From Flavonifractor porci (GTDB taxonomy: Bacteria; Bacillota; Clostridia; Oscillospirales; Oscillospiraceae): 64,000 bases of DNA. This document shows, piece after piece, positions 1-64,000 of the stretch (position 1 is its first letter; every line of letters begins with the position of its first letter). The notes beneath the pieces are model-generated. The model saw only the letters and a program-made list of their open reading frames with translations, was not told the origin of the DNA and did not search any database. The translations under genes were made by a program, and so were the position numbers. The DNA lies in contig NZ_JBBHLB010000005.1 in assembly GCF_037572415.1 (NCBI RefSeq), forward strand, positions 150,050 through 214,049, given 5' to 3'.

Positions 1-110
1 AACAGGAACCAGCCGGAGATCCCGATGGCCGCAATACAGAGAGCCAGGACGATGTAAAATCCCTTTCCCTCGATAAAGTCGCTGAAATGGTGGTAGAATG
101 ATTTTTTCAT
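1..110 (-). CDS. partial CDS: N-terminus of a hypothetical membrane protein that continues beyond the window start
   Basis: Reverse-strand ATG at ~108-110 preceded by a GGAGGT RBS. The read encodes MKKSFYHHFSDFIEGKGFYIVLALCIAAIGISGWFL, which is hydrophobic, and runs off the window edge. Confidence 0.3.
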   Translation of the reverse strand, partial: MKKSFYHHFSDFIEGKGFYIVLALCIAAIGISGWFL

Positions 111-197
111 ACGCTTCAGCACCTCCGATCCTTATTTTGGACAGGCCGGAGAGGGCTTATACACATTGCTCGGAAATTTCTGTATTCTAAATGATAA

Positions 198-238
198 CCC
201 CCGCCCCGCAGAGTATATCTGACTCTGCGGGGCGGGGG
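198..238. terminator. GC-rich hairpin CCCCCGCCCCGCAGAG-loop-CTCTGCGGGGCGGGGG, a likely bidirectional intrinsic terminator
   Basis: Perfect ~16-bp inverted repeat immediately after the stop of the 254..2143 gene, with a T-rich flank. Confidence 0.6.
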
Positions 239-253
239 TATTTCTTCTGAGGC

Positions 254-2143
254 TTACCGGGCCACGATCACGCGGATCCGGCCGCCGGCGCTCTCGCTCT
301 TGTCGCACCAGCCGGTGAGGGTATAGTCTCCTTCCGTCACCTTGGACAGGCTGGAGAGCAGATACTCGCCCTTATCATAGACGTAAACCACCACCTGCTC
401 GGAAAGAGCATACTGTCTCCGGTCGGTGCCCACGGCAAAGTTCCCGCTGACACTGACGCTGTCCAGCTTCTGCTCATTCAGGCTGTACAGGCGCTCCACA
501 TTGGTATCACTGTCCATCTTGACCTGGCAGGGGCCGGTCTTCAGATTGTAGATTTTGGAGTCGGAGCCAAACACCAGCTCCTTACCGCCCACATCATAAG
601 TATAGGCGGAGGAGATCTGGAAGCCGCCGGTGGGCAGGCTCACATTGACCTCATTCACATCGGTAATGATGCCATACTGGTGCAGATCGCCGGTCACATC
701 GTTGAGGATCAGATGGCTGATCTCCCCGTCGCTGTTGAGGGCATAGTAGCGCACCATGCTGCCGGTCAGTTCCACCCCCGCCAACCGGCTGGGATAGACC
801 CGCACCGGTGTACGGGATTCATAGGTATCAATGATCTGCACATCGTCTGCCAGCACATAGCCGCCCAGCTTGCTGCCGTCGGAACCGACCTTGCCGGTCA
901 GCTTGACGGTGCTCAGCCGCTTCACCTGGACGCTGCTGTCGCCGGTGATGACCTGGACCAGGTCCCCCTCCTCCAGGCTCTTTTCGCTGCACTGGTAGCG
1001 GTAGCTGCTGCCGTCGGTGGCTGCCACCGTCACCGTGCGGGCGGTATAGGAACCGTTATTTCCGTCATCATAGGGCAGGTTTTCCACTTTGGTGATCACA
1101 CCGTAAATCAGCGTGCCTTCGCCGGGCCCCTCACCCAGGGCGGCCACGCCGCCGTTGCGGCCCAGCAGCAAGGTGACCTGATCGCCCACCGCATAGCTGC
1201 CCAGGTCGGACAGCGCATAGGCGGCGGAGGTGGTCTCAATGGCATAGGTTTTGCCCGCCACTGTCACCGAAGTGGGCGCGGAAGCGGAGGGGCTGAGGGC
1301 CTCCAGGGTACCGGTGGCCTTATCTGAGTAAGCCCACACCGTCCGCATGGATTTGGACCAGTAGAGCACGTCCTGGGCCTGTATGCTGCCCAGTGTGGCC
1401 GCCTTGCTGTTGCGGTATACCGTGGCAGCGGAGGCATTAAAGGGCAGGGCACCCTGCCAGTTGGCGGAGGCCACCACCGGCCCCTCCATGGCAGAGTTGA
1501 TGAGAGCCACCCGGTCCAGTTCGCCGGCCGCATTCACCAGATTCAAGGTGGGTTCCAGCACATTCAGGTGGTAGACCCCCTCCTTGTTCTTGGTAATCAT
1601 CAGATTGTAAAACAGGTACAGGGCGTCCCGCCGGGTCATGTTCTCACTCTGAGCGCAATTTACGCCCTCGTCCAGATCCAGGGCCCGGTACTGAGCCATC
1701 TGACCGGCGGGCCAAACCCCGGTAAAGTCGCTGTCGGTATAGCCCAGCAGCCGCAGTACCATAGTGACCCCTTCCGCCAGGGTGATCTTCCGGTCTGGGT
1801 TGAAGTTGCCATACAGATCTCCCTGAACCAGGCCCAGGTCCACAGCGGCTTTCACATAGGGAGCCGCCCAGTGGGTCTGGGGCACGTCCGGATAGGGCTT
1901 GACAGCCACCGTATCCCCTACCGTATCCCGGCTGGTGGAGGCAGCCACTGTCATTTTGGTGAATTCCGCCCGGGTGATGGTGCGGTCCAGAGCCAGATCA
2001 CCATTTTCGTCTCCTACCATAATGTCCAGCGCGGCCAGTACCTGGGCAGCCTCCTCCTCGGCCGGAGGGGCCGCCAGCGCCGCAGGAGCCAGTCCCAATA
2101 CCAAAACCAGGGCCAGCAGTCCGGATAACAGTCTATGTTTCAT
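254..2143 (-). CDS. secreted S-layer-homology (SLH) domain protein, 629 aa
   Basis: N-terminal signal peptide MKHRLLSGLLALVLVLGLAPAALA followed by SLH-like repeats (…DRTITRAEFTKM…, …HWAAPYVKAAVDLGLVQG…). No recognisable catalytic domain. Confidence 0.6.
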   Translation of the reverse strand: MKHRLLSGLLALVLVLGLAPAALAAPPAEEEAAQVLAALDIMVGDENGDLALDRTITRAEFTKMTVAASTSRDTVGDTVAVKPYPDVPQTHWAAPYVKAAVDLGLVQGDLYGNFNPDRKITLAEGVTMVLRLLGYTDSDFTGVWPAGQMAQYRALDLDEGVNCAQSENMTRRDALYLFYNLMITKNKEGVYHLNVLEPTLNLVNAAGELDRVALINSAMEGPVVASANWQGALPFNASAATVYRNSKAATLGSIQAQDVLYWSKSMRTVWAYSDKATGTLEALSPSASAPTSVTVAGKTYAIETTSAAYALSDLGSYAVGDQVTLLLGRNGGVAALGEGPGEGTLIYGVITKVENLPYDDGNNGSYTARTVTVAATDGSSYRYQCSEKSLEEGDLVQVITGDSSVQVKRLSTVKLTGKVGSDGSKLGGYVLADDVQIIDTYESRTPVRVYPSRLAGVELTGSMVRYYALNSDGEISHLILNDVTGDLHQYGIITDVNEVNVSLPTGGFQISSAYTYDVGGKELVFGSDSKIYNLKTGPCQVKMDSDTNVERLYSLNEQKLDSVSVSGNFAVGTDRRQYALSEQVVVYVYDKGEYLLSSLSKVTEGDYTLTGWCDKSESAGGRIRVIVAR

Positions 2144-2231
2144 CTTTTTTCTCCTTCCTACGGAAACGGGCCTTCGTTACCGTAAGTATATACCCCCTGA
2201 AGGCAGGAGGCAAGAGGTTCATCCCCAAGCG

Positions 2232-3458
2232 TCAATCGTATCGCAGCGCATCGATGGGGTTCAGTTTGGCCGCCTTGTTGGCAGGCAGGTAGCCGAACAG
2301 GACGCCGATGCCCACCGATACGCCAAAAGATACCAGGATGCCGCTGAGATTGGGAATGGCGGCAAAGCCCTCGGCGTCGCTCATCACCGCCCCCACTATC
2401 ACAGTAAACAGATTGGCCAGCAGGATACCCAATAGGATGCCGATTACGCCGCCGATGGCGGAGGTGGTACCTGCCTCAATGATAAACTGGCTGCGGATGT
2501 CCCGGCCCTTGGCACCCAGAGATTTTCGAATGCCGATCTCCCGGGTGCGCTCGGTCACCGATACCAGCATAATATTCATAATGCCGATGCCGCCTACCAC
2601 CAGGGAAATCGCGGCGATGACCACCAGAATGGTCATGAGCACGCCCAGCATGGAGTCCATCATTTCCATCATTTCCGCCGAGGTCATAACGAGATAGGCG
2701 CTGCTGTCCCCATAGATCCGAAAGAGCATATTCTCAATAACGCCCTTGGCGGCGGAGGAGGTATCCTTGCTGGTGCTGGTGACCAGATAAGAATTCATTC
2801 CAATGCCGCCGCTGGCGGCATTGATTTGCTCCACCAGCCCGTAAGGCAGATAGATCTGATCATCGCCGCTGCCCTCGGTGGAATCCGCCTTCTGGGCCAG
2901 CGTACCAATGACAGTATAGGGTACGCCCCCTATGGTCAGTGTCTGTCCCAGGCCCTGACCTCCAAACATATCCTCATTGAGGTAGCTGCCGATCACACAC
3001 ACCTTTTGATTCTTTTCCACATCCACATAGCTGAGAAAGCGCCCCTCCTTCAGCTTGTCACCGGTGGCCGTCTGACCCTTCTGGCTGTTGTACATGGTTT
3101 CACTGACGCCGTAGACTTTGGTGCGCTCATACTCCTGTGCGCCCTGCCGGACAATGGTGGTGGCGCTGAGATAGGGGCTCACCGAATCGATGTACTGTGG
3201 GTATTTCTCTGCCAGTGTGTAAAAATCATCCGGCCCGGCTTCCCGGTTTCCACCGTAGGAATAGATCCCCACCTGGATCATATTGACGCCGACCTGCTCA
3301 AACTGGCTGTTCATGTACTGCTGCATCCCATTGCCCAGGGAGACAATGACGATGACTGCCGCCACGCCGATGATGATACCCAGCATGGTAAGCAGCGCCC
3401 GCACCTTACTGGTCATTAGGCTTTTGATGGCCAACCGGAAGGATTGCCCTATCTTCAT
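2232..3458 (-). CDS. ABC transporter permease, FtsX/MacB family
   Basis: N-terminal TM helix, a large extracytoplasmic loop and a C-terminal FtsX-like four-TM bundle. The start overlaps the ATPase gene by 4 bp, the typical MacB arrangement. Confidence 0.8.
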   Translation of the reverse strand: MKIGQSFRLAIKSLMTSKVRALLTMLGIIIGVAAVIVIVSLGNGMQQYMNSQFEQVGVNMIQVGIYSYGGNREAGPDDFYTLAEKYPQYIDSVSPYLSATTIVRQGAQEYERTKVYGVSETMYNSQKGQTATGDKLKEGRFLSYVDVEKNQKVCVIGSYLNEDMFGGQGLGQTLTIGGVPYTVIGTLAQKADSTEGSGDDQIYLPYGLVEQINAASGGIGMNSYLVTSTSKDTSSAAKGVIENMLFRIYGDSSAYLVMTSAEMMEMMDSMLGVLMTILVVIAAISLVVGGIGIMNIMLVSVTERTREIGIRKSLGAKGRDIRSQFIIEAGTTSAIGGVIGILLGILLANLFTVIVGAVMSDAEGFAAIPNLSGILVSFGVSVGIGVLFGYLPANKAAKLNPIDALRYD

Positions 3459-4210
3459 AGATTCAGCACCTCCCTGGCTCCGCCGAGCTCCTCCTCCAGC
3501 TCGGGCTGGACCACGGCTTTAGGATCACGAGCGTCTCCGTCATAGATGATCCGGCCGTCCTGAAGGCGGACAATACGTTTGGCCCTTACTGCAATAGAGT
3601 TATCATGGGTGATGAGGACCACGGTATCTCCCTCGGCGTTCAGTTTCTGAAGGAAGCCCAACACCTCCCGGCCGGTACGGGAATCCAGCGCGCCGGTGGG
3701 CTCGTCGGCCAGGATCACCGAGGGATTTCCCGCCAGAGCACGGGCAATGGAGACCCGCTGCTGCTGACCGCCGGAGAGCTGGCTGGGCAGGTTTTTCCGT
3801 TTATCCACCAGCCCTACCCGCTCCAGAGCCTGGAGGGCCCGCTCCCGGCGCTCGCTGCCAGGTACGCCGGCATACAGCAGAGGCAGCTCCACATTTTCCA
3901 GTACATTGAGCTTGGGTATGAGGTTATACTGCTGGAAGATAAAGCCCAGCATCTTGTTGCGGATCTCGGCCTGCTGGTCATCGTCCATGGTGGACACATC
4001 CACCCCGCCCAAATGATAGGTGCCGGAGGTGGGCACATCCAGGCAGCCGATGATATTCATAGCGGTAGACTTGCCGGAGCCGGACTGACCCACGATGGCC
4101 ACAAATTCCCCCTGATCCACCGTCAGGGAGACGCCGTCCAGGGCGTGGACGGTCTCCTCCCCCATCTGGTAGATTTTATAGACGTCTTTGAGTTCAATGA
4201 GGTGTTCCAT
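3455..4210 (-). CDS. ABC transporter ATP-binding protein (MacB/LolD-like)
   Basis: Walker A motif [12 protein letters not shown] signature LSGGQQQRV and Walker [12 protein letters not shown]. Confidence 0.85.
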
Positions 4211-4213
4211 GGC

Positions 4214-5878
4214 TTAACCCATCCCCATCATAGCTTCCATCATATTGGACCCCTGGGGACTGGGGGCCAGGATCACTTCCCCCGCCTCCAGACCGTCCAC
4301 GATCTCGATGTAGCTGTCGTCGTTGCGGCCCAGGGTGACCTGCCGTGCCTCCGCGGCGGTGATGTCCACCACGTTTCCTTTTTCATCCAGGCACTCAGGG
4401 GTAGCCACCAAAACAGTGTTCCCCCGCTCCACAGCTTCCACCGGAAGGACAAGCACATTGCCCACCTCTTCCACAATGATCTTGGCGGAGACGTTCATAC
4501 CGGGATACAGCTCTTCAGGGGAGCCGTCCACCAGAACCGTGACCGGATAGCTGGTGTGTCCGCTGGCGGTGGTGCCGTTGATGTTGATCTTATCCACCAC
4601 GCCGGTGAAGCTCTGCCCATCCAGGGCGTCGGCGGTGATCTCCACCTTCTGACCCACCTGGATCTGGCTGATATCCTGCTCGTCGATATCCATCTCAAAG
4701 GTGAGCTGGGAACGGTCATAGATCACGGCGGGATAGGTCACGGTCGTACCGGAGTTTGACATTCCGCTGATGTTATCTCCCACATCCAGATTCTTTTCAA
4801 TGACCTGGCCGTCAATGGTAGAAGTAATAGTATAGTCATCCAGCTTCTCCTGGGCATTTTTCAGGGAGAGCTGAGCATTTTCCAGAGCGATCCTGGCATT
4901 CTCGATCTGGGTGTCCAGATCCGCTTCGGCAATCACGCCGATGACCTGCCCCGCACTGACACGGTCCCCCTCTTTCACATGGAGCACATCCAGGTCGCCG
5001 GAGGCCTTGGCCGTGATCTGAGCGGAGGCGGCATAGGTAAAGTTGGAACTGGCCGCGCAGGCTGCGCCGCCAATGGAGGCGGTACCCTGGCTGGTCTCAG
5101 ACAGCACACCCGGGTTGTTGACCTGAATGGTTACCTGGCGCACCAAAGTGCCGCCCGCTCCCACCTCATCGGTGGCGGCGATCTCAGCCACTGTACCGGT
5201 CAGGGTGGAACCGGTGCCGTTCACTGTCACCGTGGCGGTCTGTCCCACATAGAAGCCGGCGGCGTCCGCCCCATGGAAGGGTACCTTCAGCTTCATGTGA
5301 TCCCGGTCCAACACATCGGCGATCACAGTGCCCGCCGTAACAGTGTCCCCCTGCTCCACGTGCAGCTCGGTGATGACTCCGGCGTCCTTGGCGGTGATGT
5401 TCCGATCCTTCTGGTTGTCGCTCCGGGTCTTGAGCAAATCATCCAGGGCCAGCTGGGCCGAACGGACATTGAGGTGGAGCTGCTCAATGTTGTTTTCCAC
5501 ATCCTTGGCGTCGATGCGGAAAAGTACGGCGCCCTTATGTACCGTCTGACCTTCCTCAAAGGGAGCCTCCAGGATCTCGCCGCTGACCAGGGTAGTTACC
5601 TTGTAGGACTGGATGGGCTCAATGGTGCCGGTACCCGACACGGACACCGTCATATTCTGCATGGAGGCCGTGTAAGGCAGATAGGCGCTGCTGATGATCT
5701 GTTTGCCCGCACCCATACAGCGGGAGAGCATAAAGACAATGATCGCCGCGATCACCGCCAGAACGATCACCCGCTTGACCCACTTGCGCTTCTTTTTGGG
5801 CGCCTTGAACTCCGGGAGCTTCTTCTGCTCCTCCTTCGGCGCCACTGTGGTTTCCGATTTTACTTGGGTTGCTTCCAT
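4214..5878 (-). CDS. efflux transporter periplasmic adaptor subunit (HlyD/MacA family)
   Basis: N-terminal TM anchor and repeated biotin-lipoyl-like/beta-barrel segments. It sits directly upstream of the ABC ATPase and permease. Confidence 0.75.
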   Translation of the reverse strand: MEATQVKSETTVAPKEEQKKLPEFKAPKKKRKWVKRVIVLAVIAAIIVFMLSRCMGAGKQIISSAYLPYTASMQNMTVSVSGTGTIEPIQSYKVTTLVSGEILEAPFEEGQTVHKGAVLFRIDAKDVENNIEQLHLNVRSAQLALDDLLKTRSDNQKDRNITAKDAGVITELHVEQGDTVTAGTVIADVLDRDHMKLKVPFHGADAAGFYVGQTATVTVNGTGSTLTGTVAEIAATDEVGAGGTLVRQVTIQVNNPGVLSETSQGTASIGGAACAASSNFTYAASAQITAKASGDLDVLHVKEGDRVSAGQVIGVIAEADLDTQIENARIALENAQLSLKNAQEKLDDYTITSTIDGQVIEKNLDVGDNISGMSNSGTTVTYPAVIYDRSQLTFEMDIDEQDISQIQVGQKVEITADALDGQSFTGVVDKININGTTASGHTSYPVTVLVDGSPEELYPGMNVSAKIIVEEVGNVLVLPVEAVERGNTVLVATPECLDEKGNVVDITAAEARQVTLGRNDDSYIEIVDGLEAGEVILAPSPQGSNMMEAMMGMG

Positions 5879-5893
5879 GGTCGTTTCTCCTTT

Positions 5894-6520
5894 TCATTGC
5901 TGTCCCCAGCCGGGCGCGGCCTCTTTGGCCGCCACACCTCGCTGTAAGATCCCCAGAATACGGATCAGCCTGGCTCTGGCCTGCTCCACACCACCATCCT
6001 GCGCTGCTGTCAGCATGGTCCCCGCTACCGCGGAGATCAGCAGATGAAACAGATCTGGCAGATCGGTCTCGCTGCGCAGATCCAGCCGGGACAGCTCGAT
6101 CTTGTCCCGCAGGCGGTCCACAATGGCGCAGGGCCCCTGTCGACTGAGGATGAGTCCCGGCTGGAGCCGCTGATTACGGCGGAGTATCCCCGCCATCTCC
6201 CGGAAGTTGTCGCTGTTCCGGTTGGCCTGCAAATAGTCAAACAGGTCCAGAAAGGCCTGAAACAAATCGCCCCCATCCCGGTCCAGCCATTCCTCCACCT
6301 GTTCCACCAACTGCTGGCCATAGGACTCCATGAGATAGTGGAACAGGTCCTCCTTATCGGTAAAGTACATATAGAAGCTGCCCCTTGGAATACCCGCATC
6401 CCGGATTATCCGGTTGATGGAGGCATCCTCATAGGGCACCCGAACAAATTCCGCCCGGGCCGCCGCCAGCAGCCGCTCCCGTTTTTCTGCCGGCAGATGG
6501 AAAAAAGTCATACTTGGCAC
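5894..6520 (-). CDS. TetR/AcrR family transcriptional regulator of the adjacent efflux operon
   Basis: N-terminal HTH (ERLLAAARAEFVRVPYEDASINRIIRDAGIPRGSFYMYF). The start is set at the GTG with a GGAGGGA RBS 6 nt upstream; the tracked ORF extends to 6544 with a TTG. Confidence 0.7.
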   Translation of the reverse strand: MPSMTFFHLPAEKRERLLAAARAEFVRVPYEDASINRIIRDAGIPRGSFYMYFTDKEDLFHYLMESYGQQLVEQVEEWLDRDGGDLFQAFLDLFDYLQANRNSDNFREMAGILRRNQRLQPGLILSRQGPCAIVDRLRDKIELSRLDLRSETDLPDLFHLLISAVAGTMLTAAQDGGVEQARARLIRILGILQRGVAAKEAAPGWGQQ

Positions 6521-6537
6521 AGTGGTTCCCTCCAGAC

Positions 6538-6592
6538 CTGACAACCTGTCGCATTATCTTAATCCGACAACCTGTCATATGTCAACAGGGCG
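6538..6592. promoter_or_regulatory. direct and inverted repeats (GACAACCTGTC twice, TGTCAACAGG) in the TetR/efflux operon promoter region, a candidate TetR operator
   Basis: Repeated 11-mer seen at ~6539 and ~6567, immediately upstream of the TetR start. Confidence 0.3.
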
Positions 6593-6726
6593 GGAACAGA
6601 ATTCACAATTTGTTCCCAACCACTTCGCTGGATAGCATAACAGACCCGTCTCAAATCTTCCATAAAAAAAGGATGAAATTTTTCTAAAAAATCACAACCG
6701 ATGGCAGCCCTTCCATTTTTCATGCA

Positions 6727-6757
6727 AAAGGGGCGCTGCACAGCAGCGCCCCTTTGA
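6727..6757. terminator. intrinsic terminator hairpin AAGGGGCGCTG-CACAG-CAGCGCCCCTT downstream of ackA
   Basis: Perfect 11-bp stem flanked by A and T runs. Confidence 0.7.
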
Positions 6758-6775
6758 AAAGATGCTTTGTTTTTC

Positions 6776-7972
6776 TTACTTGCCCACGATGGCGGCAGTA
6801 TCCATGGCGATCATAAGCTCCTCATCGGTGGGGATGAGCAGGACCTTTACCTTGGAATCGGCGGCGGAAATAACCTTCTCCTTGCCCCGGACATTGTTGG
6901 CCTCGGCGTCCATCTTTACGCCCATGAACTCCAGACCGGAAGCAGCAGCCATACGGGTGTTGGCATCGTTCTCGCCCACGCCGGCGGTGAACACGATGGC
7001 GTCCACACCGCCCATAGCGGCGGCATAGGCGCCGATGAGCTTCTTCACGCCGTACTGGAAGGCCTCCAGAGCCAGAGCAGCCTGCTGGTTTCCGTCATTG
7101 GCAGCATTTTCAACATCGCGGAAGTCGGAGGACACGCCAGAGATACCCAGCACGCCGGACTTCTTGTTGAGGACATTCATCATTTCCTTCATGTCCCAGC
7201 CATATTTGTTCATCAGGTACTCCATGATGCCGGCGTCCAGATCACCGGAGCGGGTGCCCATGGGCAGACCGGCCAGGGGGGTGAAGCCCATGGAGGTGTC
7301 CACGCTCTTGCCACAGTCCACAGCGGCCACGGAAGAGCCGTTGCCCAGGTGGCAGGTGATGATCTTCAGCTCCTCAATGGGCTTGCCCAGCATAGCGGCG
7401 GCACGCTGAGACACATAGCGGTGAGAGGTGCCGTGGAAACCATAGCGGCGGACCTTGTCTTTCTCATAGTACTCGTAGGGCAGAGCATAGATGTAGCTCT
7501 TGGCGGGCATGGTCTGATGGAAAGCGGTGTCAAACACGCCCACCATGGGCACGCCGGGCATGACCTGCTCACAGGCCTTGATACCGGTGATGTTGGCGGG
7601 GTTGTGGAGCGGGGCCAGGGGGATGCACTCCTCCAGAGCGGCCATGACCTCATCGGTGATGCGCACGGAGCCGGCGAACTTCTCGCCGCCGTGGACCACG
7701 CGGTGACCCACAGCATCGATCTCAGAGGCGCTCTTGATCACACCGTGCTCGCTGGAGAGCAGAGCGTCCAGCACAGCCTGAATGGCCTCGGCATGGGTGG
7801 GCATGGGGATCTCAAACTCATACTTGGCGTCCTTGGCGGGGACCTTGTGGGTCAGGCGGCCGTCGATGCCGATGCGCTCACACAGACCTTTGGCCAGCAC
7901 CTCTCGGGTGCCGGGGTCCATGAGCTGATACTTGAGGGAAGAGCTGCCAGCGTTGATGACCAGAACTTTCAT
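6776..7972 (-). CDS. ackA: acetate kinase
   Basis: [19 protein letters not shown]… N-terminus, with the canonical acetate kinase motifs conserved throughout. The start was chosen at the internal MKV (M27 of the tracked ORF). Confidence 0.9.
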
Positions 7973-8143
7973 CGTTCCATCTCTCCTTACTTTTCCTGAT
8001 AAACTATGGCTTGAGAGCCAGGCGTTCCCGTAGTACAATAACAGAAACATATCGGTTTTATTTTATCCCTTTTTGACACAAAGAACAACCCACATTTTTA
8101 CTGAAAGGGAGAAAAATTTTACTCTTGTTCTGGAGGAAAAGCC

Positions 8144-9310
8144 ATGAGGGCCGTCGGCATCGTTGCGGAATACAATCCATTCCATCTGGGTCACGCCTGG
8201 CACATCGCCCACACTCGCCGCCTGTTGGGGGAGGACCGTCCCGTGGTGTGCGTTATGAGTGGCCACTGGGTCCAGGGGGCGGACTGCGCCGTTACGGACA
8301 AGTGGACCCGGGCGGAGTTTGCCCTGAAGGGGGGCGCCGATCTGATTTTGGAACTTCCCACCCCCTGGGCCATGTCTTCGGCTGAGACCTTTGCCCGTGG
8401 GGCGGTATCTATTCTTGCCGCTACCGGGGTGGTGGATACTCTCTCCTTCGGCAGCGAGTGCGGCAGCACTGATGAACTGCGCCATGCGGCGGAGGCTCTG
8501 GATTCCCCAGACTATCCGGCCAGACTGCGGGCTGCTCTGGACAGAGGGTTGTCCTTTCCAGCCGCCCGGCAGGAGGCTGCAAATTGTTCCTGCCTGTCCA
8601 CCCCCAACAACAACCTGGGGGTGGAGTACCTGCGGGCGCTCCGCCATCTGAACGCCTCCATGGAGGTGGTGACGATATCCCGCCGGGGGGCGGAGCACAA
8701 CGGAAGCCAGACGGTGGAGGGTTTTGCTTCCGCCACCCAGATCCGCCGGCTGCTGCGGGCGGGGCGGTACCAAGACGCCGCCCCGCTGGTCCCCGCAGGC
8801 ACCCTGGAGCAGCTTGGGGCAGCCTCCTCCCTGTCCCATATCGAGCGGGCCATTTTGGCCAAACTGCGCACCATGGATGCTGAACAGTGGCGCATCCTAC
8901 CTGACAGCGGCGCGGCGGAGGGCCTTCCGGAACGGCTGATCCACGCCGCCCGACAGGCTTTCTCCCTGGATGAATTCTATTCCCTGGCCAAGACCAAACG
9001 GTACACCCATGCCCGGCTGCGGCGGCTGGCTCTGTCCGCCTTTTTGGATCTAACGACAGACCGCCCTGTCCTCCCCCCTTACGTCCGGGTGCTGGGGTTC
9101 AATGGCCAGGGGCAGGTGTTGCTGAAGGACATGAAAAAACGCTGCACTCTGCCCATGCTCACCAAGCCCGCCCATGCCAAAATCCTTACCGGCCCCGCCC
9201 GGCAGCTCTTTGAGGCGGAGGTCCGGTACACTGACCTATATGGGCTGTGCTTCTCCACCCCAAAGCCCTGTGGGCTGGAATGGACCTCCACCCCAGTCAT
9301 CATGAAATAA
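8144..9310 (+). CDS. tmcAL: tRNA(Met) cytidine acetate ligase (TmcAL/YlbM nucleotidyltransferase family)
   Basis: N-terminus MRAVGIVAEYNPFHLGHAWHI… matches the TmcAL/UPF0348 HxGH nucleotidyltransferase signature. Confidence 0.7.
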   Translation: MRAVGIVAEYNPFHLGHAWHIAHTRRLLGEDRPVVCVMSGHWVQGADCAVTDKWTRAEFALKGGADLILELPTPWAMSSAETFARGAVSILAATGVVDTLSFGSECGSTDELRHAAEALDSPDYPARLRAALDRGLSFPAARQEAANCSCLSTPNNNLGVEYLRALRHLNASMEVVTISRRGAEHNGSQTVEGFASATQIRRLLRAGRYQDAAPLVPAGTLEQLGAASSLSHIERAILAKLRTMDAEQWRILPDSGAAEGLPERLIHAARQAFSLDEFYSLAKTKRYTHARLRRLALSAFLDLTTDRPVLPPYVRVLGFNGQGQVLLKDMKKRCTLPMLTKPAHAKILTGPARQLFEAEVRYTDLYGLCFSTPKPCGLEWTSTPVIMK

Positions 9311-9346
9311 AAAAGTGTCGCGGGAATTCCCGCGACACTTTTTTAT
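9309..9346. terminator. bidirectional terminator hairpin AAAAGTGTCGCGGG-AATT-CCCGCGACACTTTT between convergent tmcAL and rsfS
   Basis: Perfect 14-bp stem with flanking A and T runs. Confidence 0.7.
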
Positions 9347-9350
9347 TGCT

Positions 9351-9713
9351 TTAGTTTTCAGTGAGCACACCGGACAGATCCACGGGGGTAGCATCGCTCC
9401 ACAGGCGCTCCAGATCGTAGAACTCTCTGGCCTCCTCATTGAAGATGTGGACCACCACGGAGGAGAAATCCAGCAGGATCCAGATGCCGCCCCGGTGGCC
9501 CTCCACATGGTGGGGGGGCTCGCCGGCATCCTTCAGCTCCTTCTCACAGACATCGGCCAGGGCCTTGATCTGAGTGGTGGAGGTAGCGGAACACAGCACA
9601 AAATAGTCGGCCAGAGTGGTCAGATGACCGGTCTCCAGTACCTTGATATCCAGGCCCTTCTTGCTGTCCAGAGCTTTGGCGGCCAGCAGGGCAATTTCCT
9701 TGGGTGTTAACAT
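9351..9713 (-). CDS. rsfS: ribosome silencing factor RsfS (Iojap)
   Basis: 120-aa protein with the conserved DYFVLCSATSTTQIKA core of the RsfS/Iojap family, in the conserved yqeK–rsfS neighbourhood. Confidence 0.85.
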   Translation of the reverse strand: MLTPKEIALLAAKALDSKKGLDIKVLETGHLTTLADYFVLCSATSTTQIKALADVCEKELKDAGEPPHHVEGHRGGIWILLDFSSVVVHIFNEEAREFYDLERLWSDATPVDLSGVLTEN

Positions 9714-9725
9714 AAAATCTCTCCT

Positions 9726-11237
9726 TTATTCCACAGGCGGCATTCCCGGGCCAATCTCCGGGGTCGGTTCCGGAGCGGGTGTGGCTGCCGGCGTAGGCGC
9801 TGGCGTAGGGGTGGGCACCGGGGTCGCAGACGGCTGAGCGCTTGCCACCGGGGTAGATGTGGGCACCGGGGTTGCCGAGGGCTGAGCACTGGCCGCCGGG
9901 CTGTTACTGGGCTTGGGGGTAGCAGTTACCTCCGGCTTGGGGGTACTGCTGGGCTTGGGGGTGGAGGTGCCGGAACCGCTGGAACTGCTCGAACCAGAGG
10001 AACCGGACGAACTGCCGCCCTGAGGCTTGGCAGCGTAGCTATCCTCCACATATCCTCTGGTGGAGGACAGGGACCCATCATCGTTCACACTCATCAGGTC
10101 CAGCTGATCCAGCCGGATGTCTTCCAAATAGGGATTAAAGTAGGTGTTGATCATCTCCAGGGTCTGATTCTGGATGGGGGTCACATAGGACTGCTTGTTG
10201 CCTACCGTCCGGCTGTATACCCAGGCGCCCTCACAAGGCAGAGTCATGAAGTTGACGTTCTCCATGCTCAGCCCGCCCAGAATGGCCTCCTGGGCAAACC
10301 AGGCCAGGTTATTCACGGTAAGGGTACCGCGGGTATCCACATTGTTAAAAAAGATCTGGGCCAGGGCGGGGATCTTGTCCACAGTCAGGTTGTTCAGACA
10401 GGTCTCGATGACCGCTTTCAGGAAATCCTGCTGGGTCTGAATGCGGCCCAGATCGCCGGAGGGATAGCCGCCGTAGACGATCAGCTTGCCGTTTTCAATC
10501 TTGTTGTTCTTCCGCCAGCGCAGCAGCTGCATGGCCTCGTCACCGTCGATCTCCTGGGGACCGGCTTTCAGATGGATGTAGAGATCCTGAGTGCCGTCAT
10601 CATAATTCATATCATAGGGCACGTCAAACCACACCGGCCCGATGGCGTCCACCAACTCGCCCACAGCCTCCCATTCCACCACCATGGTGAAGTCGGGCTG
10701 GAATCCGATGAGGTAGGAGATCTCCTCCTTCAAATAGTCGATGCCGTCCTTGTCATACTTGGGAGCCCAGTTGTAGACGGAATTGATCTTCTTCACGTCC
10801 CAGGGCACATTGACCATGGTATCACGGGGAATATTCAGCACATTGAGCTGCTGGTTGGGAATGTCGTAGGACATGACCATAATGGTGTCGGTGTTGCCGC
10901 CGCCGCCGGTATCCCGTCCCACCACCAGGAAGGTGTAGAACTCCTCCTTCCGGTCGCCGGACAGTTTGGGTCCCGTCATCTCCATTCCGGCAGAGGCCTG
11001 AGCGTCGGGCGGGGTCACACTGGGAATCTGCGGCTTGACCACCAGGAGTTTATAAGCGACGAACAAAACCACAATCAGTGCAGCGATGACCGTCAATACA
11101 ATAAAGAAAATGCGCAGCGCCTTTTCCTTTGGGGAGCGCTGGGGCTTCGGCTTTTTCTGCTTGGGGGCTTTGGGCGGCTTTTGCTCTTTCGCGAGCCGGG
11201 CGCCGCCGCGGCTGTTCTTTTTCTCTTCCGGGTTCAT
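9726..11237 (-). CDS. LCP (LytR-CpsA-Psr) family cell-envelope phosphotransferase with a Pro/Thr/Ala-rich tail
   Basis: N-terminal TM helix and LCP core (FLVVGRDTGGGGNTDTIMVMSYD…). The C-terminal low-complexity tail is encoded by a ~48-bp tandem DNA repeat at 9790-9900. Confidence 0.8.
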   Translation of the reverse strand: MNPEEKKNSRGGARLAKEQKPPKAPKQKKPKPQRSPKEKALRIFFIVLTVIAALIVVLFVAYKLLVVKPQIPSVTPPDAQASAGMEMTGPKLSGDRKEEFYTFLVVGRDTGGGGNTDTIMVMSYDIPNQQLNVLNIPRDTMVNVPWDVKKINSVYNWAPKYDKDGIDYLKEEISYLIGFQPDFTMVVEWEAVGELVDAIGPVWFDVPYDMNYDDGTQDLYIHLKAGPQEIDGDEAMQLLRWRKNNKIENGKLIVYGGYPSGDLGRIQTQQDFLKAVIETCLNNLTVDKIPALAQIFFNNVDTRGTLTVNNLAWFAQEAILGGLSMENVNFMTLPCEGAWVYSRTVGNKQSYVTPIQNQTLEMINTYFNPYLEDIRLDQLDLMSVNDDGSLSSTRGYVEDSYAAKPQGGSSSGSSGSSSSSGSGTSTPKPSSTPKPEVTATPKPSNSPAASAQPSATPVPTSTPVASAQPSATPVPTPTPAPTPAATPAPEPTPEIGPGMPPVE

Positions 11238-11238
11238 C

Positions 11239-12453
11239 TCAAGGTTCCTTTCTGCTGGATTTGCTCCTCAGCCAGTCCCTGGCCTGCAGCGTGTTGCCGT
11301 GGACCGGCAGGCCCCGGTCCTTCATCTCCTGAATACTCATCTCGCAGCCCAGCAGCACGGCCTGGTCCAGATCCTCATAGGCCAGCTTCCGCAGCTTATC
11401 CACACCGGGGAAATCCCGGTTGGGCTCCATGTAGTCGGCAATGTACAGAATCTTCTCCAGCAGCGTCATATCCGCTTTGCCGGTGGTATGCCAGAAAATC
11501 GCATTGTAAATATCGTCGCTCACTCCATACACATCCCGGGCCACACACGCCCCGGTTTTGGAATGGAGCAGCTTGACAGCACGCTGTTCCAAATCATCCA
11601 GTACGATACCATATTTATGGCATAATTGCAACTGCTCGTCCATCTCCAGATATTTTGTAATATCATGGAGGATACCCGCCCGGCGGGCCTTTTCTTCGTC
11701 GGCGCCCCAGCGGCGGGCCAGACGCACCGCCTCTTCTTCGGTGCCCCGAATGTGGGCGATCCGCTTGGCCCGGATCATGGAGCAGGCGCAGGCCCGCAGT
11801 TCCCGGTCAGGCAGCTGCTTGAGGTCATAGTGAACACCGTAGAGTCCGTGACGGATGATATATCCATATACCGCCGGAGACAGATACTCCTGTCCCTCTC
11901 CCCGGGCCAACAGTTCCCGCAGCTGGGTGGAGGATACGTCTACAATATGGGGCAGCTGGAGCACACAGGTCTTGGCTCCAAGGGTCTTTTGCAGATACTC
12001 CGCCTGGATGTTCAGTGCCTCGCCACTGTCGCTCTGGGTACGGGCAAAGGTACATACCCCCGCCAGGCGGGTGATCCGCTCCGGCTCCCGCCAGTTCTGC
12101 AGGGTAAGAAACATATCGGTACCCATCATCAACCACAGTTCCGCGTCGGGATGCTGTGCGTGGAGCTGCTCCAGGGTATCGGCCGTATAACTCTTCCCGG
12201 GCCGGGTCAACTCCAGATCACTCACCCCGATCTGGTCAGGCAGCAGCAGGCTGTCTGCTGCCAACTCCACCATAGCCAGCCGTTCCCGGGGGCCGGGGCT
12301 GCCCTCAGGCAGTTGCTTGTGGGGCGGCAGCGCCGCTGGAACAAACTGTAAACGGTCCAGTCCCAGCACGTCCATTGCCGCCTGAGCCGAGGTCAAATGC
12401 CCCAAATGGGGTGGATTGAAGGTCCCGCCATAGATGCCCAGCTTCATGACCAT
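11239..12453 (-). CDS. nadD: fused nicotinate-nucleotide adenylyltransferase (NadD) and HD-domain YqeK-like phosphohydrolase
   Basis: The N-terminal ~200 aa carry GGTFNPPHLGHL (the HxGH motif of NadD). The C-terminal ~190 aa carry an HD-domain YqeK signature (ILHDITKY…YIADYMEPNRDFPGVD). A single ORF covers both with no internal stop. Confidence 0.8.
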   Translation of the reverse strand: MVMKLGIYGGTFNPPHLGHLTSAQAAMDVLGLDRLQFVPAALPPHKQLPEGSPGPRERLAMVELAADSLLLPDQIGVSDLELTRPGKSYTADTLEQLHAQHPDAELWLMMGTDMFLTLQNWREPERITRLAGVCTFARTQSDSGEALNIQAEYLQKTLGAKTCVLQLPHIVDVSSTQLRELLARGEGQEYLSPAVYGYIIRHGLYGVHYDLKQLPDRELRACACSMIRAKRIAHIRGTEEEAVRLARRWGADEEKARRAGILHDITKYLEMDEQLQLCHKYGIVLDDLEQRAVKLLHSKTGACVARDVYGVSDDIYNAIFWHTTGKADMTLLEKILYIADYMEPNRDFPGVDKLRKLAYEDLDQAVLLGCEMSIQEMKDRGLPVHGNTLQARDWLRSKSSRKEP

Positions 12454-12467
12454 GCCCCCCTCGTTTA

Positions 12468-12791
12468 TTATGCTTTGCGCTTTTTGTCCGATACCAGAAT
12501 GATCTTGTCTTTCTTATCCTTTTTGTGGGTTGGACGATACAGAACAAATTTTGTTCCGATCACCTGCACCACATCGCTGCGGGTAACAGCGGCCAGTTCC
12601 TCCGCCGCCTCCCGGCTGGTGAGCATACAATTCTCCAGCACTTTGCCCTTGATGAGTTCCCGGGCCTCCAGCGCGTCGTCAGCCTGCTTCACCAGGTTGT
12701 CGCCGATGCCGTCCTTGCCTATGTGCAGGATGGTGTCAATGCTGTTGGCCAGGCCCCGCAGCTGGGCCCGCTGTTTACTTGTCAATTCCAT
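12468..12791 (-). CDS. yhbY: ribosome assembly RNA-binding protein YhbY (CRS1/YhbY domain)
   Basis: 107 aa with the LTSKQRAQLRGLANSIDTILHIGKDGI motif typical of YhbY, in the conserved synteny with nadD. Confidence 0.8.
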   Translation of the reverse strand: MELTSKQRAQLRGLANSIDTILHIGKDGIGDNLVKQADDALEARELIKGKVLENCMLTSREAAEELAAVTRSDVVQVIGTKFVLYRPTHKKDKKDKIILVSDKKRKA

Positions 12792-13374
12792 TCAGATAAT
12801 TCTCCAATTCTGTTTTAAATTTATTCAGTGCATTTCCCCGGTGGGAAATGGCATTCTTCTCTTCTGCGGTCAGTTCCGCAAAGGTCTTTTTCAGTCCCGG
12901 GATAAAGAACACCGGGTCGTAGCCGAAACCGCCCTCGCCCTTGGGGGCGTAGGCGATGGTGCCGGTGCACTCTCCTCTGGCCTCCACCTTGTCCCCATTG
13001 GGGAAGCAGCAGCAGATGGCGGAGACAAATTTGCCCCGCCGGTCCAGCTGGCCCCGCAGATTCTCCAGCAGCAGCTTGTACCGCCCCACGTCGTCCAGCT
13101 CGGGACCGCCGTAGCGGGCGGAGTACACGCCGGGGGCACCACCCAGAGCGTCCACACACAGGCCGGAGTCGTCGGCAATGGCGGGCAGGCCGGAGGCCTC
13201 ACATACCGCATGGGCCTTCAGCCAGGCATTCTCCTCAAAGGTAGTGCCCGTCTCCTCCACATCCACGTCCACGCCCACTTCGGACTCCAGCACCACGTCC
13301 ACCCCCAGCTGGGAGAGGATGGTCTTCATTTCCACCAGCTTGTGGGCGTTCTTGCTGGCCAATACCATTTTCAT
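12775..13374 (-). CDS. rdgB: non-canonical purine NTP pyrophosphatase (RdgB/HAM1 family, dITP/XTP pyrophosphatase)
   Basis: MKMVLASKNAHKLVEMK… N-terminus plus the GFGYDPVFF motif. It is adjacent to rph, as is usual. Confidence 0.85.
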   Translation of the reverse strand: MKMVLASKNAHKLVEMKTILSQLGVDVVLESEVGVDVDVEETGTTFEENAWLKAHAVCEASGLPAIADDSGLCVDALGGAPGVYSARYGGPELDDVGRYKLLLENLRGQLDRRGKFVSAICCCFPNGDKVEARGECTGTIAYAPKGEGGFGYDPVFFIPGLKKTFAELTAEEKNAISHRGNALNKFKTELENYLNGIDK

Positions 13375-13377
13375 GTC

Positions 13378-14079
13378 TCAGCCCTCCAGTACGTTTTTCT
13401 GGATGGTCTGGAGCTGGGCGATGCCCTTGGCGCACAGATCCACCAGAGCCCGCTGCTCCTCCAGCGTGAAGGCCCGGCCCTCGCCGGTCCCCTGGAGCTC
13501 CACCAGTCTGCCGTCCCCAGTCATCACGCAGTTCAGATCCACCTGAGCGGAGGAGTCCTCCTCATAGCACAGGTCCAGCAGCAGCTGGTCATCCACAATG
13601 CCGGCGGACACCGCAGCCACCTGATCCACCAGAGCGTCAGCAGCACCCACCTTCTTCAGTGCCAGGGCCAGGGCCACATAGCCGCCGGTGACGCTGGCGG
13701 TACGGGTGCCGCCATCCCCCTGGAGCACGTCGCAGTCGATGGTTACAGAGCGCTCACCCAGCTTTTTCATATCCACGCAGGCACGGAGGGACCGGCCCAC
13801 CAGCCGCTGGATCTCCGCCGAGCGGGGAGACAGCTTCAGCTTGGACACGTCCCGCTTGGACCGCTCCCGGTTAGCCCGGGGCAGCATGGAGTACTCGGCG
13901 GTGACCCAGCCCTCCCCCTCGGGAACGTGGGGCGGAGTGCGCTCCTCCACGCTGGCGCAGCACAGCACCTGGGTGTTGCCGCAGCGAATGAGGCAGGAAC
14001 CCTCGGCAAATCTGTTGAAATTAGGAATGATCTCTACAGGCCGCAGCTGGTCCGCCGCCCGTCCGTCAATTCTGGCCAT
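13378..14079 (-). CDS. rph: ribonuclease PH
   Basis: MARIDGRAADQLRPVEI… with conserved RNase PH motifs (CTASVTGGYVAL…). Confidence 0.9.
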   Translation of the reverse strand: MARIDGRAADQLRPVEIIPNFNRFAEGSCLIRCGNTQVLCCASVEERTPPHVPEGEGWVTAEYSMLPRANRERSKRDVSKLKLSPRSAEIQRLVGRSLRACVDMKKLGERSVTIDCDVLQGDGGTRTASVTGGYVALALALKKVGAADALVDQVAAVSAGIVDDQLLLDLCYEEDSSAQVDLNCVMTGDGRLVELQGTGEGRAFTLEEQRALVDLCAKGIAQLQTIQKNVLEG

Positions 14080-14094
14080 ATCAGATAACCTCCC

Positions 14095-14994
14095 TTAAAT
14101 CAGCGCTTCCACAAAGGCCTCCGCTTCAAAGGGCATCAGATCGTCAATGCCCTCGCCTACGCCGATGTACTTCACCGGCACCTGGAGCTCCTGAGCGATG
14201 GCGATGACGATGCCGCCCTTGGCGGAGCCGTCCAGCTTGGTGAGGACGATACCGGTGATACCGGCAGCCTCCTTGAACTGCTTGGCCTGGATCAGGCCGT
14301 TCTGGCCGGTGGTGGCGTCCAGCACCAGCAGAGTCTCCCGGTCGCAGCCGGGCAGCTCCCGGTCCACCACCCGGGAGATCTTGTTGAGCTCGTTCATCAG
14401 GTTCTGCTTGTTGTGCAGCCGGCCGGCGGTGTCGATGAGGATGACATTGGTGCCTCTGGCCTTGGCGGCGGTGAGCGCGTCAAAGACCACGGCGGCGGGG
14501 TCGGCCCCCTCATGCTGGCGGACGATCTCCACCCCGGAGCGCTGGCTCCAGATCTCCAGCTGGTCGGCGGCGGCGGCCCGGAAGGTGTCGGCAGCAGCCA
14601 TCAGCACCCGCCTGCCCTCCCCCTTCATTTTGGCGGCCAGCTTGCCGATGGTGGTGGTCTTGCCCACGCCGTTCACACCGATGAACAGGGCCACCGAGGG
14701 GGTGGTGGTGAGGTGGAGCTCCGGCTCGCCCACCTGGAGCATCTCGGTGAGCACCCGCCGCAGGCAGGCCCGGGCGGAGTCCATATCCTTGATTTTCTCC
14801 TCCTTCACCCGGCGGCGCAGCTCTTCCACCGCCTTCAGGGTGGTGTCCACGCCCATGTCGCCCAGGATCAGGGTCTCCTCCAGCTCGTCGTAGAAGTCGT
14901 CGTTGAGCTCACCGGCAAACAGCTGGTCGATGGAGTGCCCGATGTTCTCCTTGGTGCGGGTCAAACCCGCCTTGATCTTTGCAAAAAAGCCCAT
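14095..14994 (-). CDS. ftsY: signal recognition particle receptor FtsY (short form, NG domains)
   Basis: GTPase motifs GVNGVGKTTTIGKLA, DTAGR and TKLD. The start is taken at the internal MGFFAKIK (M66 of the tracked ORF); the upstream extension would run into the repeat element. Confidence 0.85.
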   Translation of the reverse strand: MGFFAKIKAGLTRTKENIGHSIDQLFAGELNDDFYDELEETLILGDMGVDTTLKAVEELRRRVKEEKIKDMDSARACLRRVLTEMLQVGEPELHLTTTPSVALFIGVNGVGKTTTIGKLAAKMKGEGRRVLMAAADTFRAAAADQLEIWSQRSGVEIVRQHEGADPAAVVFDALTAAKARGTNVILIDTAGRLHNKQNLMNELNKISRVVDRELPGCDRETLLVLDATTGQNGLIQAKQFKEAAGITGIVLTKLDGSAKGGIVIAIAQELQVPVKYIGVGEGIDDLMPFEAEAFVEALI

Positions 14995-15035
14995 ATTGAT
15001 TTTGGTTCCTTTCGGTTGTTGATAAAACTGCCGCC

Positions 15036-15095
15036 TTATTTGATATGCAGTTCTTTTTCCACATCGTTCAGGTTGATGGTGAGCATCCGGCTGAT
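15036..15095 (-). repeat. displaced, diverged copy of the last ~57 nt of smc, including a TAA stop (encodes …ISRMLTINLNDVEKELHIK*)
   Basis: ~88% identical to 15258-15317, the true smc 3' end encoding …VSRMLTINLNDVEKELHIK*. It is separated from the true end by the 162-bp element. Confidence 0.75.
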
Positions 15096-15257
15096 CCCCC
15101 GCCCAGCCAAGGCTGGGCGGGGACCCCTTGATTTTACTCAAATCGCCGGAAATGAATCCCGGCGATTTCAAGGTTTTTCCCCAGGGCAAAACACTTGACG
15201 GCGCAAGCGCCGCCCCGCCTTCGGCGGGTGGGCGTCAGCCACCAACCCGTAAAGATA
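15096..15257 (-). repeat. copy A of a structured ~150-210 bp non-coding element family, inserted exactly at the smc stop codon
   Basis: Contains a GGGGACCCC motif preceded by a palindrome (CCCGCCCAGCC-AA-GGCTGGGCGGG), a core hairpin with an AATGAAT loop, and a GC hairpin (CGCCCCGCCTTCGGCGGGTGGGCG). It is homologous to the elements at 21860-22005, 42819-42984 and 47121-47332. Confidence 0.65.
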
Positions 15258-18200
15258 TCACTTAATGTGCAGTTCTTTCTCCACATCGTTCAGGTTGATA
15301 GTCAGCATCCGGCTGACGCCCTGCTCCTGCATGGTGACGCCATAGAGGACATCCGCTTCCTCCATGGTACCGCGGCGGTGGGTGATGACGATAAACTGAG
15401 TCTTGTCCGCCATCTGCCGCATATAGTGGGCAAAGCGCACCACGTTGGCGTCGTCCAGGGCGGCCTCGATCTCGTCCATCACTACAAAGGGAGTGGGCCG
15501 CACCTTCAGAATGGCAAAATAGAGGGCGATGGCCACGAAGGCCTTCTCGCCGCCGGACAGCAGGGAGAGCACCTTCAGCGCCTTGCCGGGGGGCTGCACC
15601 TTGATCTCGATGCCGCAGTTGAGGATATCATTGGGGTCCTCCAGCTCCAGAGTGGCCTTACCGCCCTGGAACAGCTCCGTAAAGGTCTGCTGGAAAGACT
15701 CGTTGAGCACGGCAAACTGCTTGGCAAAGATAGCGCGCATCTCCTCCGTGATATCGGCGATGATGCCCTCCAGCTCCTTTTTGGACTTCTGCACATCGTC
15801 CCGCTGGTCGGTGAGGTAGGTATAGCGCTCGTTGATACGCTGGAACTCGTCGATGGCGTCCAGGTTGATGTTGCCCAGAGAGGAAATGGACTTTTTCAGC
15901 TCTCCCACCCGGCGCTGGGCCTTGGGGACGCTCTCCAGCTCCACCCGCTGGGCCATGGCCGCCTGGTGGGACAGCTCGTAGGTCTCCCACAGCTTCTCCA
16001 GCAGGTTCTTCTCCTCCATGGCGGCGGCAGCCTTCTTCTGCTCCAGCACCGACACCTCCCGCTCCAGGTTGAGCAGGGCGCTGTTCTTGTCCCGGGCATC
16101 CTTGTCTGCCTGGTTGCGCTGGGCCTCCAGGGCCAGTTTCTCGTCGTTGATGCGGCTGATGGCGGCCTGGCGGTCCTGGTTTTCCAGTCGGATGTCCTGG
16201 AGCTGACGCTCCTTCTCCGCAATCTCCCGCTCCAGATCGGCGTTCTTCTCCTGGAACTGGGTAAGCATCCGCTCTCGCTCGGCCTTGTCGCCGGTCAGAT
16301 CCCGGCGCAGCTCTTCCAGTTCGGTCATGGACTTCCGGGCGGCCTGGGCCTCCGCCTCCAGGGCGGCCAGACGCATATTCAGTTCGGCAATGGCCTCGCC
16401 CAAAGCCGTAGCCTTCTCCTGGGCTTCGCTCTGGCCTCTGGCCTTACCCTCCGCCTCGGCCCGCAGGGCGGCGGCGGCTCCCTCCAGGGACTCCACCCGG
16501 GCGCGGGCGGCACGGGTATCCGCCTCGATCTGGGCAGAACGTGCCTGGAGCTGTTCCAGCTCACTCTTCTGGTCGGCACGCTGCTTCTTCAAATCGGCCA
16601 GCTGGGTATCCAAATGGCCCAGGCGCTCCTCCAGCTTAAGGATGTCGTCCTCATGGCGGCGCTGCTGGGCCTGAGCCGTCTCCATCTCGTAGGCGGCGGC
16701 GGTAGCCTCCCGCTTGGCCTCCTCCATGACGTGGGCCGCGTCGGCCAGCTGCTGGGCCACGCCGGTGCGCTGCTGAGCCAGCCGCTCCAACTCGTTGGCC
16801 CGGCTCAGAATGCCCGCGCTGCGGGACGCCGAACCGCCGGTCATGGAACCGCCGGGGTTGAGCACCTGGCCGTCCAGAGTGACGATCTTAAAGCGGTAGT
16901 TGTATTTGCGGGCCATGGCAATGGCCTTGTCCATATCCTCGGCCACCACGGTGCGGCCCAGCAGGTTGGAAAAGATCTTCTCATACCGGGGATCGAACTG
17001 GATGAGTTCGTTGCCCAGGCCTACAAAGCCGGGTTCCCTGCGCACGCCCTGATCCCGGAAGTCGGAGGGCCGCATGGAGGTCACGGGCAGGAAGGTGCTC
17101 CGGCCGCCGTCCCGGCGCTTCAGGTACTGAATGGCGGCCTTGCCGTCCTCCTCCCGCTCCACCACAATATGCTGCATGGCGCCCCCCAGGGCGATCTCGA
17201 TGGCTACCGTACAGGCGTCAGGCACATGGATGAGTCCGGCTACCGGGCCGTGGATGCCCCGAAGCTGGCCCTTCTTGGCCTCCCCCATCACCAGCTTTAC
17301 CGCTTTGGAGTAGCCCTCATACATCTTTTCCATCTCGGAGAGCATATGGATGCGGGAGTTCAGGGCGTTGTCCTCCATCTGGAGTTTGACGTGGCGCTCC
17401 TCCGCTTCCCTGGCCTTCCGCTGCCGGGTCTCCAGCCGCAGGGCGTAACCGCTGATGATGTTCTGTAAGCTGTCCCGGTCCTCCCTGGCCTGGTCCAGCT
17501 CCTGGGCGGCCTGACGGCGGGTCTCCTCCGCCTCATGGAGCCGCTCCTCACCGGAAGCCAGCTCCTGACGCATGGCCTCGTCCCGGTCCAACACCTCCTG
17601 GGCGGCAGCGGCCAGGGCGGAAATGAGGGCCTTGGCGTCGGCGGCGGAGGCGTTCTCCACCGCCTCCTTCCGGCGCAGGTCCTCCAGCTCCTGGGCAATG
17701 GCCCCGGCGGAGCGGCTGGCGGAGGCAGCCTCATTCTGGCGGTCAGCCAGCTGCTGCCGCAGGCCGGCGGTCTGGCCTTCCAGCTCCTCCAGCCGGGTCT
17801 TGCGCTCCCCGATCTGGGCGGCGATGGAGTCAGCCCGGCCCTCCTGCTGCTCCAGCTCCCGCTGGATGCGGTCCCGGTTCTCCAGGTTGTTCTGAATATT
17901 GGTTTTGAGGACGGCGATAGCGTTTTCCAGGCTGTTGGCATCGGCCTCCCGCTGCATCATTTGGAAGCGGACGCCCTCGGTCTCCACGTCCTTGTCCCGC
18001 ATCTGAGCGGAGAATGCCTCAGCGGCGGCGTACAGGTCCTCCACCTGCTGCTGGACCTCCCCCTTCTGACGGAGGGCATTCTCGTAGTCGGACAGGGTCT
18101 TGCGGGACCCGGAACGAATCTTCTCCAGCTGGTCCAGCCACAGGGAAATCTCCAGCCCACGCAGCTCGTCCCGCAGGATGAGGAACTTCCTGGCCTTCTC

Positions 18201-18845
18201 GCTCTGCTGGCGGAGAGGTTCTACCTGGAACTCCAGCTCATCGATCTTGTCGGTGATACGCACCAGGTTCTCCTGCGTGCGCTCCAGCTTGCGCTCGGCC
18301 TCCTCCTTCCGGTGGCGGAAGCGGGAGATACCGGCGGCCTCCTCAAAAATCTCCCGGCGATCGCCGCTCTTCACCGACAGGATCTCGTCGATACGGCCCT
18401 GACCGATGATGGAATAGCCCTCCCGGCCCAGGCCGGTGTCCATGAACAGCTCGTTCACGTCCTTCAGGCGGACGGAACGGCGGTTGATGTAGTACTCACT
18501 CTCGCCGGAGCGGTAGTACCGGCGGGTGACCATGACCTCGCTCTCCTCCAGCGGGAAGATGTGGTCGGTATTGTCCAGCACCAGGGACACCTCGGCAAAG
18601 CCCTGCTGCTTGCGCAGGGCGGTACCGCCGAAGATCACATCCTCCATCTTACCGCCACGGAGGGCCTTGGTGGACTGCTCCCCCATGACCCAGCGGATGG
18701 CGTCGGAGATATTCGATTTTCCGCTGCCGTTGGGACCAACGATAGCGGTGATGTCCTCCCCGAAGGAGAGGACCGTTTTATCCGGGAATGATTTGAATCC
18801 CTGGATCTCCAGCGCTTTTAAATACAAGGCGGCACCTCGCAACAC
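15258..18845 (-). CDS. smc: chromosome segregation protein SMC
   Basis: 1195 aa with an N-terminal Walker A (GPNGSGKSN), long coiled coils, a hinge, and a C-terminal signature (LSGGEKA) with Walker B (DEIEAALD). Confidence 0.95.
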   Translation of the reverse strand: MLRGAALYLKALEIQGFKSFPDKTVLSFGEDITAIVGPNGSGKSNISDAIRWVMGEQSTKALRGGKMEDVIFGGTALRKQQGFAEVSLVLDNTDHIFPLEESEVMVTRRYYRSGESEYYINRRSVRLKDVNELFMDTGLGREGYSIIGQGRIDEILSVKSGDRREIFEEAAGISRFRHRKEEAERKLERTQENLVRITDKIDELEFQVEPLRQQSEKARKFLILRDELRGLEISLWLDQLEKIRSGSRKTLSDYENALRQKGEVQQQVEDLYAAAEAFSAQMRDKDVETEGVRFQMMQREADANSLENAIAVLKTNIQNNLENRDRIQRELEQQEGRADSIAAQIGERKTRLEELEGQTAGLRQQLADRQNEAASASRSAGAIAQELEDLRRKEAVENASAADAKALISALAAAAQEVLDRDEAMRQELASGEERLHEAEETRRQAAQELDQAREDRDSLQNIISGYALRLETRQRKAREAEERHVKLQMEDNALNSRIHMLSEMEKMYEGYSKAVKLVMGEAKKGQLRGIHGPVAGLIHVPDACTVAIEIALGGAMQHIVVEREEDGKAAIQYLKRRDGGRSTFLPVTSMRPSDFRDQGVRREPGFVGLGNELIQFDPRYEKIFSNLLGRTVVAEDMDKAIAMARKYNYRFKIVTLDGQVLNPGGSMTGGSASRSAGILSRANELERLAQQRTGVAQQLADAAHVMEEAKREATAAAYEMETAQAQQRRHEDDILKLEERLGHLDTQLADLKKQRADQKSELEQLQARSAQIEADTRAARARVESLEGAAAALRAEAEGKARGQSEAQEKATALGEAIAELNMRLAALEAEAQAARKSMTELEELRRDLTGDKAERERMLTQFQEKNADLEREIAEKERQLQDIRLENQDRQAAISRINDEKLALEAQRNQADKDARDKNSALLNLEREVSVLEQKKAAAAMEEKNLLEKLWETYELSHQAAMAQRVELESVPKAQRRVGELKKSISSLGNINLDAIDEFQRINERYTYLTDQRDDVQKSKKELEGIIADITEEMRAIFAKQFAVLNESFQQTFTELFQGGKATLELEDPNDILNCGIEIKVQPPGKALKVLSLLSGGEKAFVAIALYFAILKVRPTPFVVMDEIEAALDDANVVRFAHYMRQMADKTQFIVITHRRGTMEEADVLYGVTMQEQGVSRMLTINLNDVEKELHIK

Positions 18846-18917
18846 ATATACTTCTGAATAAAGTATTATATCAAGGAATGGAGGCTATTGCAAATCCTTT
18901 TGCCCCCGAAACACATA

Positions 18918-18950
18918 AAACAGGACTGCGGATGATCCGCAGTCCTGTTT
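18918..18950. terminator. terminator hairpin AAACAGGACTGCGGAT-GATCCGCAGTCCTGTTT downstream of rnc
   Basis: Perfect stem followed by a T run on the relevant strand. Confidence 0.65.
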
Positions 18951-18967
18951 CTTTCCAGTTGATGCCC

Positions 18968-19639
18968 TCAGCCCTTCAGCTTCTCGATGGCGGCCTTGGC
19001 TGCTGCCTGCTCTGCCTCTTTTTTGCTGCGGCCCTTGCCCTGGCCGATTGGGGTACCGTTCAGGTCCACCTCCACCGAGAAGATCTTGGCGTGATCGGGG
19101 CCCTCGGCGCCGATGAGCTGATAGCCCAGCACCTGGCCACTCTCCCGCTGGACCAGCTCCTGCAGGGCAGTTTTGTAGTCCCGGCTGGCGCTCTTCTCCT
19201 CTTCCCGGTCCAGGATAAATTTCTGGATGATCTTACGGGCGGAGCCGATGCCGCCATCCAGGTAGACAGCAGCGATCACCGCCTCCACCGCGTCGGCCAC
19301 GATGGAGGGCCGCTCCCGGCCGCCGCCAGCATCCTCACCCTTGCCCAGTTTCAGGTAGGCCCCCAGGTCCAGCTGCTGGGCCACCTCCACCAGGCTGCCC
19401 TCGCACACCAGAGCTGCCCGGGTGCGGGTCAGATCCCCCTCGGGCAGATCGGGATGGGTGCGGAACAGGTAGTCCGCCGTCACCATACCCAGCACGGAGT
19501 CTCCCAGAAACTCCAACCGCTCATTGCTCTGGCACCCTCTCGCTTTATTCTCGTTGGCATAGGAGCTGTGGGTCAGAGCATTTTCCAACAGGGCCCGCTG
19601 GTTGAAGCGGTAACCCAGCTTTTCTTCCAAGGCTTCCAT
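18968..19639 (-). CDS. rnc: ribonuclease III
   Basis: RNase III signature NERLEFLGDSVL and a C-terminal dsRBD. It lies in the conserved acpP–rnc–smc–ftsY neighbourhood. Confidence 0.9.
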   Translation of the reverse strand: MEALEEKLGYRFNQRALLENALTHSSYANENKARGCQSNERLEFLGDSVLGMVTADYLFRTHPDLPEGDLTRTRAALVCEGSLVEVAQQLDLGAYLKLGKGEDAGGGRERPSIVADAVEAVIAAVYLDGGIGSARKIIQKFILDREEEKSASRDYKTALQELVQRESGQVLGYQLIGAEGPDHAKIFSVEVDLNGTPIGQGKGRSKKEAEQAAAKAAIEKLKG

Positions 19640-19662
19640 GGCCGTCCCTCCCTTTCATGACA

Positions 19663-19687
19663 GGAGCCCCGCCGTCGGCGGGGCTCC
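19663..19687. terminator. hairpin GGAGCCCCGCC-GTC-GGCGGGGCTCC downstream of acpP
   Basis: Perfect 11-bp GC stem between the acpP stop and the rnc start. Confidence 0.55.
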
Positions 19688-19703
19688 CCAGTCTGATCCT
19701 GTG

Positions 19704-19943
19704 TCAGTCTTCCAGTTTGGACTTCAGATAGCGGACCAGGTCGGCCACGGTGGCAACGCCGGACAGGTCATCCTCGTCCATATTCTCCAGGCCGAACTCC
19801 TCTTCCACCGCCATGGTCAGTTCCACGATGTCCAGAGAGTCGGCGCCCAGGTCCTCGAAGGAGGTGTCCATGGTAATGCTGTCGGTTTCCACACCAAACT
19901 GCTCGGACAGCAGACCGGCAATCTTCTCAAAAATCATGTTCAT
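19704..19943 (-). CDS. acpP: acyl carrier protein
   Basis: 79 aa with the phosphopantetheine attachment motif LGADSLD. Confidence 0.9.
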   Translation of the reverse strand: MNMIFEKIAGLLSEQFGVETDSITMDTSFEDLGADSLDIVELTMAVEEEFGLENMDEDDLSGVATVADLVRYLKSKLED

Positions 19944-19983
19944 CTACTCCTGTCGCATCCGTCGTCCGACGGCGTCTTTGCAT

Positions 19984-20005
19984 TTGCACTATGATAATAG
20001 TGCAA
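19984..20005. promoter_or_regulatory. perfect 9-4-9 palindrome TTGCACTAT-GATA-ATAGTGCAA overlapping the predicted -10 of the acpP promoter, a candidate repressor operator
   Basis: The reverse strand reads TTGACA-18 nt-TATTAT, with the palindrome covering the -10 element. Confidence 0.45.
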
Positions 20006-20031
20006 GTCTTGAGGGCCTGTCAATAGGTAAC

Positions 20032-21069
20032 TCAAATTTTTTCCTCTGCGTTGGTAGGCAGGCGCATATATTCGATATTGTCCACCAGATCGTCGATCAT
20101 GCCGGAGGACGCAAAATCCCGGGCCTGACGGATGGCGTTCTTGATGGCGTAGTCATTAGAGGAACCATGAGCCTTGATCACCGGCTTGGAAATGCCGATG
20201 AGAGCGGTACCGCCCACCTCGCTGGAGTCCATCTTCTTTTTAAACTGCTTCAGTCCGCCGGACACCAGCACCGCAGCCAGCTTGGTCAGGAAGCTTTTCT
20301 TGAACATGGCCTTCAGTTCCTTGGCCATATACCCAGCGGTGCCCTCCATGGTCTTGAGGAAGATATTGCCCGAGTAGCCGTCGGACACAATGACATCTAC
20401 CTGGCCAAACACCGCCTCACGGGCCTCCACGTTGCCCACGAAGTGGATGCGCCCGGCCTTGTCGGCGGCGGTGAGCAGGGCGTGGGCCTCCCGCTGCAGG
20501 TCGGTGCCCTTGGAGGGTTCAGCGCCAATGTTCAACAAGCCCACCTTGGGCTCGGGGCGCTTGAGCACCCGCTCGGCGTAGTAGGAGCCCATAAAGGCGA
20601 ACTGGAGCAGGTACTCCGGAGTGCCCTCAGCGGTAGCGCCGCAGTCGATGAGCACCGCCCCGCCGGCACCGGTGGGCACCACAGGAGCCAGGGCGGCCCG
20701 GCGGATGCCGCGCACCCGCTTGATCATCAGGGTGGCGGCGGAGAGCAGGGCGCCGGTGCTGCCGGCGGACACGAAGGCATCGCCGTCCCCGTTTTTCAGC
20801 AGGTTGAGGCCCACGGTGAGGGAGGAGTCCTTCTTCTCCCGGAAGGCGGTGGCAGGGTTGCCGCACATCTCCACCACCTGGCTGGCGTGGGCGATCTCCA
20901 GGCCGGGAGGCAGCTCGTTGATACCGTCGTCCTTCAGGACCTTGAGGATATCCTCTCCCCGGCCCACCAGAATGACCTCCACCCCCAGCTCACGGACCGC
21001 GGCCAGTGCGCCCCGCACATTGGAAGCCGGCGCGTTGTCGCCCCCCATGGCGTCTACGATGATCTTCAT
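20032..21069 (-). CDS. plsX: phosphate acyltransferase PlsX
   Basis: MKIIVDAMGGDNAP… N-terminus and the conserved PlsX core. Confidence 0.9.
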   Translation of the reverse strand: MKIIVDAMGGDNAPASNVRGALAAVRELGVEVILVGRGEDILKVLKDDGINELPPGLEIAHASQVVEMCGNPATAFREKKDSSLTVGLNLLKNGDGDAFVSAGSTGALLSAATLMIKRVRGIRRAALAPVVPTGAGGAVLIDCGATAEGTPEYLLQFAFMGSYYAERVLKRPEPKVGLLNIGAEPSKGTDLQREAHALLTAADKAGRIHFVGNVEAREAVFGQVDVIVSDGYSGNIFLKTMEGTAGYMAKELKAMFKKSFLTKLAAVLVSGGLKQFKKKMDSSEVGGTALIGISKPVIKAHGSSNDYAIKNAIRQARDFASSGMIDDLVDNIEYMRLPTNAEEKI

Positions 21070-21120
21070 ATGGTTCTCCTCTTCTTTCTATGTTCTTTCC
21101 GTATCTGGTATGGGGCAAAT

Positions 21121-21209
21121 CCGGGACGGGCGACCATAAAGGTCGCTCCTACGGGGAAGTTCCGTGCCTCTGCTCGTAGGGGCGACCCTTGTGGTCGCCC
21201 GCGTTCCCC
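21121..21209. repeat. GC-rich hairpin repeat cluster containing CGTAGGGGCGACCCTTGTGGTCGCCC (REP-like)
   Basis: The motif recurs at 23329-23359 (CGTAGGGGCGACCCTTGCGGCCGCCCCTACG). Several nested stems such as GGGCGACC…GGTCGC are present. Confidence 0.45.
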
Positions 21210-21461
21210 TTACCGCCCCTGCTGCCCGTCTGTCAGGGGACGGGGTTCGTCAATCAGGCCCAGCAGATAATCCGCCGACACATTGTAATGCTCACACAGC
21301 TGGGCCAGTTTGGCAAAGGTTGACGCTTTCCGTCCATTTTCCATTTCACCGATCTGATTTGGTTTGATCCCCAGCAATTCTGCCAGCTCCTGCTGAGTCT
21401 CGCCCCGCAGTTTTCGCAGTTCCTTCAACCGTATGCCAAATAACTCGTTGGAGTACACCAA
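21210..21461 (-). CDS. XRE-family helix-turn-helix transcriptional regulator
   Basis: HTH segment QQELAELLGIKPNQIGEMENGRKASTFAKLAQL. The start is TTG/GTG with a GGGGGGA RBS. Confidence 0.6.
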   Translation of the reverse strand: MVYSNELFGIRLKELRKLRGETQQELAELLGIKPNQIGEMENGRKASTFAKLAQLCEHYNVSADYLLGLIDEPRPLTDGQQGR

Positions 21462-21476
21462 ATCCCCCCTTGACGA

Positions 21477-21520
21477 CCCCCACTAATAGCGTGTATAATA
21501 AATACACGCTATTAGTGGGG
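21477..21520. promoter_or_regulatory. perfect 19-bp inverted repeat CCCCACTAATAGCGTGTAT-AATAA-ATACACGCTATTAGTGGGG filling the divergent intergenic region, a probable operator
   Basis: The palindrome occupies essentially the whole gap between the XRE start and the divergent small ORF. Confidence 0.55.
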
Positions 21521-21527
21521 TTGTGAT

Positions 21528-21767
21528 ATGAACCTTTTGATTTCCGACCTGTTCTCCCTGTCTCAGGAGCATTTCCCCGCCGTCCCCGACGCTGAGGACT
21601 CCTCCCGCCAGCGGCTGCTGTCCCGGCATCTGGATGCCGTCAGGGGCAGTCTGGGGGAGGATTTTGTGGACAAGCTACGGGACCTCACGGATGAGCAGGG
21701 CCTGCGGGATCAGGAGGCCGCCTTTCTCCAGGGCCTGAGGCTGGGCCTCTCCCTCCACCGTCTGTAG
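21528..21767 (+). CDS. hypothetical small acidic protein (79 aa) divergent from the XRE regulator
   Basis: Open frame with a terminator hairpin immediately after its stop. No recognisable domain. Confidence 0.35.
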   Translation: MNLLISDLFSLSQEHFPAVPDAEDSSRQRLLSRHLDAVRGSLGEDFVDKLRDLTDEQGLRDQEAAFLQGLRLGLSLHRL

Positions 21768-21789
21768 GGGCCGATGCCCTCATCGGCCC
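21767..21789. terminator. hairpin GGCCGATG-CCCT-CATCGGCC, the ancestral bidirectional terminator
   Basis: Stem-loop directly after the 21528..21767 stop and directly after the displaced trmFO 3' copy. Confidence 0.5.
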
Positions 21790-21859
21790 TCCACATCCAG
21801 TCCCGCCAGCGCTTCCAAGGCTCGCTTACTCAATTCAGCGTTCTTGTTCCGCTTGTTCC
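21790..21859 (-). repeat. displaced, diverged copy of the last ~70 nt of trmFO (encodes …NKRNKNAELSKRALEALAGLDVEGR*)
   Basis: ~85% identical to 22006-22078, the true end encoding …KGKRNKNAELSKRALEMLAGLDVE*. Most differences are synonymous. Confidence 0.75.
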
Positions 21860-22005
21860 CCACGGAAATCATATTTCCGTGGGAGCCCCGATCCTTAAAT
21901 CTGCTCGGGCGAAGTGAATTCGCCCGGCATCAAGATTTTGCTTCGCAAAATACTTGGCGCCGCACGGCGGCGGGTCGCTTTCGCTCCCGGGCAAGCGGAC
22001 GCGCC
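21860..22005 (-). repeat. copy B of the structured element family, inserted exactly at the trmFO stop codon
   Basis: Contains the palindrome CCCACGGAAAT-CAT-ATTTCCGTGGG, then GAGCCCC, a core hairpin CGGGCGAA-GTGAA-TTCGCCCG, an ATTTTGC-TTC-GCAAAAT hairpin, and a GC-rich proximal hairpin. Confidence 0.65.
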
Positions 22006-23310
22006 TTATTCTACATCCAGTCCCGCCAGCATTTCCAGAGCCCGCTTACTCAATTCGGCATTCTTATTCCGCTTGCCCTTGACCTTATAGCCCAGAGGCG
22101 GGATGATGCCGAAATTCACGTTCATGGGCTGGAAATCGGTAACGCTCTCATTGCTGATATACAGAGCCAGCGCGCCGGTGGCGGTCTCCTGAGGGAAATC
22201 CACCGGCGGCTTGCCGGTGAGCCGCCGGGCCAGCTCCACCGCCGCCAGGAAGCCGGAGGCGGTGGACTCCACATAGCCCTCCACGCCGGTGATCTGCCCG
22301 GCAAAGCAGATACGCGGGTCCTTCTTCACCCGGTAATACCGGTCCAGCAGCCGGGGAGAATCCAGATAGGTGTTGCGGTGCATGACGCCGTAGCGGACAA
22401 ACTCCGCGTTTTTCAGGGCGGGGATCATGGAAAACACCCGCTTCTGCTCCGGCCACTTCAGGTGGGTCTGGAAGCCCACCAGATTGTAGATGGTGCCGTC
22501 AGCGTTATCCCGCCGCAGCTGCACCACAGCGAAGGGCTCCTTGCCGGTCTTGGGGTCCCGCAGACCACGGGGCTTCAGTGGCCCGTAGCACAGGGTCTGC
22601 TTGCCCCGGCGGGCCATGACCTCCACCGGCATACAGCCCTCAAACACATTCTTGTCCTCAAAACCGTGGACCTCCGCCTCCTGGGCGGCACACAGCTCGG
22701 TCCAGAATGCGTCGTACTCCTCCTCGGTCATGGGGCAGTTGATGTAGTCCGGAGTGCCCTTGTCGTAGCGGGAGGCAAAGAAGGCGCTCTCCATGTCCAC
22801 GCTCTCAAAGGTGACCAGAGGGGCGGCGGCGTCAAAGAAGTTGAGGTAGTGGCTCTCCGGGAAGAAATCCTTAATGGCATCCGCCAGCACGTCGGAGGTC
22901 AGGGGCCCGGAGGCCACAATCACGTTGCCCTCTTCGGGAATCCGGGTGACTTCCTCCTCCACCACTGTGATGAGGGGATGATTGCGGATCTTCTCGGTGA
23001 TGGCCTGAGCAAAGCCGTGGCGGTCCACCGCCAGGGCGCCGCCGGCCTCCACCCTGTGCTCGTCGGCGCAGGACAGGATGAGGGAACCCATCCGCCGCAG
23101 CTCCTCCTTCAGCAGGCCCACCGCGTTCTCCAGCTGGTCGGAGCGCAGGGAGTTGGAGCACACCAGCTCGCCGAACCACTGGGTGTGGTGGGCGGGGGTC
23201 ATTTTGTGGGGCTTCATTTCCTTCAGGATCACGGGGATGCCCCGCCGGGCCAGCTGCCACGCAGCCTCACACCCGGCCAGACCCGCGCCGATCACGCGTA
23301 CAGGTTCCAT
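22006..23310 (-). CDS. trmFO: methylenetetrahydrofolate--tRNA-(uracil54-C5)-methyltransferase TrmFO (Gid)
   Basis: MEPVRVIGAGLAGCEAAWQLA… FAD-binding N-terminus and the TrmFO core. Confidence 0.9.
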   Translation of the reverse strand: MEPVRVIGAGLAGCEAAWQLARRGIPVILKEMKPHKMTPAHHTQWFGELVCSNSLRSDQLENAVGLLKEELRRMGSLILSCADEHRVEAGGALAVDRHGFAQAITEKIRNHPLITVVEEEVTRIPEEGNVIVASGPLTSDVLADAIKDFFPESHYLNFFDAAAPLVTFESVDMESAFFASRYDKGTPDYINCPMTEEEYDAFWTELCAAQEAEVHGFEDKNVFEGCMPVEVMARRGKQTLCYGPLKPRGLRDPKTGKEPFAVVQLRRDNADGTIYNLVGFQTHLKWPEQKRVFSMIPALKNAEFVRYGVMHRNTYLDSPRLLDRYYRVKKDPRICFAGQITGVEGYVESTASGFLAAVELARRLTGKPPVDFPQETATGALALYISNESVTDFQPMNVNFGIIPPLGYKVKGKRNKNAELSKRALEMLAGLDVE

Positions 23311-23328
23311 AGGTTCTCCTTTTCAGCC

Positions 23329-23359
23329 CGTAGGGGCGACCCTTGCGGCCGCCCCTACG
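23329..23359. repeat. REP-like hairpin CGTAGGGGCG-ACCCTTGCGGC-CGCCCCTACG overlapping the topA stop
   Basis: Perfect 10-bp stem that shares the CGTAGGGGCGACCCTTG motif with 21175-21200. Confidence 0.5.
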
Positions 23360-25676
23360 ATTCCGCTTTCTGTTTGGCGGCAGGCTTCCTGGCCGCCGTC
23401 TTTTTTGTTGTGGTCTTTTTGGCGGCGGCAGTCTTTTTGGCGGCCGTCGTCTTCTTGGTGGCGGTCTTTTTCGCCGCCGTCTTCTTGGCGGGCTTCTTCT
23501 CCTCCTCGGGGGGAGCGCCCTCCGCAGGAGTCTCCGTGGCGGCGGTGGTCTTTTTCTTATAGCCCCGCTGGTCCTCGGGCAGGAAGTTGGGGCACTCGGG
23601 GTTGATGCAGAAGGGCTTCTTGAACCCACGGCCCGACTTCTTAAACAGGGTATGGCCGCACTCGGGACAGTTGTCCTTCACAGGTACATCCCAGGTCATA
23701 AAGTCGCAGCGGCGGGCCTCATCCTTATTGGAGTTGTTCTCGCAGCCATAATAGGCATAGCCCCGCTTGGAGGTCTTTTTCAGAATCTTGCCGCCGCACT
23801 TGGGGCACTTGCCCGGCATCTCGATGACGATGGGCTGGGTGTGGTCGCACTCCGGCCAGCCGGGACAGGCCAGGAACCTGCCAAACCTGCCGGATTTATA
23901 TACCAGATTGCGGCCGCACTTGGGACAGATCACGTCGGACACCTCGTCGGGCACCTTGATGCGCTCGCCGTCCAGGTCCTGCTCTGCCTGCTTCAGTTCC
24001 TTCTCAAAGCCGCCGTAGAACTGGCTCAGCAGACTCTTCCAGTCCACCTTGCCGGTCTCCACCTCGTCCAGCTGCTCCTCCATGTTGGCGGTGAAGGCGG
24101 TATCCACAATATCGGTGAATTTGTCCTTCATCAGGCCGGTGACCACCTCGCCCAGAGGGGTGGGCCGCAGGTTTTTGCCCTCCTTCACCACATACTCCCG
24201 GTCCAGGATGGTGGAGATGGTGGGGGCGTAGGTGGAGGGGCGTCCGATGCCCTTCTCCTCCAGGGCCTTGATGAGGGTGGCCTCGGTGTAGCGGCTGGGG
24301 GGCTGGGTGAAGTGCTGGTCAGGGGTTAACCCCTTCAGCTCCAGGGGCTCCCCCTCCTTCAGGTCAGGCAGGGGGGACTGGAAAGTCTCGTCCTCCTCGT
24401 CCTTGCCCTCCACGTACACGGCAGTGTAGCCGGAGAACTTGAGGGAGGAGTGGGTGGCCCGGAAGGTATAGCCGGCGGACTCCACCTCGATGGACACGCT
24501 GTCATAGATGGCGGAAGCCATCTGGCAGGCCAGAAAGCGGCTCCAAATCAATTTATAGAGCTTGTACTGCTCGGCGGTGAGGGACTTTTTGATGTCCTCC
24601 GGAGTGAGGGCCACGTTGGAGGGCCGGATGGCCTCGTGGGCGTCCTGGGCCCCCGACTTGGTCTTGTACACCCGGGGCTTGCCGGGGTAGTACTGCTCCC
24701 CGTAACGGGACAGGATGAAATCCCGGGCGGCGGCGGTAGCCTCGTCGGACAGACGGAGGGAATCGGTACGCATATAGGTGATGAGACCCACGGTACCCTC
24801 GCCCTCAATGTCCACGCCTTCATAGAGCTGCTGGGCGATGGACATGGTGCGCCGGGGGGTCATGTTCAGCTTGCGGCTGGCCTCCTGCTGGAGGGTAGAG
24901 GTGATGAAGGGGGGCGCCGGGTTGCGCTGCTTGTCCTGGCGCTTGACGCTCTTCACAGAGAAGGGGGCAGCCTGGACGGCCAGGGCCACTTCCTGAACGG
25001 CCTGTTCGCTGTTCAGTTCCATCTTCTTCTCTCTGCCGTAGAAGCTGGCCTTGAACTGCCCCAGATTGGGGGAGATACGGGCCAGATCGGCCTCCAGGGA
25101 CCAGTATTCCTGAGGCACGAAGGCCTTGATGTCTGCCTCCCGCTCACACACCAGCCTGGTGGCCACCGACTGTACCCGGCCGGCGGACAGGCCCCGGCGG
25201 ATCTTTTTCCACAGCAGGGGGGAGATCTGATAGCCCACGATGCGGTCCAGCACCCTTCTCGCCTGCTGGGCATTGACCAGGTCCATGTCGATGGCACGGG
25301 GGTGGGCGATGGAGTCATTGACCACCTTCTTGGTGATCTCGTTGAAGGTCACCCGGTAGGTCTTGTCGTCAGGAATCCCCAGCATCTCCTTCAGATGCCA
25401 GGAGATGGCCTCTCCTTCCCGGTCAGGGTCGGTGGCCAGAAATACTTTATCGCTCTTCTTGGCGGCCTTGGTCAGGTCGTCGATGACCTCTTCCTTGCCC
25501 TTGATGGGCTGATAGTCCACCGTGAAGTCGTTGTCCACATCCACGCCCAGCTTGCTTTTGGGCAGGTCCCGGACATGGCCCATGGAGGCCTTCACCTGAT
25601 AGCCGGGCCCCAGATATTTGCCAATGGTCTTGGCCTTCGCCGGGGACTCGACGATCACCAGATTCGATTTCGCCAC
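23355..25676 (-). CDS. topA: DNA topoisomerase I with C-terminal zinc ribbons and a lysine/alanine-rich basic tail
   Basis: TOPRIM N-terminus (MAKSNLVIVESPAKAKTIGKYL), multiple CxxC…CxxC zinc fingers, and a C-terminal KKTAAKKTATKK repeat tail. Confidence 0.95.
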   Translation of the reverse strand: MAKSNLVIVESPAKAKTIGKYLGPGYQVKASMGHVRDLPKSKLGVDVDNDFTVDYQPIKGKEEVIDDLTKAAKKSDKVFLATDPDREGEAISWHLKEMLGIPDDKTYRVTFNEITKKVVNDSIAHPRAIDMDLVNAQQARRVLDRIVGYQISPLLWKKIRRGLSAGRVQSVATRLVCEREADIKAFVPQEYWSLEADLARISPNLGQFKASFYGREKKMELNSEQAVQEVALAVQAAPFSVKSVKRQDKQRNPAPPFITSTLQQEASRKLNMTPRRTMSIAQQLYEGVDIEGEGTVGLITYMRTDSLRLSDEATAAARDFILSRYGEQYYPGKPRVYKTKSGAQDAHEAIRPSNVALTPEDIKKSLTAEQYKLYKLIWSRFLACQMASAIYDSVSIEVESAGYTFRATHSSLKFSGYTAVYVEGKDEEDETFQSPLPDLKEGEPLELKGLTPDQHFTQPPSRYTEATLIKALEEKGIGRPSTYAPTISTILDREYVVKEGKNLRPTPLGEVVTGLMKDKFTDIVDTAFTANMEEQLDEVETGKVDWKSLLSQFYGGFEKELKQAEQDLDGERIKVPDEVSDVICPKCGRNLVYKSGRFGRFLACPGWPECDHTQPIVIEMPGKCPKCGGKILKKTSKRGYAYYGCENNSNKDEARRCDFMTWDVPVKDNCPECGHTLFKKSGRGFKKPFCINPECPNFLPEDQRGYKKKTTAATETPAEGAPPEEEKKPAKKTAAKKTATKKTTAAKKTAAAKKTTTKKTAARKPAAKQKAES

Positions 25677-25691
25677 AGTACGATACTCCTT

Positions 25692-26915
25692 TTATTCTTG
25701 TTCCTCGAAACGGACGGCGGCGGCAAACCGCCGGCCCGGTAATTCCTTCAGATAGCCCCCAGCCTGCAGCAGGGTGAGGGCGGTATTGACCCGGCGGGCG
25801 GGGATCTCCGTCTGCCCTACGATCTCATCGGCGGTGAGGGGCTTTTCACTGAGCAGGAAGAAAATCTCCCGCTGCTCCTCCCCCATCTGCTCCAGACCGC
25901 TGCGGGGGACCACAGGCAGCCCCTCCTCCTGGGCGGGCTTTGCGGGTTTTGGCTCAGGCTCCGGCGGCGGGGTTGGCATAACCTCCAGCCGCTGGTCCGC
26001 CTCCTCGGCGGTCATAGGCTGGGGCCGGCACAGTTTGTAGGCATATCGCCCCACATACTCACACAGGATATCCCCGGCGGTACGCACCAGTTTGGCCTCG
26101 CCCTGAGCGATGAGCCGGTTGGTCCCGGCGCTGGTGGCGGCATCCACCGGCCCCGGGACCGCAAACACGTCCCGGCCCTGATCCAGGGCGTCATGGGCGG
26201 TGATAAGGGCGCCGCTGCGCTCTCCCGCCTCCACGGCCACCACACCCAGGCACAGACCGCTGAGGATACGGTTACGCAGAGGGAACCGCCAACCGTCCGG
26301 CCGGGTGCCCGGCGGATTCTCCGACAGGATGGCGCCTCGGGCCGCCACATCCTCGTAGAGCCAGCTGTTGCAGGCGGGATAGACCACATCCACACCGCCG
26401 GCCAGCACCGAGACCACAGGTCCACCGCCCTGGAGCGCTCCCTTCAGGGACGCGGCGTCGATCCCCTGAGCCAGCCCGGATACCACCAGCGCACCCGCCC
26501 GGGCCAGGCCCATGGCGATCCGCCCGGCGGTCCGCACACCGTAGGCGGAGCACTGGCGGGAGCCCACCATTGCAATGGCGACTTCTTCATCAAAGCGGAA
26601 CAGCCTTCCCTTGCCGTAGAGCACCAGGGGATAATCGCTCAGCTGGAGCAGCCGCTCCGGGTAGGCTCCATCCTGACAACTGAGCAGAAACAGCCCCAGC
26701 CGGTCGCAGTTCTCCAGAATCCGATTGGTCTGATCCAGAGATTTGTCACACAGGGATCGCCTGGCCTCCTGGGTCAGGCGCAAAGGCTCATAGGCCTCCC
26801 GGTCGGCAAAGTACACCCGCTCGGCACCGCCGAAATAGTCCAGCAGCTCCACCTGGTGCTGCTGAGACAGGCCCCGCCGGGTGGAGAGCCAAAGCAGATA
26901 TTGAATGCCCGCCAC
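25692..26915 (-). CDS. dprA: DNA-processing protein DprA (Smf)
   Basis: Rossmann-like DprA core (GSRQCSAYGVRTAGRIAMGLARAGALVVSGLAQGIDAAS) and a C-terminal winged-helix extension. Confidence 0.85.
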   Translation of the reverse strand: MAGIQYLLWLSTRRGLSQQHQVELLDYFGGAERVYFADREAYEPLRLTQEARRSLCDKSLDQTNRILENCDRLGLFLLSCQDGAYPERLLQLSDYPLVLYGKGRLFRFDEEVAIAMVGSRQCSAYGVRTAGRIAMGLARAGALVVSGLAQGIDAASLKGALQGGGPVVSVLAGGVDVVYPACNSWLYEDVAARGAILSENPPGTRPDGWRFPLRNRILSGLCLGVVAVEAGERSGALITAHDALDQGRDVFAVPGPVDAATSAGTNRLIAQGEAKLVRTAGDILCEYVGRYAYKLCRPQPMTAEEADQRLEVMPTPPPEPEPKPAKPAQEEGLPVVPRSGLEQMGEEQREIFFLLSEKPLTADEIVGQTEIPARRVNTALTLLQAGGYLKELPGRRFAAAVRFEEQE

Positions 26916-26939
26916 GGCGGAGCCTCCTCTCTTGTTGGC

Positions 26940-27704
26940 TCAGCGGTTTCGCCAGCCCTCCCACAGCACCACGGACGCCGCCACGGCGGCGTTGAGGGAC
27001 TCGCAGCGGTCCCGCATGGGGATCTTCAAGGTCAGGGCGCAGGCGTCCAGCACAGCCTGGGACACTCCTCTGCCCTCGCTTCCAATCACGACCGCGGCAC
27101 GGCTCAGATCAGCCGAGCGCAGATCGGCAGTATCCTCCCGCAGCGCGGTGGCATACAGCGGCAACTCCGCCGTTTTCAAGCGTGCGGTAAGTCCGTCCAG
27201 TCCCGTCTCCCACACCGGCAAACGGAAGCAGGCGCCCATGGTGGAGCGCACCGTCTTGGGGGAAAAGGGTTCGGCACAGCCGGGGAGCAGGAATACGCCC
27301 TCCGCGCCAAAGGCGTCGGCAGTACGCCATACAGTACCCACGTTGCCCGGGTCCTGCACTCCATCCAGCACCAGATAGAGTCCTGGGGACAGCCTCTTTG
27401 GCGGCATCAGGTCGGGAGTACGGCACACTGCCAGCATTCCCTGGGGGGTATCCACGGTGGACATGGACTTGAGCACGTCGGCGGGTACCTCCACCAGGCG
27501 CACACTCTCGGGCAAATTCCCGGGGGGCTCAATGCCTTCGGCCACCACCAGAGTTTCCACCCCGGCGTTCCAGCGCAGGGCCTCCTCCACCAGCTTATGT
27601 CCCTCACAAAGGTAGGCGCCCTCCTTCCGGCGGGTTTTCTTGTCATTTCCCAGCTTCCGCAGCCGGGCCACCAGAGGGTTCTGGCGGCTGGTGATCCGTT
27701 CCAT
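26940..27704 (-). CDS. TrmH/SpoU-family RNA 2'-O-methyltransferase
   Basis: SpoU methylase motifs (LVLDGVQDPGNVGTVWRTADAFGA…, IPMRDRCESLNAAVAASV). The start is taken at the internal MERITSRQ (M23 of the tracked ORF); the 5' extension overlaps ktrA. Confidence 0.75.
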   Translation of the reverse strand: MERITSRQNPLVARLRKLGNDKKTRRKEGAYLCEGHKLVEEALRWNAGVETLVVAEGIEPPGNLPESVRLVEVPADVLKSMSTVDTPQGMLAVCRTPDLMPPKRLSPGLYLVLDGVQDPGNVGTVWRTADAFGAEGVFLLPGCAEPFSPKTVRSTMGACFRLPVWETGLDGLTARLKTAELPLYATALREDTADLRSADLSRAAVVIGSEGRGVSQAVLDACALTLKIPMRDRCESLNAAVAASVVLWEGWRNR

Positions 27705-27711
27705 ACGCATC

Positions 27712-28365
27712 TTACAGATCCTGCAGGCGGTTGATGTCCTCAGTACGGCCCAGGGCCACCACCGCATCACCCGTCTCCATGAGGGTATTGGGGCCGGGAG
27801 TCACATTAAAAGCCTCCTGACCCTTTTTCCGCACGGCAATGATGTTGACCTTATACCTGGCTCGGACATTCAGTTCCATCAGGTTCTTGCCCAGCCAGTC
27901 CCGGGGCACGGTGGTCTCCACGATGCCGAAATCTTCACTGAGTTCGATAAAATTGAGCACATTGGAACTGGACAGGCCCTGGGCCAGCTTGACACCCATC
28001 TCGTGCTCAGGGAATACCACCCGGTCGGCGCCGATCTTTTCCAGTACTTTGCGGTGGACATGGCTCTGGGCCTTACAGATCACCTGACGCACACCCAGCT
28101 CCTTCAGATTCAGGGTGATGAGTGCTGAAGTGCCCACGTCCACACCTACCGCCACCACGGCACAGTCATAGTTGCGCACACCCAGGGCACGGAGCACCGC
28201 CGGGTCCCGGGCGTCGCCGCTAACGGCGTGGGTGACCTTATCGGCCACTTTCTGTACATTCTCCTCGGAGTCGTCCAGAGCCAGCACCTCATGTCCCAGG
28301 GAGCTGAGCTCGGCGGCCACGGCGCTGCCAAAGCGTCCCAGGCCGATGACAACGAAAGTCTTCAT
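27712..28365 (-). CDS. ktrA: potassium uptake protein KtrA/TrkA (RCK NAD-binding subunit)
   Basis: MKTFVVIGLGRFGSAVA… Rossmann GxGxxG motif and RCK_N/RCK_C architecture. Confidence 0.85.
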   Translation of the reverse strand: MKTFVVIGLGRFGSAVAAELSSLGHEVLALDDSEENVQKVADKVTHAVSGDARDPAVLRALGVRNYDCAVVAVGVDVGTSALITLNLKELGVRQVICKAQSHVHRKVLEKIGADRVVFPEHEMGVKLAQGLSSSNVLNFIELSEDFGIVETTVPRDWLGKNLMELNVRARYKVNIIAVRKKGQEAFNVTPGPNTLMETGDAVVALGRTEDINRLQDL

Positions 28366-28393
28366 ATGGTTACACGTCCTTCCGACCGGGCCG

Positions 28394-29776
28394 TTACCCG
28401 ATCATGACATTCATTTCCGGATATTTGATTTTCGCCGTCCGGCGGCTGCGGGTAATAAAGGCGATGGAGAAGGAGAGCACGCCCACCCGGCCCATATACA
28501 TCAGCAGGATGATCAGGGACTGGGAAAACACACTCAACCCTGGGGTAATACCAGTGGTCAGGCCCACCGTACCCATGGCGGAAGCAACCTCAAATGCGCA
28601 GTCCAGATAGGGCAGGTTTTCCACCGTGGAGATCATCATGGACCCCACCAGGAACAGAAACAGCATTACCAGCGCCAGCGTCATAGCGTTGAGCACCCGG
28701 CGGTATGGAATGGTGCGCCCCCGGAAGGTGACCTGCTCCCGTCCCGCCAGTCCGGAACGGAGGGCCAGCAGCAGCACCGCCACCGTGGCGGTCTTCAGAC
28801 CGCCGGCAGTGGAGCCGGAGGAACCGCCGATGAGCATCAAAACAGAAGAAAACGCTTTACTGGTATCGCTGAGTCCCCCCTGCCCAATCGAGTCAAAGCC
28901 GGCGGTACGCAGGGTAATGGACTGAAAGACAGAGTTCATGATTTTCTCCCACAGTGTCATATCCCCCAGCGTGGCGGGATTGGAGTATTCCTCCACCAGG
29001 AAGAACAGAGCGCCACCGATAATCAGCACCCCGGTAACAATAAGCACCATCTTACTGTACACCGACAGTCTGTGCCAGCAGCGCTTGTCCAAAATGTCCT
29101 CCCACACAAAAAAGCCCAGGCCACCCACCACAATGAGAGCCCCGATGGTACCCAGCACCAGGGGATTGTCCTGCAGGCCGGCCAGACTGCTGAAGGCGCC
29201 GAACTTTCCGCCCAGCAGGTCGAAGCCGGCGTTGCAGAAGGCGGAAATGGAATGGAATATCCCCCGCCAGATCCCACCCAGGATTCCAAAATGCGGAATC
29301 ATGGCAATACTCAGCAGCACCGCCCCTGTTCCTTCGATCAGGAAAGTGCCCATCAGGGCATGGCGCACCATACGCACCACACCGTCCAGGTCGTTCAGAT
29401 TCAAGGTGGACACCATAATGAGCCGCTCAGACAAACCGATGCGGCGGTGCAGGGCAAAGGACACCAGGGTGAGCACCGTCATAAAACCCAAGCCGCCCAA
29501 CTGGATCATCAGAATAATCACCAGTTGTCCAAAAACAGACCACTGGACCCAGGTATCCACCAGGATCAGTCCCGTAACACAGGTAGACGAGGTAGCAGTG
29601 AACAGCGCCGTAAAAAAACCTGCGCTCTGGCCGTCTCTGGACGCGATGGGCAGGGTGAGCAGCAGCGCGCCCACCAGAATGATAATGGCAAAAGAGGCCG
29701 CCACGATCCGCGTGGCATTCAGGCTTCGGTTGCGAATAAACATATCCCGCAGCCAAAGGGCGAATCGTTTGATCAC
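28394..29776 (-). CDS. ktrB: potassium uptake protein KtrB/TrkH (membrane subunit)
   Basis: 460 aa, polytopic, with repeated selectivity-filter-like GLG/GGS segments typical of the TrkH/KtrB family. It sits directly upstream of ktrA. Confidence 0.85.
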   Translation of the reverse strand: MIKRFALWLRDMFIRNRSLNATRIVAASFAIIILVGALLLTLPIASRDGQSAGFFTALFTATSSTCVTGLILVDTWVQWSVFGQLVIILMIQLGGLGFMTVLTLVSFALHRRIGLSERLIMVSTLNLNDLDGVVRMVRHALMGTFLIEGTGAVLLSIAMIPHFGILGGIWRGIFHSISAFCNAGFDLLGGKFGAFSSLAGLQDNPLVLGTIGALIVVGGLGFFVWEDILDKRCWHRLSVYSKMVLIVTGVLIIGGALFFLVEEYSNPATLGDMTLWEKIMNSVFQSITLRTAGFDSIGQGGLSDTSKAFSSVLMLIGGSSGSTAGGLKTATVAVLLLALRSGLAGREQVTFRGRTIPYRRVLNAMTLALVMLFLFLVGSMMISTVENLPYLDCAFEVASAMGTVGLTTGITPGLSVFSQSLIILLMYMGRVGVLSFSIAFITRSRRTAKIKYPEMNVMIG

Positions 29777-29833
29777 TGCCAGGACCTCCCGGAAGAAACT
29801 TGATTACCCAAGCCGCCTGCGGAACGCAGAAAA

Positions 29834-29864
29834 GCATACTGAAGGAAGTCCATCCCTTCAGTAT
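29834..29864 (-). terminator. intrinsic terminator-like hairpin in the ktrB 5' leader (CATACTGAAGG-loop-CCTTCAGTATG followed by CUUUUCUG in the transcript), a candidate riboswitch or attenuator expression platform
   Basis: Perfect 11-bp stem ~60-90 nt upstream of the ktrB start, inside a >200-nt leader. A CACGGGG motif lies upstream. Confidence 0.4.
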
Positions 29865-30187
29865 GCCCATACGCTCTCCCACCGGAGCCTGCCGCTCCGC
29901 AGGTTCCCAGACTAAACCTGTCTATCATAAAGCACACCTGATCCTCTGCACAAAGGTACATAGATCGTTCCTCATCTCTCCACATTTTCCCGGAGAATAC
30001 CCCGTGGAATCATACAAAGGTAACTATAGCATACCCTCCAAAGATATTCAAGTCAACGATTATTATACGCCTGTCCGTAATTTCTTACCTTATATATAAA
30101 AAGGCAGCGGGTCCTCCCTTCTCCTCTCCTGCATATTTAACAGTTTTCGCCAGCTGTCCATCTGCCCGGCATCCGGTCACGAAAGAG

Positions 30188-30217
30188 TTGAAATTGAAGT
30201 CAGGTACAGGGTATAAT
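30188..30217 (+). promoter_or_regulatory. sigma-70-type promoter TTGAAA-18 nt-TATAAT, flanked by a 21-bp direct repeat (CGGCATCCGGTCACGAAAGAG / CGGCATTCGGTTACGAAAGAG)
   Basis: Consensus hexamers ~60 nt upstream of the 30278 start. The direct repeats lie at ~30156 and ~30244. Confidence 0.45.
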
Positions 30218-30277
30218 CAGTTATATGCCTTATCCAGGCGCCCTATCCGGCATTCGGTTACGAAAGAGGGTCACGGT

Positions 30278-31450
30278 ATGTACACAGAGCATCAGGAAAA
30301 GGTGGACCGCCAGGTATGCGCCAATTGCGGCGGGACCATCAAATGGAACATCACCAAGCAGCGTCTGGAGTGTTCCGCCTGTCGAACGTCCCATATAGCA
30401 AAGACCACTGTTGAGCGGGTGGAAGAGCATGATTTTGAGGGATATATCCAGCGGGAGGGCCAGAGGGTCTCCTTTCCAGACACCGCTATCATTGTCTGCG
30501 GCACCTGCGGCGCACAGATCGCTGTGGACGAGCACTGTACTGCTACGGTCTGTCCCATGTGCGGCTCCACCCAGCTGCTGGAAAGCCGCCAGGAGGCCGG
30601 TGTTCCCCCCGACGGCGTGATCCCCTTTCGGGTGGATCAGGAAACTGCTCAACAAAACTTCGCCAAGTGGGTCAAAAGCCGCTGGTTTGCCCCAAATCGT
30701 CTGAAACAGGCCTACCAGGCGGGCAAGCTCCAGGGCATCTACCTGCCTTTCTGGACCTTTGATGCCCAGGTAAGCAGTACATACTGGGGACAAGGCGGTA
30801 ACACCCATACCGTTCGGGACAGCAAGGGCAACACCCGCACGGAGATCCACTGGCGGCCGGTGAGCGGTACCATAGGCGGCTTTTATGACGATTTGCAGGT
30901 GTGTGCAACCTTAAATTCTGTCAGTCAGGTAGTGGAAAAGATCCTTCCTTATAATACCTGCGACAACACACTCCCCTTCTCATCCAGCTATCTGTCCGGT
31001 TTTCTTGCGGAGCACTATGCTATTCCCGCTACCCAGGCGGTTGATACCGCCAAAGAGCAGGTCCGTACCGACCAGATCAATCAGGCAGAAAGCGATATTC
31101 TGTCCCGGGGCTTTGACCATGCCCGGGTCAGTGACATTCACATTGAATACCATAAAATCACCTATAAACACGTACTGCTGCCCGCCTGGTCCTCCGCCTT
31201 TGCCTACAATGGCAAGCAGTATATGTACATTATCAATGGCGAGAGCGGCAAAGTGGGCGGTCAGCGGCCCTACAGCATACCCAAGATCGTGGCGGCAGTG
31301 GCCGCTGCCGCAGCAGCCATCACAGCTGCCGTGATCCTGCTCACCGGCGCATCCGCCCCGCCCACGCTCCAGGCGGAGGAAAGCACACAGCCTCAGGGCA
31401 TCGTAATTCAGGAGGATACTCCCTGGATGACCTGGGCGTATGATCTCTGA
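30278..31450 (+). CDS. zinc-ribbon protein with a C-terminal TM anchor (YdjG-like partner of the SPFH protein)
   Basis: Two CxxC…CxxC pairs (CANCGG…CSACR, CGTCGA…CPMCGS) and a C-terminal hydrophobic helix IVAAVAAAAAAITAAVILL. The start is at the internal MYTEH with an RBS. Confidence 0.6.
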   Translation: MYTEHQEKVDRQVCANCGGTIKWNITKQRLECSACRTSHIAKTTVERVEEHDFEGYIQREGQRVSFPDTAIIVCGTCGAQIAVDEHCTATVCPMCGSTQLLESRQEAGVPPDGVIPFRVDQETAQQNFAKWVKSRWFAPNRLKQAYQAGKLQGIYLPFWTFDAQVSSTYWGQGGNTHTVRDSKGNTRTEIHWRPVSGTIGGFYDDLQVCATLNSVSQVVEKILPYNTCDNTLPFSSSYLSGFLAEHYAIPATQAVDTAKEQVRTDQINQAESDILSRGFDHARVSDIHIEYHKITYKHVLLPAWSSAFAYNGKQYMYIINGESGKVGGQRPYSIPKIVAAVAAAAAAITAAVILLTGASAPPTLQAEESTQPQGIVIQEDTPWMTWAYDL

Positions 31451-31474
31451 GACATAGAAAGGACGGGAAAAGCC

Positions 31475-32527
31475 ATGGCATGGTTTGGTCAGGGAAAGGA
31501 CACCATTGAATGGGACGAATTCCGAGACGACGTACTCTTTTACAAATGGCCCGCCAAGGAGATCAAGCGGGGCTCCCATCTGATCGTGCGCCCGGGGCAG
31601 AAGGCCATCTTCTATTCCGACGGTATTGTAGGCGCGGTCTTTGAAAATCAGGGTAATTTTGATATCTACACCGATATCGTTCCCTTTTTCTCGACGCTGA
31701 AGGGCTGGCTGTCCCTGCGGGGGGACTCCGGCCTGCGTGCGGAGGTCTACTTTGTCAACGCCAAGGAGTTGACCCTGCCCTGGGGCACCCGTCAGCGGAT
31801 CATGATCCCCACTCCAGAAGTGCCCAGCGGCATCCCTGTAGGGTGCAACGGCAATCTGGTCATTGAGTTCCGGGACTACCAGACCTTTATCAACAAGGTG
31901 GCCGGAGTCAAAGCCACCTATTCTCTGGAGGATGTGGCCGACCGGATCATGGGTGAACTCAACCCAGTGGTAGCCGAAGCCATTCTGGGCGGACAGCAGC
32001 AGATGGGACTCAACGCACTGGTGGGTCTTCAGCAGAACAGCCGCAAACTTGGGAGGGCTATTCAGGAGGAGCTGGACAAGGAGCTCAGTGACTTCGGTCT
32101 GGGCGTGGCGGATGTCAATATCCTGGCCTTCAACTATCCCCCCGAAGTCCAGAAGATGGCGGAGAAGGTGGCCGCCCAGTCCTTTATCACCGACATGGGC
32201 AAGTATACCTCCGTCAGTATGGCTGACAGTATGTCCACTCCCGGCAGCGCCGGTTCGGCTGCTGCCTCGGGCATGGGAATGGCCATGGGAATGCAGATGG
32301 CAGCCCAGATGATGGGTCAGATGGCGCAGCCCCAGGCCGCCCAGCCTCAACAGGCCGCCTGTATCTGTGGCTTCTGCGGCTATTCCAGCCCCACCCAGGT
32401 CAAATTCTGCCCTCAGTGCGGCAAGCCTATAGGCCAGCCTCAGCCGGCAGGGGACCGTTTCTGTCCCAACTGCCGCAAAATGGTGGCCGGTAAATTCTGT
32501 CCCGACTGCGGCACACCGACTGTATAA
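31475..32527 (+). CDS. SPFH/band-7 domain protein with C-terminal zinc ribbons (YdjI/COG4260-like)
   Basis: SPFH-like core and a C-terminal CxxC…CxxC…CxxC…CxxC cluster (CICGFCGY…CPQCG…CPNCRK…CPDCG). Confidence 0.65.
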   Translation: MAWFGQGKDTIEWDEFRDDVLFYKWPAKEIKRGSHLIVRPGQKAIFYSDGIVGAVFENQGNFDIYTDIVPFFSTLKGWLSLRGDSGLRAEVYFVNAKELTLPWGTRQRIMIPTPEVPSGIPVGCNGNLVIEFRDYQTFINKVAGVKATYSLEDVADRIMGELNPVVAEAILGGQQQMGLNALVGLQQNSRKLGRAIQEELDKELSDFGLGVADVNILAFNYPPEVQKMAEKVAAQSFITDMGKYTSVSMADSMSTPGSAGSAAASGMGMAMGMQMAAQMMGQMAQPQAAQPQQAACICGFCGYSSPTQVKFCPQCGKPIGQPQPAGDRFCPNCRKMVAGKFCPDCGTPTV

Positions 32528-32547
32528 TACTCATTTAGCCTTTAAAT

Positions 32548-32592
32548 ATGATAAAAGGTGGCAGACACAAAAGTGCCTGCCACCTTTTTACG
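32548..32592. terminator. bidirectional terminator hairpin AAAAGGTGGCAG…CTGCCACCTTTTT between convergent genes
   Basis: Long GC stem flanked by A and T runs. Confidence 0.7.
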
Positions 32593-32608
32593 TTGCAGAA
32601 AGTTTGGA

Positions 32609-35600
32609 TTACTCCGCTTTGCTATCCGCAAAGCGCATGAGGATGGTAGCGACCTCAACGCGGGTGGCGGTGCCGGTGGGATCCAGCTTGCCGCCGTCCT
32701 TGCCGGACAGCAGGCCGGAGCCTACCGCCCACTCCATGGCCTCAGCGGCCCAGGAGGAGGTGTTGGCGCCGTCGGCGAAGGTGGTCAGATCGCCCTTGGC
32801 GGACACATCGTAGCCCTTGCTCTCAGCGTAGCGGTACAGGATGGTGGCCAGCTGCTCCCGGGTCACGGTGTCGTTGGGGGCAAACACGGTGTCGCTGTAG
32901 CCCTTGACGATACCCTTGGAGGCGGCCCAGTTCACAGCGTCGGTGTACCACACACCGCTCTCCACATCGGTGAAGGACAAGGTGGCCTCAGCCTTGGGCT
33001 GGCCCTCCAGCCGCCACAGGATGGTGACGATCATGGCACGGTTGGTGATCATGAGGGGAGCGAAGGTAGTGGAGGATGTGCCGTCCATCAGCTTATTATC
33101 GCAGACGTACTTCACGGCCTCATAGAACCACTCGTCGGCCTTCACGTCGGTGAAGGGCGTGTCGGTATCCACGGGGGTATCGTCCTTGACAAATGCTGCT
33201 TTCACGGTGACGGCGGAAGCAGGCATGGCGAAGGTGTACTTTCCGTCGCCCTTGTCGGTGAGCTTGACCTCGCTGCCGTTCTTGTCGGTGACGGTGATGG
33301 TATCCAGCTTGTAGCCCTCGTCAGACTTCACAGTCAAGGTGATGGTGAGACCCTTGGAGGCGCGGGTGCGGCTGGACGTCACAGTGCCATTGTCCGTCTC
33401 GTCCACGGTGATGGCGTAGGAGGTAGAGGGAACACCACCGGAACCATTATCCTCCCACTTGGCGTACAGGGTCATGCTCTCGTTTACAGGATCGCTGAAA
33501 TTCCACTGGGTGGTATATATATTGTCGGTATACCAGCCTGCAAACACATAGCCCTCGCGAACAGGTGCCTCAGGTTCGGCCACAGTGCTGCCGACCTCGA
33601 CCGTCTGTTCAGGTACACTGCTTCCGCCGTTGCTTTCAAAGGTCACCGTAACCGTCTTGGGCGCATTGGGGTCGATGGCATCGGCCCGGATCAGCACCTC
33701 CGCATTGATGTTGGAGATGGTGACATTACCAGTGACAGCGTCGTAAGTATACCCCTTGCCCTGTTCAAGGGCAGTGCCGCCCATGGTCACGGAAATGGTC
33801 TCAGGCAGGATATAGCCCTCGGCGGGAACCAACTTGAAGGTAAGGTCGGTCCCATCCATCACACTGTCTGTCTTGGGGTCCACACTGGCATTGTACAGGA
33901 TGTATTCGATATGGTGCATCACAGCAGTCTCAGTCTTAAAGGTGCAGGATGCGGGCTGCGACTCGTTGCCGCTTCTGTCGTAGGCGGTAACCGTTACCGT
34001 ATACTCTGCGTTGGGAGTCAGGCCGGAGAAGGCGTAGGTGCTGGCCGTGATATCGGCCACCGGGTCAGACGCTCCGTTCAGATAGACACGATAACCGGCC
34101 AGGTCGGCCTCCGCGGAGGGCGTCCAGGTGACCGTGGCGCCGGTCTGCGTGACTCCGGAAGCGGCCAGTCCGGCGGGCGCCGCAGGAGCCGTGGTATCGG
34201 GCCGCTCCACAGTGATGGTCACACCAAGGTCATTCACTGCGTCCAGGGTGCCGTGAATGGTCTGGGCAGCTTCGCTCTCGGCGGCATAATCGCTTTCCGT
34301 CCAGGCCACATTGCATACCACAAAGGTACTGTCGCTCATCTCGACCACAGCCCGAGTGGGCAGACCGAGCTCGGCAAAAGCGGTGCCCTGCTGTGCCGTG
34401 ACAGAAGCCGGGTTCACGGCTGCGGAGACAGCCTTGGGTTCTTCCGTCAGCGTAAGGTGCAGTTCTGCCTTCACACCATCCGTGTTGGTCACGGGGTCCT
34501 GACACTGAAGCGTACCGGTCAGAGTCTGCTCCGCGCTGTTGGAATTATATCCCTCGTCGCTCCAGGTCACATTCAGGGTGATCGAAGTGCCGTCAGCCAG
34601 AGTTGCGGCTACCGTCTCAGGCAGATTCAGATCGCCAAAGGCTGTTCCAAGAACGCCTGTGGCAGTGGCAGGTTTGACCGATTCCACGTTAGGCTCCGCA
34701 GGCGCCACAAACCGGGTACCGGTAACGGTAACTTCTTTCAGGCCGATGCAGGTACTTTCTCTAGGTATAACACTATTGCCCTTCTCAAAATAGAGCCGGA
34801 GATAACGGGTGCCCGCAGGAATGGGCTTTGTAAAGTCCGCCTTGGCCACGCTGTGGGTAGCGCCAGATTCCGTTCCCGACTGCGTCACAGTGGCAATGGT
34901 AGTCCAGGCATTGGCATCCTTTGCGTTTTGGCCGGTGAGAGCCTCTTTATTATTCATAGTCTGATAGAGGTTCTCTTTGCTGTAGTCCTGGGGCGTATAG
35001 TCGCTGCCCGCAACCTGAATCCAATATTCATCGGACCAGGTCTTATTAAAGTAGGACATGGAGATCCCGGTGACATCAGCCACATCTTCCCCAAGATCGA
35101 TCACGATCCAGGCGCCGTTGGAATCTGTCGCCACTTCGGGACCCACCCAGTTGCTGCTCCACCGAGTGCCGGTATCGCCGTCCACACTCTTGCTGGGTTC
35201 AAATCCAGAACTCAGTTCCATACCGGAGGCATAGACGGGGTGCTCCAGAGAAAGATTCTCTTCCGCTCCAACGCCGGCCGAATAAGTCTTGGTACCATTG
35301 ATTTTCAGTTCAGCCACACTGATGCCAGTGGCGCCGGTGGCATACTTGTTGATCTCATTAAACACTACGCACACATACCGACCACTGGTGCCCTCAGGCA
35401 GTACAGTTACCTGATCGTCGTGACCTTTTTGATCGGTAGGATCATAGGACGCGCTGGCAGCCTTTGTACCGCCGCTTACCTTGCCGTCTTGTACCGTAAA
35501 GGGCTCGTCGGAGACGTAGATATCATATTTGGTGGGCCAGGATTTATCTGTGTAGCATTTCAGCGTAATATCGGTAAGCTCATTGGTGCCGCTCAGATCT

Positions 35601-38600
35601 TCTCCGTCTTTGCCGGTGTTCAGATCCACGATGATCCACTCCACGCCCGGAGTCTGAGGCGCATCCACGCTGCCGGTCTCCTTGATGGCAGGACCCGCGC
35701 ACCACCGGTTGCTGGGATCGCCGTCCAGGGCCTTCCAGGACTGAGGATCGTCCGAAGATCCGGAAACACCAGATGCCTGATGGGCCTTATTCAGCGCCAG
35801 ATTACCGGCAAAAGGCTCCTGAGGGGTGGAACTGTCCCGCCGCACAGCGACCACGGCAGTCAGAGCAAAGCCACCGGGATTGGTGATGGTATCGCCCAGG
35901 ACATAGTTGCCCGTTACGGTGTATTCCTTGGCAGCGGTAGGATCATAATCTTCCCCGGACCAGACAACAGGAAGGGTAACCTCTTTGCCGTTGCTCAGGG
36001 TCACAGTACCCTGCGCAGGCAAGCCGGCCCGATCCAATTCGGTGCCAAAGGCCACTTCCACTTCGATTTCCGGATTGGGAGCGGTGTAAATGCTGGGCAG
36101 CGGGAGGGGTGCCTTACCGGCTTCGCCCTCGTCCAGACGTCCGTTGAGCAGGATCTCCGCAATGCTGACATTGCTGCCGGCCGCCCAGGCCACTTTAATC
36201 GCGGAGATATCGCCCAGCTGGGAAGTATCGCCTACCCAGACGGTATTGTCTGCCGTTCCAACAGTCTCCCAGTTATCGCCCACCTTCACGGTCACGCTGG
36301 CATTGGAGACAGAATTCTGAATCACACTGACCGAATCCAGATGGACCGGCTTCTTCAGAGTATAGACCAGCTCGCCGGCAGCACTGCTGTTAAAAGCGGT
36401 CAGCAGATTGCCGTCCATTGCGTTTTGTTCATTTGCGGCGCCGCTGGTAAAGGTTCCGGCAGAGGTGTCTACGGTAAATTCCCGAACGTTGAGCTTGCTG
36501 CTGGAATCTTCTGTCTGGCGCAGCCGCAGGTAGCGGGCACGAATGGCAAGATCAGACAGGGTGATATGAGTGGAATCTACCTCAGGAACCAGGGTAATCC
36601 ACTGGATTCCATCCTGAGAATACTCCAGAGTGGCGTTATGATAATAGTTGCTGTCCTCATCCTTTTCGCCCTGAAGGATAGAAACGCCGCGCACGGTCTT
36701 TTCGATGCCCAAATCCACGCCGTAATAGTCATTGGCCTGCTGCGCAACATCGTACTTGGCGGCGCTGCCGGCATTTCCATCCAGCATTGCGTTGGAAGCG
36801 GTGGCCTCCTGGCGGACCCCGCCGATCACCGCATAGAGGGTGGGCTCGGTATGAGATACCTGCGGGCTCAGCTCTTCAAAAATGCGGGTGGATACACCTT
36901 CCATCAGATCCGTAATGAACGGCTGCAGCCGCTTGGAGCCGCCATAAGTGTTAAGGCTCTTCTTTTCGGTATTGGCAGCATTGTACTGGGCCCAGGCCTC
37001 AGCCAGATTGTCGCTGTTGACCGCAACAGCCGCCTGAAGAGCGGGCTGGATCGCCTGAGCGACTTTTTCCAGATTGCTGAGCCAGGGATTCAATTCACCG
37101 ATCAGTTGAGCGCTGGTGCAGTGTTCCTTAAAATATGCGATCGCTTCCACAATGTGCTGGCATTCATCCCGCAGCTTCACAAAGTCCGGATCCTCAGCGG
37201 TCAGGGTCCCGTTTTTCGTCTTTTCCAGAACTGCCGCCATGGTGTCCTTCAGATAATCAGACTCAGGGAAGGGATTTCTGCCAGGGAAACGGCTGGGCAC
37301 GTTGGAACCAACTGCTGCGCCCACATTCCGGGCAATGGTGAGATAGGCGTCATACACCTCGGGCTGGAGGTACTTGAAGCAATCTTCCCAGATGTCCAGA
37401 TAATTCTCGTCATAGCTTTCATTGTTCCAGTTCCAGCACATCAGCTGGTAGATACCCACCTTACTGACCTGGGGCTTATTGCAGGGGTTTGAGATAATGC
37501 CCAGGTGATGTTTCAGTCCTTTTGCCCATTGCAGATAGGCCTGGCTGTCACCCAGGAAAATGCCCCGGCCACCGGTATGTTCGTTACAGGGATAGTTCAG
37601 CCAGGTTACGATGTCATGTCCGCTGCGATCATACGCATAGTCGTAATTCTTCTGCTCCACGGGAGAATTTACCGTAGCGCCCGTCCAGTAGATTGGAATA
37701 CGGGAGTCCAGATTTTTAAACGATGCCAGCTCCTCGCCGTTGTCTGTCTCCGCACGACCGACATTATAATGCTGCGGGCAGTACACAATGGTTGCACAAT
37801 CACCCTTTTTATCCACATAATCGGTCATGATCCGGTTCAGCAGATTTACCGCATCGGCATGGGTGCCGGAACCGAAATCGTCGTTCAGGATGTGGAATTG
37901 GCGCACACCAATCGCATAGAACTGGTCAAGCTTTTTGGTGAGCAGATCAAAGCGTCTGTTATACTCCGCATAGCCCGCTTCATTACTGGGATCGGTGCTT
38001 ACGCCGCCTTTAAAAAAGCTGCCCAGATGAACAGACCAGACAAATTCCACTTTGGTTTCTTTTCCGACTTCGACAAGCCGTTTAAAGTCCTTCATCTGAT
38101 CCTCTGGATAGAGTTTGTCCCAATCAGAAGTATGATACTTGTCCGTTTTGGACGCATAGACAAAGATGTTCATTTTGACATCCCGCCCCATGCGCATCAC
38201 GCTTTCCCGGTTTTCAACATCCCAGCCGCCATAGAAGCCTTCTATCACACCGCGGTACAGGTTGTTGGAATAGTCCTCGATCTCCACCGGCAGGAACTTC
38301 TGACCGGCAAAGGAGCTGAACATCATCTGCAGGGTGGCCAGACCGTAGTAAACACAGTCTGTATCCTTACCCACGATGGTAACCACTCCGTTGGCGTTGT
38401 TGGTGGTATCTGCCACCAACATATAGGGATCATACTTCCCCATACCGGTACTGTCGCTGTCGTCGAACAGGTCCGTACGAGCGGTGGGAACAGGGTCTGC
38501 AACAGTCTTGTCCTCGTCCCCGTAGACGCCCAACAGGATGTTGGTCTTCCCGGCCACCACCGCACTGGAGGTAGTCATGGTCATGTCATAATCGGCCAGG

Positions 38601-38893
38601 ATTTCTTCCAGAAAATCTTTGGTGTAGCTGTCGATGCCGCTCTCCACCACAACGTTGACTTCTTTGGTCATGGTGAAGGGTACTGCTCCGTCAGGATAGA
38701 CGACCGAATGGGGCACCGGATAAATTTCATAACGACCTTGGTCCTCTGAAAATCCGTTGACAAGACTATCTTCCACCATGCCCTCTTTGGGCGGCTGCAG
38801 CGCAAACGCAGGCGACACGGTGGTAGACAGCATGGTACCGGCCAACAGCAAGGCCAGTACCTGTTTGTTGCCTCTTGACTTCATCCTCTTCAC
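32609..38893 (-). CDS. giant (2094 aa) secreted, cell-wall-anchored glycoside hydrolase: GH84-like beta-N-acetylglucosaminidase/hyaluronidase-type catalytic domain, F5/8-type C (discoidin) and Ig-like/FN3 modules, and three C-terminal SLH domains
   Basis: Signal peptide MKRMKSRGNKQVLALLLAGTMLSTTVSPAFA. Catalytic segment YRGVIEGFYGGWDVENRESVMRMGRDVKMNIFVYASKTDKYH… is GH84-like. Repeated beta-sandwich modules follow, then three SLH repeats at the C-terminus (FTDVKADEWFYEAVKYV…, FTDVESGVWYTDAVNWAASKGIVKGY…). Confidence 0.7.
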   Translation of the reverse strand: MKRMKSRGNKQVLALLLAGTMLSTTVSPAFALQPPKEGMVEDSLVNGFSEDQGRYEIYPVPHSVVYPDGAVPFTMTKEVNVVVESGIDSYTKDFLEEILADYDMTMTTSSAVVAGKTNILLGVYGDEDKTVADPVPTARTDLFDDSDSTGMGKYDPYMLVADTTNNANGVVTIVGKDTDCVYYGLATLQMMFSSFAGQKFLPVEIEDYSNNLYRGVIEGFYGGWDVENRESVMRMGRDVKMNIFVYASKTDKYHTSDWDKLYPEDQMKDFKRLVEVGKETKVEFVWSVHLGSFFKGGVSTDPSNEAGYAEYNRRFDLLTKKLDQFYAIGVRQFHILNDDFGSGTHADAVNLLNRIMTDYVDKKGDCATIVYCPQHYNVGRAETDNGEELASFKNLDSRIPIYWTGATVNSPVEQKNYDYAYDRSGHDIVTWLNYPCNEHTGGRGIFLGDSQAYLQWAKGLKHHLGIISNPCNKPQVSKVGIYQLMCWNWNNESYDENYLDIWEDCFKYLQPEVYDAYLTIARNVGAAVGSNVPSRFPGRNPFPESDYLKDTMAAVLEKTKNGTLTAEDPDFVKLRDECQHIVEAIAYFKEHCTSAQLIGELNPWLSNLEKVAQAIQPALQAAVAVNSDNLAEAWAQYNAANTEKKSLNTYGGSKRLQPFITDLMEGVSTRIFEELSPQVSHTEPTLYAVIGGVRQEATASNAMLDGNAGSAAKYDVAQQANDYYGVDLGIEKTVRGVSILQGEKDEDSNYYHNATLEYSQDGIQWITLVPEVDSTHITLSDLAIRARYLRLRQTEDSSSKLNVREFTVDTSAGTFTSGAANEQNAMDGNLLTAFNSSAAGELVYTLKKPVHLDSVSVIQNSVSNASVTVKVGDNWETVGTADNTVWVGDTSQLGDISAIKVAWAAGSNVSIAEILLNGRLDEGEAGKAPLPLPSIYTAPNPEIEVEVAFGTELDRAGLPAQGTVTLSNGKEVTLPVVWSGEDYDPTAAKEYTVTGNYVLGDTITNPGGFALTAVVAVRRDSSTPQEPFAGNLALNKAHQASGVSGSSDDPQSWKALDGDPSNRWCAGPAIKETGSVDAPQTPGVEWIIVDLNTGKDGEDLSGTNELTDITLKCYTDKSWPTKYDIYVSDEPFTVQDGKVSGGTKAASASYDPTDQKGHDDQVTVLPEGTSGRYVCVVFNEINKYATGATGISVAELKINGTKTYSAGVGAEENLSLEHPVYASGMELSSGFEPSKSVDGDTGTRWSSNWVGPEVATDSNGAWIVIDLGEDVADVTGISMSYFNKTWSDEYWIQVAGSDYTPQDYSKENLYQTMNNKEALTGQNAKDANAWTTIATVTQSGTESGATHSVAKADFTKPIPAGTRYLRLYFEKGNSVIPRESTCIGLKEVTVTGTRFVAPAEPNVESVKPATATGVLGTAFGDLNLPETVAATLADGTSITLNVTWSDEGYNSNSAEQTLTGTLQCQDPVTNTDGVKAELHLTLTEEPKAVSAAVNPASVTAQQGTAFAELGLPTRAVVEMSDSTFVVCNVAWTESDYAAESEAAQTIHGTLDAVNDLGVTITVERPDTTAPAAPAGLAASGVTQTGATVTWTPSAEADLAGYRVYLNGASDPVADITASTYAFSGLTPNAEYTVTVTAYDRSGNESQPASCTFKTETAVMHHIEYILYNASVDPKTDSVMDGTDLTFKLVPAEGYILPETISVTMGGTALEQGKGYTYDAVTGNVTISNINAEVLIRADAIDPNAPKTVTVTFESNGGSSVPEQTVEVGSTVAEPEAPVREGYVFAGWYTDNIYTTQWNFSDPVNESMTLYAKWEDNGSGGVPSTSYAITVDETDNGTVTSSRTRASKGLTITLTVKSDEGYKLDTITVTDKNGSEVKLTDKGDGKYTFAMPASAVTVKAAFVKDDTPVDTDTPFTDVKADEWFYEAVKYVCDNKLMDGTSSTTFAPLMITNRAMIVTILWRLEGQPKAEATLSFTDVESGVWYTDAVNWAASKGIVKGYSDTVFAPNDTVTREQLATILYRYAESKGYDVSAKGDLTTFADGANTSSWAAEAMEWAVGSGLLSGKDGGKLDPTGTATRVEVATILMRFADSKAE

Positions 38894-39307
38894 ATCTCCT
38901 TTTTAAAAATCGGACCTACTTCCGGCAGGATTGCGTTTACGCCTGCGGATTGGTATCATATCCACCCCTTATTTCTCCCGCCTTTGGCACTCCGGGTCTT
39001 AAAATCTTCGTTCATAACCTCCTTCTTATTTTTCGACACAATAGTCTATATTTAGTTTATCACGGTACCCTACAGCCGCAAGTATGATTTTTTATCATAC
39101 TTTTACTCAGTACAGAACTTTTTTTCAAGGGTATCAAAACTTTAAAACTATTTTAATGAAATTGCTTTCCCATAGTTTTATAGTCGGCATCCATATTCTT
39201 ACCTTAATTGGCCAACCTCTCCCTTGCTTTATACAGCCAGCCTGCGCCTTTCCTTCTTTTCACGCATATCATGTTGCGGGAGCATCTCCCAGAAGGGGGT
39301 AACACGC

Positions 39308-40681
39308 ATGGGTGTTACAAATTCCAACAAACTCACCAATACCGACCACATTGCCTGCGGCGATTCACTGCGTGTAAGCCTGTCCCTGACAGCTGCACCA
39401 GATATTATTTCCAATCCCACTGATATTGTGCTGATTCTGGATCGCTCAGGCAGTATGGCCGGCACACCACTGACCAACATGAAACTGGGTGCAAAAACAT
39501 TTATTGATATCATCGATGAGGCCACCGATAATATGAACGATGGTCAAATCGGTTCCGGCAGCCGCATCGGCATTGTCAGCTTTTCCAGTACCGCTGTGGC
39601 GAACACCCAGCTCATCACCTCAGTGAACACGCTGAAAGACGCTGTGGACAGTCTGAGCGCCTCAGGCCTGACCAACCACGCAGACGCCTTTTCCAAGGCC
39701 ATCCAGCTTTTTGATCCTACCTCCGGCAATGCAAAGGTGATGATCATATTTACCGATGGCAATACTACGGCCGGTGCGCCTCCGGCACCTGTGGCCGCCG
39801 CCGCCCGGGCTGCGGGTATCACCATCTATTGCATCGGCCTGATAGGCTCCGGCGGTCTGGATATTGACGCATTAAACAACTGGGCCACCGACCCGGACGC
39901 TGCACATGTGGCGGTAACGCCCGATGCCGCCGATTTGGAAGACCTTTTCAAAGAACTGGCAGCCAACCTGACCAAGGCAGGCGCAACCAACATTGTAATC
40001 GACGAAATCGTCAACTCCGATTTTATGATCACAAGTATTCTATCTCCCACAAAGGGCTCCGCCGCCATGTTGGACGCACACACTCTGCGGTGGACCATTC
40101 CCGCATTGGGGGTGGATGCCAGCGAGAGCGCTGTGCTTGATTTTTTCATCCGGCATATCGGCCGGGAGCCGGGAACCAAACTGGTCAATCAGTCCATCAC
40201 TTATTCTGATACCGAGGGGAATGTGGTGTCTTTTCCCGCCCCCATGGTAACTGTGGAATGCGACATCGTGGTAACGCCGGAAGCTTGCCCCACGCCAGTA
40301 GATTTTACCGTGGAAGGTTGCACCGACTCGGTCCTGGTCGACCTGGGAGACACCTATTTGGAGTCTCAGGGCCGCATCATACAAACAGACGTCACCATCA
40401 AAAATGTATGTCCCGGAAAACGGATCGCGCTGGCCGCCATTCTCTCGGAAGTGGACGCCAACGGAACAGAATATCCACGGGGCATGAAGGCAATGACCAT
40501 CCCGGCCCACAACTTTCCCACTTGCCGGGACATACAGGTCCGGTGCATCAAATTTGTTGTACCCGAAGACTTGAATGTTTCCGGAACCTCATTTTGCAGT
40601 CCCCGCAGCTTCAAGGCTCGCTTTATCGCCAACAGCATTGATACGGATTACCACTGCTGCGAATCTACGATCACATTATGA
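39308..40681 (+). CDS. von Willebrand factor type A (vWA) domain protein with a Cys-rich C-terminal region
   Basis: MIDAS motif DIVLILDRSGSM…G(T). No signal peptide. Low GC (~48%) relative to the flanks. The start is at the internal MGVTNSN with an AAGGGGGT RBS. Confidence 0.6.
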   Translation: MGVTNSNKLTNTDHIACGDSLRVSLSLTAAPDIISNPTDIVLILDRSGSMAGTPLTNMKLGAKTFIDIIDEATDNMNDGQIGSGSRIGIVSFSSTAVANTQLITSVNTLKDAVDSLSASGLTNHADAFSKAIQLFDPTSGNAKVMIIFTDGNTTAGAPPAPVAAAARAAGITIYCIGLIGSGGLDIDALNNWATDPDAAHVAVTPDAADLEDLFKELAANLTKAGATNIVIDEIVNSDFMITSILSPTKGSAAMLDAHTLRWTIPALGVDASESAVLDFFIRHIGREPGTKLVNQSITYSDTEGNVVSFPAPMVTVECDIVVTPEACPTPVDFTVEGCTDSVLVDLGDTYLESQGRIIQTDVTIKNVCPGKRIALAAILSEVDANGTEYPRGMKAMTIPAHNFPTCRDIQVRCIKFVVPEDLNVSGTSFCSPRSFKARFIANSIDTDYHCCESTITL

Positions 40682-40789
40682 CCCAACTCCCACTGTTTTG
40701 TTTTCACAGCACAGGATCTCTGCTGCAAAACGTTGATCTGCTCTCTTCGCAGGCAATGTCCCCAGTGCAGCATACAAAATAAACAAAAC

Positions 40790-40846
40790 GCAGCTACCGC
40801 AAACAGGCAAGCGCCTGATTTCGCGGTAGCTGCTGTTTTTGCCCGA
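40790..40846 (+). terminator. intrinsic terminator GCAGCTACCGC…GCGGTAGCTGC followed by TGTTTTTG
   Basis: 11-bp stem plus a T run downstream of the vWA gene. Confidence 0.6.
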
Positions 40847-41044
40847 TAAAGGCGGCTGTAACGGCATGAGATAGGAGCTTCTCAAACGTGTGCGGCGGAC
40901 ACGTAAGGTACAGCGTACAAAGCAAATTTTCACGATACCCTATGCAGCCAGGATATTGTATTGACCGCAGGGCGCTATTAAGATTATTGTGTTGGATTAG
41001 CTTCCTAATTGCAGCAAAAACGGGCGGGTTTCCCCGCCCTTCAA

Positions 41045-41263
41045 TTAGCTTTCATCGTCTTTGATATATTTCATAATATCGCCCACTTCGCAGTCCAGAA
41101 TACGACAAAACACCTCTATGGTATGGGTACTGACACTTTCGTTGCGCTTCAACCTTGTAATCTGTGCCGGGCTGATATTGTATTTCTTTATGAGGGCATA
41201 TTGGGAAATCCCTTTTTCCCGCATGACATTCCATAAGTTGTCGTAAGAAATCATAACATTCAA
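41045..41263 (-). CDS. XRE-family HTH transcriptional regulator (72 aa)
   Basis: HTH (GISQYALIKKYNISPAQITRLKRNES). AT-rich, with a terminator hairpin GGGCGGG-GAAAC-CCCGCCC downstream. Confidence 0.6.
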   Translation of the reverse strand: MNVMISYDNLWNVMREKGISQYALIKKYNISPAQITRLKRNESVSTHTIEVFCRILDCEVGDIMKYIKDDES

Positions 41264-41353
41264 GCCTCGCTCTCTACTTGAATGTTAACCGAAAACGATG
41301 TACAATTAGATTAACCAATATCGGTTAATATATTTATGTAGGAGGAGACGGAA

Positions 41354-42352
41354 ATGAAAAAAATATTGTTGTTTGTTCTATCAGCGGCTCTCATATTATC
41401 TTTGGCAGCTTGCGGCGGGGACACAACCAGTGACTCCAACGTATCAGGCAGCAATGAAACCAATACGCCAAACAACAGTGGAACACCCGGCAATGATGCT
41501 GATAGCGTTCAAGAAGCAGAGGTACCCAACAACGGGGAGTGGGACGAAATCCTTTGCTCCGGGGACGGCTATCACTTGGTAAAAAAAGAGGTTGATTCCT
41601 ACGATGGCTACAAATTCACACTTGGTGTAGTGGATGATGAGGGCCAGTGGGTACAGGAAATGACCGACACCGGAACTTTTGTAGACGAAGTACGCTTCCG
41701 CGCCGAAGGCAGCAGTGAAACCCTGCGAGACAGTTCCTGCTATATGTATCTGGGAGAAGGCGTGTTTCTTGCTTCTCCAGGTGTGTCCGTATACACAAAG
41801 GACGAAGAACACCGGGTCGGTCCTTGGGAGAACAGCGTATCTTACAGCCCTACTGGACGGGCTGAGGTTGCAATCTGGGAATGCCTTCTTTGGAATGTAA
41901 AAACTAATATGCAGACAGAGATTGACGCATCCAAGATGTCCATGTTCCAGGACGGATACTTGCTGTTCTGCAAAGAGGACGAGTCCGGCAGCGGTACACT
42001 CAGTGCCATGAATACTAACGGCGAAATCACTGAATTCACCTGTAAGTTCTTGCCCAATAAGCCCGGCCACAATTTCCCCGTCTATTCAGAGGGATTGTTC
42101 TATGCCTGCACTGACAAGGGGTCTCGTCCCGGTTTTTTTGACATCTCGGGTAATATGGTCATTGACTTATCGTCGTATGATGTAGGCAGGATACCCTATT
42201 CCAATGAAATGGGAGTAAACGCCCCGTACTTTGAGAATGGGCAGGCTACTATTTTATTCGCCAACAATGCCGGGAGCGTGTTCCAGGCAACTATTGATAA
42301 AACAGGGGCTTTCGTGGGAGAACCTGAAAAAGTAGATGTTTCTGTTTATTAA
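41354..42352 (+). CDS. hypothetical lipoprotein (332 aa)
   Basis: Lipoprotein signal peptide with lipobox LSLAAC. Low GC (~48%). No recognisable domain. Confidence 0.6.
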   Translation: MKKILLFVLSAALILSLAACGGDTTSDSNVSGSNETNTPNNSGTPGNDADSVQEAEVPNNGEWDEILCSGDGYHLVKKEVDSYDGYKFTLGVVDDEGQWVQEMTDTGTFVDEVRFRAEGSSETLRDSSCYMYLGEGVFLASPGVSVYTKDEEHRVGPWENSVSYSPTGRAEVAIWECLLWNVKTNMQTEIDASKMSMFQDGYLLFCKEDESGSGTLSAMNTNGEITEFTCKFLPNKPGHNFPVYSEGLFYACTDKGSRPGFFDISGNMVIDLSSYDVGRIPYSNEMGVNAPYFENGQATILFANNAGSVFQATIDKTGAFVGEPEKVDVSVY

Positions 42353-42415
42353 GCACAAAAAGAGAGGGCGGTACACCATCAGTGCCGTCCTCTCTCATTT
42401 TGTATTCCATTGTTA

Positions 42416-42826
42416 TCAAGCGCTCTCCTGCTCCTTCTTCTCTTCCTGCTTCTTCTGGAAGCCAGCAAGATCAATCACCTTGGAAGCATTGGAACTAAAA
42501 TCGGGCTGCTCCTTGTACTTTGGGAACTGGGTCTCAAACCAATTCCGCACAAACTTGTAGGGGATGGGCTGCTCCAGGGAGCAGGTCTTGACCACCTCAG
42601 ACTGGGCCAACAGCTCACCAGCATTCTGAAACACGCCCATATACTTCTCCATGTTTGCGCAAGTCAGGTTCTTGTAGGTGCGTTTGCTGGCATTTTTCTT
42701 GATGGTCTTGGTCGCTATCTGAGTACTGGGGAAGTCCTGGCGGTAAGCTCTCCACTCTCTGTATTCAGGAGGGCCGAAGATACGGGTCTGCTTCTTGAAA
42801 GCCTTGCCGTGGTGGGCAATCCCCAT
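42416..42826 (-). CDS. hypothetical ORF whose first codons derive from the displaced rubrerythrin 3'-end copy; it may be real or spurious
   Basis: Starts MGIAHHGKAF…, corresponding to rubrerythrin …[15 protein letters not shown]. Lys/Glu-rich C-terminus. Low-GC region. Confidence 0.2.
   Translation of the reverse strand: MGIAHHGKAFKKQTRIFGPPEYREWRAYRQDFPSTQIATKTIKKNASKRTYKNLTCANMEKYMGVFQNAGELLAQSEVVKTCSLEQPIPYKFVRNWFETQFPKYKEQPDFSSNASKVIDLAGFQKKQEEKKEQESA
42770..42818 (-). repeat. displaced, degenerated copy of the rubrerythrin 3' end (stop lost, one codon deleted)
   Basis: GAAAGCCTTGCCGTGGTGGGC…TTCAAGAAGCAGACCCGTATCTTCGGCCCT aligns with rbr 42985-43040, GAAAGCCTTGCCGTGGCGGGC…TTCGAGGGCCTGCTGAAGCGTTACTTCGGCTAA. 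Confidence 0.6.
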
Positions 42827-42984
42827 GGGACAAATCCCATGGGGACCCCAATGATTTCATCTGCTCGGGCGGAGTGAATCCGCCCGGCTTCGAGGTTTCA
42901 GCTTCGCCAAAACCCTCGGTGACGAGGCCCGCCACGGCAAAAAAGATCCCGGTCCGTTGGACCGGGATCTTTTAGGTATTCAGA
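42819..42984 (-). repeat. copy D of the structured element family, inserted exactly at the rubrerythrin stop codon, with its own strong terminator
   Basis: CCCATGGG-ACAAAT-CCCATGGGG palindrome, then ACCCCAATGATTTCAT, core hairpin CGGGCGGA-GTGAA-TCCGCCCG, and the terminator AGATCCCGGTCC-GTTG-GACCGGGATCT with A/T flanks at 42944-42970. Confidence 0.7.
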
Positions 42985-43527
42985 TTAGCCGAAGTAACGC
43001 TTCAGCAGGCCCTCGAAAGCCTTGCCGTGGCGGGCCTCGTCGCGAGCCATCTCGTGGACGGTGTCGTGGATGGCGTCCAGGTTGTGCTCCTTGGCCAGCT
43101 TGGCCAGCTCGAACTTGCCGGCGGTAGCGCCGTTCTCGGCGTCCACACGCATCTCCAGGTTCTTCTTGGTGGAATCGGTCAGAACCTCACCCAGCAGCTC
43201 GGCAAACTTGGCGGCGTGCTCGGCCTCCTCCAGAGCGGCCTTCTCCCAGTACAGGCCGATCTCGGGGTAGCCCTCACGATGAGCCACACGGCTCATGGCC
43301 AGATACATACCGACCTCGGAGCACTCGCCCTCAAAGTTCATGCGCAGGCCCTGGATGATCTCCTCGGGAGCGCCCTTGGCAACACCGACAACGTGCTCAG
43401 CAGCCCAGGTACGATCGCCACCCTGGAGCACGAACTTCTCCTTGGGAGCCTTACAGATGGGGCAGAAATCAGGGGCGGAATCCCCCTCGTGAACATAACC
43501 GCAAACAGAGCAGACCCACTTTTTCAT
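42985..43527 (-). CDS. rbr: reverse rubrerythrin (N-terminal rubredoxin-like domain plus C-terminal ferritin-like diiron domain)
   Basis: [28 protein letters not shown] (CxxC…CxxC rubredoxin fold) followed by diiron ExxH motifs ([23 protein letters not shown]). Confidence 0.85.
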
Positions 43528-43590
43528 GTGATTTTCCTCCTAATTTAATGATTTATTTTATTCAATTTCGGGTTAGCTGGAAGTGCTAAT

Positions 43591-43611
43591 CAGTAATGAT
43601 TATCATTTCTG
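43591..43611. promoter_or_regulatory. Fur-family (PerR/Fur) box AATGATTATCATT, a perfect 6-1-6 palindrome, in the rubrerythrin promoter
   Basis: Matches the core of the classic Fur box GATAATGATAATCATTATC. Located ~70 nt upstream of the rbr start. Confidence 0.55.
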
Positions 43612-43683
43612 ATATTAAGATAGCACAACTTAACTCTGCCGTCAAGTGTTTTTTTCAAATTCCGAAAACTTTTTTATTTCACC

Positions 43684-43832
43684 TTACTTTTCATGTTTGC
43701 GGCGGTAACGGCGGTGTCCCAGCACCAGAATAAAAACGCCTGCCGCTGCCAGGATTCCGCCCAATACAATCTGGGCGATGATGGGACCATACATGATAGA
43801 TATCACACGATCTATACTACTACTATAAAAGC
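43684..43832 (-). CDS. small membrane peptide (49 aa), not in the ORF track because it is under 60 aa
   Basis: GGGGGATAAGGA RBS then ATG. Encodes MDLGFYSSSIDRVISIMYGPIIAQIVLGGILAAAGVFILVLGHRRYRRKHEK, one TM helix and a basic tail, immediately downstream of the XRE-TM regulator. Confidence 0.35.
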
Positions 43833-43854
43833 CGAGATCCATTTCCTTATCCCC

Positions 43855-44226
43855 CTATGGCAGACATTCGGGCAACTTCATAAACTCCCACAGGCCATTT
43901 ATGGTCAAAAGCTGCAGCAGCCCCCGTATCAACAGATAGCTCCCCACTGCCAGCGGTAAAATCCCCAGCAGATACCATCTGGGTTCTCTCCTCTCAGGTG
44001 CCGCCTCTGTGGGCAGGCCCGGATCAGGCCTCTCCCCTAACAGCAGCTGGTCTGTTGTGATCCCAAATAGTTTGGCCAAGGCCACGATCTTATCCAATTC
44101 CGGCTGGGCAGCGTCACCCTCCCACTTGCTCACCGCCTGGCGGGACACTCCCAGCAGTTCGGCCAACCCTTCCTGAGACAGGCCCGCGCGTTTGCGGTAA
44201 TTCAGAATCCGCTCTCCCAAGGTCAT
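43855..44226 (-). CDS. XRE-family HTH regulator with a C-terminal transmembrane segment
   Basis: HTH (AGLSQEGLAELLGVSRQAVSKWE) plus a C-terminal hydrophobic helix WYLLGILPLAVGSYLLIRGLL. Confidence 0.6.
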   Translation of the reverse strand: MTLGERILNYRKRAGLSQEGLAELLGVSRQAVSKWEGDAAQPELDKIVALAKLFGITTDQLLLGERPDPGLPTEAAPERREPRWYLLGILPLAVGSYLLIRGLLQLLTINGLWEFMKLPECLP

Positions 44227-44417
44227 CCTTGCTCGCCATCCTTTCTCCCGGCGTCACCGGACAGTTCCAGACTATCAAACGATCCGGTTTCATACCATAA
44301 AGTTTGGCTTGAACTTCCACAACCGCTGGTTGTCAAAAGGGTTTTCAAGCAAAATCATCATAACATAGCCTGCCCAGCGTATTCAAGCATCCCTTGGTAA
44401 AGATCCGGCATAACAGA

Positions 44418-44452
44418 AAACGGGCGCGCTGGGATATACAGCGCGCCCGTTT
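44418..44452. terminator. terminator hairpin AAAACGGGCGCGCTG-loop-CAGCGCGCCCGTTTT
   Basis: Perfect 15-bp stem with flanking A and T runs downstream of the 44475..45068 gene. Confidence 0.65.
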
Positions 44453-44474
44453 TGAGCGGTTTTTATCAGGCAAT

Positions 44475-45068
44475 TTATGTGTCCGCAAGTGCCTGGGCGG
44501 CAGCCTTGATTACAGCCACGCAGGCATCGATACCGATACGGCTGTTGACGCACAGATCATACTCCCGGCTCTGTCCCCAACGGCCGGTGGCAAAATAATT
44601 ATAATAGGAGGCTCTTGCCTTGTCCTGGCGGATAACATAGCTCTCCAGATTGTTCTCCTGTACACCGTACTCCTCCCGAGCCCGGCGGATCCGCTGATCC
44701 AGAGGTGCATTGACAAATACCTTCAGGCAGCGGGGGTGATCCCGAAGGATATAGTCGGCGCAGCGGCCCACAATGACACAGGATTCCCTGTCAGCGGCCT
44801 CCTTGATAACTTTAGCCTGCGCGATAAACACCTGATCGGGAACCGATGGCGTCTGTACGCTGGTATAGAGATCATAGAGAAAACTATTGGTGGGGCGCTG
44901 ATGCTCGGCATTGCGGATAAAGTGCTCGGAGAAGCCTGTCTTTTTTGCCACATCGGAGATCAGCTGTTTGTCGTAAAATGTGATGCCCATCTCTTCGGAC
45001 AACTGCTTGGCAATAAGCCGTCCGCCGGAACCGTACTCACGACCGATGGTAATGACGATGTGTTTCAT
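44475..45068 (-). CDS. cytidylate kinase-like family protein (P-loop NTPase, function unknown)
   Basis: MKHIVITIGREYGSGGRLIAKQL… P-loop. Paralogous N-terminus to the protein at 54692..55177. Confidence 0.6.
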   Translation of the reverse strand: MKHIVITIGREYGSGGRLIAKQLSEEMGITFYDKQLISDVAKKTGFSEHFIRNAEHQRPTNSFLYDLYTSVQTPSVPDQVFIAQAKVIKEAADRESCVIVGRCADYILRDHPRCLKVFVNAPLDQRIRRAREEYGVQENNLESYVIRQDKARASYYNYFATGRWGQSREYDLCVNSRIGIDACVAVIKAAAQALADT

Positions 45069-45190
45069 AAGAACACCTCCTATCCTAATTTAAGTATAAT
45101 GCTTTTTTCTCCTTCCGTCAAAGAGTTTTCATTTTCATATCTTATATTTATTATCCTATGTTAATATGCAAAATTTATTACGGATTTCGA

Positions 45191-45218
45191 TTGACTTTCC
45201 GCCAAACCTGAGTATAAT
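45191..45218 (+). promoter_or_regulatory. sigma-70-type promoter TTGACT-16 nt-TATAAT
   Basis: Consensus hexamers ~90 nt upstream of the 45306 start. Confidence 0.4.
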
Positions 45219-45305
45219 AGTTGCCATCTGGCCCATATGTCCAAAGGGTCTTTTCCCTCCGCAAGGAAACTGAAAAAGAGAGCACAAAAAGAAAGGAGTA
45301 TCCAT

Positions 45306-45509
45306 ATGTTTATTCTGGGTATCATTCTGATCATCGCCGGTATTGGCTGTGCCGGTTACGGTTTTATGCAGAACAACAGCTTGGAGGCCCAGTTCACCAG
45401 CATCATGAGCAGCGGTACCGCTAACCCCGGCACCATGTTTATCGTCATTGGCGTGATCCTGCTGGTAGTCGGTATCATCCTCTGTGTGGTCGGCAAAAAG
45501 AAGAATTAA
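45306..45509 (+). CDS. small membrane protein (67 aa, two TM helices)
   Basis: AAAGGAG RBS then MFILGIILIIAGIGCAGYGF…IVIGVILLVVGIILCVVGKKKN. Confidence 0.45.
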   Translation: MFILGIILIIAGIGCAGYGFMQNNSLEAQFTSIMSSGTANPGTMFIVIGVILLVVGIILCVVGKKKN

Positions 45510-47120
<1,611 letters not shown>

Positions 47121-47332
47121 GCAACGCCCCCTTATGCTGACTTTCCAAGGAGGGACGCGGCAGCGCCGCGTCCCTCCTTTTTCGTCGGCCACCGGGGCCC
47201 CATCAAAGATGGGGCGGCGCGCAAGCGCCGTACAAGCGTTTTACCGGCAGGCAAAACCTTAATGCCGGGCGGATTCATTCCGCCCGAGCAGCTCCAATCA
47301 TGGGGTCCCCAACCTGCCCCGCAGGTTGGGGC
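47121..47332 (+). repeat. copy C of the structured element family, inserted exactly after the gdhA stop, with its own intrinsic terminator
   Basis: Terminator GGAGGGACGCGGC-AGC-GCCGCGTCCCTCC plus TTTTT at 47149-47182. Core hairpin CCGGGCGGATTCATTCCGCCCG. CAATCATGGGGTCCCC followed by the palindrome AACCTGCCCCGCAGGTTGGGGC. This is the same orientation relative to the host gene as copies A, B and D. Confidence 0.7.
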
Positions 47333-47370
47333 TGGCCGACGCTATGATCTGGCAGGGCGTGTCCTACTAA
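47333..47370 (+). repeat. displaced, identical copy of the last 38 nt of gdhA including TAA (TGGCCGACGCTATGATCTGGCAGGGCGTGTCCTACTAA)
   Basis: Exact repeat of 47083-47120. It is followed by the ancestral gdhA terminator. Confidence 0.8.
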
Positions 47371-47379
47371 ACTTGAAAC

Positions 47380-47422
47380 AAAAATGGCACCCATCCTTTA
47401 CAACGGATGGATGCCATTTTTC
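47380..47422 (+). terminator. ancestral gdhA intrinsic terminator AAAAATGGCACCCATCC-loop-GGATGGATGCCATTTTT
   Basis: 14-bp stem with one mismatch, followed by a T run. Confidence 0.65.
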
Positions 47423-47471
47423 TTTATTTATGATATAATACCAGCATTCTGAGAAATACGAGGACTACTCT

Positions 47472-49055
47472 ATGCTCCGCATCCAAAATATCTCCCTGCC
47501 CCTTGACGGCAGCCAAGGCCAGCTGAAAAAAAAGGCCGCCCGCATTCTTGGCGTTAAACCAGAGGTCATCACCGGGCTGTCTTTGGCCCGGCAGTCCATT
47601 GACGCCCGGAAAAAGAGCGACGTCCACTACGTCTGCACGGTGGATGCAACCGTGGCCGACGAAGGCAAGGTCATGGCCCGGTGCCGGGACAAAAACGTCT
47701 CTCTCCACCAGAGCGCCCCCTATGTTTTCCCAACCGTGCGGCGGACCTCTTCCCTGCCGCCGGTGGTGGTAGGCATGGGCCCCGCCGGGCTTTTTGCCGC
47801 CCTCTTCCTTGCCCGGAACGGCCTGGCTCCCATTGTGCTGGAGCGGGGCCGCCCGGTGGAGGAGCGCACTGACGACGTAGAGCGGTTCTGGTCCACCGGC
47901 TTATTGGACCCCTCCTCCAACGTTCAGTTCGGCGAGGGAGGGGCAGGCACCTTTTCCGACGGCAAGCTGACCACCGGCACCCATGATCCCCGCATCTCCA
48001 CAGTATTCCGCACCCTGGTGGGCGCAGGGGCTCCCGAGGATATTCTGTACCAGCACAAACCCCACATCGGCACCGACGTGCTGCGGGACGTGGTGAAAAA
48101 CATACGACAGGAACTGATCCGCCTGGGCTGCGACGTGCGCTTTGGCCATCAGCTCACCGGCCTTATCCTCCGGGATGTGGCAGTGGCCGGGCTGACGGTG
48201 GAAGGCCCTCAGGGAAGCTACGACCTGTCCTGTGACGCACTTGTCCTCTCCCCCGGCCACTCTGCCCGTGACACTTTCCAGATGCTGCTGGAGGCGGGTG
48301 TCCCCATGGAGCAGAAACCCTTTGCCATCGGGGTACGCATTGAGCATCCCCAGAGCGCTGTCTCTCTGGCCCAGTTTGGTCCGGTTTGGGAGAAACTGCC
48401 CGCTGCCGACTATAAGCTGGCCTGCCACCTTCCTAACGGCCGCTCCGCTTTTACCTTCTGTGTCTGTCCCGGCGGCCAGGTGGTGGCTGCCGCCTCGGAA
48501 AAGGGGCGGTTGGTGACCAACGGTATGAGCCATCGGGCCAGAGATGGAAAAAACATCAACGGCGGTTTTCTGGTGGGAGTGGGTCCAGCCGACTTCGGCT
48601 CCGACCATCCCCTGGCCGGAGTTGCCTTCCAGCAACACTGGGAGGAGGCCGCCTTCCAGTTGGGCGGCGGGACTTACCACGCCCCTGCCCAGACCGTGAA
48701 GGACTTCCTGTCCCGGCAGACCTCCAAAACCCTGGGCACTGTGGAACCGACCTACCGTCCCGGCGTCACCCCCACTGAACTGGACCGCTGCCTGCCCGAT
48801 TACGTCACCGACACCCTGCGGGGGGCGCTGCCCATCTTTGACCGCAAGCTGCACGGCTTCGCCGCGCCGGACAGCCTGCTCACCGGCGTGGAGACCCGTT
48901 CCTCCTCCCCCGTCCGCATCCTCCGGGGGGAAGACTGCCAATCCGCCATCCGGGGGCTCTACCCCTGCGGCGAGGGGGCTGGTTACGCCGGCGGCATCAC
49001 CTCCGCTGCTGTGGACGGCATCCGGGTTGCCGAGGCGGTCGCTTCACAGCCTTAA
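47472..49055 (+). CDS. NAD(P)/FAD-dependent oxidoreductase (COG2509-type uncharacterised FAD-dependent dehydrogenase)
   Basis: Rossmann dinucleotide-binding motif VVVGMGPAGLFAALFLARNG…ERG and a second motif near the C-terminus (GLYPCGEGAGYAGGI). Confidence 0.7.
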   Translation: MLRIQNISLPLDGSQGQLKKKAARILGVKPEVITGLSLARQSIDARKKSDVHYVCTVDATVADEGKVMARCRDKNVSLHQSAPYVFPTVRRTSSLPPVVVGMGPAGLFAALFLARNGLAPIVLERGRPVEERTDDVERFWSTGLLDPSSNVQFGEGGAGTFSDGKLTTGTHDPRISTVFRTLVGAGAPEDILYQHKPHIGTDVLRDVVKNIRQELIRLGCDVRFGHQLTGLILRDVAVAGLTVEGPQGSYDLSCDALVLSPGHSARDTFQMLLEAGVPMEQKPFAIGVRIEHPQSAVSLAQFGPVWEKLPAADYKLACHLPNGRSAFTFCVCPGGQVVAAASEKGRLVTNGMSHRARDGKNINGGFLVGVGPADFGSDHPLAGVAFQQHWEEAAFQLGGGTYHAPAQTVKDFLSRQTSKTLGTVEPTYRPGVTPTELDRCLPDYVTDTLRGALPIFDRKLHGFAAPDSLLTGVETRSSSPVRILRGEDCQSAIRGLYPCGEGAGYAGGITSAAVDGIRVAEAVASQP

Positions 49056-49110
49056 GTGAATTTTACCCATAAAAAAGTGCCGTCCTTCAGGACGGCACTT
49101 TTTCTATCAT

Positions 49111-50475
49111 TCAGCGCTGATCCATGGGCACATAATCCGTATGGCTGCCCACATACTTATAGGCAGGACGGATGATCTTACCCATATTGATAAGCTCCTC
49201 AATGCGGTGGGCGGACCAGCCAGCCACACGGGCCATGGCAAAGATAGGCGTATACAGCTCCAGAGGCAGATCCAGCATATGGTACACAAAGCCGGAATAG
49301 AAGTCCACATTGGCGGATACGCCCTTGTACATCTTCCGCTCTCCGGAGATGACCTCGGGACCCAGCCGGGCCACCAGGGAATAGAGCTCATATTCCTCAT
49401 TGCGGCCCTTCTCACGGGACAGCTTCTCCACAAAGGAGTGGAGCAGGTTGGCACGGGGATCGGACAGAGAGTAAACCGCATGCCCCATGCCGTAGATCAG
49501 GCCCGCCTTGTCGAAGGCCTGCTTGTTGAGCAGAGCCTGCAGGTAATGACGTACTTCGTCCTCATCTTTCCAGTCCCGCACGGTCTCTTTCATGTCATCA
49601 AACATCTGCACCACCTTGATGTTGGCGCCGCCGTGCTTGGGACCCTTCAGAGAGGCCAGAGCCGCCGCCATACAGGAATAGGTATCGGTACCGGAGGAGG
49701 TGACCACATGGGTAGTGAAGGTGGAGTTGTTGCCGCCGCCGTGCTCGGCATGGAGTGTCAGACAAATATCCAACACATGGGCCTCCCAGAAGGAGTAGGA
49801 AGAATCCGCCCGCAGCAGGGAGAGGATGTTCTCCGCCGCCGACAGTTCCGGCCGGGGGGCGTGGATGTACAGGCTGCTGCCGCTCTTATAGTTCCAGGCT
49901 TGATAGCCATAGACACTGAGCATGGGGAACAGGGCAATAAGCTGGACACACTGGCGCATGACATTGGGCAGGGAGATGTCATCCGCCCGGTCATCATAGG
50001 AGGCCAGATTGAGCACACTCCGGGCCAGGGAATTCATGATATCATGGCTGGGCGCCTTCAGGATCACATCCCGCACAAAGTTGTTGGGCAGGGAACGATA
50101 ATAGGACAGCTGCTTGGAAAAGCCATCCAGCTCCTCCTTGGTGGGCAGCTTGCCCAGCAAAAGCAGATAGGCTGTCTCCTCAAAGCCGAAGCGGCCCTCC
50201 TTCAGAGCGCCTGCCACCAACTGCTCCACGTCCACACCGCGGTAATACAGCTTGCCTTCGCAGGGAATCTCCTGTCCATCCACAACCTTTTTGGCTACAA
50301 TATCAGAGACTTCAGTCAGTCCGGCAAGCACGCCCTTGCCGTTCAGGTCACGCAGGCCCCGCTTCACATCATATTTGACAAAATCGCCCGGATCAATGCA
50401 GCTGTTTTCCTGTGCCAAAGCCGCCAGGCGCTCAAGTTCAGGCGTAGTATTGCAGTAATTCGGATTGCTTGCCAT
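49111..50475 (-). CDS. citrate synthase
   Basis: 454 aa carrying the conserved catalytic-region motifs HAEHGGGNNSTF and MGHAVY. Confidence 0.85.
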   Translation of the reverse strand: MASNPNYCNTTPELERLAALAQENSCIDPGDFVKYDVKRGLRDLNGKGVLAGLTEVSDIVAKKVVDGQEIPCEGKLYYRGVDVEQLVAGALKEGRFGFEETAYLLLLGKLPTKEELDGFSKQLSYYRSLPNNFVRDVILKAPSHDIMNSLARSVLNLASYDDRADDISLPNVMRQCVQLIALFPMLSVYGYQAWNYKSGSSLYIHAPRPELSAAENILSLLRADSSYSFWEAHVLDICLTLHAEHGGGNNSTFTTHVVTSSGTDTYSCMAAALASLKGPKHGGANIKVVQMFDDMKETVRDWKDEDEVRHYLQALLNKQAFDKAGLIYGMGHAVYSLSDPRANLLHSFVEKLSREKGRNEEYELYSLVARLGPEVISGERKMYKGVSANVDFYSGFVYHMLDLPLELYTPIFAMARVAGWSAHRIEELINMGKIIRPAYKYVGSHTDYVPMDQR

Positions 50476-50610
50476 GAAAAACCTCCATTCTCTTCACATA
50501 CCCAGGGGACAACCCCTTTGCCAATCAGTTCATTGCTAACTATTATGGCATAAAAATGTTACCACAATATGAATCGCTCTCGATTTTTTCATTGAAATTT
50601 TTCTTCTATA

Positions 50611-50650
50611 ATGGACCGACCCGCTGCGGCAAGGCCGGACAGCGGGTCGG
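50611..50650. terminator. hairpin CCGACCCGCTG-loop-CAGCGGGTCGG downstream of corA
   Basis: Perfect 11-bp stem 4 nt after the corA stop. Confidence 0.5.
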
Positions 50651-50653
50651 AAT

Positions 50654-51577
50654 TTAGAACAGGTCTTTCTTCTTCAGGATGATGCCAGTCACCAGAATCA
50701 CGCCCAGAGACAGCACCAGCGGGAACCACCAGAACTGATCCAGGGGCAGATTGGCTACATTCATACCGTAGAAGCTGAAGAAAATATTGGGGATGGTCAG
50801 CAGGATCGTGATGGAGGTCAGCACCTTCATGATCACGTTCAGGTTGTTGGAGATCACGGAGGCAAAGGCGTCCATCATGCCGGAAATAATGGAGGAATAA
50901 ATATTGGCCATCTCAATAGCCTGGCGTACCTCGATAAGCACGTCCTCCAGCAGGTCATGGTCCTCTTCGTAGAGGGTAATGATGCGGCCGCGGAGGATCT
51001 TCTCCAGGGTGACCTCATTGGCTTTCAGTGAGGTATTAAAGTAAACCAGTGACTTTTCCAGGTCCAGCAGCTGGATCAGTTCCTTGTTCCGCTGGGACTT
51101 GTAAAGCTGACGCTCCATGTAGTTGTAGATCTTGTCGATCTGCTTCAGGTATTGCAGGAAGCGTTTAGCCACCTGAAGCAGCATATAGAGGATGAACTGG
51201 GTCCGCTTCTGGGTATCCGCATTGCGTACCAGCCCGTCCTGGAAATCCTTCAGAATAGAGGTCTCTTTCAGGCAAACGGTAATGATGTGCTTCTCAGTGA
51301 CGATGATGCCCAAAGGCAGGGTGGAATACACCACCGCGTCGTCCTTCTCCACCGAGGGAGCGTCAATGATAATGAGGGTCTGCCCCTCTTCGGTATCAAT
51401 ACGGGAGGTCTCTTCTTCGTCCAGCGCGGCCCGCAGGAAAGAGGGCTCCACGCCCAGGGTTACCGCTACCGTATTCAGCTCATCCTCGCTGGGATAGGTC
51501 AGGTTGACCCAGCAGCCGTCCTGCACGGCATCCAGCTTGGTCATTTTCCCATTGATGGTCTTGTGAATGGAAAGCAA
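50654..51577 (-). CDS. corA: CorA-family magnesium/cobalt transporter
   Basis: 307 aa with two C-terminal TM helices and the signature GMN motif (FYGMNVANLP). Confidence 0.85.
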   Translation of the reverse strand: MLSIHKTINGKMTKLDAVQDGCWVNLTYPSEDELNTVAVTLGVEPSFLRAALDEEETSRIDTEEGQTLIIIDAPSVEKDDAVVYSTLPLGIIVTEKHIITVCLKETSILKDFQDGLVRNADTQKRTQFILYMLLQVAKRFLQYLKQIDKIYNYMERQLYKSQRNKELIQLLDLEKSLVYFNTSLKANEVTLEKILRGRIITLYEEDHDLLEDVLIEVRQAIEMANIYSSIISGMMDAFASVISNNLNVIMKVLTSITILLTIPNIFFSFYGMNVANLPLDQFWWFPLVLSLGVILVTGIILKKKDLF

Positions 51578-51671
51578 TTAACTCACGCCTTTCTGGGCGC
51601 AGGGACCAAAAAGGCATAAAAATCCCCGCACACCTATTGTCTCGCCGATCCGCTCCACTTATACCAACGGA

Positions 51672-51741
51672 CCGAAAAAGGGCACAGGCGTGCGGGCGCT
51701 CCCGGTCATGCCGGTCAAACGCCGATCCAATACGCCGTGCC
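51672..51741 (-). terminator. terminator-like long hairpin plus U run (GGCACGGCGT…ACGCCTGTGCC then CUUUUUCGG in the transcript) inside the ~440-nt corA leader, a candidate Mg-responsive attenuator
   Basis: Hairpin and U tract ~100-170 nt upstream of the corA start codon, in an unusually long non-coding region (51578-52020). Confidence 0.3.
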
Positions 51742-52020
51742 AGTTGTGTTGCATTCTCGACTCAGAGGGTCACCGCTCACGGCGCATATCACTCCCTTAT
51801 GACATAATCTGTCTTTCCAAAACCAGCCGACCAATGTCGCTGGTCCTTGAATCGGTCTTTATTATATGCTACTTTCAGCTGAATTGCAAGCCTGCACTCT
51901 TGCCGCCTCTCCTTTTCTTCCACAATAACGCCCAGCTCCAGACAAATTCCTTCCTCCAAAATACATTGCTGGACGTCCCGTCCATTCAGCACAGATGGCC
52001 AGCTTATATGATTCTGTCCT

Positions 52021-52707
52021 TTATGGAACTACAAAGCGGTAGCCCAGTCCACGGACCGTCTGGATATATTGGGGCTTGGATGGGTTTTCTTCGATCTTTG
52101 CGCGGATTCGGTTGATATAAACCATAATGGCATTTTCGTCAATGATAGCCGACCCCCATACCAGGTCGTAGATCATATCCTTGGAAAAAATATGATTCAC
52201 ATTGTCCATAAACAGCTTGATCATGGCGTTTTCCTTGGAGGAGAGAACCACCTCTTCTCCGTTTTTATAGAAACGGAGCGTGCTGGTATTATACTGAAAG
52301 GGGCCGGCGGTAATGATCTGATCCGCTCCGGGCAGATTCCCCCGGCTGCGGCGGATCAGCGCTTTTACCTTTGCTGCAAGGGTAACCGGATTGAGGGGTT
52401 TTGTGATATAGTCGTCTGCACCAATATCCAGACCATAGAGGGTATCATAATCCTCTTTGCGTCCGCTGACGATCATAATGGGGATCTTGCCTCCGTTGCG
52501 CCGGATATGCTGGATCACCTGAAACCCATCCATACCGGACAGATTGATATCCAGCAAAAGCAGGTCGTACTTTTTCTTTGCCAGCATCTCAAGGCACTGT
52601 TCCCCGGAATCGGCGGTATCCGCCTGAATGCCGTTGCTGCTGATCACTTTATACAGCATGGTAAGAACAGCTCTGTCGTCATCAACAATGAGTACAAGAT
52701 CCGCCAA
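52021..52707 (-). CDS. OmpR/PhoB-family response regulator
   Basis: REC domain (DLVLIVDDD…LLLDINLSGMDG…) plus a C-terminal winged-helix trans_reg_C (…TVRGLGYRFVVP). The start is set at a TTG with an AAGGGGGAT RBS; the tracked ORF extends far upstream with no homology. Confidence 0.75.
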   Translation of the reverse strand: MADLVLIVDDDRAVLTMLYKVISSNGIQADTADSGEQCLEMLAKKKYDLLLLDINLSGMDGFQVIQHIRRNGGKIPIMIVSGRKEDYDTLYGLDIGADDYITKPLNPVTLAAKVKALIRRSRGNLPGADQIITAGPFQYNTSTLRFYKNGEEVVLSSKENAMIKLFMDNVNHIFSKDMIYDLVWGSAIIDENAIMVYINRIRAKIEENPSKPQYIQTVRGLGYRFVVP

Positions 52708-52770
52708 GGTGCATCCCCCTTTACACAGCTTGCTTCTTCCAGTATGATATCCAGTATAAAAGACGAGTAT

Positions 52771-54552
52771 ATGTTTGGCAAGGGGAGAATTTACTTGAAA
52801 CCGCCCATCAAACTGGAGCGCAAATTCCTGATGATTATATTGCTGGCTTTCGCCCTCATATTTGCCGGAATTTTTATGGTATTTCGTGTTTTCCACCAAT
52901 ACGAAAATATGATGATCCAAAACGAAGACCGGCAGCTTTTGGGGTTGTCCCGCTCGGTGGACCGCAGTATCACCAGCTATATTCAGCAATTTTCCCGGGA
53001 TCTGAAGCACACGCTGCAGCGCGACGGACTGGAAGAGGCGGAGACTGCTTATCGGAACACTGGAAGCATGGAAGAAATTGCTTTGCAAATCGAGGCAACC
53101 ATCCTTTCAGAGCATCCCTTGACATACGACATCCTGTGTATCGACAACGGAACCATTCTTTACTCCTCCCGCGGAAAAACAGACTATGTGTTTCCGCCAA
53201 ATGCCGGTCTGGAGGGAGACGTCGATATCCGCCCCTGCGTCGATGCGTCAGGAACGATCTACCTCTCCTTCCAGAAAAGCATCCAAAGCGATCTGCGATA
53301 CGCCGTACTGATCGAGCTTACGGAATTTTATCAGGCTGTGGCGGGAAATCTGATCGTCGGTACCCAAGACCGTATTCTGCTTCTGGACGCAGGGGGACAC
53401 ACACTCTTATATCAAACGGAAGAAGGCCCCGCGGCCTCACTTGTCCAGAATGATCGGGAGGGCGTGATCGATCAGGACGAGTTAAATGCGCTTCTGAACT
53501 GCCAAAGCCGCGGGGAAGATGTATCTCTTTTCTACCAGGCTCAGACCAGCAAAGATGCAAAAGCTTATACGGCGCGCATGGCAGCCATTCCGGCCGCCGG
53601 AAACAATGGTGTGTTTGCAGTGGGGGCCTCCCTCAATTATGAAACCATCAAACGTCCCATCCATATGTCCGCCATACGGCTTGCCGCCTACAGCAGCATG
53701 ATCATACTCGGAATTTTACTGTTGGCTGGCTCCATCCTGCTGGTAGCCCGGCGCAATGCGCGGACCCAGCAGGAAGTGATCATGCTGCGGGAACAAAATC
53801 TCGCCCTGGAGGCGGTCACAAAAAAGTCCCAGGCTCTGGCCCACCATCAGCGGCTGGAGATCATTGGCACCCTGACCTCCAGCATTGCCCATGAATTCAA
53901 CAACCTTCTGACCCCCATTATGGGTTACTCCATTCTGGTTCTGGAAAAACTGCCGCCTGACGCCGAAGAGACCTATGACAATGTACTGGAAATTTACGAG
54001 GCTTCCAGAAAGGCAAAGACCATTATCTCCCGCCTCTCAGACCTCTCCCGCAAAAATACCCCCCTCACTTTTCAGTATGTCTCGCCGGATGATCTGGTGC
54101 TGCGTGTTCTGGAGATCGCCGCGCCGGCGAAACCGCCCAAGGTACAGGTCAGCAGCAAGCTTCAGTGCCGGCACCTCTGGGTGCACGGCAATGAGATCCA
54201 GCTGTCCCAAATGCTGCTCAACCTGATTTTGAACGCTTACCAGGCCATGGAGACAGACGGCGGGACCCTTACCGCCACAACTGAACAGGAGGATGACTGG
54301 ATCTGCTTCCATGTGGCCGATACAGGCCCGGGAATCGCCCCCTCGCTGCTGGAAACGATCTTTGAGCCCTTCTTTACCACCAAGGAACGAGGAAAAGGAA
54401 CCGGGCTGGGTCTGGCCATTGTGCAGCAGGTCGTAGAGGAACACCACGGTACTGTCTGCGTCCACAGCGAATTGGGACAGGGAACCACATTCACCGTTCG
54501 TCTGCCCCTCCCCGCCCAGGAGGATGGACACAGCCATAACAGCATATCATAA
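52771..54552 (+). CDS. sensor histidine kinase with a periplasmic sensor domain
   Basis: Two TM helices flank a ~250-aa extracytoplasmic region. HisKA H-box SSIAHEFNNLLTPIMGY, then HATPase_c N, G1 and G2 boxes (NLILNAYQAM, DTGPGI, GTGLGLAIV). The start is uncertain (52771 or 52831). Confidence 0.75.
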   Translation: MFGKGRIYLKPPIKLERKFLMIILLAFALIFAGIFMVFRVFHQYENMMIQNEDRQLLGLSRSVDRSITSYIQQFSRDLKHTLQRDGLEEAETAYRNTGSMEEIALQIEATILSEHPLTYDILCIDNGTILYSSRGKTDYVFPPNAGLEGDVDIRPCVDASGTIYLSFQKSIQSDLRYAVLIELTEFYQAVAGNLIVGTQDRILLLDAGGHTLLYQTEEGPAASLVQNDREGVIDQDELNALLNCQSRGEDVSLFYQAQTSKDAKAYTARMAAIPAAGNNGVFAVGASLNYETIKRPIHMSAIRLAAYSSMIILGILLLAGSILLVARRNARTQQEVIMLREQNLALEAVTKKSQALAHHQRLEIIGTLTSSIAHEFNNLLTPIMGYSILVLEKLPPDAEETYDNVLEIYEASRKAKTIISRLSDLSRKNTPLTFQYVSPDDLVLRVLEIAAPAKPPKVQVSSKLQCRHLWVHGNEIQLSQMLLNLILNAYQAMETDGGTLTATTEQEDDWICFHVADTGPGIAPSLLETIFEPFFTTKERGKGTGLGLAIVQQVVEEHHGTVCVHSELGQGTTFTVRLPLPAQEDGHSHNSIS

Positions 54553-54597
54553 GCAAGAGGATGGATGTTTTTCCGTTGGGAAGCATCCATCCTCTTT
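54551..54597 (+). terminator. terminator hairpin AAGAGGATGGATG-loop-CATCCATCCTCTT
   Basis: 13-bp stem immediately after the histidine kinase stop. Confidence 0.6.
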
Positions 54598-54691
54598 CCT
54601 TAACAAATATTAAGGGTACAGTAATTCCCCATTAAGCAGGGATTGTTATAATTTTGACAAACTCATTCTTGTCACGAAGTGGAGCAGTCAG

Positions 54692-55177
54692 ATGATTATA
54701 ACGATCGCACGAAAGTACGGCAGCGGCGGCCGGGAGATCGGCCAGCGGCTGGCCAAACATCTGGATATTCCCTACTACAACGTGGACGCCCTGCCCCACA
54801 CACAAACCGGGGACTGGCGGGAAGAGATCCTTCTGCTGGCCGATACCGGTCCATGCGTCATGGTGGGTTTTTGCGCCGACCATGCACTGGCTGGGCGGGA
54901 AGGCCTCATGCGTATCTTTATCCACTGTGACATGGAGCATCGCCTCCAGCGGATCATGGCGGAGCATCACCTCTCCAGAGAACAGGCCCAGCGCGAGGCC
55001 CTCTATCAGGACCGGGAGCGGTCCCGGCTGTACGGATTCTACACCGGAGAAAAATGGGCCAATCTGGACCGGTACGATCTGACGGTCAACAGCAGCCTTT
55101 TGGGGACAGCCGGTACCGTGGAATTGCTGGGCCAGTTTGTGGCGCTGAATGTCATGCGTAAACGCAGAGGCCAGTGA
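54692..55177 (+). CDS. cytidylate kinase-like family protein (paralog of 44475..45068)
   Basis: MIITIARKYGSGGREIGQRLAKHL… P-loop with the same architecture as the first copy. Confidence 0.6.
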   Translation: MIITIARKYGSGGREIGQRLAKHLDIPYYNVDALPHTQTGDWREEILLLADTGPCVMVGFCADHALAGREGLMRIFIHCDMEHRLQRIMAEHHLSREQAQREALYQDRERSRLYGFYTGEKWANLDRYDLTVNSSLLGTAGTVELLGQFVALNVMRKRRGQ

Positions 55178-55326
55178 AATGAGAGAAACACGCAAAACAG
55201 TTCGACCGGCTCTGTGCCGGGATGATGTTCCGGCCGTATGCCTGGTTCCCATCGCCGCGGCCCACCAGACCGGTCAGGACCTGATCGCGGCGCAGCTGCC
55301 CTTGGTATCAAACATGGAGGTTTCCT

Positions 55327-55656
55327 ATGCTGGAGAATTTGATTGAAACCGCACTGCCCACCATCATCGCAATTCTGGAGATCATGGGCATCTTCGTAGT
55401 GGTCGTCTCGGCCACCGGCGCGTTTATCCGTTACCTGAAAGGGCTTATCACCCACTCCGGGTCAGACGTCAAGTTTGCCCTGGCCAACGGGCTGGCCATC
55501 AGTCTGGAATTCAAAATGGCCGCCGAGATCTTGAAAACCGTCCTGGTGCATGAGCTCAATGAGCTGATGGTATTGGGGGCGGTCATCCTTTTGCGTGCGC
55601 TGTTATCATTTCTCATTCACTTTGAAATGAAGCAGATACATCACACCGAATCATAA
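55327..55656 (+). CDS. small integral membrane protein (DUF1622-like)
   Basis: 109 aa, three predicted TM helices (IIAILEIMGIFVVVVSATGAF…). Confidence 0.5.
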   Translation: MLENLIETALPTIIAILEIMGIFVVVVSATGAFIRYLKGLITHSGSDVKFALANGLAISLEFKMAAEILKTVLVHELNELMVLGAVILLRALLSFLIHFEMKQIHHTES

Positions 55657-55673
55657 TTCAGGAGGTACCACAA

Positions 55674-56747
55674 ATGAAGAAACTGCTTGCACTGATCCTG
55701 TCCGGTACGCTGACCATGGGCGCACTGTCCGCCTGCGGCAGCACGGCGGTGGTGGCTGTCCCCCAGCCTGAGGAATCTGCGCCCGCCGTCACCGAACCGG
55801 TTCCGGAACACACGCAAGGTACATCGGATGCCGCGGTCAAAACCGGCCTCTATCTGGGCACCAGCTTGTCCAGCAGCAAAAATGCCGCCGACGGCGAGGA
55901 TGGATACAGCCAGGCCAACGTCGAACTGGTGGCGGTCACTGTGACCGACGAAGGGGTCATCGACTCCTGCGTGATCGACTCCATCCAGGCAAAGGCCTCC
56001 TTTGACGCCACCGGAACCCTGACTGCCGACCTGACCGCCCAGGTGCCCTCCAAAAACGAGCTGGGCAGCAATTACGGTATGGGCCAGGTCAGTTCCATCG
56101 GCAAGGAGTGGAACGAACAGGTTCAGGCTCTGGCCGATTACGTAGAGGGCAAGACGGTGGAGGAGATCAAGGGCATCGCCGTGACCGAGGAGGGCAAGGC
56201 CTCCGACGCGGATCTGGCCGCCTCCGTTACCGTCTCCATCGCCGGCTATCTGGACGCCATTGAGCAGGCGGTTTCCAACGCCACTCATCTTGGCGCCATG
56301 CAGGGAGATCGTCTGGTTCTGACCACCTCCACCAACATTGCCAACAGCAAGAGCGCCACCGCTGAGGAGCCCGGCCAGGTCCAGACCTCCGCCACTGTGG
56401 CCGCCGTTACCCTGAGCGGCGACGTGATCACCAGCTGCTACATCGACGCTGTCCAGGCCAATGTGGACTTTGATGCTGCCGGCGTGATCACCACCGACCT
56501 GACCGCGGCGCCGCCCACCAAAAATGAGCTGGGCGACAACTACGGCATGGGCCAGATCAGCCCCATCGGCAAGGAATGGAATGAGCAGGTGGCTGCCTTC
56601 TGCGCGTATGTGACCGGCAAGACCCTGAACCAGGTGGCGGGGATCGCCGTGACCGAAAAGGGCGCTGCCGCCGACGCAGACCTGGCCGCCTCGGTCACCA
56701 TCGCCATCGGGGAGTTCCAGGCCCTGATTGCAAAAGCCGCCGCCTGA
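55674..56747 (+). CDS. extracytoplasmic lipoprotein with two tandem FMN-binding domains (PplA-like flavinylation substrate)
   Basis: Lipobox LSACG. Internal duplication …KNELGSNYGMGQVSSIGKEWNEQV…DADLAASVTVSIAGY… and …KNELGDNYGMGQISPIGKEWNEQV…DADLAASVTIAIGEF…. Each repeat has an FMN_bind-type (S/T)GAT-like flavinylation context. Confidence 0.65.
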   Translation: MKKLLALILSGTLTMGALSACGSTAVVAVPQPEESAPAVTEPVPEHTQGTSDAAVKTGLYLGTSLSSSKNAADGEDGYSQANVELVAVTVTDEGVIDSCVIDSIQAKASFDATGTLTADLTAQVPSKNELGSNYGMGQVSSIGKEWNEQVQALADYVEGKTVEEIKGIAVTEEGKASDADLAASVTVSIAGYLDAIEQAVSNATHLGAMQGDRLVLTTSTNIANSKSATAEEPGQVQTSATVAAVTLSGDVITSCYIDAVQANVDFDAAGVITTDLTAAPPTKNELGDNYGMGQISPIGKEWNEQVAAFCAYVTGKTLNQVAGIAVTEKGAAADADLAASVTIAIGEFQALIAKAAA

Positions 56748-56801
56748 GTTTTTCTTCAGGCAGCAGCTTGATACCCCTGTCATTTGGAAAGTAGAGGTTA
56801 T

Positions 56802-57836
56802 ATGAAGCGAACGGCCACTTTGATCCTCCTGCTGGTTCTGCTCTGCGGGTGCGCAGCAGCCCCCGCAAAGTCTGACGACACTGGACTGAACCGCTATGAG
56901 GCCACATTTCTGACCCTGTTTGATACCGTCACCACCATCGTGGGATATGCCGAAACCGAGGAGGCCTTTACCGACACGGCCCAGGCCTTCCATGATGAAC
57001 TGCTGGAATATCATCAGCTCTATGACATTTACAACGAGTACGAGGGAATCAACAACATCAAGACCATCAACGATCACGGCTGGGAACACCCCATCAAGGT
57101 GGATCAGCGGATCATTGACCTGCTGTTGTTCAGCAAGGAGCTGTATACCCAGACAGAAGGCAGGGTCAACATCGCCATGGGCAGCGTACTCCGCCTGTGG
57201 CATGATGCCCGGGAAACCGGCATAGCCGACCCCAGCCGGGCGGCACTGCCGGACCAGGCTGCCCTGGAACAGGCCGCAGCCCACACGGATCTCGACAGCA
57301 TCCAGATCGACGTGGAAAAACGCACCGTTTTCCTGTCTGACCCGGAGGTCAAACTGGATGTTGGCGCCATTGCCAAAGGCTATGCGGTGGAGCAGGTCTG
57401 CCGGAACACCCCCTCTGGATTGCTCATCAGCGTGGGCGGAAATGTCTGTCCCACCGGCCCAAAGCCGGAAAGCGGCCATCCGTGGGTGGTGGGCATTCAG
57501 GCCCCGGAAGATCCGGATCAATATCTCCATACCATCTATGTGGAAGATGTCTCTGTGGTCACCAGCGGAGATTATCAGCGGTATTTTACCGTGGACGGCG
57601 TTCCATACCACCATATCATAGATCCTGACACCAACTATCCTGCCGGTCACTGGCGCTCGGTCACCATTCTGTGTCGGGATTCCGGTGTGGCGGACGCCCT
57701 CTCCACCGCCCTTTTTACCCTGCCCCAGAAGGCGGGACAGGCCCTGCTGGACGCCTTCCAGGCAGAGGCCATGTGGGTGCGTCAGGACGGAACCATCCTG
57801 TACAGCCCCGGATTTCAGGCGTATATCCGCGTATAG
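56802..57836 (+). CDS. apbE: FAD:protein FMN transferase (ApbE family) lipoprotein
   Basis: Signal peptide with lipobox LLCGCAA. ApbE family motifs (…DLGAIAKGYAV…, VTSGDYQRYF…HHIIDP). Confidence 0.8.
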   Translation: MKRTATLILLLVLLCGCAAAPAKSDDTGLNRYEATFLTLFDTVTTIVGYAETEEAFTDTAQAFHDELLEYHQLYDIYNEYEGINNIKTINDHGWEHPIKVDQRIIDLLLFSKELYTQTEGRVNIAMGSVLRLWHDARETGIADPSRAALPDQAALEQAAAHTDLDSIQIDVEKRTVFLSDPEVKLDVGAIAKGYAVEQVCRNTPSGLLISVGGNVCPTGPKPESGHPWVVGIQAPEDPDQYLHTIYVEDVSVVTSGDYQRYFTVDGVPYHHIIDPDTNYPAGHWRSVTILCRDSGVADALSTALFTLPQKAGQALLDAFQAEAMWVRQDGTILYSPGFQAYIRV

Positions 57837-57867
57837 CCAAAGCGCTCATATCATCGAGGTGGAAAGA

Positions 57868-59175
57868 ATGAGAAAATTGTTTTGGGGTGGTATCCACCCA
57901 GAGGGACATAAAGCTCTCTCCCGGGGTGCATCCCCCATTCCCGCACCCCTGCCGGCGCAGGTCGTCCTGCCCATGGTCCAGCATATCGGCGCAGCCTGCA
58001 CCCCTGTGGTCAAAGTCGGCGATCAGGTCAAAATGGGACAAAAGATCGGCGACGGGGAAGGGATCTGCGCCCCCATCCATGCCTCTGTCTCAGGCAAAGT
58101 GGTGGCTGTGGAGCCCCGTCCCCACCCCGGCGGCAGCGAAGCGCTGTCCGTGGTGATCGAAAATGACTACACAGATACACCGGACGACACCTTAAAGCCC
58201 CATCTGGCCCACCATGACCTCTCCGGAGAAGAGATCCTCCGCATCATCCGGGATGCAGGCATCGTGGGCATGGGCGGCGCCGCATTCCCCACAGACGTGA
58301 AGGCCTTCTCCGCACTGGGCCAGGTGGACTATGTGATCATCAATGCCTGTGAGTGCGAGCCGTATATTACGGCGGACGATACCCTCATCTGTACTTATCC
58401 CGAGCAGGTGATCCGGGGAACGGAGACCCTGATTCATACCCTCACACCCAAGCATACGGTGATCGCCATTGAGGACAACAAGCAGGAGGCCATCCGCATT
58501 CTGAGGGACGCCCTGCCCAAGGACTCATCCATCGAATTGCGGGTACTGCCCACCCGCTACCCCCAGGGCGCCGAGAAGCAGCTGATCCAGGCCGTAACCA
58601 GCCGGCAGGTCCCTCCGGGCAAGCTGCCCGCCGCCGTGGGCTGCGCCGTGTTCAACGCAGCCACCGCTGCCGCCGTCTATCAGGCGGTATACGAGGGCAA
58701 GCCGGTCACCCGCCGCATTGTGACGGTCACCGGCGACGGAGCTGTGGCGCCCAAGAATATGATTTTCCGCATTGGTGCCACCTTCGGTCAGGCCATTGAC
58801 GCTGCCGGCGGCATGGCGGAGGACACCCAAAAAGTGCTGTCCGGCGGTCCTATGATGGGCCTTGCCCAAAAGGACCTGGCCGTGCCGGTTCTGAAGGGCA
58901 CCAACGCCATTCTGTGCCTGAAAGCCACAGTTCCCCAGACCAAAACCCAGACCTGCATCCGCTGCGCCAAGTGCGTGTCCGTTTGCCCCATGCACCTGCA
59001 GCCGCTGTACCTGTACCGCTTTGAACAGGCCGGGAACTGGAAGGAACTTGAGAAGCTGCATTTGACGGACTGTATCGAGTGCGGAAGCTGCAGCTACACC
59101 TGCCCGGCACAGCTCCCGCTGGTGGAGCGGTTCCGTGCGGGCAAACAGCAGCTGAAGGAGGCAAAGAAAGCATGA
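57868..59175 (+). CDS. rnfC: RnfC-type subunit (NADH-binding, two [4Fe-4S] ferredoxin motifs)
   Basis: MRKLFWGGIHPEGHK… N-terminus, the RnfC core, and CIRCAKCVSVCP / CIECGSCSYTCP cluster motifs. Confidence 0.8.
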   Translation: MRKLFWGGIHPEGHKALSRGASPIPAPLPAQVVLPMVQHIGAACTPVVKVGDQVKMGQKIGDGEGICAPIHASVSGKVVAVEPRPHPGGSEALSVVIENDYTDTPDDTLKPHLAHHDLSGEEILRIIRDAGIVGMGGAAFPTDVKAFSALGQVDYVIINACECEPYITADDTLICTYPEQVIRGTETLIHTLTPKHTVIAIEDNKQEAIRILRDALPKDSSIELRVLPTRYPQGAEKQLIQAVTSRQVPPGKLPAAVGCAVFNAATAAAVYQAVYEGKPVTRRIVTVTGDGAVAPKNMIFRIGATFGQAIDAAGGMAEDTQKVLSGGPMMGLAQKDLAVPVLKGTNAILCLKATVPQTKTQTCIRCAKCVSVCPMHLQPLYLYRFEQAGNWKELEKLHLTDCIECGSCSYTCPAQLPLVERFRAGKQQLKEAKKA

Positions 59176-60146
59176 AACTGCTTGTAACATCCTCTCCCCA
59201 CATTCACAGCGGGTCCCGTACCAGCCGTCTGATGGGCGCGGTGCTGATCGCGCTGATTCCCGCCCTTGTGGCCGGTGTGTGGTTCTTTGGTATCAGAGCC
59301 CTGGTCCTTACCGCGGTCACTGTGCTGGCCTGCCTGCTCTCCGAGTGGCTCTACCGCATGGTCACCCGGCAGAGCAACACCCTGCCGGACCTGTCCGCAG
59401 CGGTGACCGGCGTTCTGCTGGCTATGACCCTCCCCGCCTCCGCCCCCTACTGGCTGGCGGCTCTGGGCGGTGTCTTTGCCATTGTGGTGGTCAAGGGGCT
59501 GATCGGCGGTCTGGGACAGAACATCTTTAACCCTGCCCTGGCTGCCCGGGCTTTCCTGGTCCTGTTCTGGCCCAGCTGGATGGTCCGCTATGCGGCGCCT
59601 GGTACCGCCCTGGACCCGCTGTCGGTCTCAGTGGACATCGTATCCTCCGCCACTCCTCTGCACCATATGCAGATGCCCGCGCTGCCTACGGAGTCCCTGC
59701 TGGATGTATTTCTGGGAAATATGGGCGGCTGTATCGGCGAGGTGTCCGCCCTGGCCCTGCTGCTGGGCGGCGGATACCTGCTGCTCCGTAAGGTGATCTC
59801 CTGGCGCATTCCGGCGGCCTACCTGGGCGCTGTGGCACTGCTTACCCTGATCTTCTCCAAAGGCCAGGATCCCGTCCTGTGGATGCTCTACAGCCTGATG
59901 GGCGGCGGCGTGCTGCTGGGCGCCTTCTTTATGGCCACGGACTATGCCACCTCCCCTGTTACCCCCAAGGGCCAGCTGATCTACGGCGTGGGATGCGGCG
60001 TACTCACCGTCTGCTTCCGCTGCTACGGACTTTTCCCGGAAGGGGTCACCTATGCCATCCTGCTGATGAACGCCTGTGCCTGGAGCCTGGACCGGCTCAC
60101 ACCCCCCAAGCGCTTTGGCACTGTGAAAGGAGGCGGCGTACAGTGA
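59172..60146 (+). CDS. rnfD: RnfD/NqrB-type membrane subunit
   Basis: Polytopic protein that aligns with the RnfD/NqrB family (…GIRALVLTAVTVLACLLSEWLY…GGLGQNIFNPALAARAFL…). Its ATG overlaps the rnfC stop (ATGA). Confidence 0.8.
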   Translation: MKLLVTSSPHIHSGSRTSRLMGAVLIALIPALVAGVWFFGIRALVLTAVTVLACLLSEWLYRMVTRQSNTLPDLSAAVTGVLLAMTLPASAPYWLAALGGVFAIVVVKGLIGGLGQNIFNPALAARAFLVLFWPSWMVRYAAPGTALDPLSVSVDIVSSATPLHHMQMPALPTESLLDVFLGNMGGCIGEVSALALLLGGGYLLLRKVISWRIPAAYLGAVALLTLIFSKGQDPVLWMLYSLMGGGVLLGAFFMATDYATSPVTPKGQLIYGVGCGVLTVCFRCYGLFPEGVTYAILLMNACAWSLDRLTPPKRFGTVKGGGVQ

Positions 60147-60682
60147 ACATAAAACAGTTGATCCAGCCTGTGGCTGCCCTTCTCATCGCCGCCCTGGTTT
60201 TGTTCCTGGGCACCACCGTGCTCTCCCCCATTGCTCAGGAAAACAAGGAGCAGGAGCTGCAGTCCATCCTCTCCACCCTTCTGCCCGGCGCAGAGTCCTT
60301 TGTCCAGGAAGAGTACACCGGCGAGGACGAGGCTATCTCCGCGGTCTACAAGGCGGATAACGGCTATGTGATCGAAACGGTCACCGCCGGATATGCCGGC
60401 GATATCACCATGCTGGTAGGCGTCAATCTGGACGGCACCATTGCCGGTCTGGTGGTGCGGGATATGCAGGAGACCTACGGGCTTGGCATGGAGGCCCTCT
60501 CCGACGTATCCTTCCTGTCTCAGTTCCTCTGGAATGGCACCACCTTTACCGTAGGCGAAAATGTGGACGCCCTCACCGGCGCCACCGTTACCTCCAAGGG
60601 GGTGGCCAAGGCTGTTACCTCAGCCAGTGCCTTTGTAACCGGCGCGGATATTGGCTCCAGCGCCACCGAATGGGGAGGTTGA
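60143..60682 (+). CDS. rnfG: RnfG/NqrC-type FMN-binding subunit
   Basis: N-terminal TM anchor then an FMN_bind domain with the flavinylation motif TGATVTSKGV. GTG start with a GGAGG RBS. Confidence 0.75.
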   Translation: MNIKQLIQPVAALLIAALVLFLGTTVLSPIAQENKEQELQSILSTLLPGAESFVQEEYTGEDEAISAVYKADNGYVIETVTAGYAGDITMLVGVNLDGTIAGLVVRDMQETYGLGMEALSDVSFLSQFLWNGTTFTVGENVDALTGATVTSKGVAKAVTSASAFVTGADIGSSATEWGG

Positions 60683-60686
60683 TGTG

Positions 60687-61124
60687 ATGAAAAATACCTA
60701 TCGTCTGAATACCTTCCTGGCTTTGGTGGCAGGCCTGGTATTTCTGGGCTACCTGGCAGTGCAGGCCTATTCTCCCGCCGCCATTCTTCCTCAGCTGGAT
60801 CTGATGCTGGTCAGCGGGATCTCCCTGGTGGCCCTGATCCTGGAGTATTATTCCGGGAAGCCGGTGGAGCGTCGCAGCTGGCCTGTGACAGCGCTGCTCA
60901 GCGCACTGACGTTCGTTCTGCTGCCTCTGGCGGCGGGTCTGATGTCCGGTCAGGAGCTGCTCCGGTTTGCCCTGGTAAGCTGGGCTGCGTTTATGGTGCT
61001 GACCTTCCTGTTTACCGCCATCTGTCAGCGTCTGGCCTCCGGACCAGCAAGCAAGATCGCTCCCCTGCTCTCTGCCGGAGTCCTGTTCCTGGCGGTTCAG
61101 GGCTGCAGCAGCCTGTTCCTGTGA
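60687..61124 (+). CDS. hypothetical four-TM membrane protein, the last gene of the RnfCDG operon (not RnfA/E-like)
   Basis: GGGGAGGT RBS. 145 aa, four hydrophobic helices, no His/Cys ligand pattern. A strong terminator follows at 61151-61195. Confidence 0.45.
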   Translation: MKNTYRLNTFLALVAGLVFLGYLAVQAYSPAAILPQLDLMLVSGISLVALILEYYSGKPVERRSWPVTALLSALTFVLLPLAAGLMSGQELLRFALVSWAAFMVLTFLFTAICQRLASGPASKIAPLLSAGVLFLAVQGCSSLFL

Positions 61125-61150
61125 CCCCGCAAGCTTCCTTGCCTTCACGT

Positions 61151-61195
61151 TTAAAAAGAGAAAGCCTTGAAACTGTAGTTTCAAGGCTTTCTCTT
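61151..61195 (+). terminator. intrinsic terminator AAAGAGAAAGCCTTGAAAC-TGTAG-TTTCAAGGCTTTCTCTTT
   Basis: 19-bp perfect stem followed by a T run. It ends the FMN-lipoprotein/apbE/rnfCDG operon. Confidence 0.8.
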
Positions 61196-61201
61196 TCCGT
61201 T

Positions 61202-61615
61202 TTAATAAAACTTCTGCTCCGCTTGTCCGCCATTCCCTTTCTCTGCGGCCATTTGGTTGATTTCCTGCAGCGTATACTCCTTGCCAACACATTCCGTCAT
61301 CCCGCTGCTGCCGGCATCCTGCACCTTTATGTAAATGACTCCGTTTTTCTTGCCAGAAAGCTTTTTCAGCAGTCCGGTCGTCGTAAGCATCGTCTTGTTA
61401 AAGCCGGTTACATCAGGAACAGGGGAGCTGAGGATGCAGCCACACTGTTCACATTTGAACAGGTATAGATTCCCTTCCAACTTCATCTGCATTTTCTGAT
61501 CAATGCTCCAGTGGGGAACCGACGTTCCACACAGGGGACAAGTCTGAACATTGCGGTCAATAAATCCCTGAGGAACACTTCCCGCAAAGCCTTCCATCCT
61601 CTTAAACGCCATCAT
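61202..61615 (-). CDS. hypothetical zinc-ribbon protein (137 aa)
   Basis: CPLCGT…CEQCGC motif pair. No other recognisable domain. Confidence 0.4.
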   Translation of the reverse strand: MMAFKRMEGFAGSVPQGFIDRNVQTCPLCGTSVPHWSIDQKMQMKLEGNLYLFKCEQCGCILSSPVPDVTGFNKTMLTTTGLLKKLSGKKNGVIYIKVQDAGSSGMTECVGKEYTLQEINQMAAEKGNGGQAEQKFY

Positions 61616-61629
61616 GAGTCCCCCTTATC

Positions 61630-61989
61630 TTATAGTCCAACCATCATGGAAATGATAAAATACAGCAAGGCTCCCCCTGCAATCGTAAAAATGGTAATAG
61701 CCAGATAGTTGAGCCCGAACTCCTTCGCCCTCGCTTTGTTGGCTTTAACTGCCACAGTGGATGCTTTTACGACAGGGAATCCATTTTCGATCACGACATC
61801 GGCGGTAAAGTCATTTCTGATCATAGCCCCATAACTATTCTGGGAGTCTACAAAACCGGCTATATGGTATCCTCTTGTCTCATCTCCCACGATGGATATC
61901 ATATCAACTGGGAACTGCGCCGATGCCGGGCTTTTGAGTTGGGCACAAATTGCCGGTTTTACAACCTTCATAATTTCTTCGTTGGTCAC
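61630..61989 (-). CDS. hypothetical membrane-anchored protein (C-terminal TM helix)
   Basis: GGGAGGA RBS then GTG. C-terminal helix LNYLAITIFTIAGGALLYFIISMMVGL. Confidence 0.4.
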   Translation of the reverse strand: MTNEEIMKVVKPAICAQLKSPASAQFPVDMISIVGDETRGYHIAGFVDSQNSYGAMIRNDFTADVVIENGFPVVKASTVAVKANKARAKEFGLNYLAITIFTIAGGALLYFIISMMVGL

Positions 61990-62308
61990 TTCGATTCCTC
62001 CCATGTTGAACGGATTCCGACAGATGCTTTAAGCCTTCCCGACCGCTCAGGCAAGTATGCCGAAACCTCCTTTGCTGCTCCAAATCCATACAGCTTTTAC
62101 GGATCCATTTCTATTTTATGCCGTTTTTAATAGAAAACAATATTCCAGCTGCATAGTTTTTGCATCTTATGGCATCTATCCCATTTTTGTGTGCCAGCCA
62201 TGGCTTATCCACTGGGAGGGCCGACCGCAGCGAGGAGCACAATCTCCGCACTTATCGTGATTGACAGCGTAATCTGCAACCACATACATACACGGGCAAG
62301 CCTTCTGC

Positions 62309-62683
62309 TCAGATATGGATTTTTCTCAGCAGGTTTTCCACCTCATTTGCTTTCAGAACCTTGCCCATCGTGACCACCCTCTCATTGACCACCAGAGCGG
62401 GAACGCTCATGACTCCATAGCCGACAATCTTGGCCATGTCGGTCACATACTCCACTTCTACATCAAGGCCCATACCCCTCACAGCTTCTTTTGTATTTTC
62501 CAGCAGGGTATGGCAGGAGGCACAGCCTGCACCCAATACCTTGATGGAGCGCACGTCATTGGCAGTGCTGTCCCCTCCTTTCACAACTTTGGAAACATCC
62601 ACCTCGGCGGTGGGGCAGCCGCACTGACAAGCACAGGCAGGCACTTTTTCTTCTTTCTTCTTGCTAAAACCAAACAGACTCAT
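62309..62683 (-). CDS. thioredoxin-family 'redox-active disulfide protein 2'-like protein with a Cys-rich N-terminal extension
   Basis: Thioredoxin-like segment with a CxxC (IKVLGAGCASCHTLLENTKEA…VPALVVNERVV). N-terminal ACACQCGC metal-binding-like motif. GGAGGT RBS at the internal MSLFGF start. Typical partner of the adjacent permease. Confidence 0.65.
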   Translation of the reverse strand: MSLFGFSKKKEEKVPACACQCGCPTAEVDVSKVVKGGDSTANDVRSIKVLGAGCASCHTLLENTKEAVRGMGLDVEVEYVTDMAKIVGYGVMSVPALVVNERVVTMGKVLKANEVENLLRKIHI

Positions 62684-62778
62684 TGCAAATACCTCCAAAT
62701 CAAATAAATGTGAAGCAGACTGGTTCACATCCAATCCGCAACATCCAAATCCACATGGCGCTGGATCCTTCTTGTTTC

Positions 62779-63792
62779 CTAAACCAGCAGGAACTGGATC
62801 GCATTGAAAAAATAGCCCACGATGATGATGCCCGCGGTGCAAATGGCGATAAAGGTAGCCAGCAGTTTAGGCTTTACCGCCTTTTTCAGCATGATCATGG
62901 ACGGAATACTCAAAGTGGTAACAGCCATCATAAACGACAGGATCGTACCCAGGCCGGCACCCTTGAACAGCAGGCTCTCCGCCACAGGGATCGTCCCAAA
63001 GATATCAGCATACATAGGAACGCCCACCAGAGTGGCCAGGATAACGGCAACAGGATTGTCGCTGCCCAGAACCATCTCCACCCACTCCTGGGGAACCACA
63101 TTGTGGATAAAGGCGCCGATACCTACACCGATAAAGATATAAGGGGCAACCTTCTTGATGGTTCCCAGCAGCTGTTCTTTGGCAAACCAGACCCGATCGC
63201 GGCAGGTCAACTCCTGACCATCTGCGTCCATGTGCGGGGCGTTTTTGATAAAATCCTCCACATAACGCTCCATCCTGAATCTTTCCAACAAGGTGCCGCC
63301 AACAACAGCGATCACCAGACCGAGGACCACATAGATGACCGCAACTTTGGTGCCGAAAATGCTCATCAAAAGCACCAGAGAACCCAGATCAACCATGGGG
63401 GAAGAAATCAGGAAGGAAAAGGTCACGCCCACCGGCAGCCCCGCGCTGGTAAAACCCATAAAGATGGGAATAGAGGAGCAGGAGCAAAAAGGCGTCACTG
63501 TACCCAGCAGGGCCGCAGCTGAGTTTGCGCCGATACCGTGAAACCGCCCCAGAATCTTCTTGGTGCGCTCCGGCGGAAAATAACTCTGAATGTAAGAAAT
63601 GCCAAAGATCAGTACCGAGAGCAAAATAAAGATTTTAATGGTGTCATAGATAAAAAATTGCAGCCCCCCGCCGATGACGCTGTCAAGGGATAGACCTATG
63701 GCAGTCAGAGCATCACCGATCAGGGCATTCAGCCATTTCATTCCAAGGATCTGATCCTGGAAGAACAGCCAAATTGTATGAATCACTTCCAT
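62779..63792 (-). CDS. permease (DUF318/ArsP-like family membrane protein)
   Basis: 337 aa, polytopic, with conserved CxC…C motifs (VTPFCSCSSIPIFMGF) typical of this permease family. In an operon with the thioredoxin-like gene. Confidence 0.65.
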   Translation of the reverse strand: MEVIHTIWLFFQDQILGMKWLNALIGDALTAIGLSLDSVIGGGLQFFIYDTIKIFILLSVLIFGISYIQSYFPPERTKKILGRFHGIGANSAAALLGTVTPFCSCSSIPIFMGFTSAGLPVGVTFSFLISSPMVDLGSLVLLMSIFGTKVAVIYVVLGLVIAVVGGTLLERFRMERYVEDFIKNAPHMDADGQELTCRDRVWFAKEQLLGTIKKVAPYIFIGVGIGAFIHNVVPQEWVEMVLGSDNPVAVILATLVGVPMYADIFGTIPVAESLLFKGAGLGTILSFMMAVTTLSIPSMIMLKKAVKPKLLATFIAICTAGIIIVGYFFNAIQFLLV

Positions 63793-63852
63793 AAAGCGTT
63801 CTCCTTTCTCCGGACAAACAGTTCTAATTTTTTCGATTTAATCTTTTGAATA

Positions 63853-63878
63853 AAAGCCATCGTCCCACCGATGGCTTT
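63853..63878. terminator. hairpin AAAGCCATCG-TCCCAC-CGATGGCTTT between the ArsR-like gene and the permease
   Basis: Perfect 10-bp stem flanked by A and T runs. Confidence 0.55.
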
Positions 63879-64000
63879 TATGTCCGGCAGACGCAGTCAC
63901 TGCTGCCGCAAGTATTCCTTCTGGTCAGCATCTGCAACAGTTCTTTAGCGTATGCGCTGCCTTCATCACTGATCCCGTAGTATGTCCATTTGCCTTCCGC
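63878..64000 (-). CDS. partial CDS: C-terminus of an ArsR/SmtB-like metalloregulator (continues beyond the window end)
   Basis: Reverse-strand read …AEGKWTYYGISDEGSAYAKELLQMLTRRNTCGSSDCVCRT* with C-terminal Cys residues. Positioned upstream of the permease/thioredoxin pair. Confidence 0.35.
   Translation of the reverse strand, partial: AEGKWTYYGISDEGSAYAKELLQMLTRRNTCGSSDCVCRT

What the first reader, a model, noticed from the sequence alone, without database searches (positions are those of the whole stretch)
55674..61195. Half-Rnf operon: two-FMN-domain lipoprotein, ApbE, RnfC, RnfD and RnfG without RnfA/E/B — a possible NADH-to-extracytoplasmic-flavin (EET-like) module
One terminated operon encodes an extracytoplasmic lipoprotein with two tandem FMN-binding domains, which is the architecture of Listeria PplA. 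After it come an ApbE/FmnB-type flavin transferase lipoprotein, RnfC with its NADH-side FeS clusters, RnfD, RnfG with the TGATVTSKG flavinylation motif, and an unrelated 145-aa four-TM protein. The ferredoxin-side and ion-translocating core subunits RnfA, RnfE and RnfB are absent from the locus; the operon ends at a strong terminator at 61151-61195. Canonical Rnf and Nqr complexes need the A/E (D/E) pair. A C-D-G-only set coupled to a PplA-like acceptor suggests a repurposed electron conduit from cytoplasmic NADH via RnfC to covalently bound FMNs outside the membrane (RnfD, then RnfG, then the lipoprotein). This would be analogous to flavin-based extracellular electron transfer, but built from Rnf parts instead of Ndh2/EetAB.
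Basis: partly seen in the sequence, partly recalled or inferred. Interest (0 to 1): 0.65.

Follow-up and report, generated by a model that had tools for sequence, protein, structure and literature searches.

The report
Half-Rnf flavin electron-export operon
Flavonifractor and many related gut Clostridia carry a conserved operon that keeps only the NADH-to-outside half of the Rnf respiratory complex and joins it to a surface flavoprotein, which looks like an undescribed, quinone-free way of passing electrons out of the cell.

Summary
Window 55327-61196 (+) is one terminated operon: DUF1622, two-domain lipoprotein (LIPO), ApbE, RnfC, RnfD, RnfG and a 145-aa membrane protein (TM145). No RnfA, RnfE or RnfB lies in the 64-kb window or for about 6 kb beyond it.

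The same gene set recurs in 58 of the 80 species-level genomes fetched, mostly Oscillospiraceae and including Flavonifractor plautii.

LIPO has no Pfam hit, but its model and a sequence profile place it in the FMN-binding fold. A variant flavinylation motif, D-L-A-A-S-V-T, sits exactly where the canonical D-x-x-S-G-A-T lies.

Three further findings:
- The same LIPO+ApbE pair also occurs behind Ndh2, polyprenyl synthase and UbiA, which is a Listeria-type EET locus. RnfCDG+TM145 therefore substitutes for the quinone module.
- Rare intermediates keep RnfE and RnfA but have lost the [2Fe-2S] cysteines and RnfB.
- Every RnfG carries a second, canonical flavinylation motif on a C-terminal tail.

TM145 shows only weak similarity to the last two helices of RnfA.

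Best reading: a unidirectional, probably non-pumping path from NADH to extracytoplasmic flavins. Untested: actual flavinylation, the acceptor, and whether a canonical rnf operon exists elsewhere in these genomes. I class it as a new variant of a known kind.

The parts
52021..52707 (-). OmpR-type response regulator, divergent from the kinase; conserved neighbour of the operon
   Evidence: Response_reg + Trans_reg_C in the matching NCBI contig. Found within 5 kb upstream in 39 of 54 related loci.
52912..54552 (+). Membrane histidine kinase (HisKA + HATPase_c) with an extracytoplasmic loop; likely regulator of the operon
   Evidence: Gene call and Pfam. Present in 38 of 54 related loci. The regulatory role is inferred from synteny only.
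54692..55177 (+). Cytidylate_kin2-family protein (PF13189), function unknown
   Evidence: Pfam. Syntenic in 14 of 54 loci, the Flavonifractor clade.
55327..55656 (+). DUF1622 small membrane protein; probable first gene of the operon proper
   Evidence: PF07784, E 7e-17. Ends 17 nt before the lipoprotein gene. Syntenic in 25 of 54 RnfCDG+TM145 loci, and present in L054 and L090 of the three RnfCDGEA loci; no hit in L091.
55674..56747 (+). LIPO: lipoprotein (lipobox LSAC), flexible Pro/Glu/Ala-rich tether of about 30 residues, then two FMN-binding-fold domains packed as a pseudo-dimer; PplA-equivalent
56211..56231 (+). LIPO domain 1 variant flavinylation motif D180-L-A-A-S-V-T186
   Evidence: D180 and T186 are invariant. 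The motif aligns on D-A-I-S-G-A-T of 2kzx_A. Other family members read DLASSAT, DLASTAT or DLAASAT here.
56679..56699 (+). LIPO domain 2 variant flavinylation motif D336-L-A-A-S-V-T342
   Evidence: D336 and T342 are invariant.
56802..57836 (+). ApbE/FmnB-type FAD:protein FMN transferase, lipoprotein (LLCGC)
   Evidence: PF02424, E 7e-64. Gene call. N-terminus.
57868..59175 (+). RnfC: cytoplasmic NADH/FMN module with two [4Fe-4S] motifs
   Evidence: TIGR01945, 511 bits. Complex1_51K, RnfC_N and SLBB domains. Cys motifs at 58954-58989 and 59071-59106.
59172..60146 (+). RnfD: membrane flavoprotein; flavinylation motif DIVSSAT at 59634-59654
   Evidence: PF03116, E 3e-113; TIGR01946, 316 bits. Motif.
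60143..60682 (+). RnfG: membrane-anchored extracytoplasmic FMN_bind protein with two flavinylation motifs
   Evidence: FMN_bind, E 1e-16. DALTGAT at 60566-60586.
60647..60667 (+). Second, canonical flavinylation motif D169-I-G-S-S-A-T175 on the RnfG C-terminal tail (...VTGADxxS[SG]ATxWGG)
   Evidence: Conserved in all 63 distinct RnfG sequences of the family. It lies beyond the region that aligns with solved RnfG chains.
60687..61124 (+). TM145: 145-aa five-helix membrane protein specific to this operon type; occupies the RnfE/RnfA slot
   Evidence: AF2 pLDDT 87. Only 376 relatives among 1.84 billion cluster representatives; the 150 listed are mostly about 145 aa. Present in all RnfCDG loci that lack RnfE/A. 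Weak hhalign match of residues 89-144 to RnfA TM5-TM6.
61155..61196 (+). Intrinsic terminator shared with the convergent downstream gene
   Evidence: 19-bp stem plus T tract. -28.9 kcal/mol, z = -6.2.

Best explanation
The operon encodes a truncated, Rnf-derived NADH:extracytoplasmic-flavin oxidoreductase.

**Proposed pathway**
1. Cytoplasmic RnfC oxidises NADH through its FMN and two [4Fe-4S] clusters.
2. RnfD carries the electrons across the membrane through its riboflavin and its covalent FMN (T161).
3. RnfG receives them outside on its domain FMN (T148) and probably on a second FMN on its flexible C-terminal tail (T175).
4. The tethered lipoprotein takes them on two covalent FMNs (T186, T342).
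5. The lipoprotein passes them to soluble or insoluble extracellular acceptors, or to surface reductases encoded elsewhere.

The operon's ApbE installs the five extracytoplasmic FMNs. TM145, and perhaps DUF1622, replace RnfA/RnfE as the membrane scaffold or dock for RnfG.

The membrane [2Fe-2S] cluster and RnfB are missing. The system therefore cannot reach ferredoxin and is probably not ion-pumping. It does for quinone-poor Oscillospiraceae what Ndh2 plus demethylmenaquinone does in Listeria-type EET.

**Shown:** gene content, conservation, folds, motifs and the alternative contexts.
**Inferred:** flavinylation of the lipoprotein and of the tail, complex assembly, direction of flow, absence of pumping, and the acceptor.
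For: 1. RnfC, RnfD and RnfG are bona fide family members, with cofactor motifs intact.
2. In solved Rnf the order is NADH - FMN(C) - C1/C2 - RBF(D) - FMN(D) - FMN(G) - [2Fe2S](A/E) - RnfB. Na+ coupling sits at the A/E cluster, and RnfD only transfers electrons (PMC11889175).
3. The set LIPO-ApbE-RnfC-D-G-TM145 occurs in 58 of 80 species-level genomes with differing flanks. None has RnfA, RnfE or RnfB within +/-10 kb.
4. LIPO+ApbE also follows Ndh2 (663 aa with a C-terminal membrane domain), polyprenyl synthase, UbiA and EetA/EetB in L074, L082, L084, L087 and L088. This shows modular exchange of the electron-input unit.
5. L054, L090 and L091 have LIPO-ApbE-RnfCDG-RnfE-RnfA without RnfB, and three or all four of the cluster cysteines are replaced.
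6. LIPO has the FMN-binding fold. Its D...T motif aligns on a canonical motif and is canonical-like in other family members.
7. The RnfG tail motif is universal in the family.
8. EetA and EetB (the FAD exporter S-component, PMC9973259) lie upstream in 16 of 54 related loci.
9. No recurrent reductase gene lies nearby, as in the Listeria locus.
Against: - The window's lipoprotein lacks the canonical S-G-A core, and no flavinylation data exist.
- Solved RnfG docks mainly on RnfA/E, so a C-D-G-TM145 assembly is unproven.
- TM145 has a weak RnfA-like C-terminus.
- I could not search the rest of any of these genomes. rnfE, rnfA and rnfB, or a full second rnf operon, may exist elsewhere.
- EetA and EetB are absent from this window, so the FAD supply to ApbE is unexplained here.
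- No acceptor is identified.
Confidence: 0.6

Rival explanations
1. Split canonical Rnf. This rnfCDG supplies three subunits of an ordinary ferredoxin:NAD+ oxidoreductase whose rnfE, rnfA and rnfB lie elsewhere in the genome. The lipoprotein is only a side branch.
For: RnfC and RnfD score as standard family members. Rnf is assumed to be present and expressed in Intestinimonas (PMC4697335), a genus that carries this operon (L017). The rest of the genomes could not be searched.
Against: - Where RnfE and RnfA are still adjacent (L054, L090, L091), the [2Fe-2S] cysteines are lost and RnfB is absent.
- TM145 strictly co-occurs with loss of E/A.
- RnfG is divergent: 62 bits against a cut-off of 102, with an extra tail motif.
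- No RnfA/E/B lies within +/-10 kb in 58 genomes.
Confidence: 0.12
2. Same hardware, but the purpose is envelope maintenance rather than respiration-like electron disposal. On this view it feeds electrons to surface repair or detoxification reactions, such as reduction of O2/ROS or of oxidised envelope components, or to reductive iron uptake. The upstream two-component system would switch it on.
For: A conserved sensor kinase and regulator lie next to the operon. Partial Nqr/Rnf-like and other flavinylated systems have been linked to iron assimilation (PMC8238504). No dedicated reductase lies nearby.
Against: No iron transporter, Msr or peroxidase gene recurs in the neighbourhood. The interchange with a complete Ndh2/DMK EET module points to the same job as EET.
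Confidence: 0.18
3. Inward flow. The flavin chain takes electrons from reduced extracellular shuttles and delivers them to NAD+.
For: The Rnf cofactor chain is reversible in principle.
Against: Flavin or iron shuttles are less reducing than NADH (established redox potentials), so this direction would need an energy input. The pumping module that could drive it is missing.
Confidence: 0.04
4. The lipoprotein is not a redox protein. It would be, for example, a binding protein with a degenerate FMN-binding fold, and ApbE serves only RnfD and RnfG.
Against: D and T of the motif are invariant in both domains. Other members have canonical-like D-L-A-S-S-A-T. The protein is always adjacent to ApbE, including in loci without any Rnf gene.
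Confidence: 0.06

Closest known systems
Listeria monocytogenes flavin-based EET locus (Ndh2, DmkA/DmkB, EetA/EetB, PplA, FmnB)
   Same: Both have a lipoprotein with two FMN-fold domains next to an ApbE/FmnB lipoprotein. EetA/EetB-like genes occur in a third of the relatives. No acceptor is encoded in the locus. In 5-6 Clostridia the very same lipoprotein family sits in a complete Ndh2/polyprenyl synthase/UbiA locus.
   Different: Here the NADH dehydrogenase and quinone steps are replaced by RnfC, RnfD, RnfG and TM145, so the membrane is crossed through flavins and no quinone is needed. The lipoprotein is not detected by the FMN_bind HMM, and its motif is D-L-A-A-S-V-T rather than [S/T]GA[S/T].
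Canonical Rnf complex (RnfABCDGE; structures 7zc6, 8ahx, 9eri)
   Same: RnfC, RnfD and RnfG are orthologous and keep their cofactor motifs. The gene order C-D-G matches Clostridial rnfCDGEAB.
   Different: There is no RnfA/RnfE pair, no [2Fe-2S] cluster and no RnfB. The ferredoxin side and the Na+/H+ coupling site described in PMC11889175 are therefore missing. The operon has an extra lipoprotein, TM145, DUF1622 and a second flavinylation motif on RnfG.
'NQR/RNF-like' partial systems of Meheust et al. 2021 and Huang et al. 2024 (PMC8238504, PMC11334425)
   Same: The concept is the same: half of the Nqr/Rnf circuit used for one-way NAD(P)H-to-outside electron flow, with an RnfG/NqrC-like flavinylated subunit.
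   Different: Those systems are two-subunit. The RnfD-like domain is fused to an NqrF-type NAD-binding domain (PF00175) and lacks the RnfD flavinylation site. They occur mainly in Actinobacteria and CPR. Here a separate RnfC is the NADH module, RnfD keeps its motif, and a PplA-like lipoprotein and TM145 are added.
RNF clusters with multi-flavinylated RnfG (Meheust et al. 2021)
   Same: RnfG carries more than one flavinylation site, proposed there as a branch to extracytosolic acceptors.
   Different: Those clusters are complete RNF, defined by the presence of RnfB. Here the second site is a short C-terminal tag rather than an extra domain, and the ferredoxin branch is gone.

Membership tests
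Canonical Rnf complex | RnfC with NADH/FMN domain and two [4Fe-4S] motifs | tested here: met
   TIGR01945, 511 bits against a cut-off of 246. Two Cys motifs.
Canonical Rnf complex | RnfD with covalent-FMN motif | tested here: met
   TIGR01946, 316 bits against 207. DIVSSAT at residues 155-161.
Canonical Rnf complex | RnfG with FMN_bind domain and [S/T]GAT motif | tested here: met
   FMN_bind, E 1e-16. DALTGAT. It is below the TIGR01947 cut-off, 62 bits against 102.
Canonical Rnf complex | RnfA/RnfE pair providing four Cys to a membrane [2Fe-2S] cluster | tested here: not met
   No PF02508 gene in the window or within +/-10 kb in 58 related genomes. TM145 lacks the GxCP and TNC motifs. The rest of the genome was not searchable.
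Canonical Rnf complex | RnfB polyferredoxin subunit | tested here: not met
   No RsxB-like gene in the window. The few weak hits in other loci cover only generic 4Fe-4S domains.
Canonical Rnf complex | Ferredoxin:NAD+ oxidoreductase activity coupled to ion translocation | not testable with these tools
   Needs biochemistry.
Listeria-type flavin-based EET | Surface lipoprotein with two flavinylated FMN-binding domains (PplA) | tested here: inconclusive
Listeria-type flavin-based EET | Extracytoplasmic FMN transferase FmnB/ApbE in the locus | tested here: met
   PF02424, E 7e-64; lipoprotein signal.
Listeria-type flavin-based EET | Dedicated Ndh2 and demethylmenaquinone synthesis genes (DmkA/DmkB) | tested here: not met
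   No hits in the window. They are present only in the alternative loci L074, L082, L084, L087 and L088.
Listeria-type flavin-based EET | EetA/EetB (PF07009 / PF07456) | tested here: not met
   Absent from the 64-kb window. Present upstream in 16 of 54 related RnfCDG+TM145 loci.
NQR/RNF-like (Meheust 2021) | RnfD/NqrB domain fused to NqrF-type NAD-binding domain (PF00175) | tested here: not met
   RnfD is 324 aa and has only PF03116. A separate RnfC is present.
NQR/RNF-like (Meheust 2021) | Extracytosolic NqrC/RnfG-like flavinylated subunit; unidirectional flow | tested here: inconclusive
   The RnfG subunit is present. Direction of flow is not testable here.
Pfam FMN_bind (PF04205), for the lipoprotein | Significant match to the family HMM | tested here: not met
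   No hit at E<=0.01 for the window protein, and none at E<=1 for three relatives.
Rnf-Nqr membrane subunit family (PF02508), for TM145 | Match to the family HMM or profile over the six-helix core with conserved Cys | tested here: not met

The most novel reading that the evidence does not exclude
Gut Oscillospiraceae use a previously unrecognised, quinone-independent extracellular electron-transfer machine that arose by stepwise decay of Rnf. The steps were loss of RnfB, then loss of the [2Fe-2S] cysteines, then replacement of RnfE/A by a vestigial RnfA-derived helix pair (TM145). In this machine an FMN-tagged C-terminal tail of RnfG acts as a swinging arm. It carries electrons from the membrane flavins to a doubly flavinylated, wall-spanning lipoprotein.
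Probability: 0.3. Interest if true: 0.8.

Novelty: new variant of a known kind. Interest (0 to 1): 0.68.

Why it matters
Flavin-based EET is established for Listeria and lactic acid bacteria, and there it depends on Ndh2 and a quinone. Many abundant butyrate-producing gut Clostridia are thought to lack quinone synthesis (general knowledge, not tested here).

A flavin-only route across the membrane made from Rnf parts would explain how they could unload NADH onto extracellular acceptors. It would add a sixth or seventh architecture to the catalogue of ApbE-dependent systems.

It would also give a natural series showing how a reversible ion pump is cut down to a one-way electron conduit: full Rnf, then Cys-less E/A without B, then TM145.

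Finally, such operons are currently auto-annotated as 'Rnf complex'. That would mislead metabolic reconstructions that assume ferredoxin re-oxidation and ion pumping. Flavonifractor plautii is cultivable, so the hypothesis can be tested directly.

Tried and rejected
- **hhalign of lipoprotein domain 1 against the family's RnfG:** not significant, P = 0.13.
- **phmmer of the lipoprotein against PDB:** only signal-peptide noise.
- **TM145 as RnfA/E:**
  - Pfam scan of 33 members gave noise; Rnf-Nqr matched 2 of 33 with best E 0.05.
  - hmmsearch against RnfA/E sequences was not significant.
  - A full HMMER scan of 1.84 billion representatives gave 376 hits; the 150 listed are TM145-family members and fragments.
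  - I therefore rejected 'TM145 is a functional RnfA/E'. I kept 'possible vestige of RnfA' because the local hhalign match is reproducible with three RnfA profiles. It is absent with RnfE, RnfD and DUF1622 controls.
- **Canonical rnf elsewhere in the same genomes:** not resolved. Literature searches, supplement searches and two look-ups of RnfA homologues led only to unrelated rnf operons.
- **Search for an earlier description of an rnfCDG-only cluster:** none found.
- **Assembly break as an explanation:** rejected. The operon ends at a terminator, and downstream flanks differ among genomes.

Full report
**What is there**

On the + strand the window carries tightly spaced genes:
- DUF1622 (55327-55656)
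- a 357-aa lipoprotein, LIPO (55674-56747)
- ApbE (56802-57836)
- RnfC (57868-59175)
- RnfD (59172-60146)
- RnfG (60143-60682)
- a 145-aa membrane protein, TM145 (60687-61124)

The operon ends at a 19-bp-stem terminator at 61155-61196 (-28.9 kcal/mol, z = -6.2).

RnfC and RnfD pass NCBIfam's curated cut-offs by a wide margin. RnfG has an FMN_bind domain but scores below the rnfG cut-off. The cofactor motifs are intact:
- two [4Fe-4S] motifs in RnfC
- DIVSSAT in RnfD
- DALTGAT in RnfG

Upstream lie a Cytidylate_kin2 gene, a histidine kinase and a divergent OmpR-type regulator. A crude gene map of all 64 kb shows no RnfA/E-like membrane protein. tblastn with E. coli RsxA, RsxE and RsxB finds none in the window.

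The window matches NCBI MAG GCA_022785125.1. On that contig the 6 kb after the operon hold unrelated genes: Thioredoxin_3, ArsP, ArsR, LrgAB and a radical SAM gene. The nearest named relative is Flavonifractor sp. AGMB03687, with 87% lipoprotein identity.

**Conservation**

The lipoprotein has more than 4000 homologues in metagenomes, none with a Pfam domain. A scan of one genome per species found at least 545 genomes with a relative, and I fetched the best 80 with 10-kb flanks. The contexts divide as follows:

| Context | Genomes |
|---|---|
| LIPO-ApbE-RnfC-RnfD-RnfG-TM145 | 58 |
| Contig ends too early to tell | 13 |
| RnfE+RnfA in place of TM145 | 1 |
| Ndh2-type context | 5 (probably 6) |
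| Odd | 2 |

Flavonifractor plautii ATCC 29863 (L018) and an Intestinimonas MAG (L017) carry the operon.

Downstream flanks differ: SpoU and his genes in one lineage, a recombinase in another, ArsP in this one. The end of the operon is therefore real. The RsxA query did detect RnfA in L054 at 39% identity, so the negative result in the other loci is meaningful.

Among 54 loci with enough upstream sequence, the recurring neighbours are:
- the regulator (39 loci) and the kinase (38)
- DUF1622 (25)
- EetA- and EetB-like genes (16)
- Cytidylate_kin2 (14)

Clustering all neighbouring ORFs revealed no recurrent reductase or transporter.

**The lipoprotein**

Pfam and NCBIfam do not recognise it, and Foldseek found nothing. 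The AlphaFold model is good (pLDDT 82.7, pTM 0.79). It shows a disordered tether of about 30 residues after the lipobox, then two similar domains of about 150 residues.

RnfG and NqrC chains follow lower in the list.

A profile built from both domains hits a single PDB sequence, again 2kzx_A (E 0.016). The alignment puts LIPO's D-L-A-A-S-V-T exactly on the D-A-I-S-G-A-T of 2kzx_A. The D and the T are invariant in both domains across the family. In other members domain 1 reads DLASSAT, DLASTAT or DLAASAT, which is nearly canonical.

The family's own RnfD motifs include DGVASAT and DGVTAAT. The cognate ApbE therefore evidently accepts Ala or Ser at positions -3 and -2. Published mutagenesis shows that G-to-A or A-to-V changes still allow roughly half-maximal flavinylation (review PMC12052999).

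The size, the strand insertions and the paired arrangement fit the 'FMN-bind2' pseudo-dimer described by Huang et al. (PMC11334425). I conclude that T186 and T342 are probable FMN attachment sites. This is inferred, not shown.

**Three contexts for the same lipoprotein**

1. **Listeria-type.** In L074 (Sporobacter), L082, L084 (Defluviitaleaceae), L087 and L088 the LIPO+ApbE pair is preceded by four kinds of gene:
   - a 663-aa type-II NADH dehydrogenase with a C-terminal membrane domain
   - a polyprenyl synthase
   - a UbiA prenyltransferase
   - in three of the five loci, PF07456 (EetB) with or without NusG_II (EetA)

   No Rnf genes are present. As far as I know this is the gene set of the Listeria EET locus, with LIPO in the place of PplA. 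EetB = PF07456 = FAD-exporter S-component is from PMC9973259.
2. **Intermediate.** In L054, L090 and L091 the order is (EetA-EetB)-DUF1622-LIPO-ApbE-RnfC-D-G-RnfE-RnfA, with no RnfB and no TM145.
   - In A. woodii the membrane [2Fe-2S] cluster is held by C25/C113 of RnfA and C25/C108 of RnfE.
   - In these three operons RnfA reads GLDLF and ANSA/VNTA/LNTA where canonical sequences read GLCPF and TNCA.
   - RnfE has lost the second Cys in all three and the first Cys in two.
   - Their RnfA is also highly divergent, at most 50% identical to anything else.
3. **The window's type.** RnfCDG plus TM145.

The electron-input module has therefore been exchanged around a constant LIPO+ApbE output. Within the Rnf-based versions the ferredoxin side has decayed stepwise.

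**TM145**

TM145 is a tight family. Only 376 cluster representatives match among 1.84 billion, and the 150 listed are mostly about 145 aa. The model shows five helices at pLDDT 87. The family has invariant P35, R63, P80 and R115 and no conserved Cys pair.

Most tests do not relate it to RnfA/E:
- Pfam
- HMM-to-sequence search

Profile-profile comparison, however, repeatedly aligns residues 89-144 with TM5-loop-TM6 of RnfA. R115 falls on the invariant RER motif. This was seen with three different RnfA profiles (probability 40-78%, P from 2e-5 to 3e-4). Nothing comparable appears with RnfE, RnfD or DUF1622 profiles (P from 0.28 to 0.62).

The gene also sits where rnfE-rnfA sit. TM145 may therefore be a vestige of RnfA. 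It lacks the cysteine-bearing helices, so it cannot rebuild the cluster. In solved Rnf, RnfG docks chiefly on RnfA/E. A scaffold or docking role for TM145 is thus plausible, but it is inferred.

**RnfG tail**

All 63 distinct RnfG sequences of the family end in ...FVTGAD-x-x-S-[S/G]-A-T-x-W-G-G, a perfect D-x-x-S-[G/S]-A-T motif. In the window it is D169-T175, nt 60647-60667. Solved RnfG chains (7zc6_G, 9eri_G, 8ahx_G) align only to residue 164.

Short terminal tags of this sequence are efficiently flavinylated by ApbE (review PMC12052999). A second, mobile FMN on RnfG is therefore likely and could bridge to the lipoprotein. Meheust et al. noted multi-flavinylated RnfG only within complete RNF clusters.

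**Mechanism proposed**

The proposed pathway is:
1. NADH to the FMN and two [4Fe-4S] clusters of RnfC
2. then to the riboflavin and covalent FMN (T161) of RnfD
3. then to the domain FMN (T148) and tail FMN (T175) of RnfG
4. then to the two FMNs of LIPO (T186, T342)
5. then to external acceptors

The first three steps are the established order in Rnf. The remaining steps are inferred from motifs and context. According to Kumar et al., Na+ coupling resides at the A/E cluster and RnfD only transfers electrons. The truncated system should therefore not pump.

**Prior knowledge**

- Meheust et al. defined RNF clusters by the presence of RnfB. They defined 'NQR/RNF-like' partial systems by an RnfD-NqrF fusion, found mostly in Actinobacteria and CPR.
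- Huang et al. modelled that two-subunit system and noted that its RnfD-like domain lacks the flavinylation site.
- A 2019 context study stated that cad-apbE pairs occur only where rnf genes are missing.
- My searches found no description of an rnfCDG-only operon joined to a PplA-like lipoprotein.

The idea of a half-Nqr/Rnf one-way conduit therefore exists. This architecture, its intermediates, TM145 and the RnfG tail appear to be undescribed.

**Limits**

- No experiment supports flavinylation of LIPO or of the tail.
- The acceptor is unknown.
- EetA and EetB are missing from this window.
- I could not search whole genomes, so a canonical rnf operon or orphan rnfEAB elsewhere is not excluded.
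- Bui et al. assume an expressed 'Rnf complex' in Intestinimonas without listing subunits. That could be this operon or another one.

Noticed in passing
window 38000-46000: GC content falls to 0.49-0.52 against about 0.60 elsewhere, so this may be an acquired island. It holds a rubredoxin/rubrerythrin-like ORF (42985-43527, -), an XRE-type HTH gene (43855-44226, -) and a second Cytidylate_kin2 paralogue (44475-45068, -) that is 24% identical to the operon's copy.
   Followed up: no
window 32609-38893 (-): A very large (2094 aa) secreted protein with a signal peptide. Its function was not examined.
   Followed up: no
window 61202-63792 (-): Genes convergent on the operon terminator: a 137-aa protein with CxxC...CxxC (zinc-ribbon-like), a 124-aa membrane-anchored protein, then a Thioredoxin_3-family protein and an ArsP_1 permease. 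An ArsR-type regulator follows just beyond the window.
   Followed up: no
L075 about 14373-14950 (RnfG): One relative's RnfG carries a third flavinylation motif, an insert reading DAFSGATGSS, in addition to the domain and tail motifs.
   Followed up: no
L092-L105: A different rnf operon type in unidentified gut bacteria: RnfC-D-(about 180 aa, no Pfam)-E-A, then a 63-65 aa and a 105-108 aa protein, then ApbE and NusG_II. In L100-L105 the 108-aa protein matches PF04060 (FeS), and Hpre_diP_synt_I follows in L100-L103. This suggests a split minimal RnfB.
   Followed up: partly
P0003, P0004, P0013, P0014, P0022, P0024: Longer relatives of the lipoprotein (476-624 aa) exist. They are probably three- or four-domain versions. 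One has a SPRY-like Pfam hit.
   Followed up: no
L013 12219-12374: In one Merdimonas MAG the RnfC match stops after about 50 residues and the rest of the operon is missing, although the contig continues. This could be operon decay or misassembly.
   Followed up: no
L033 10001-10960: A Pseudoflavonifractor MAG has the regulator, kinase and lipoprotein but no ApbE or Rnf genes downstream. The following ORFs lie on the opposite strand.
   Followed up: no
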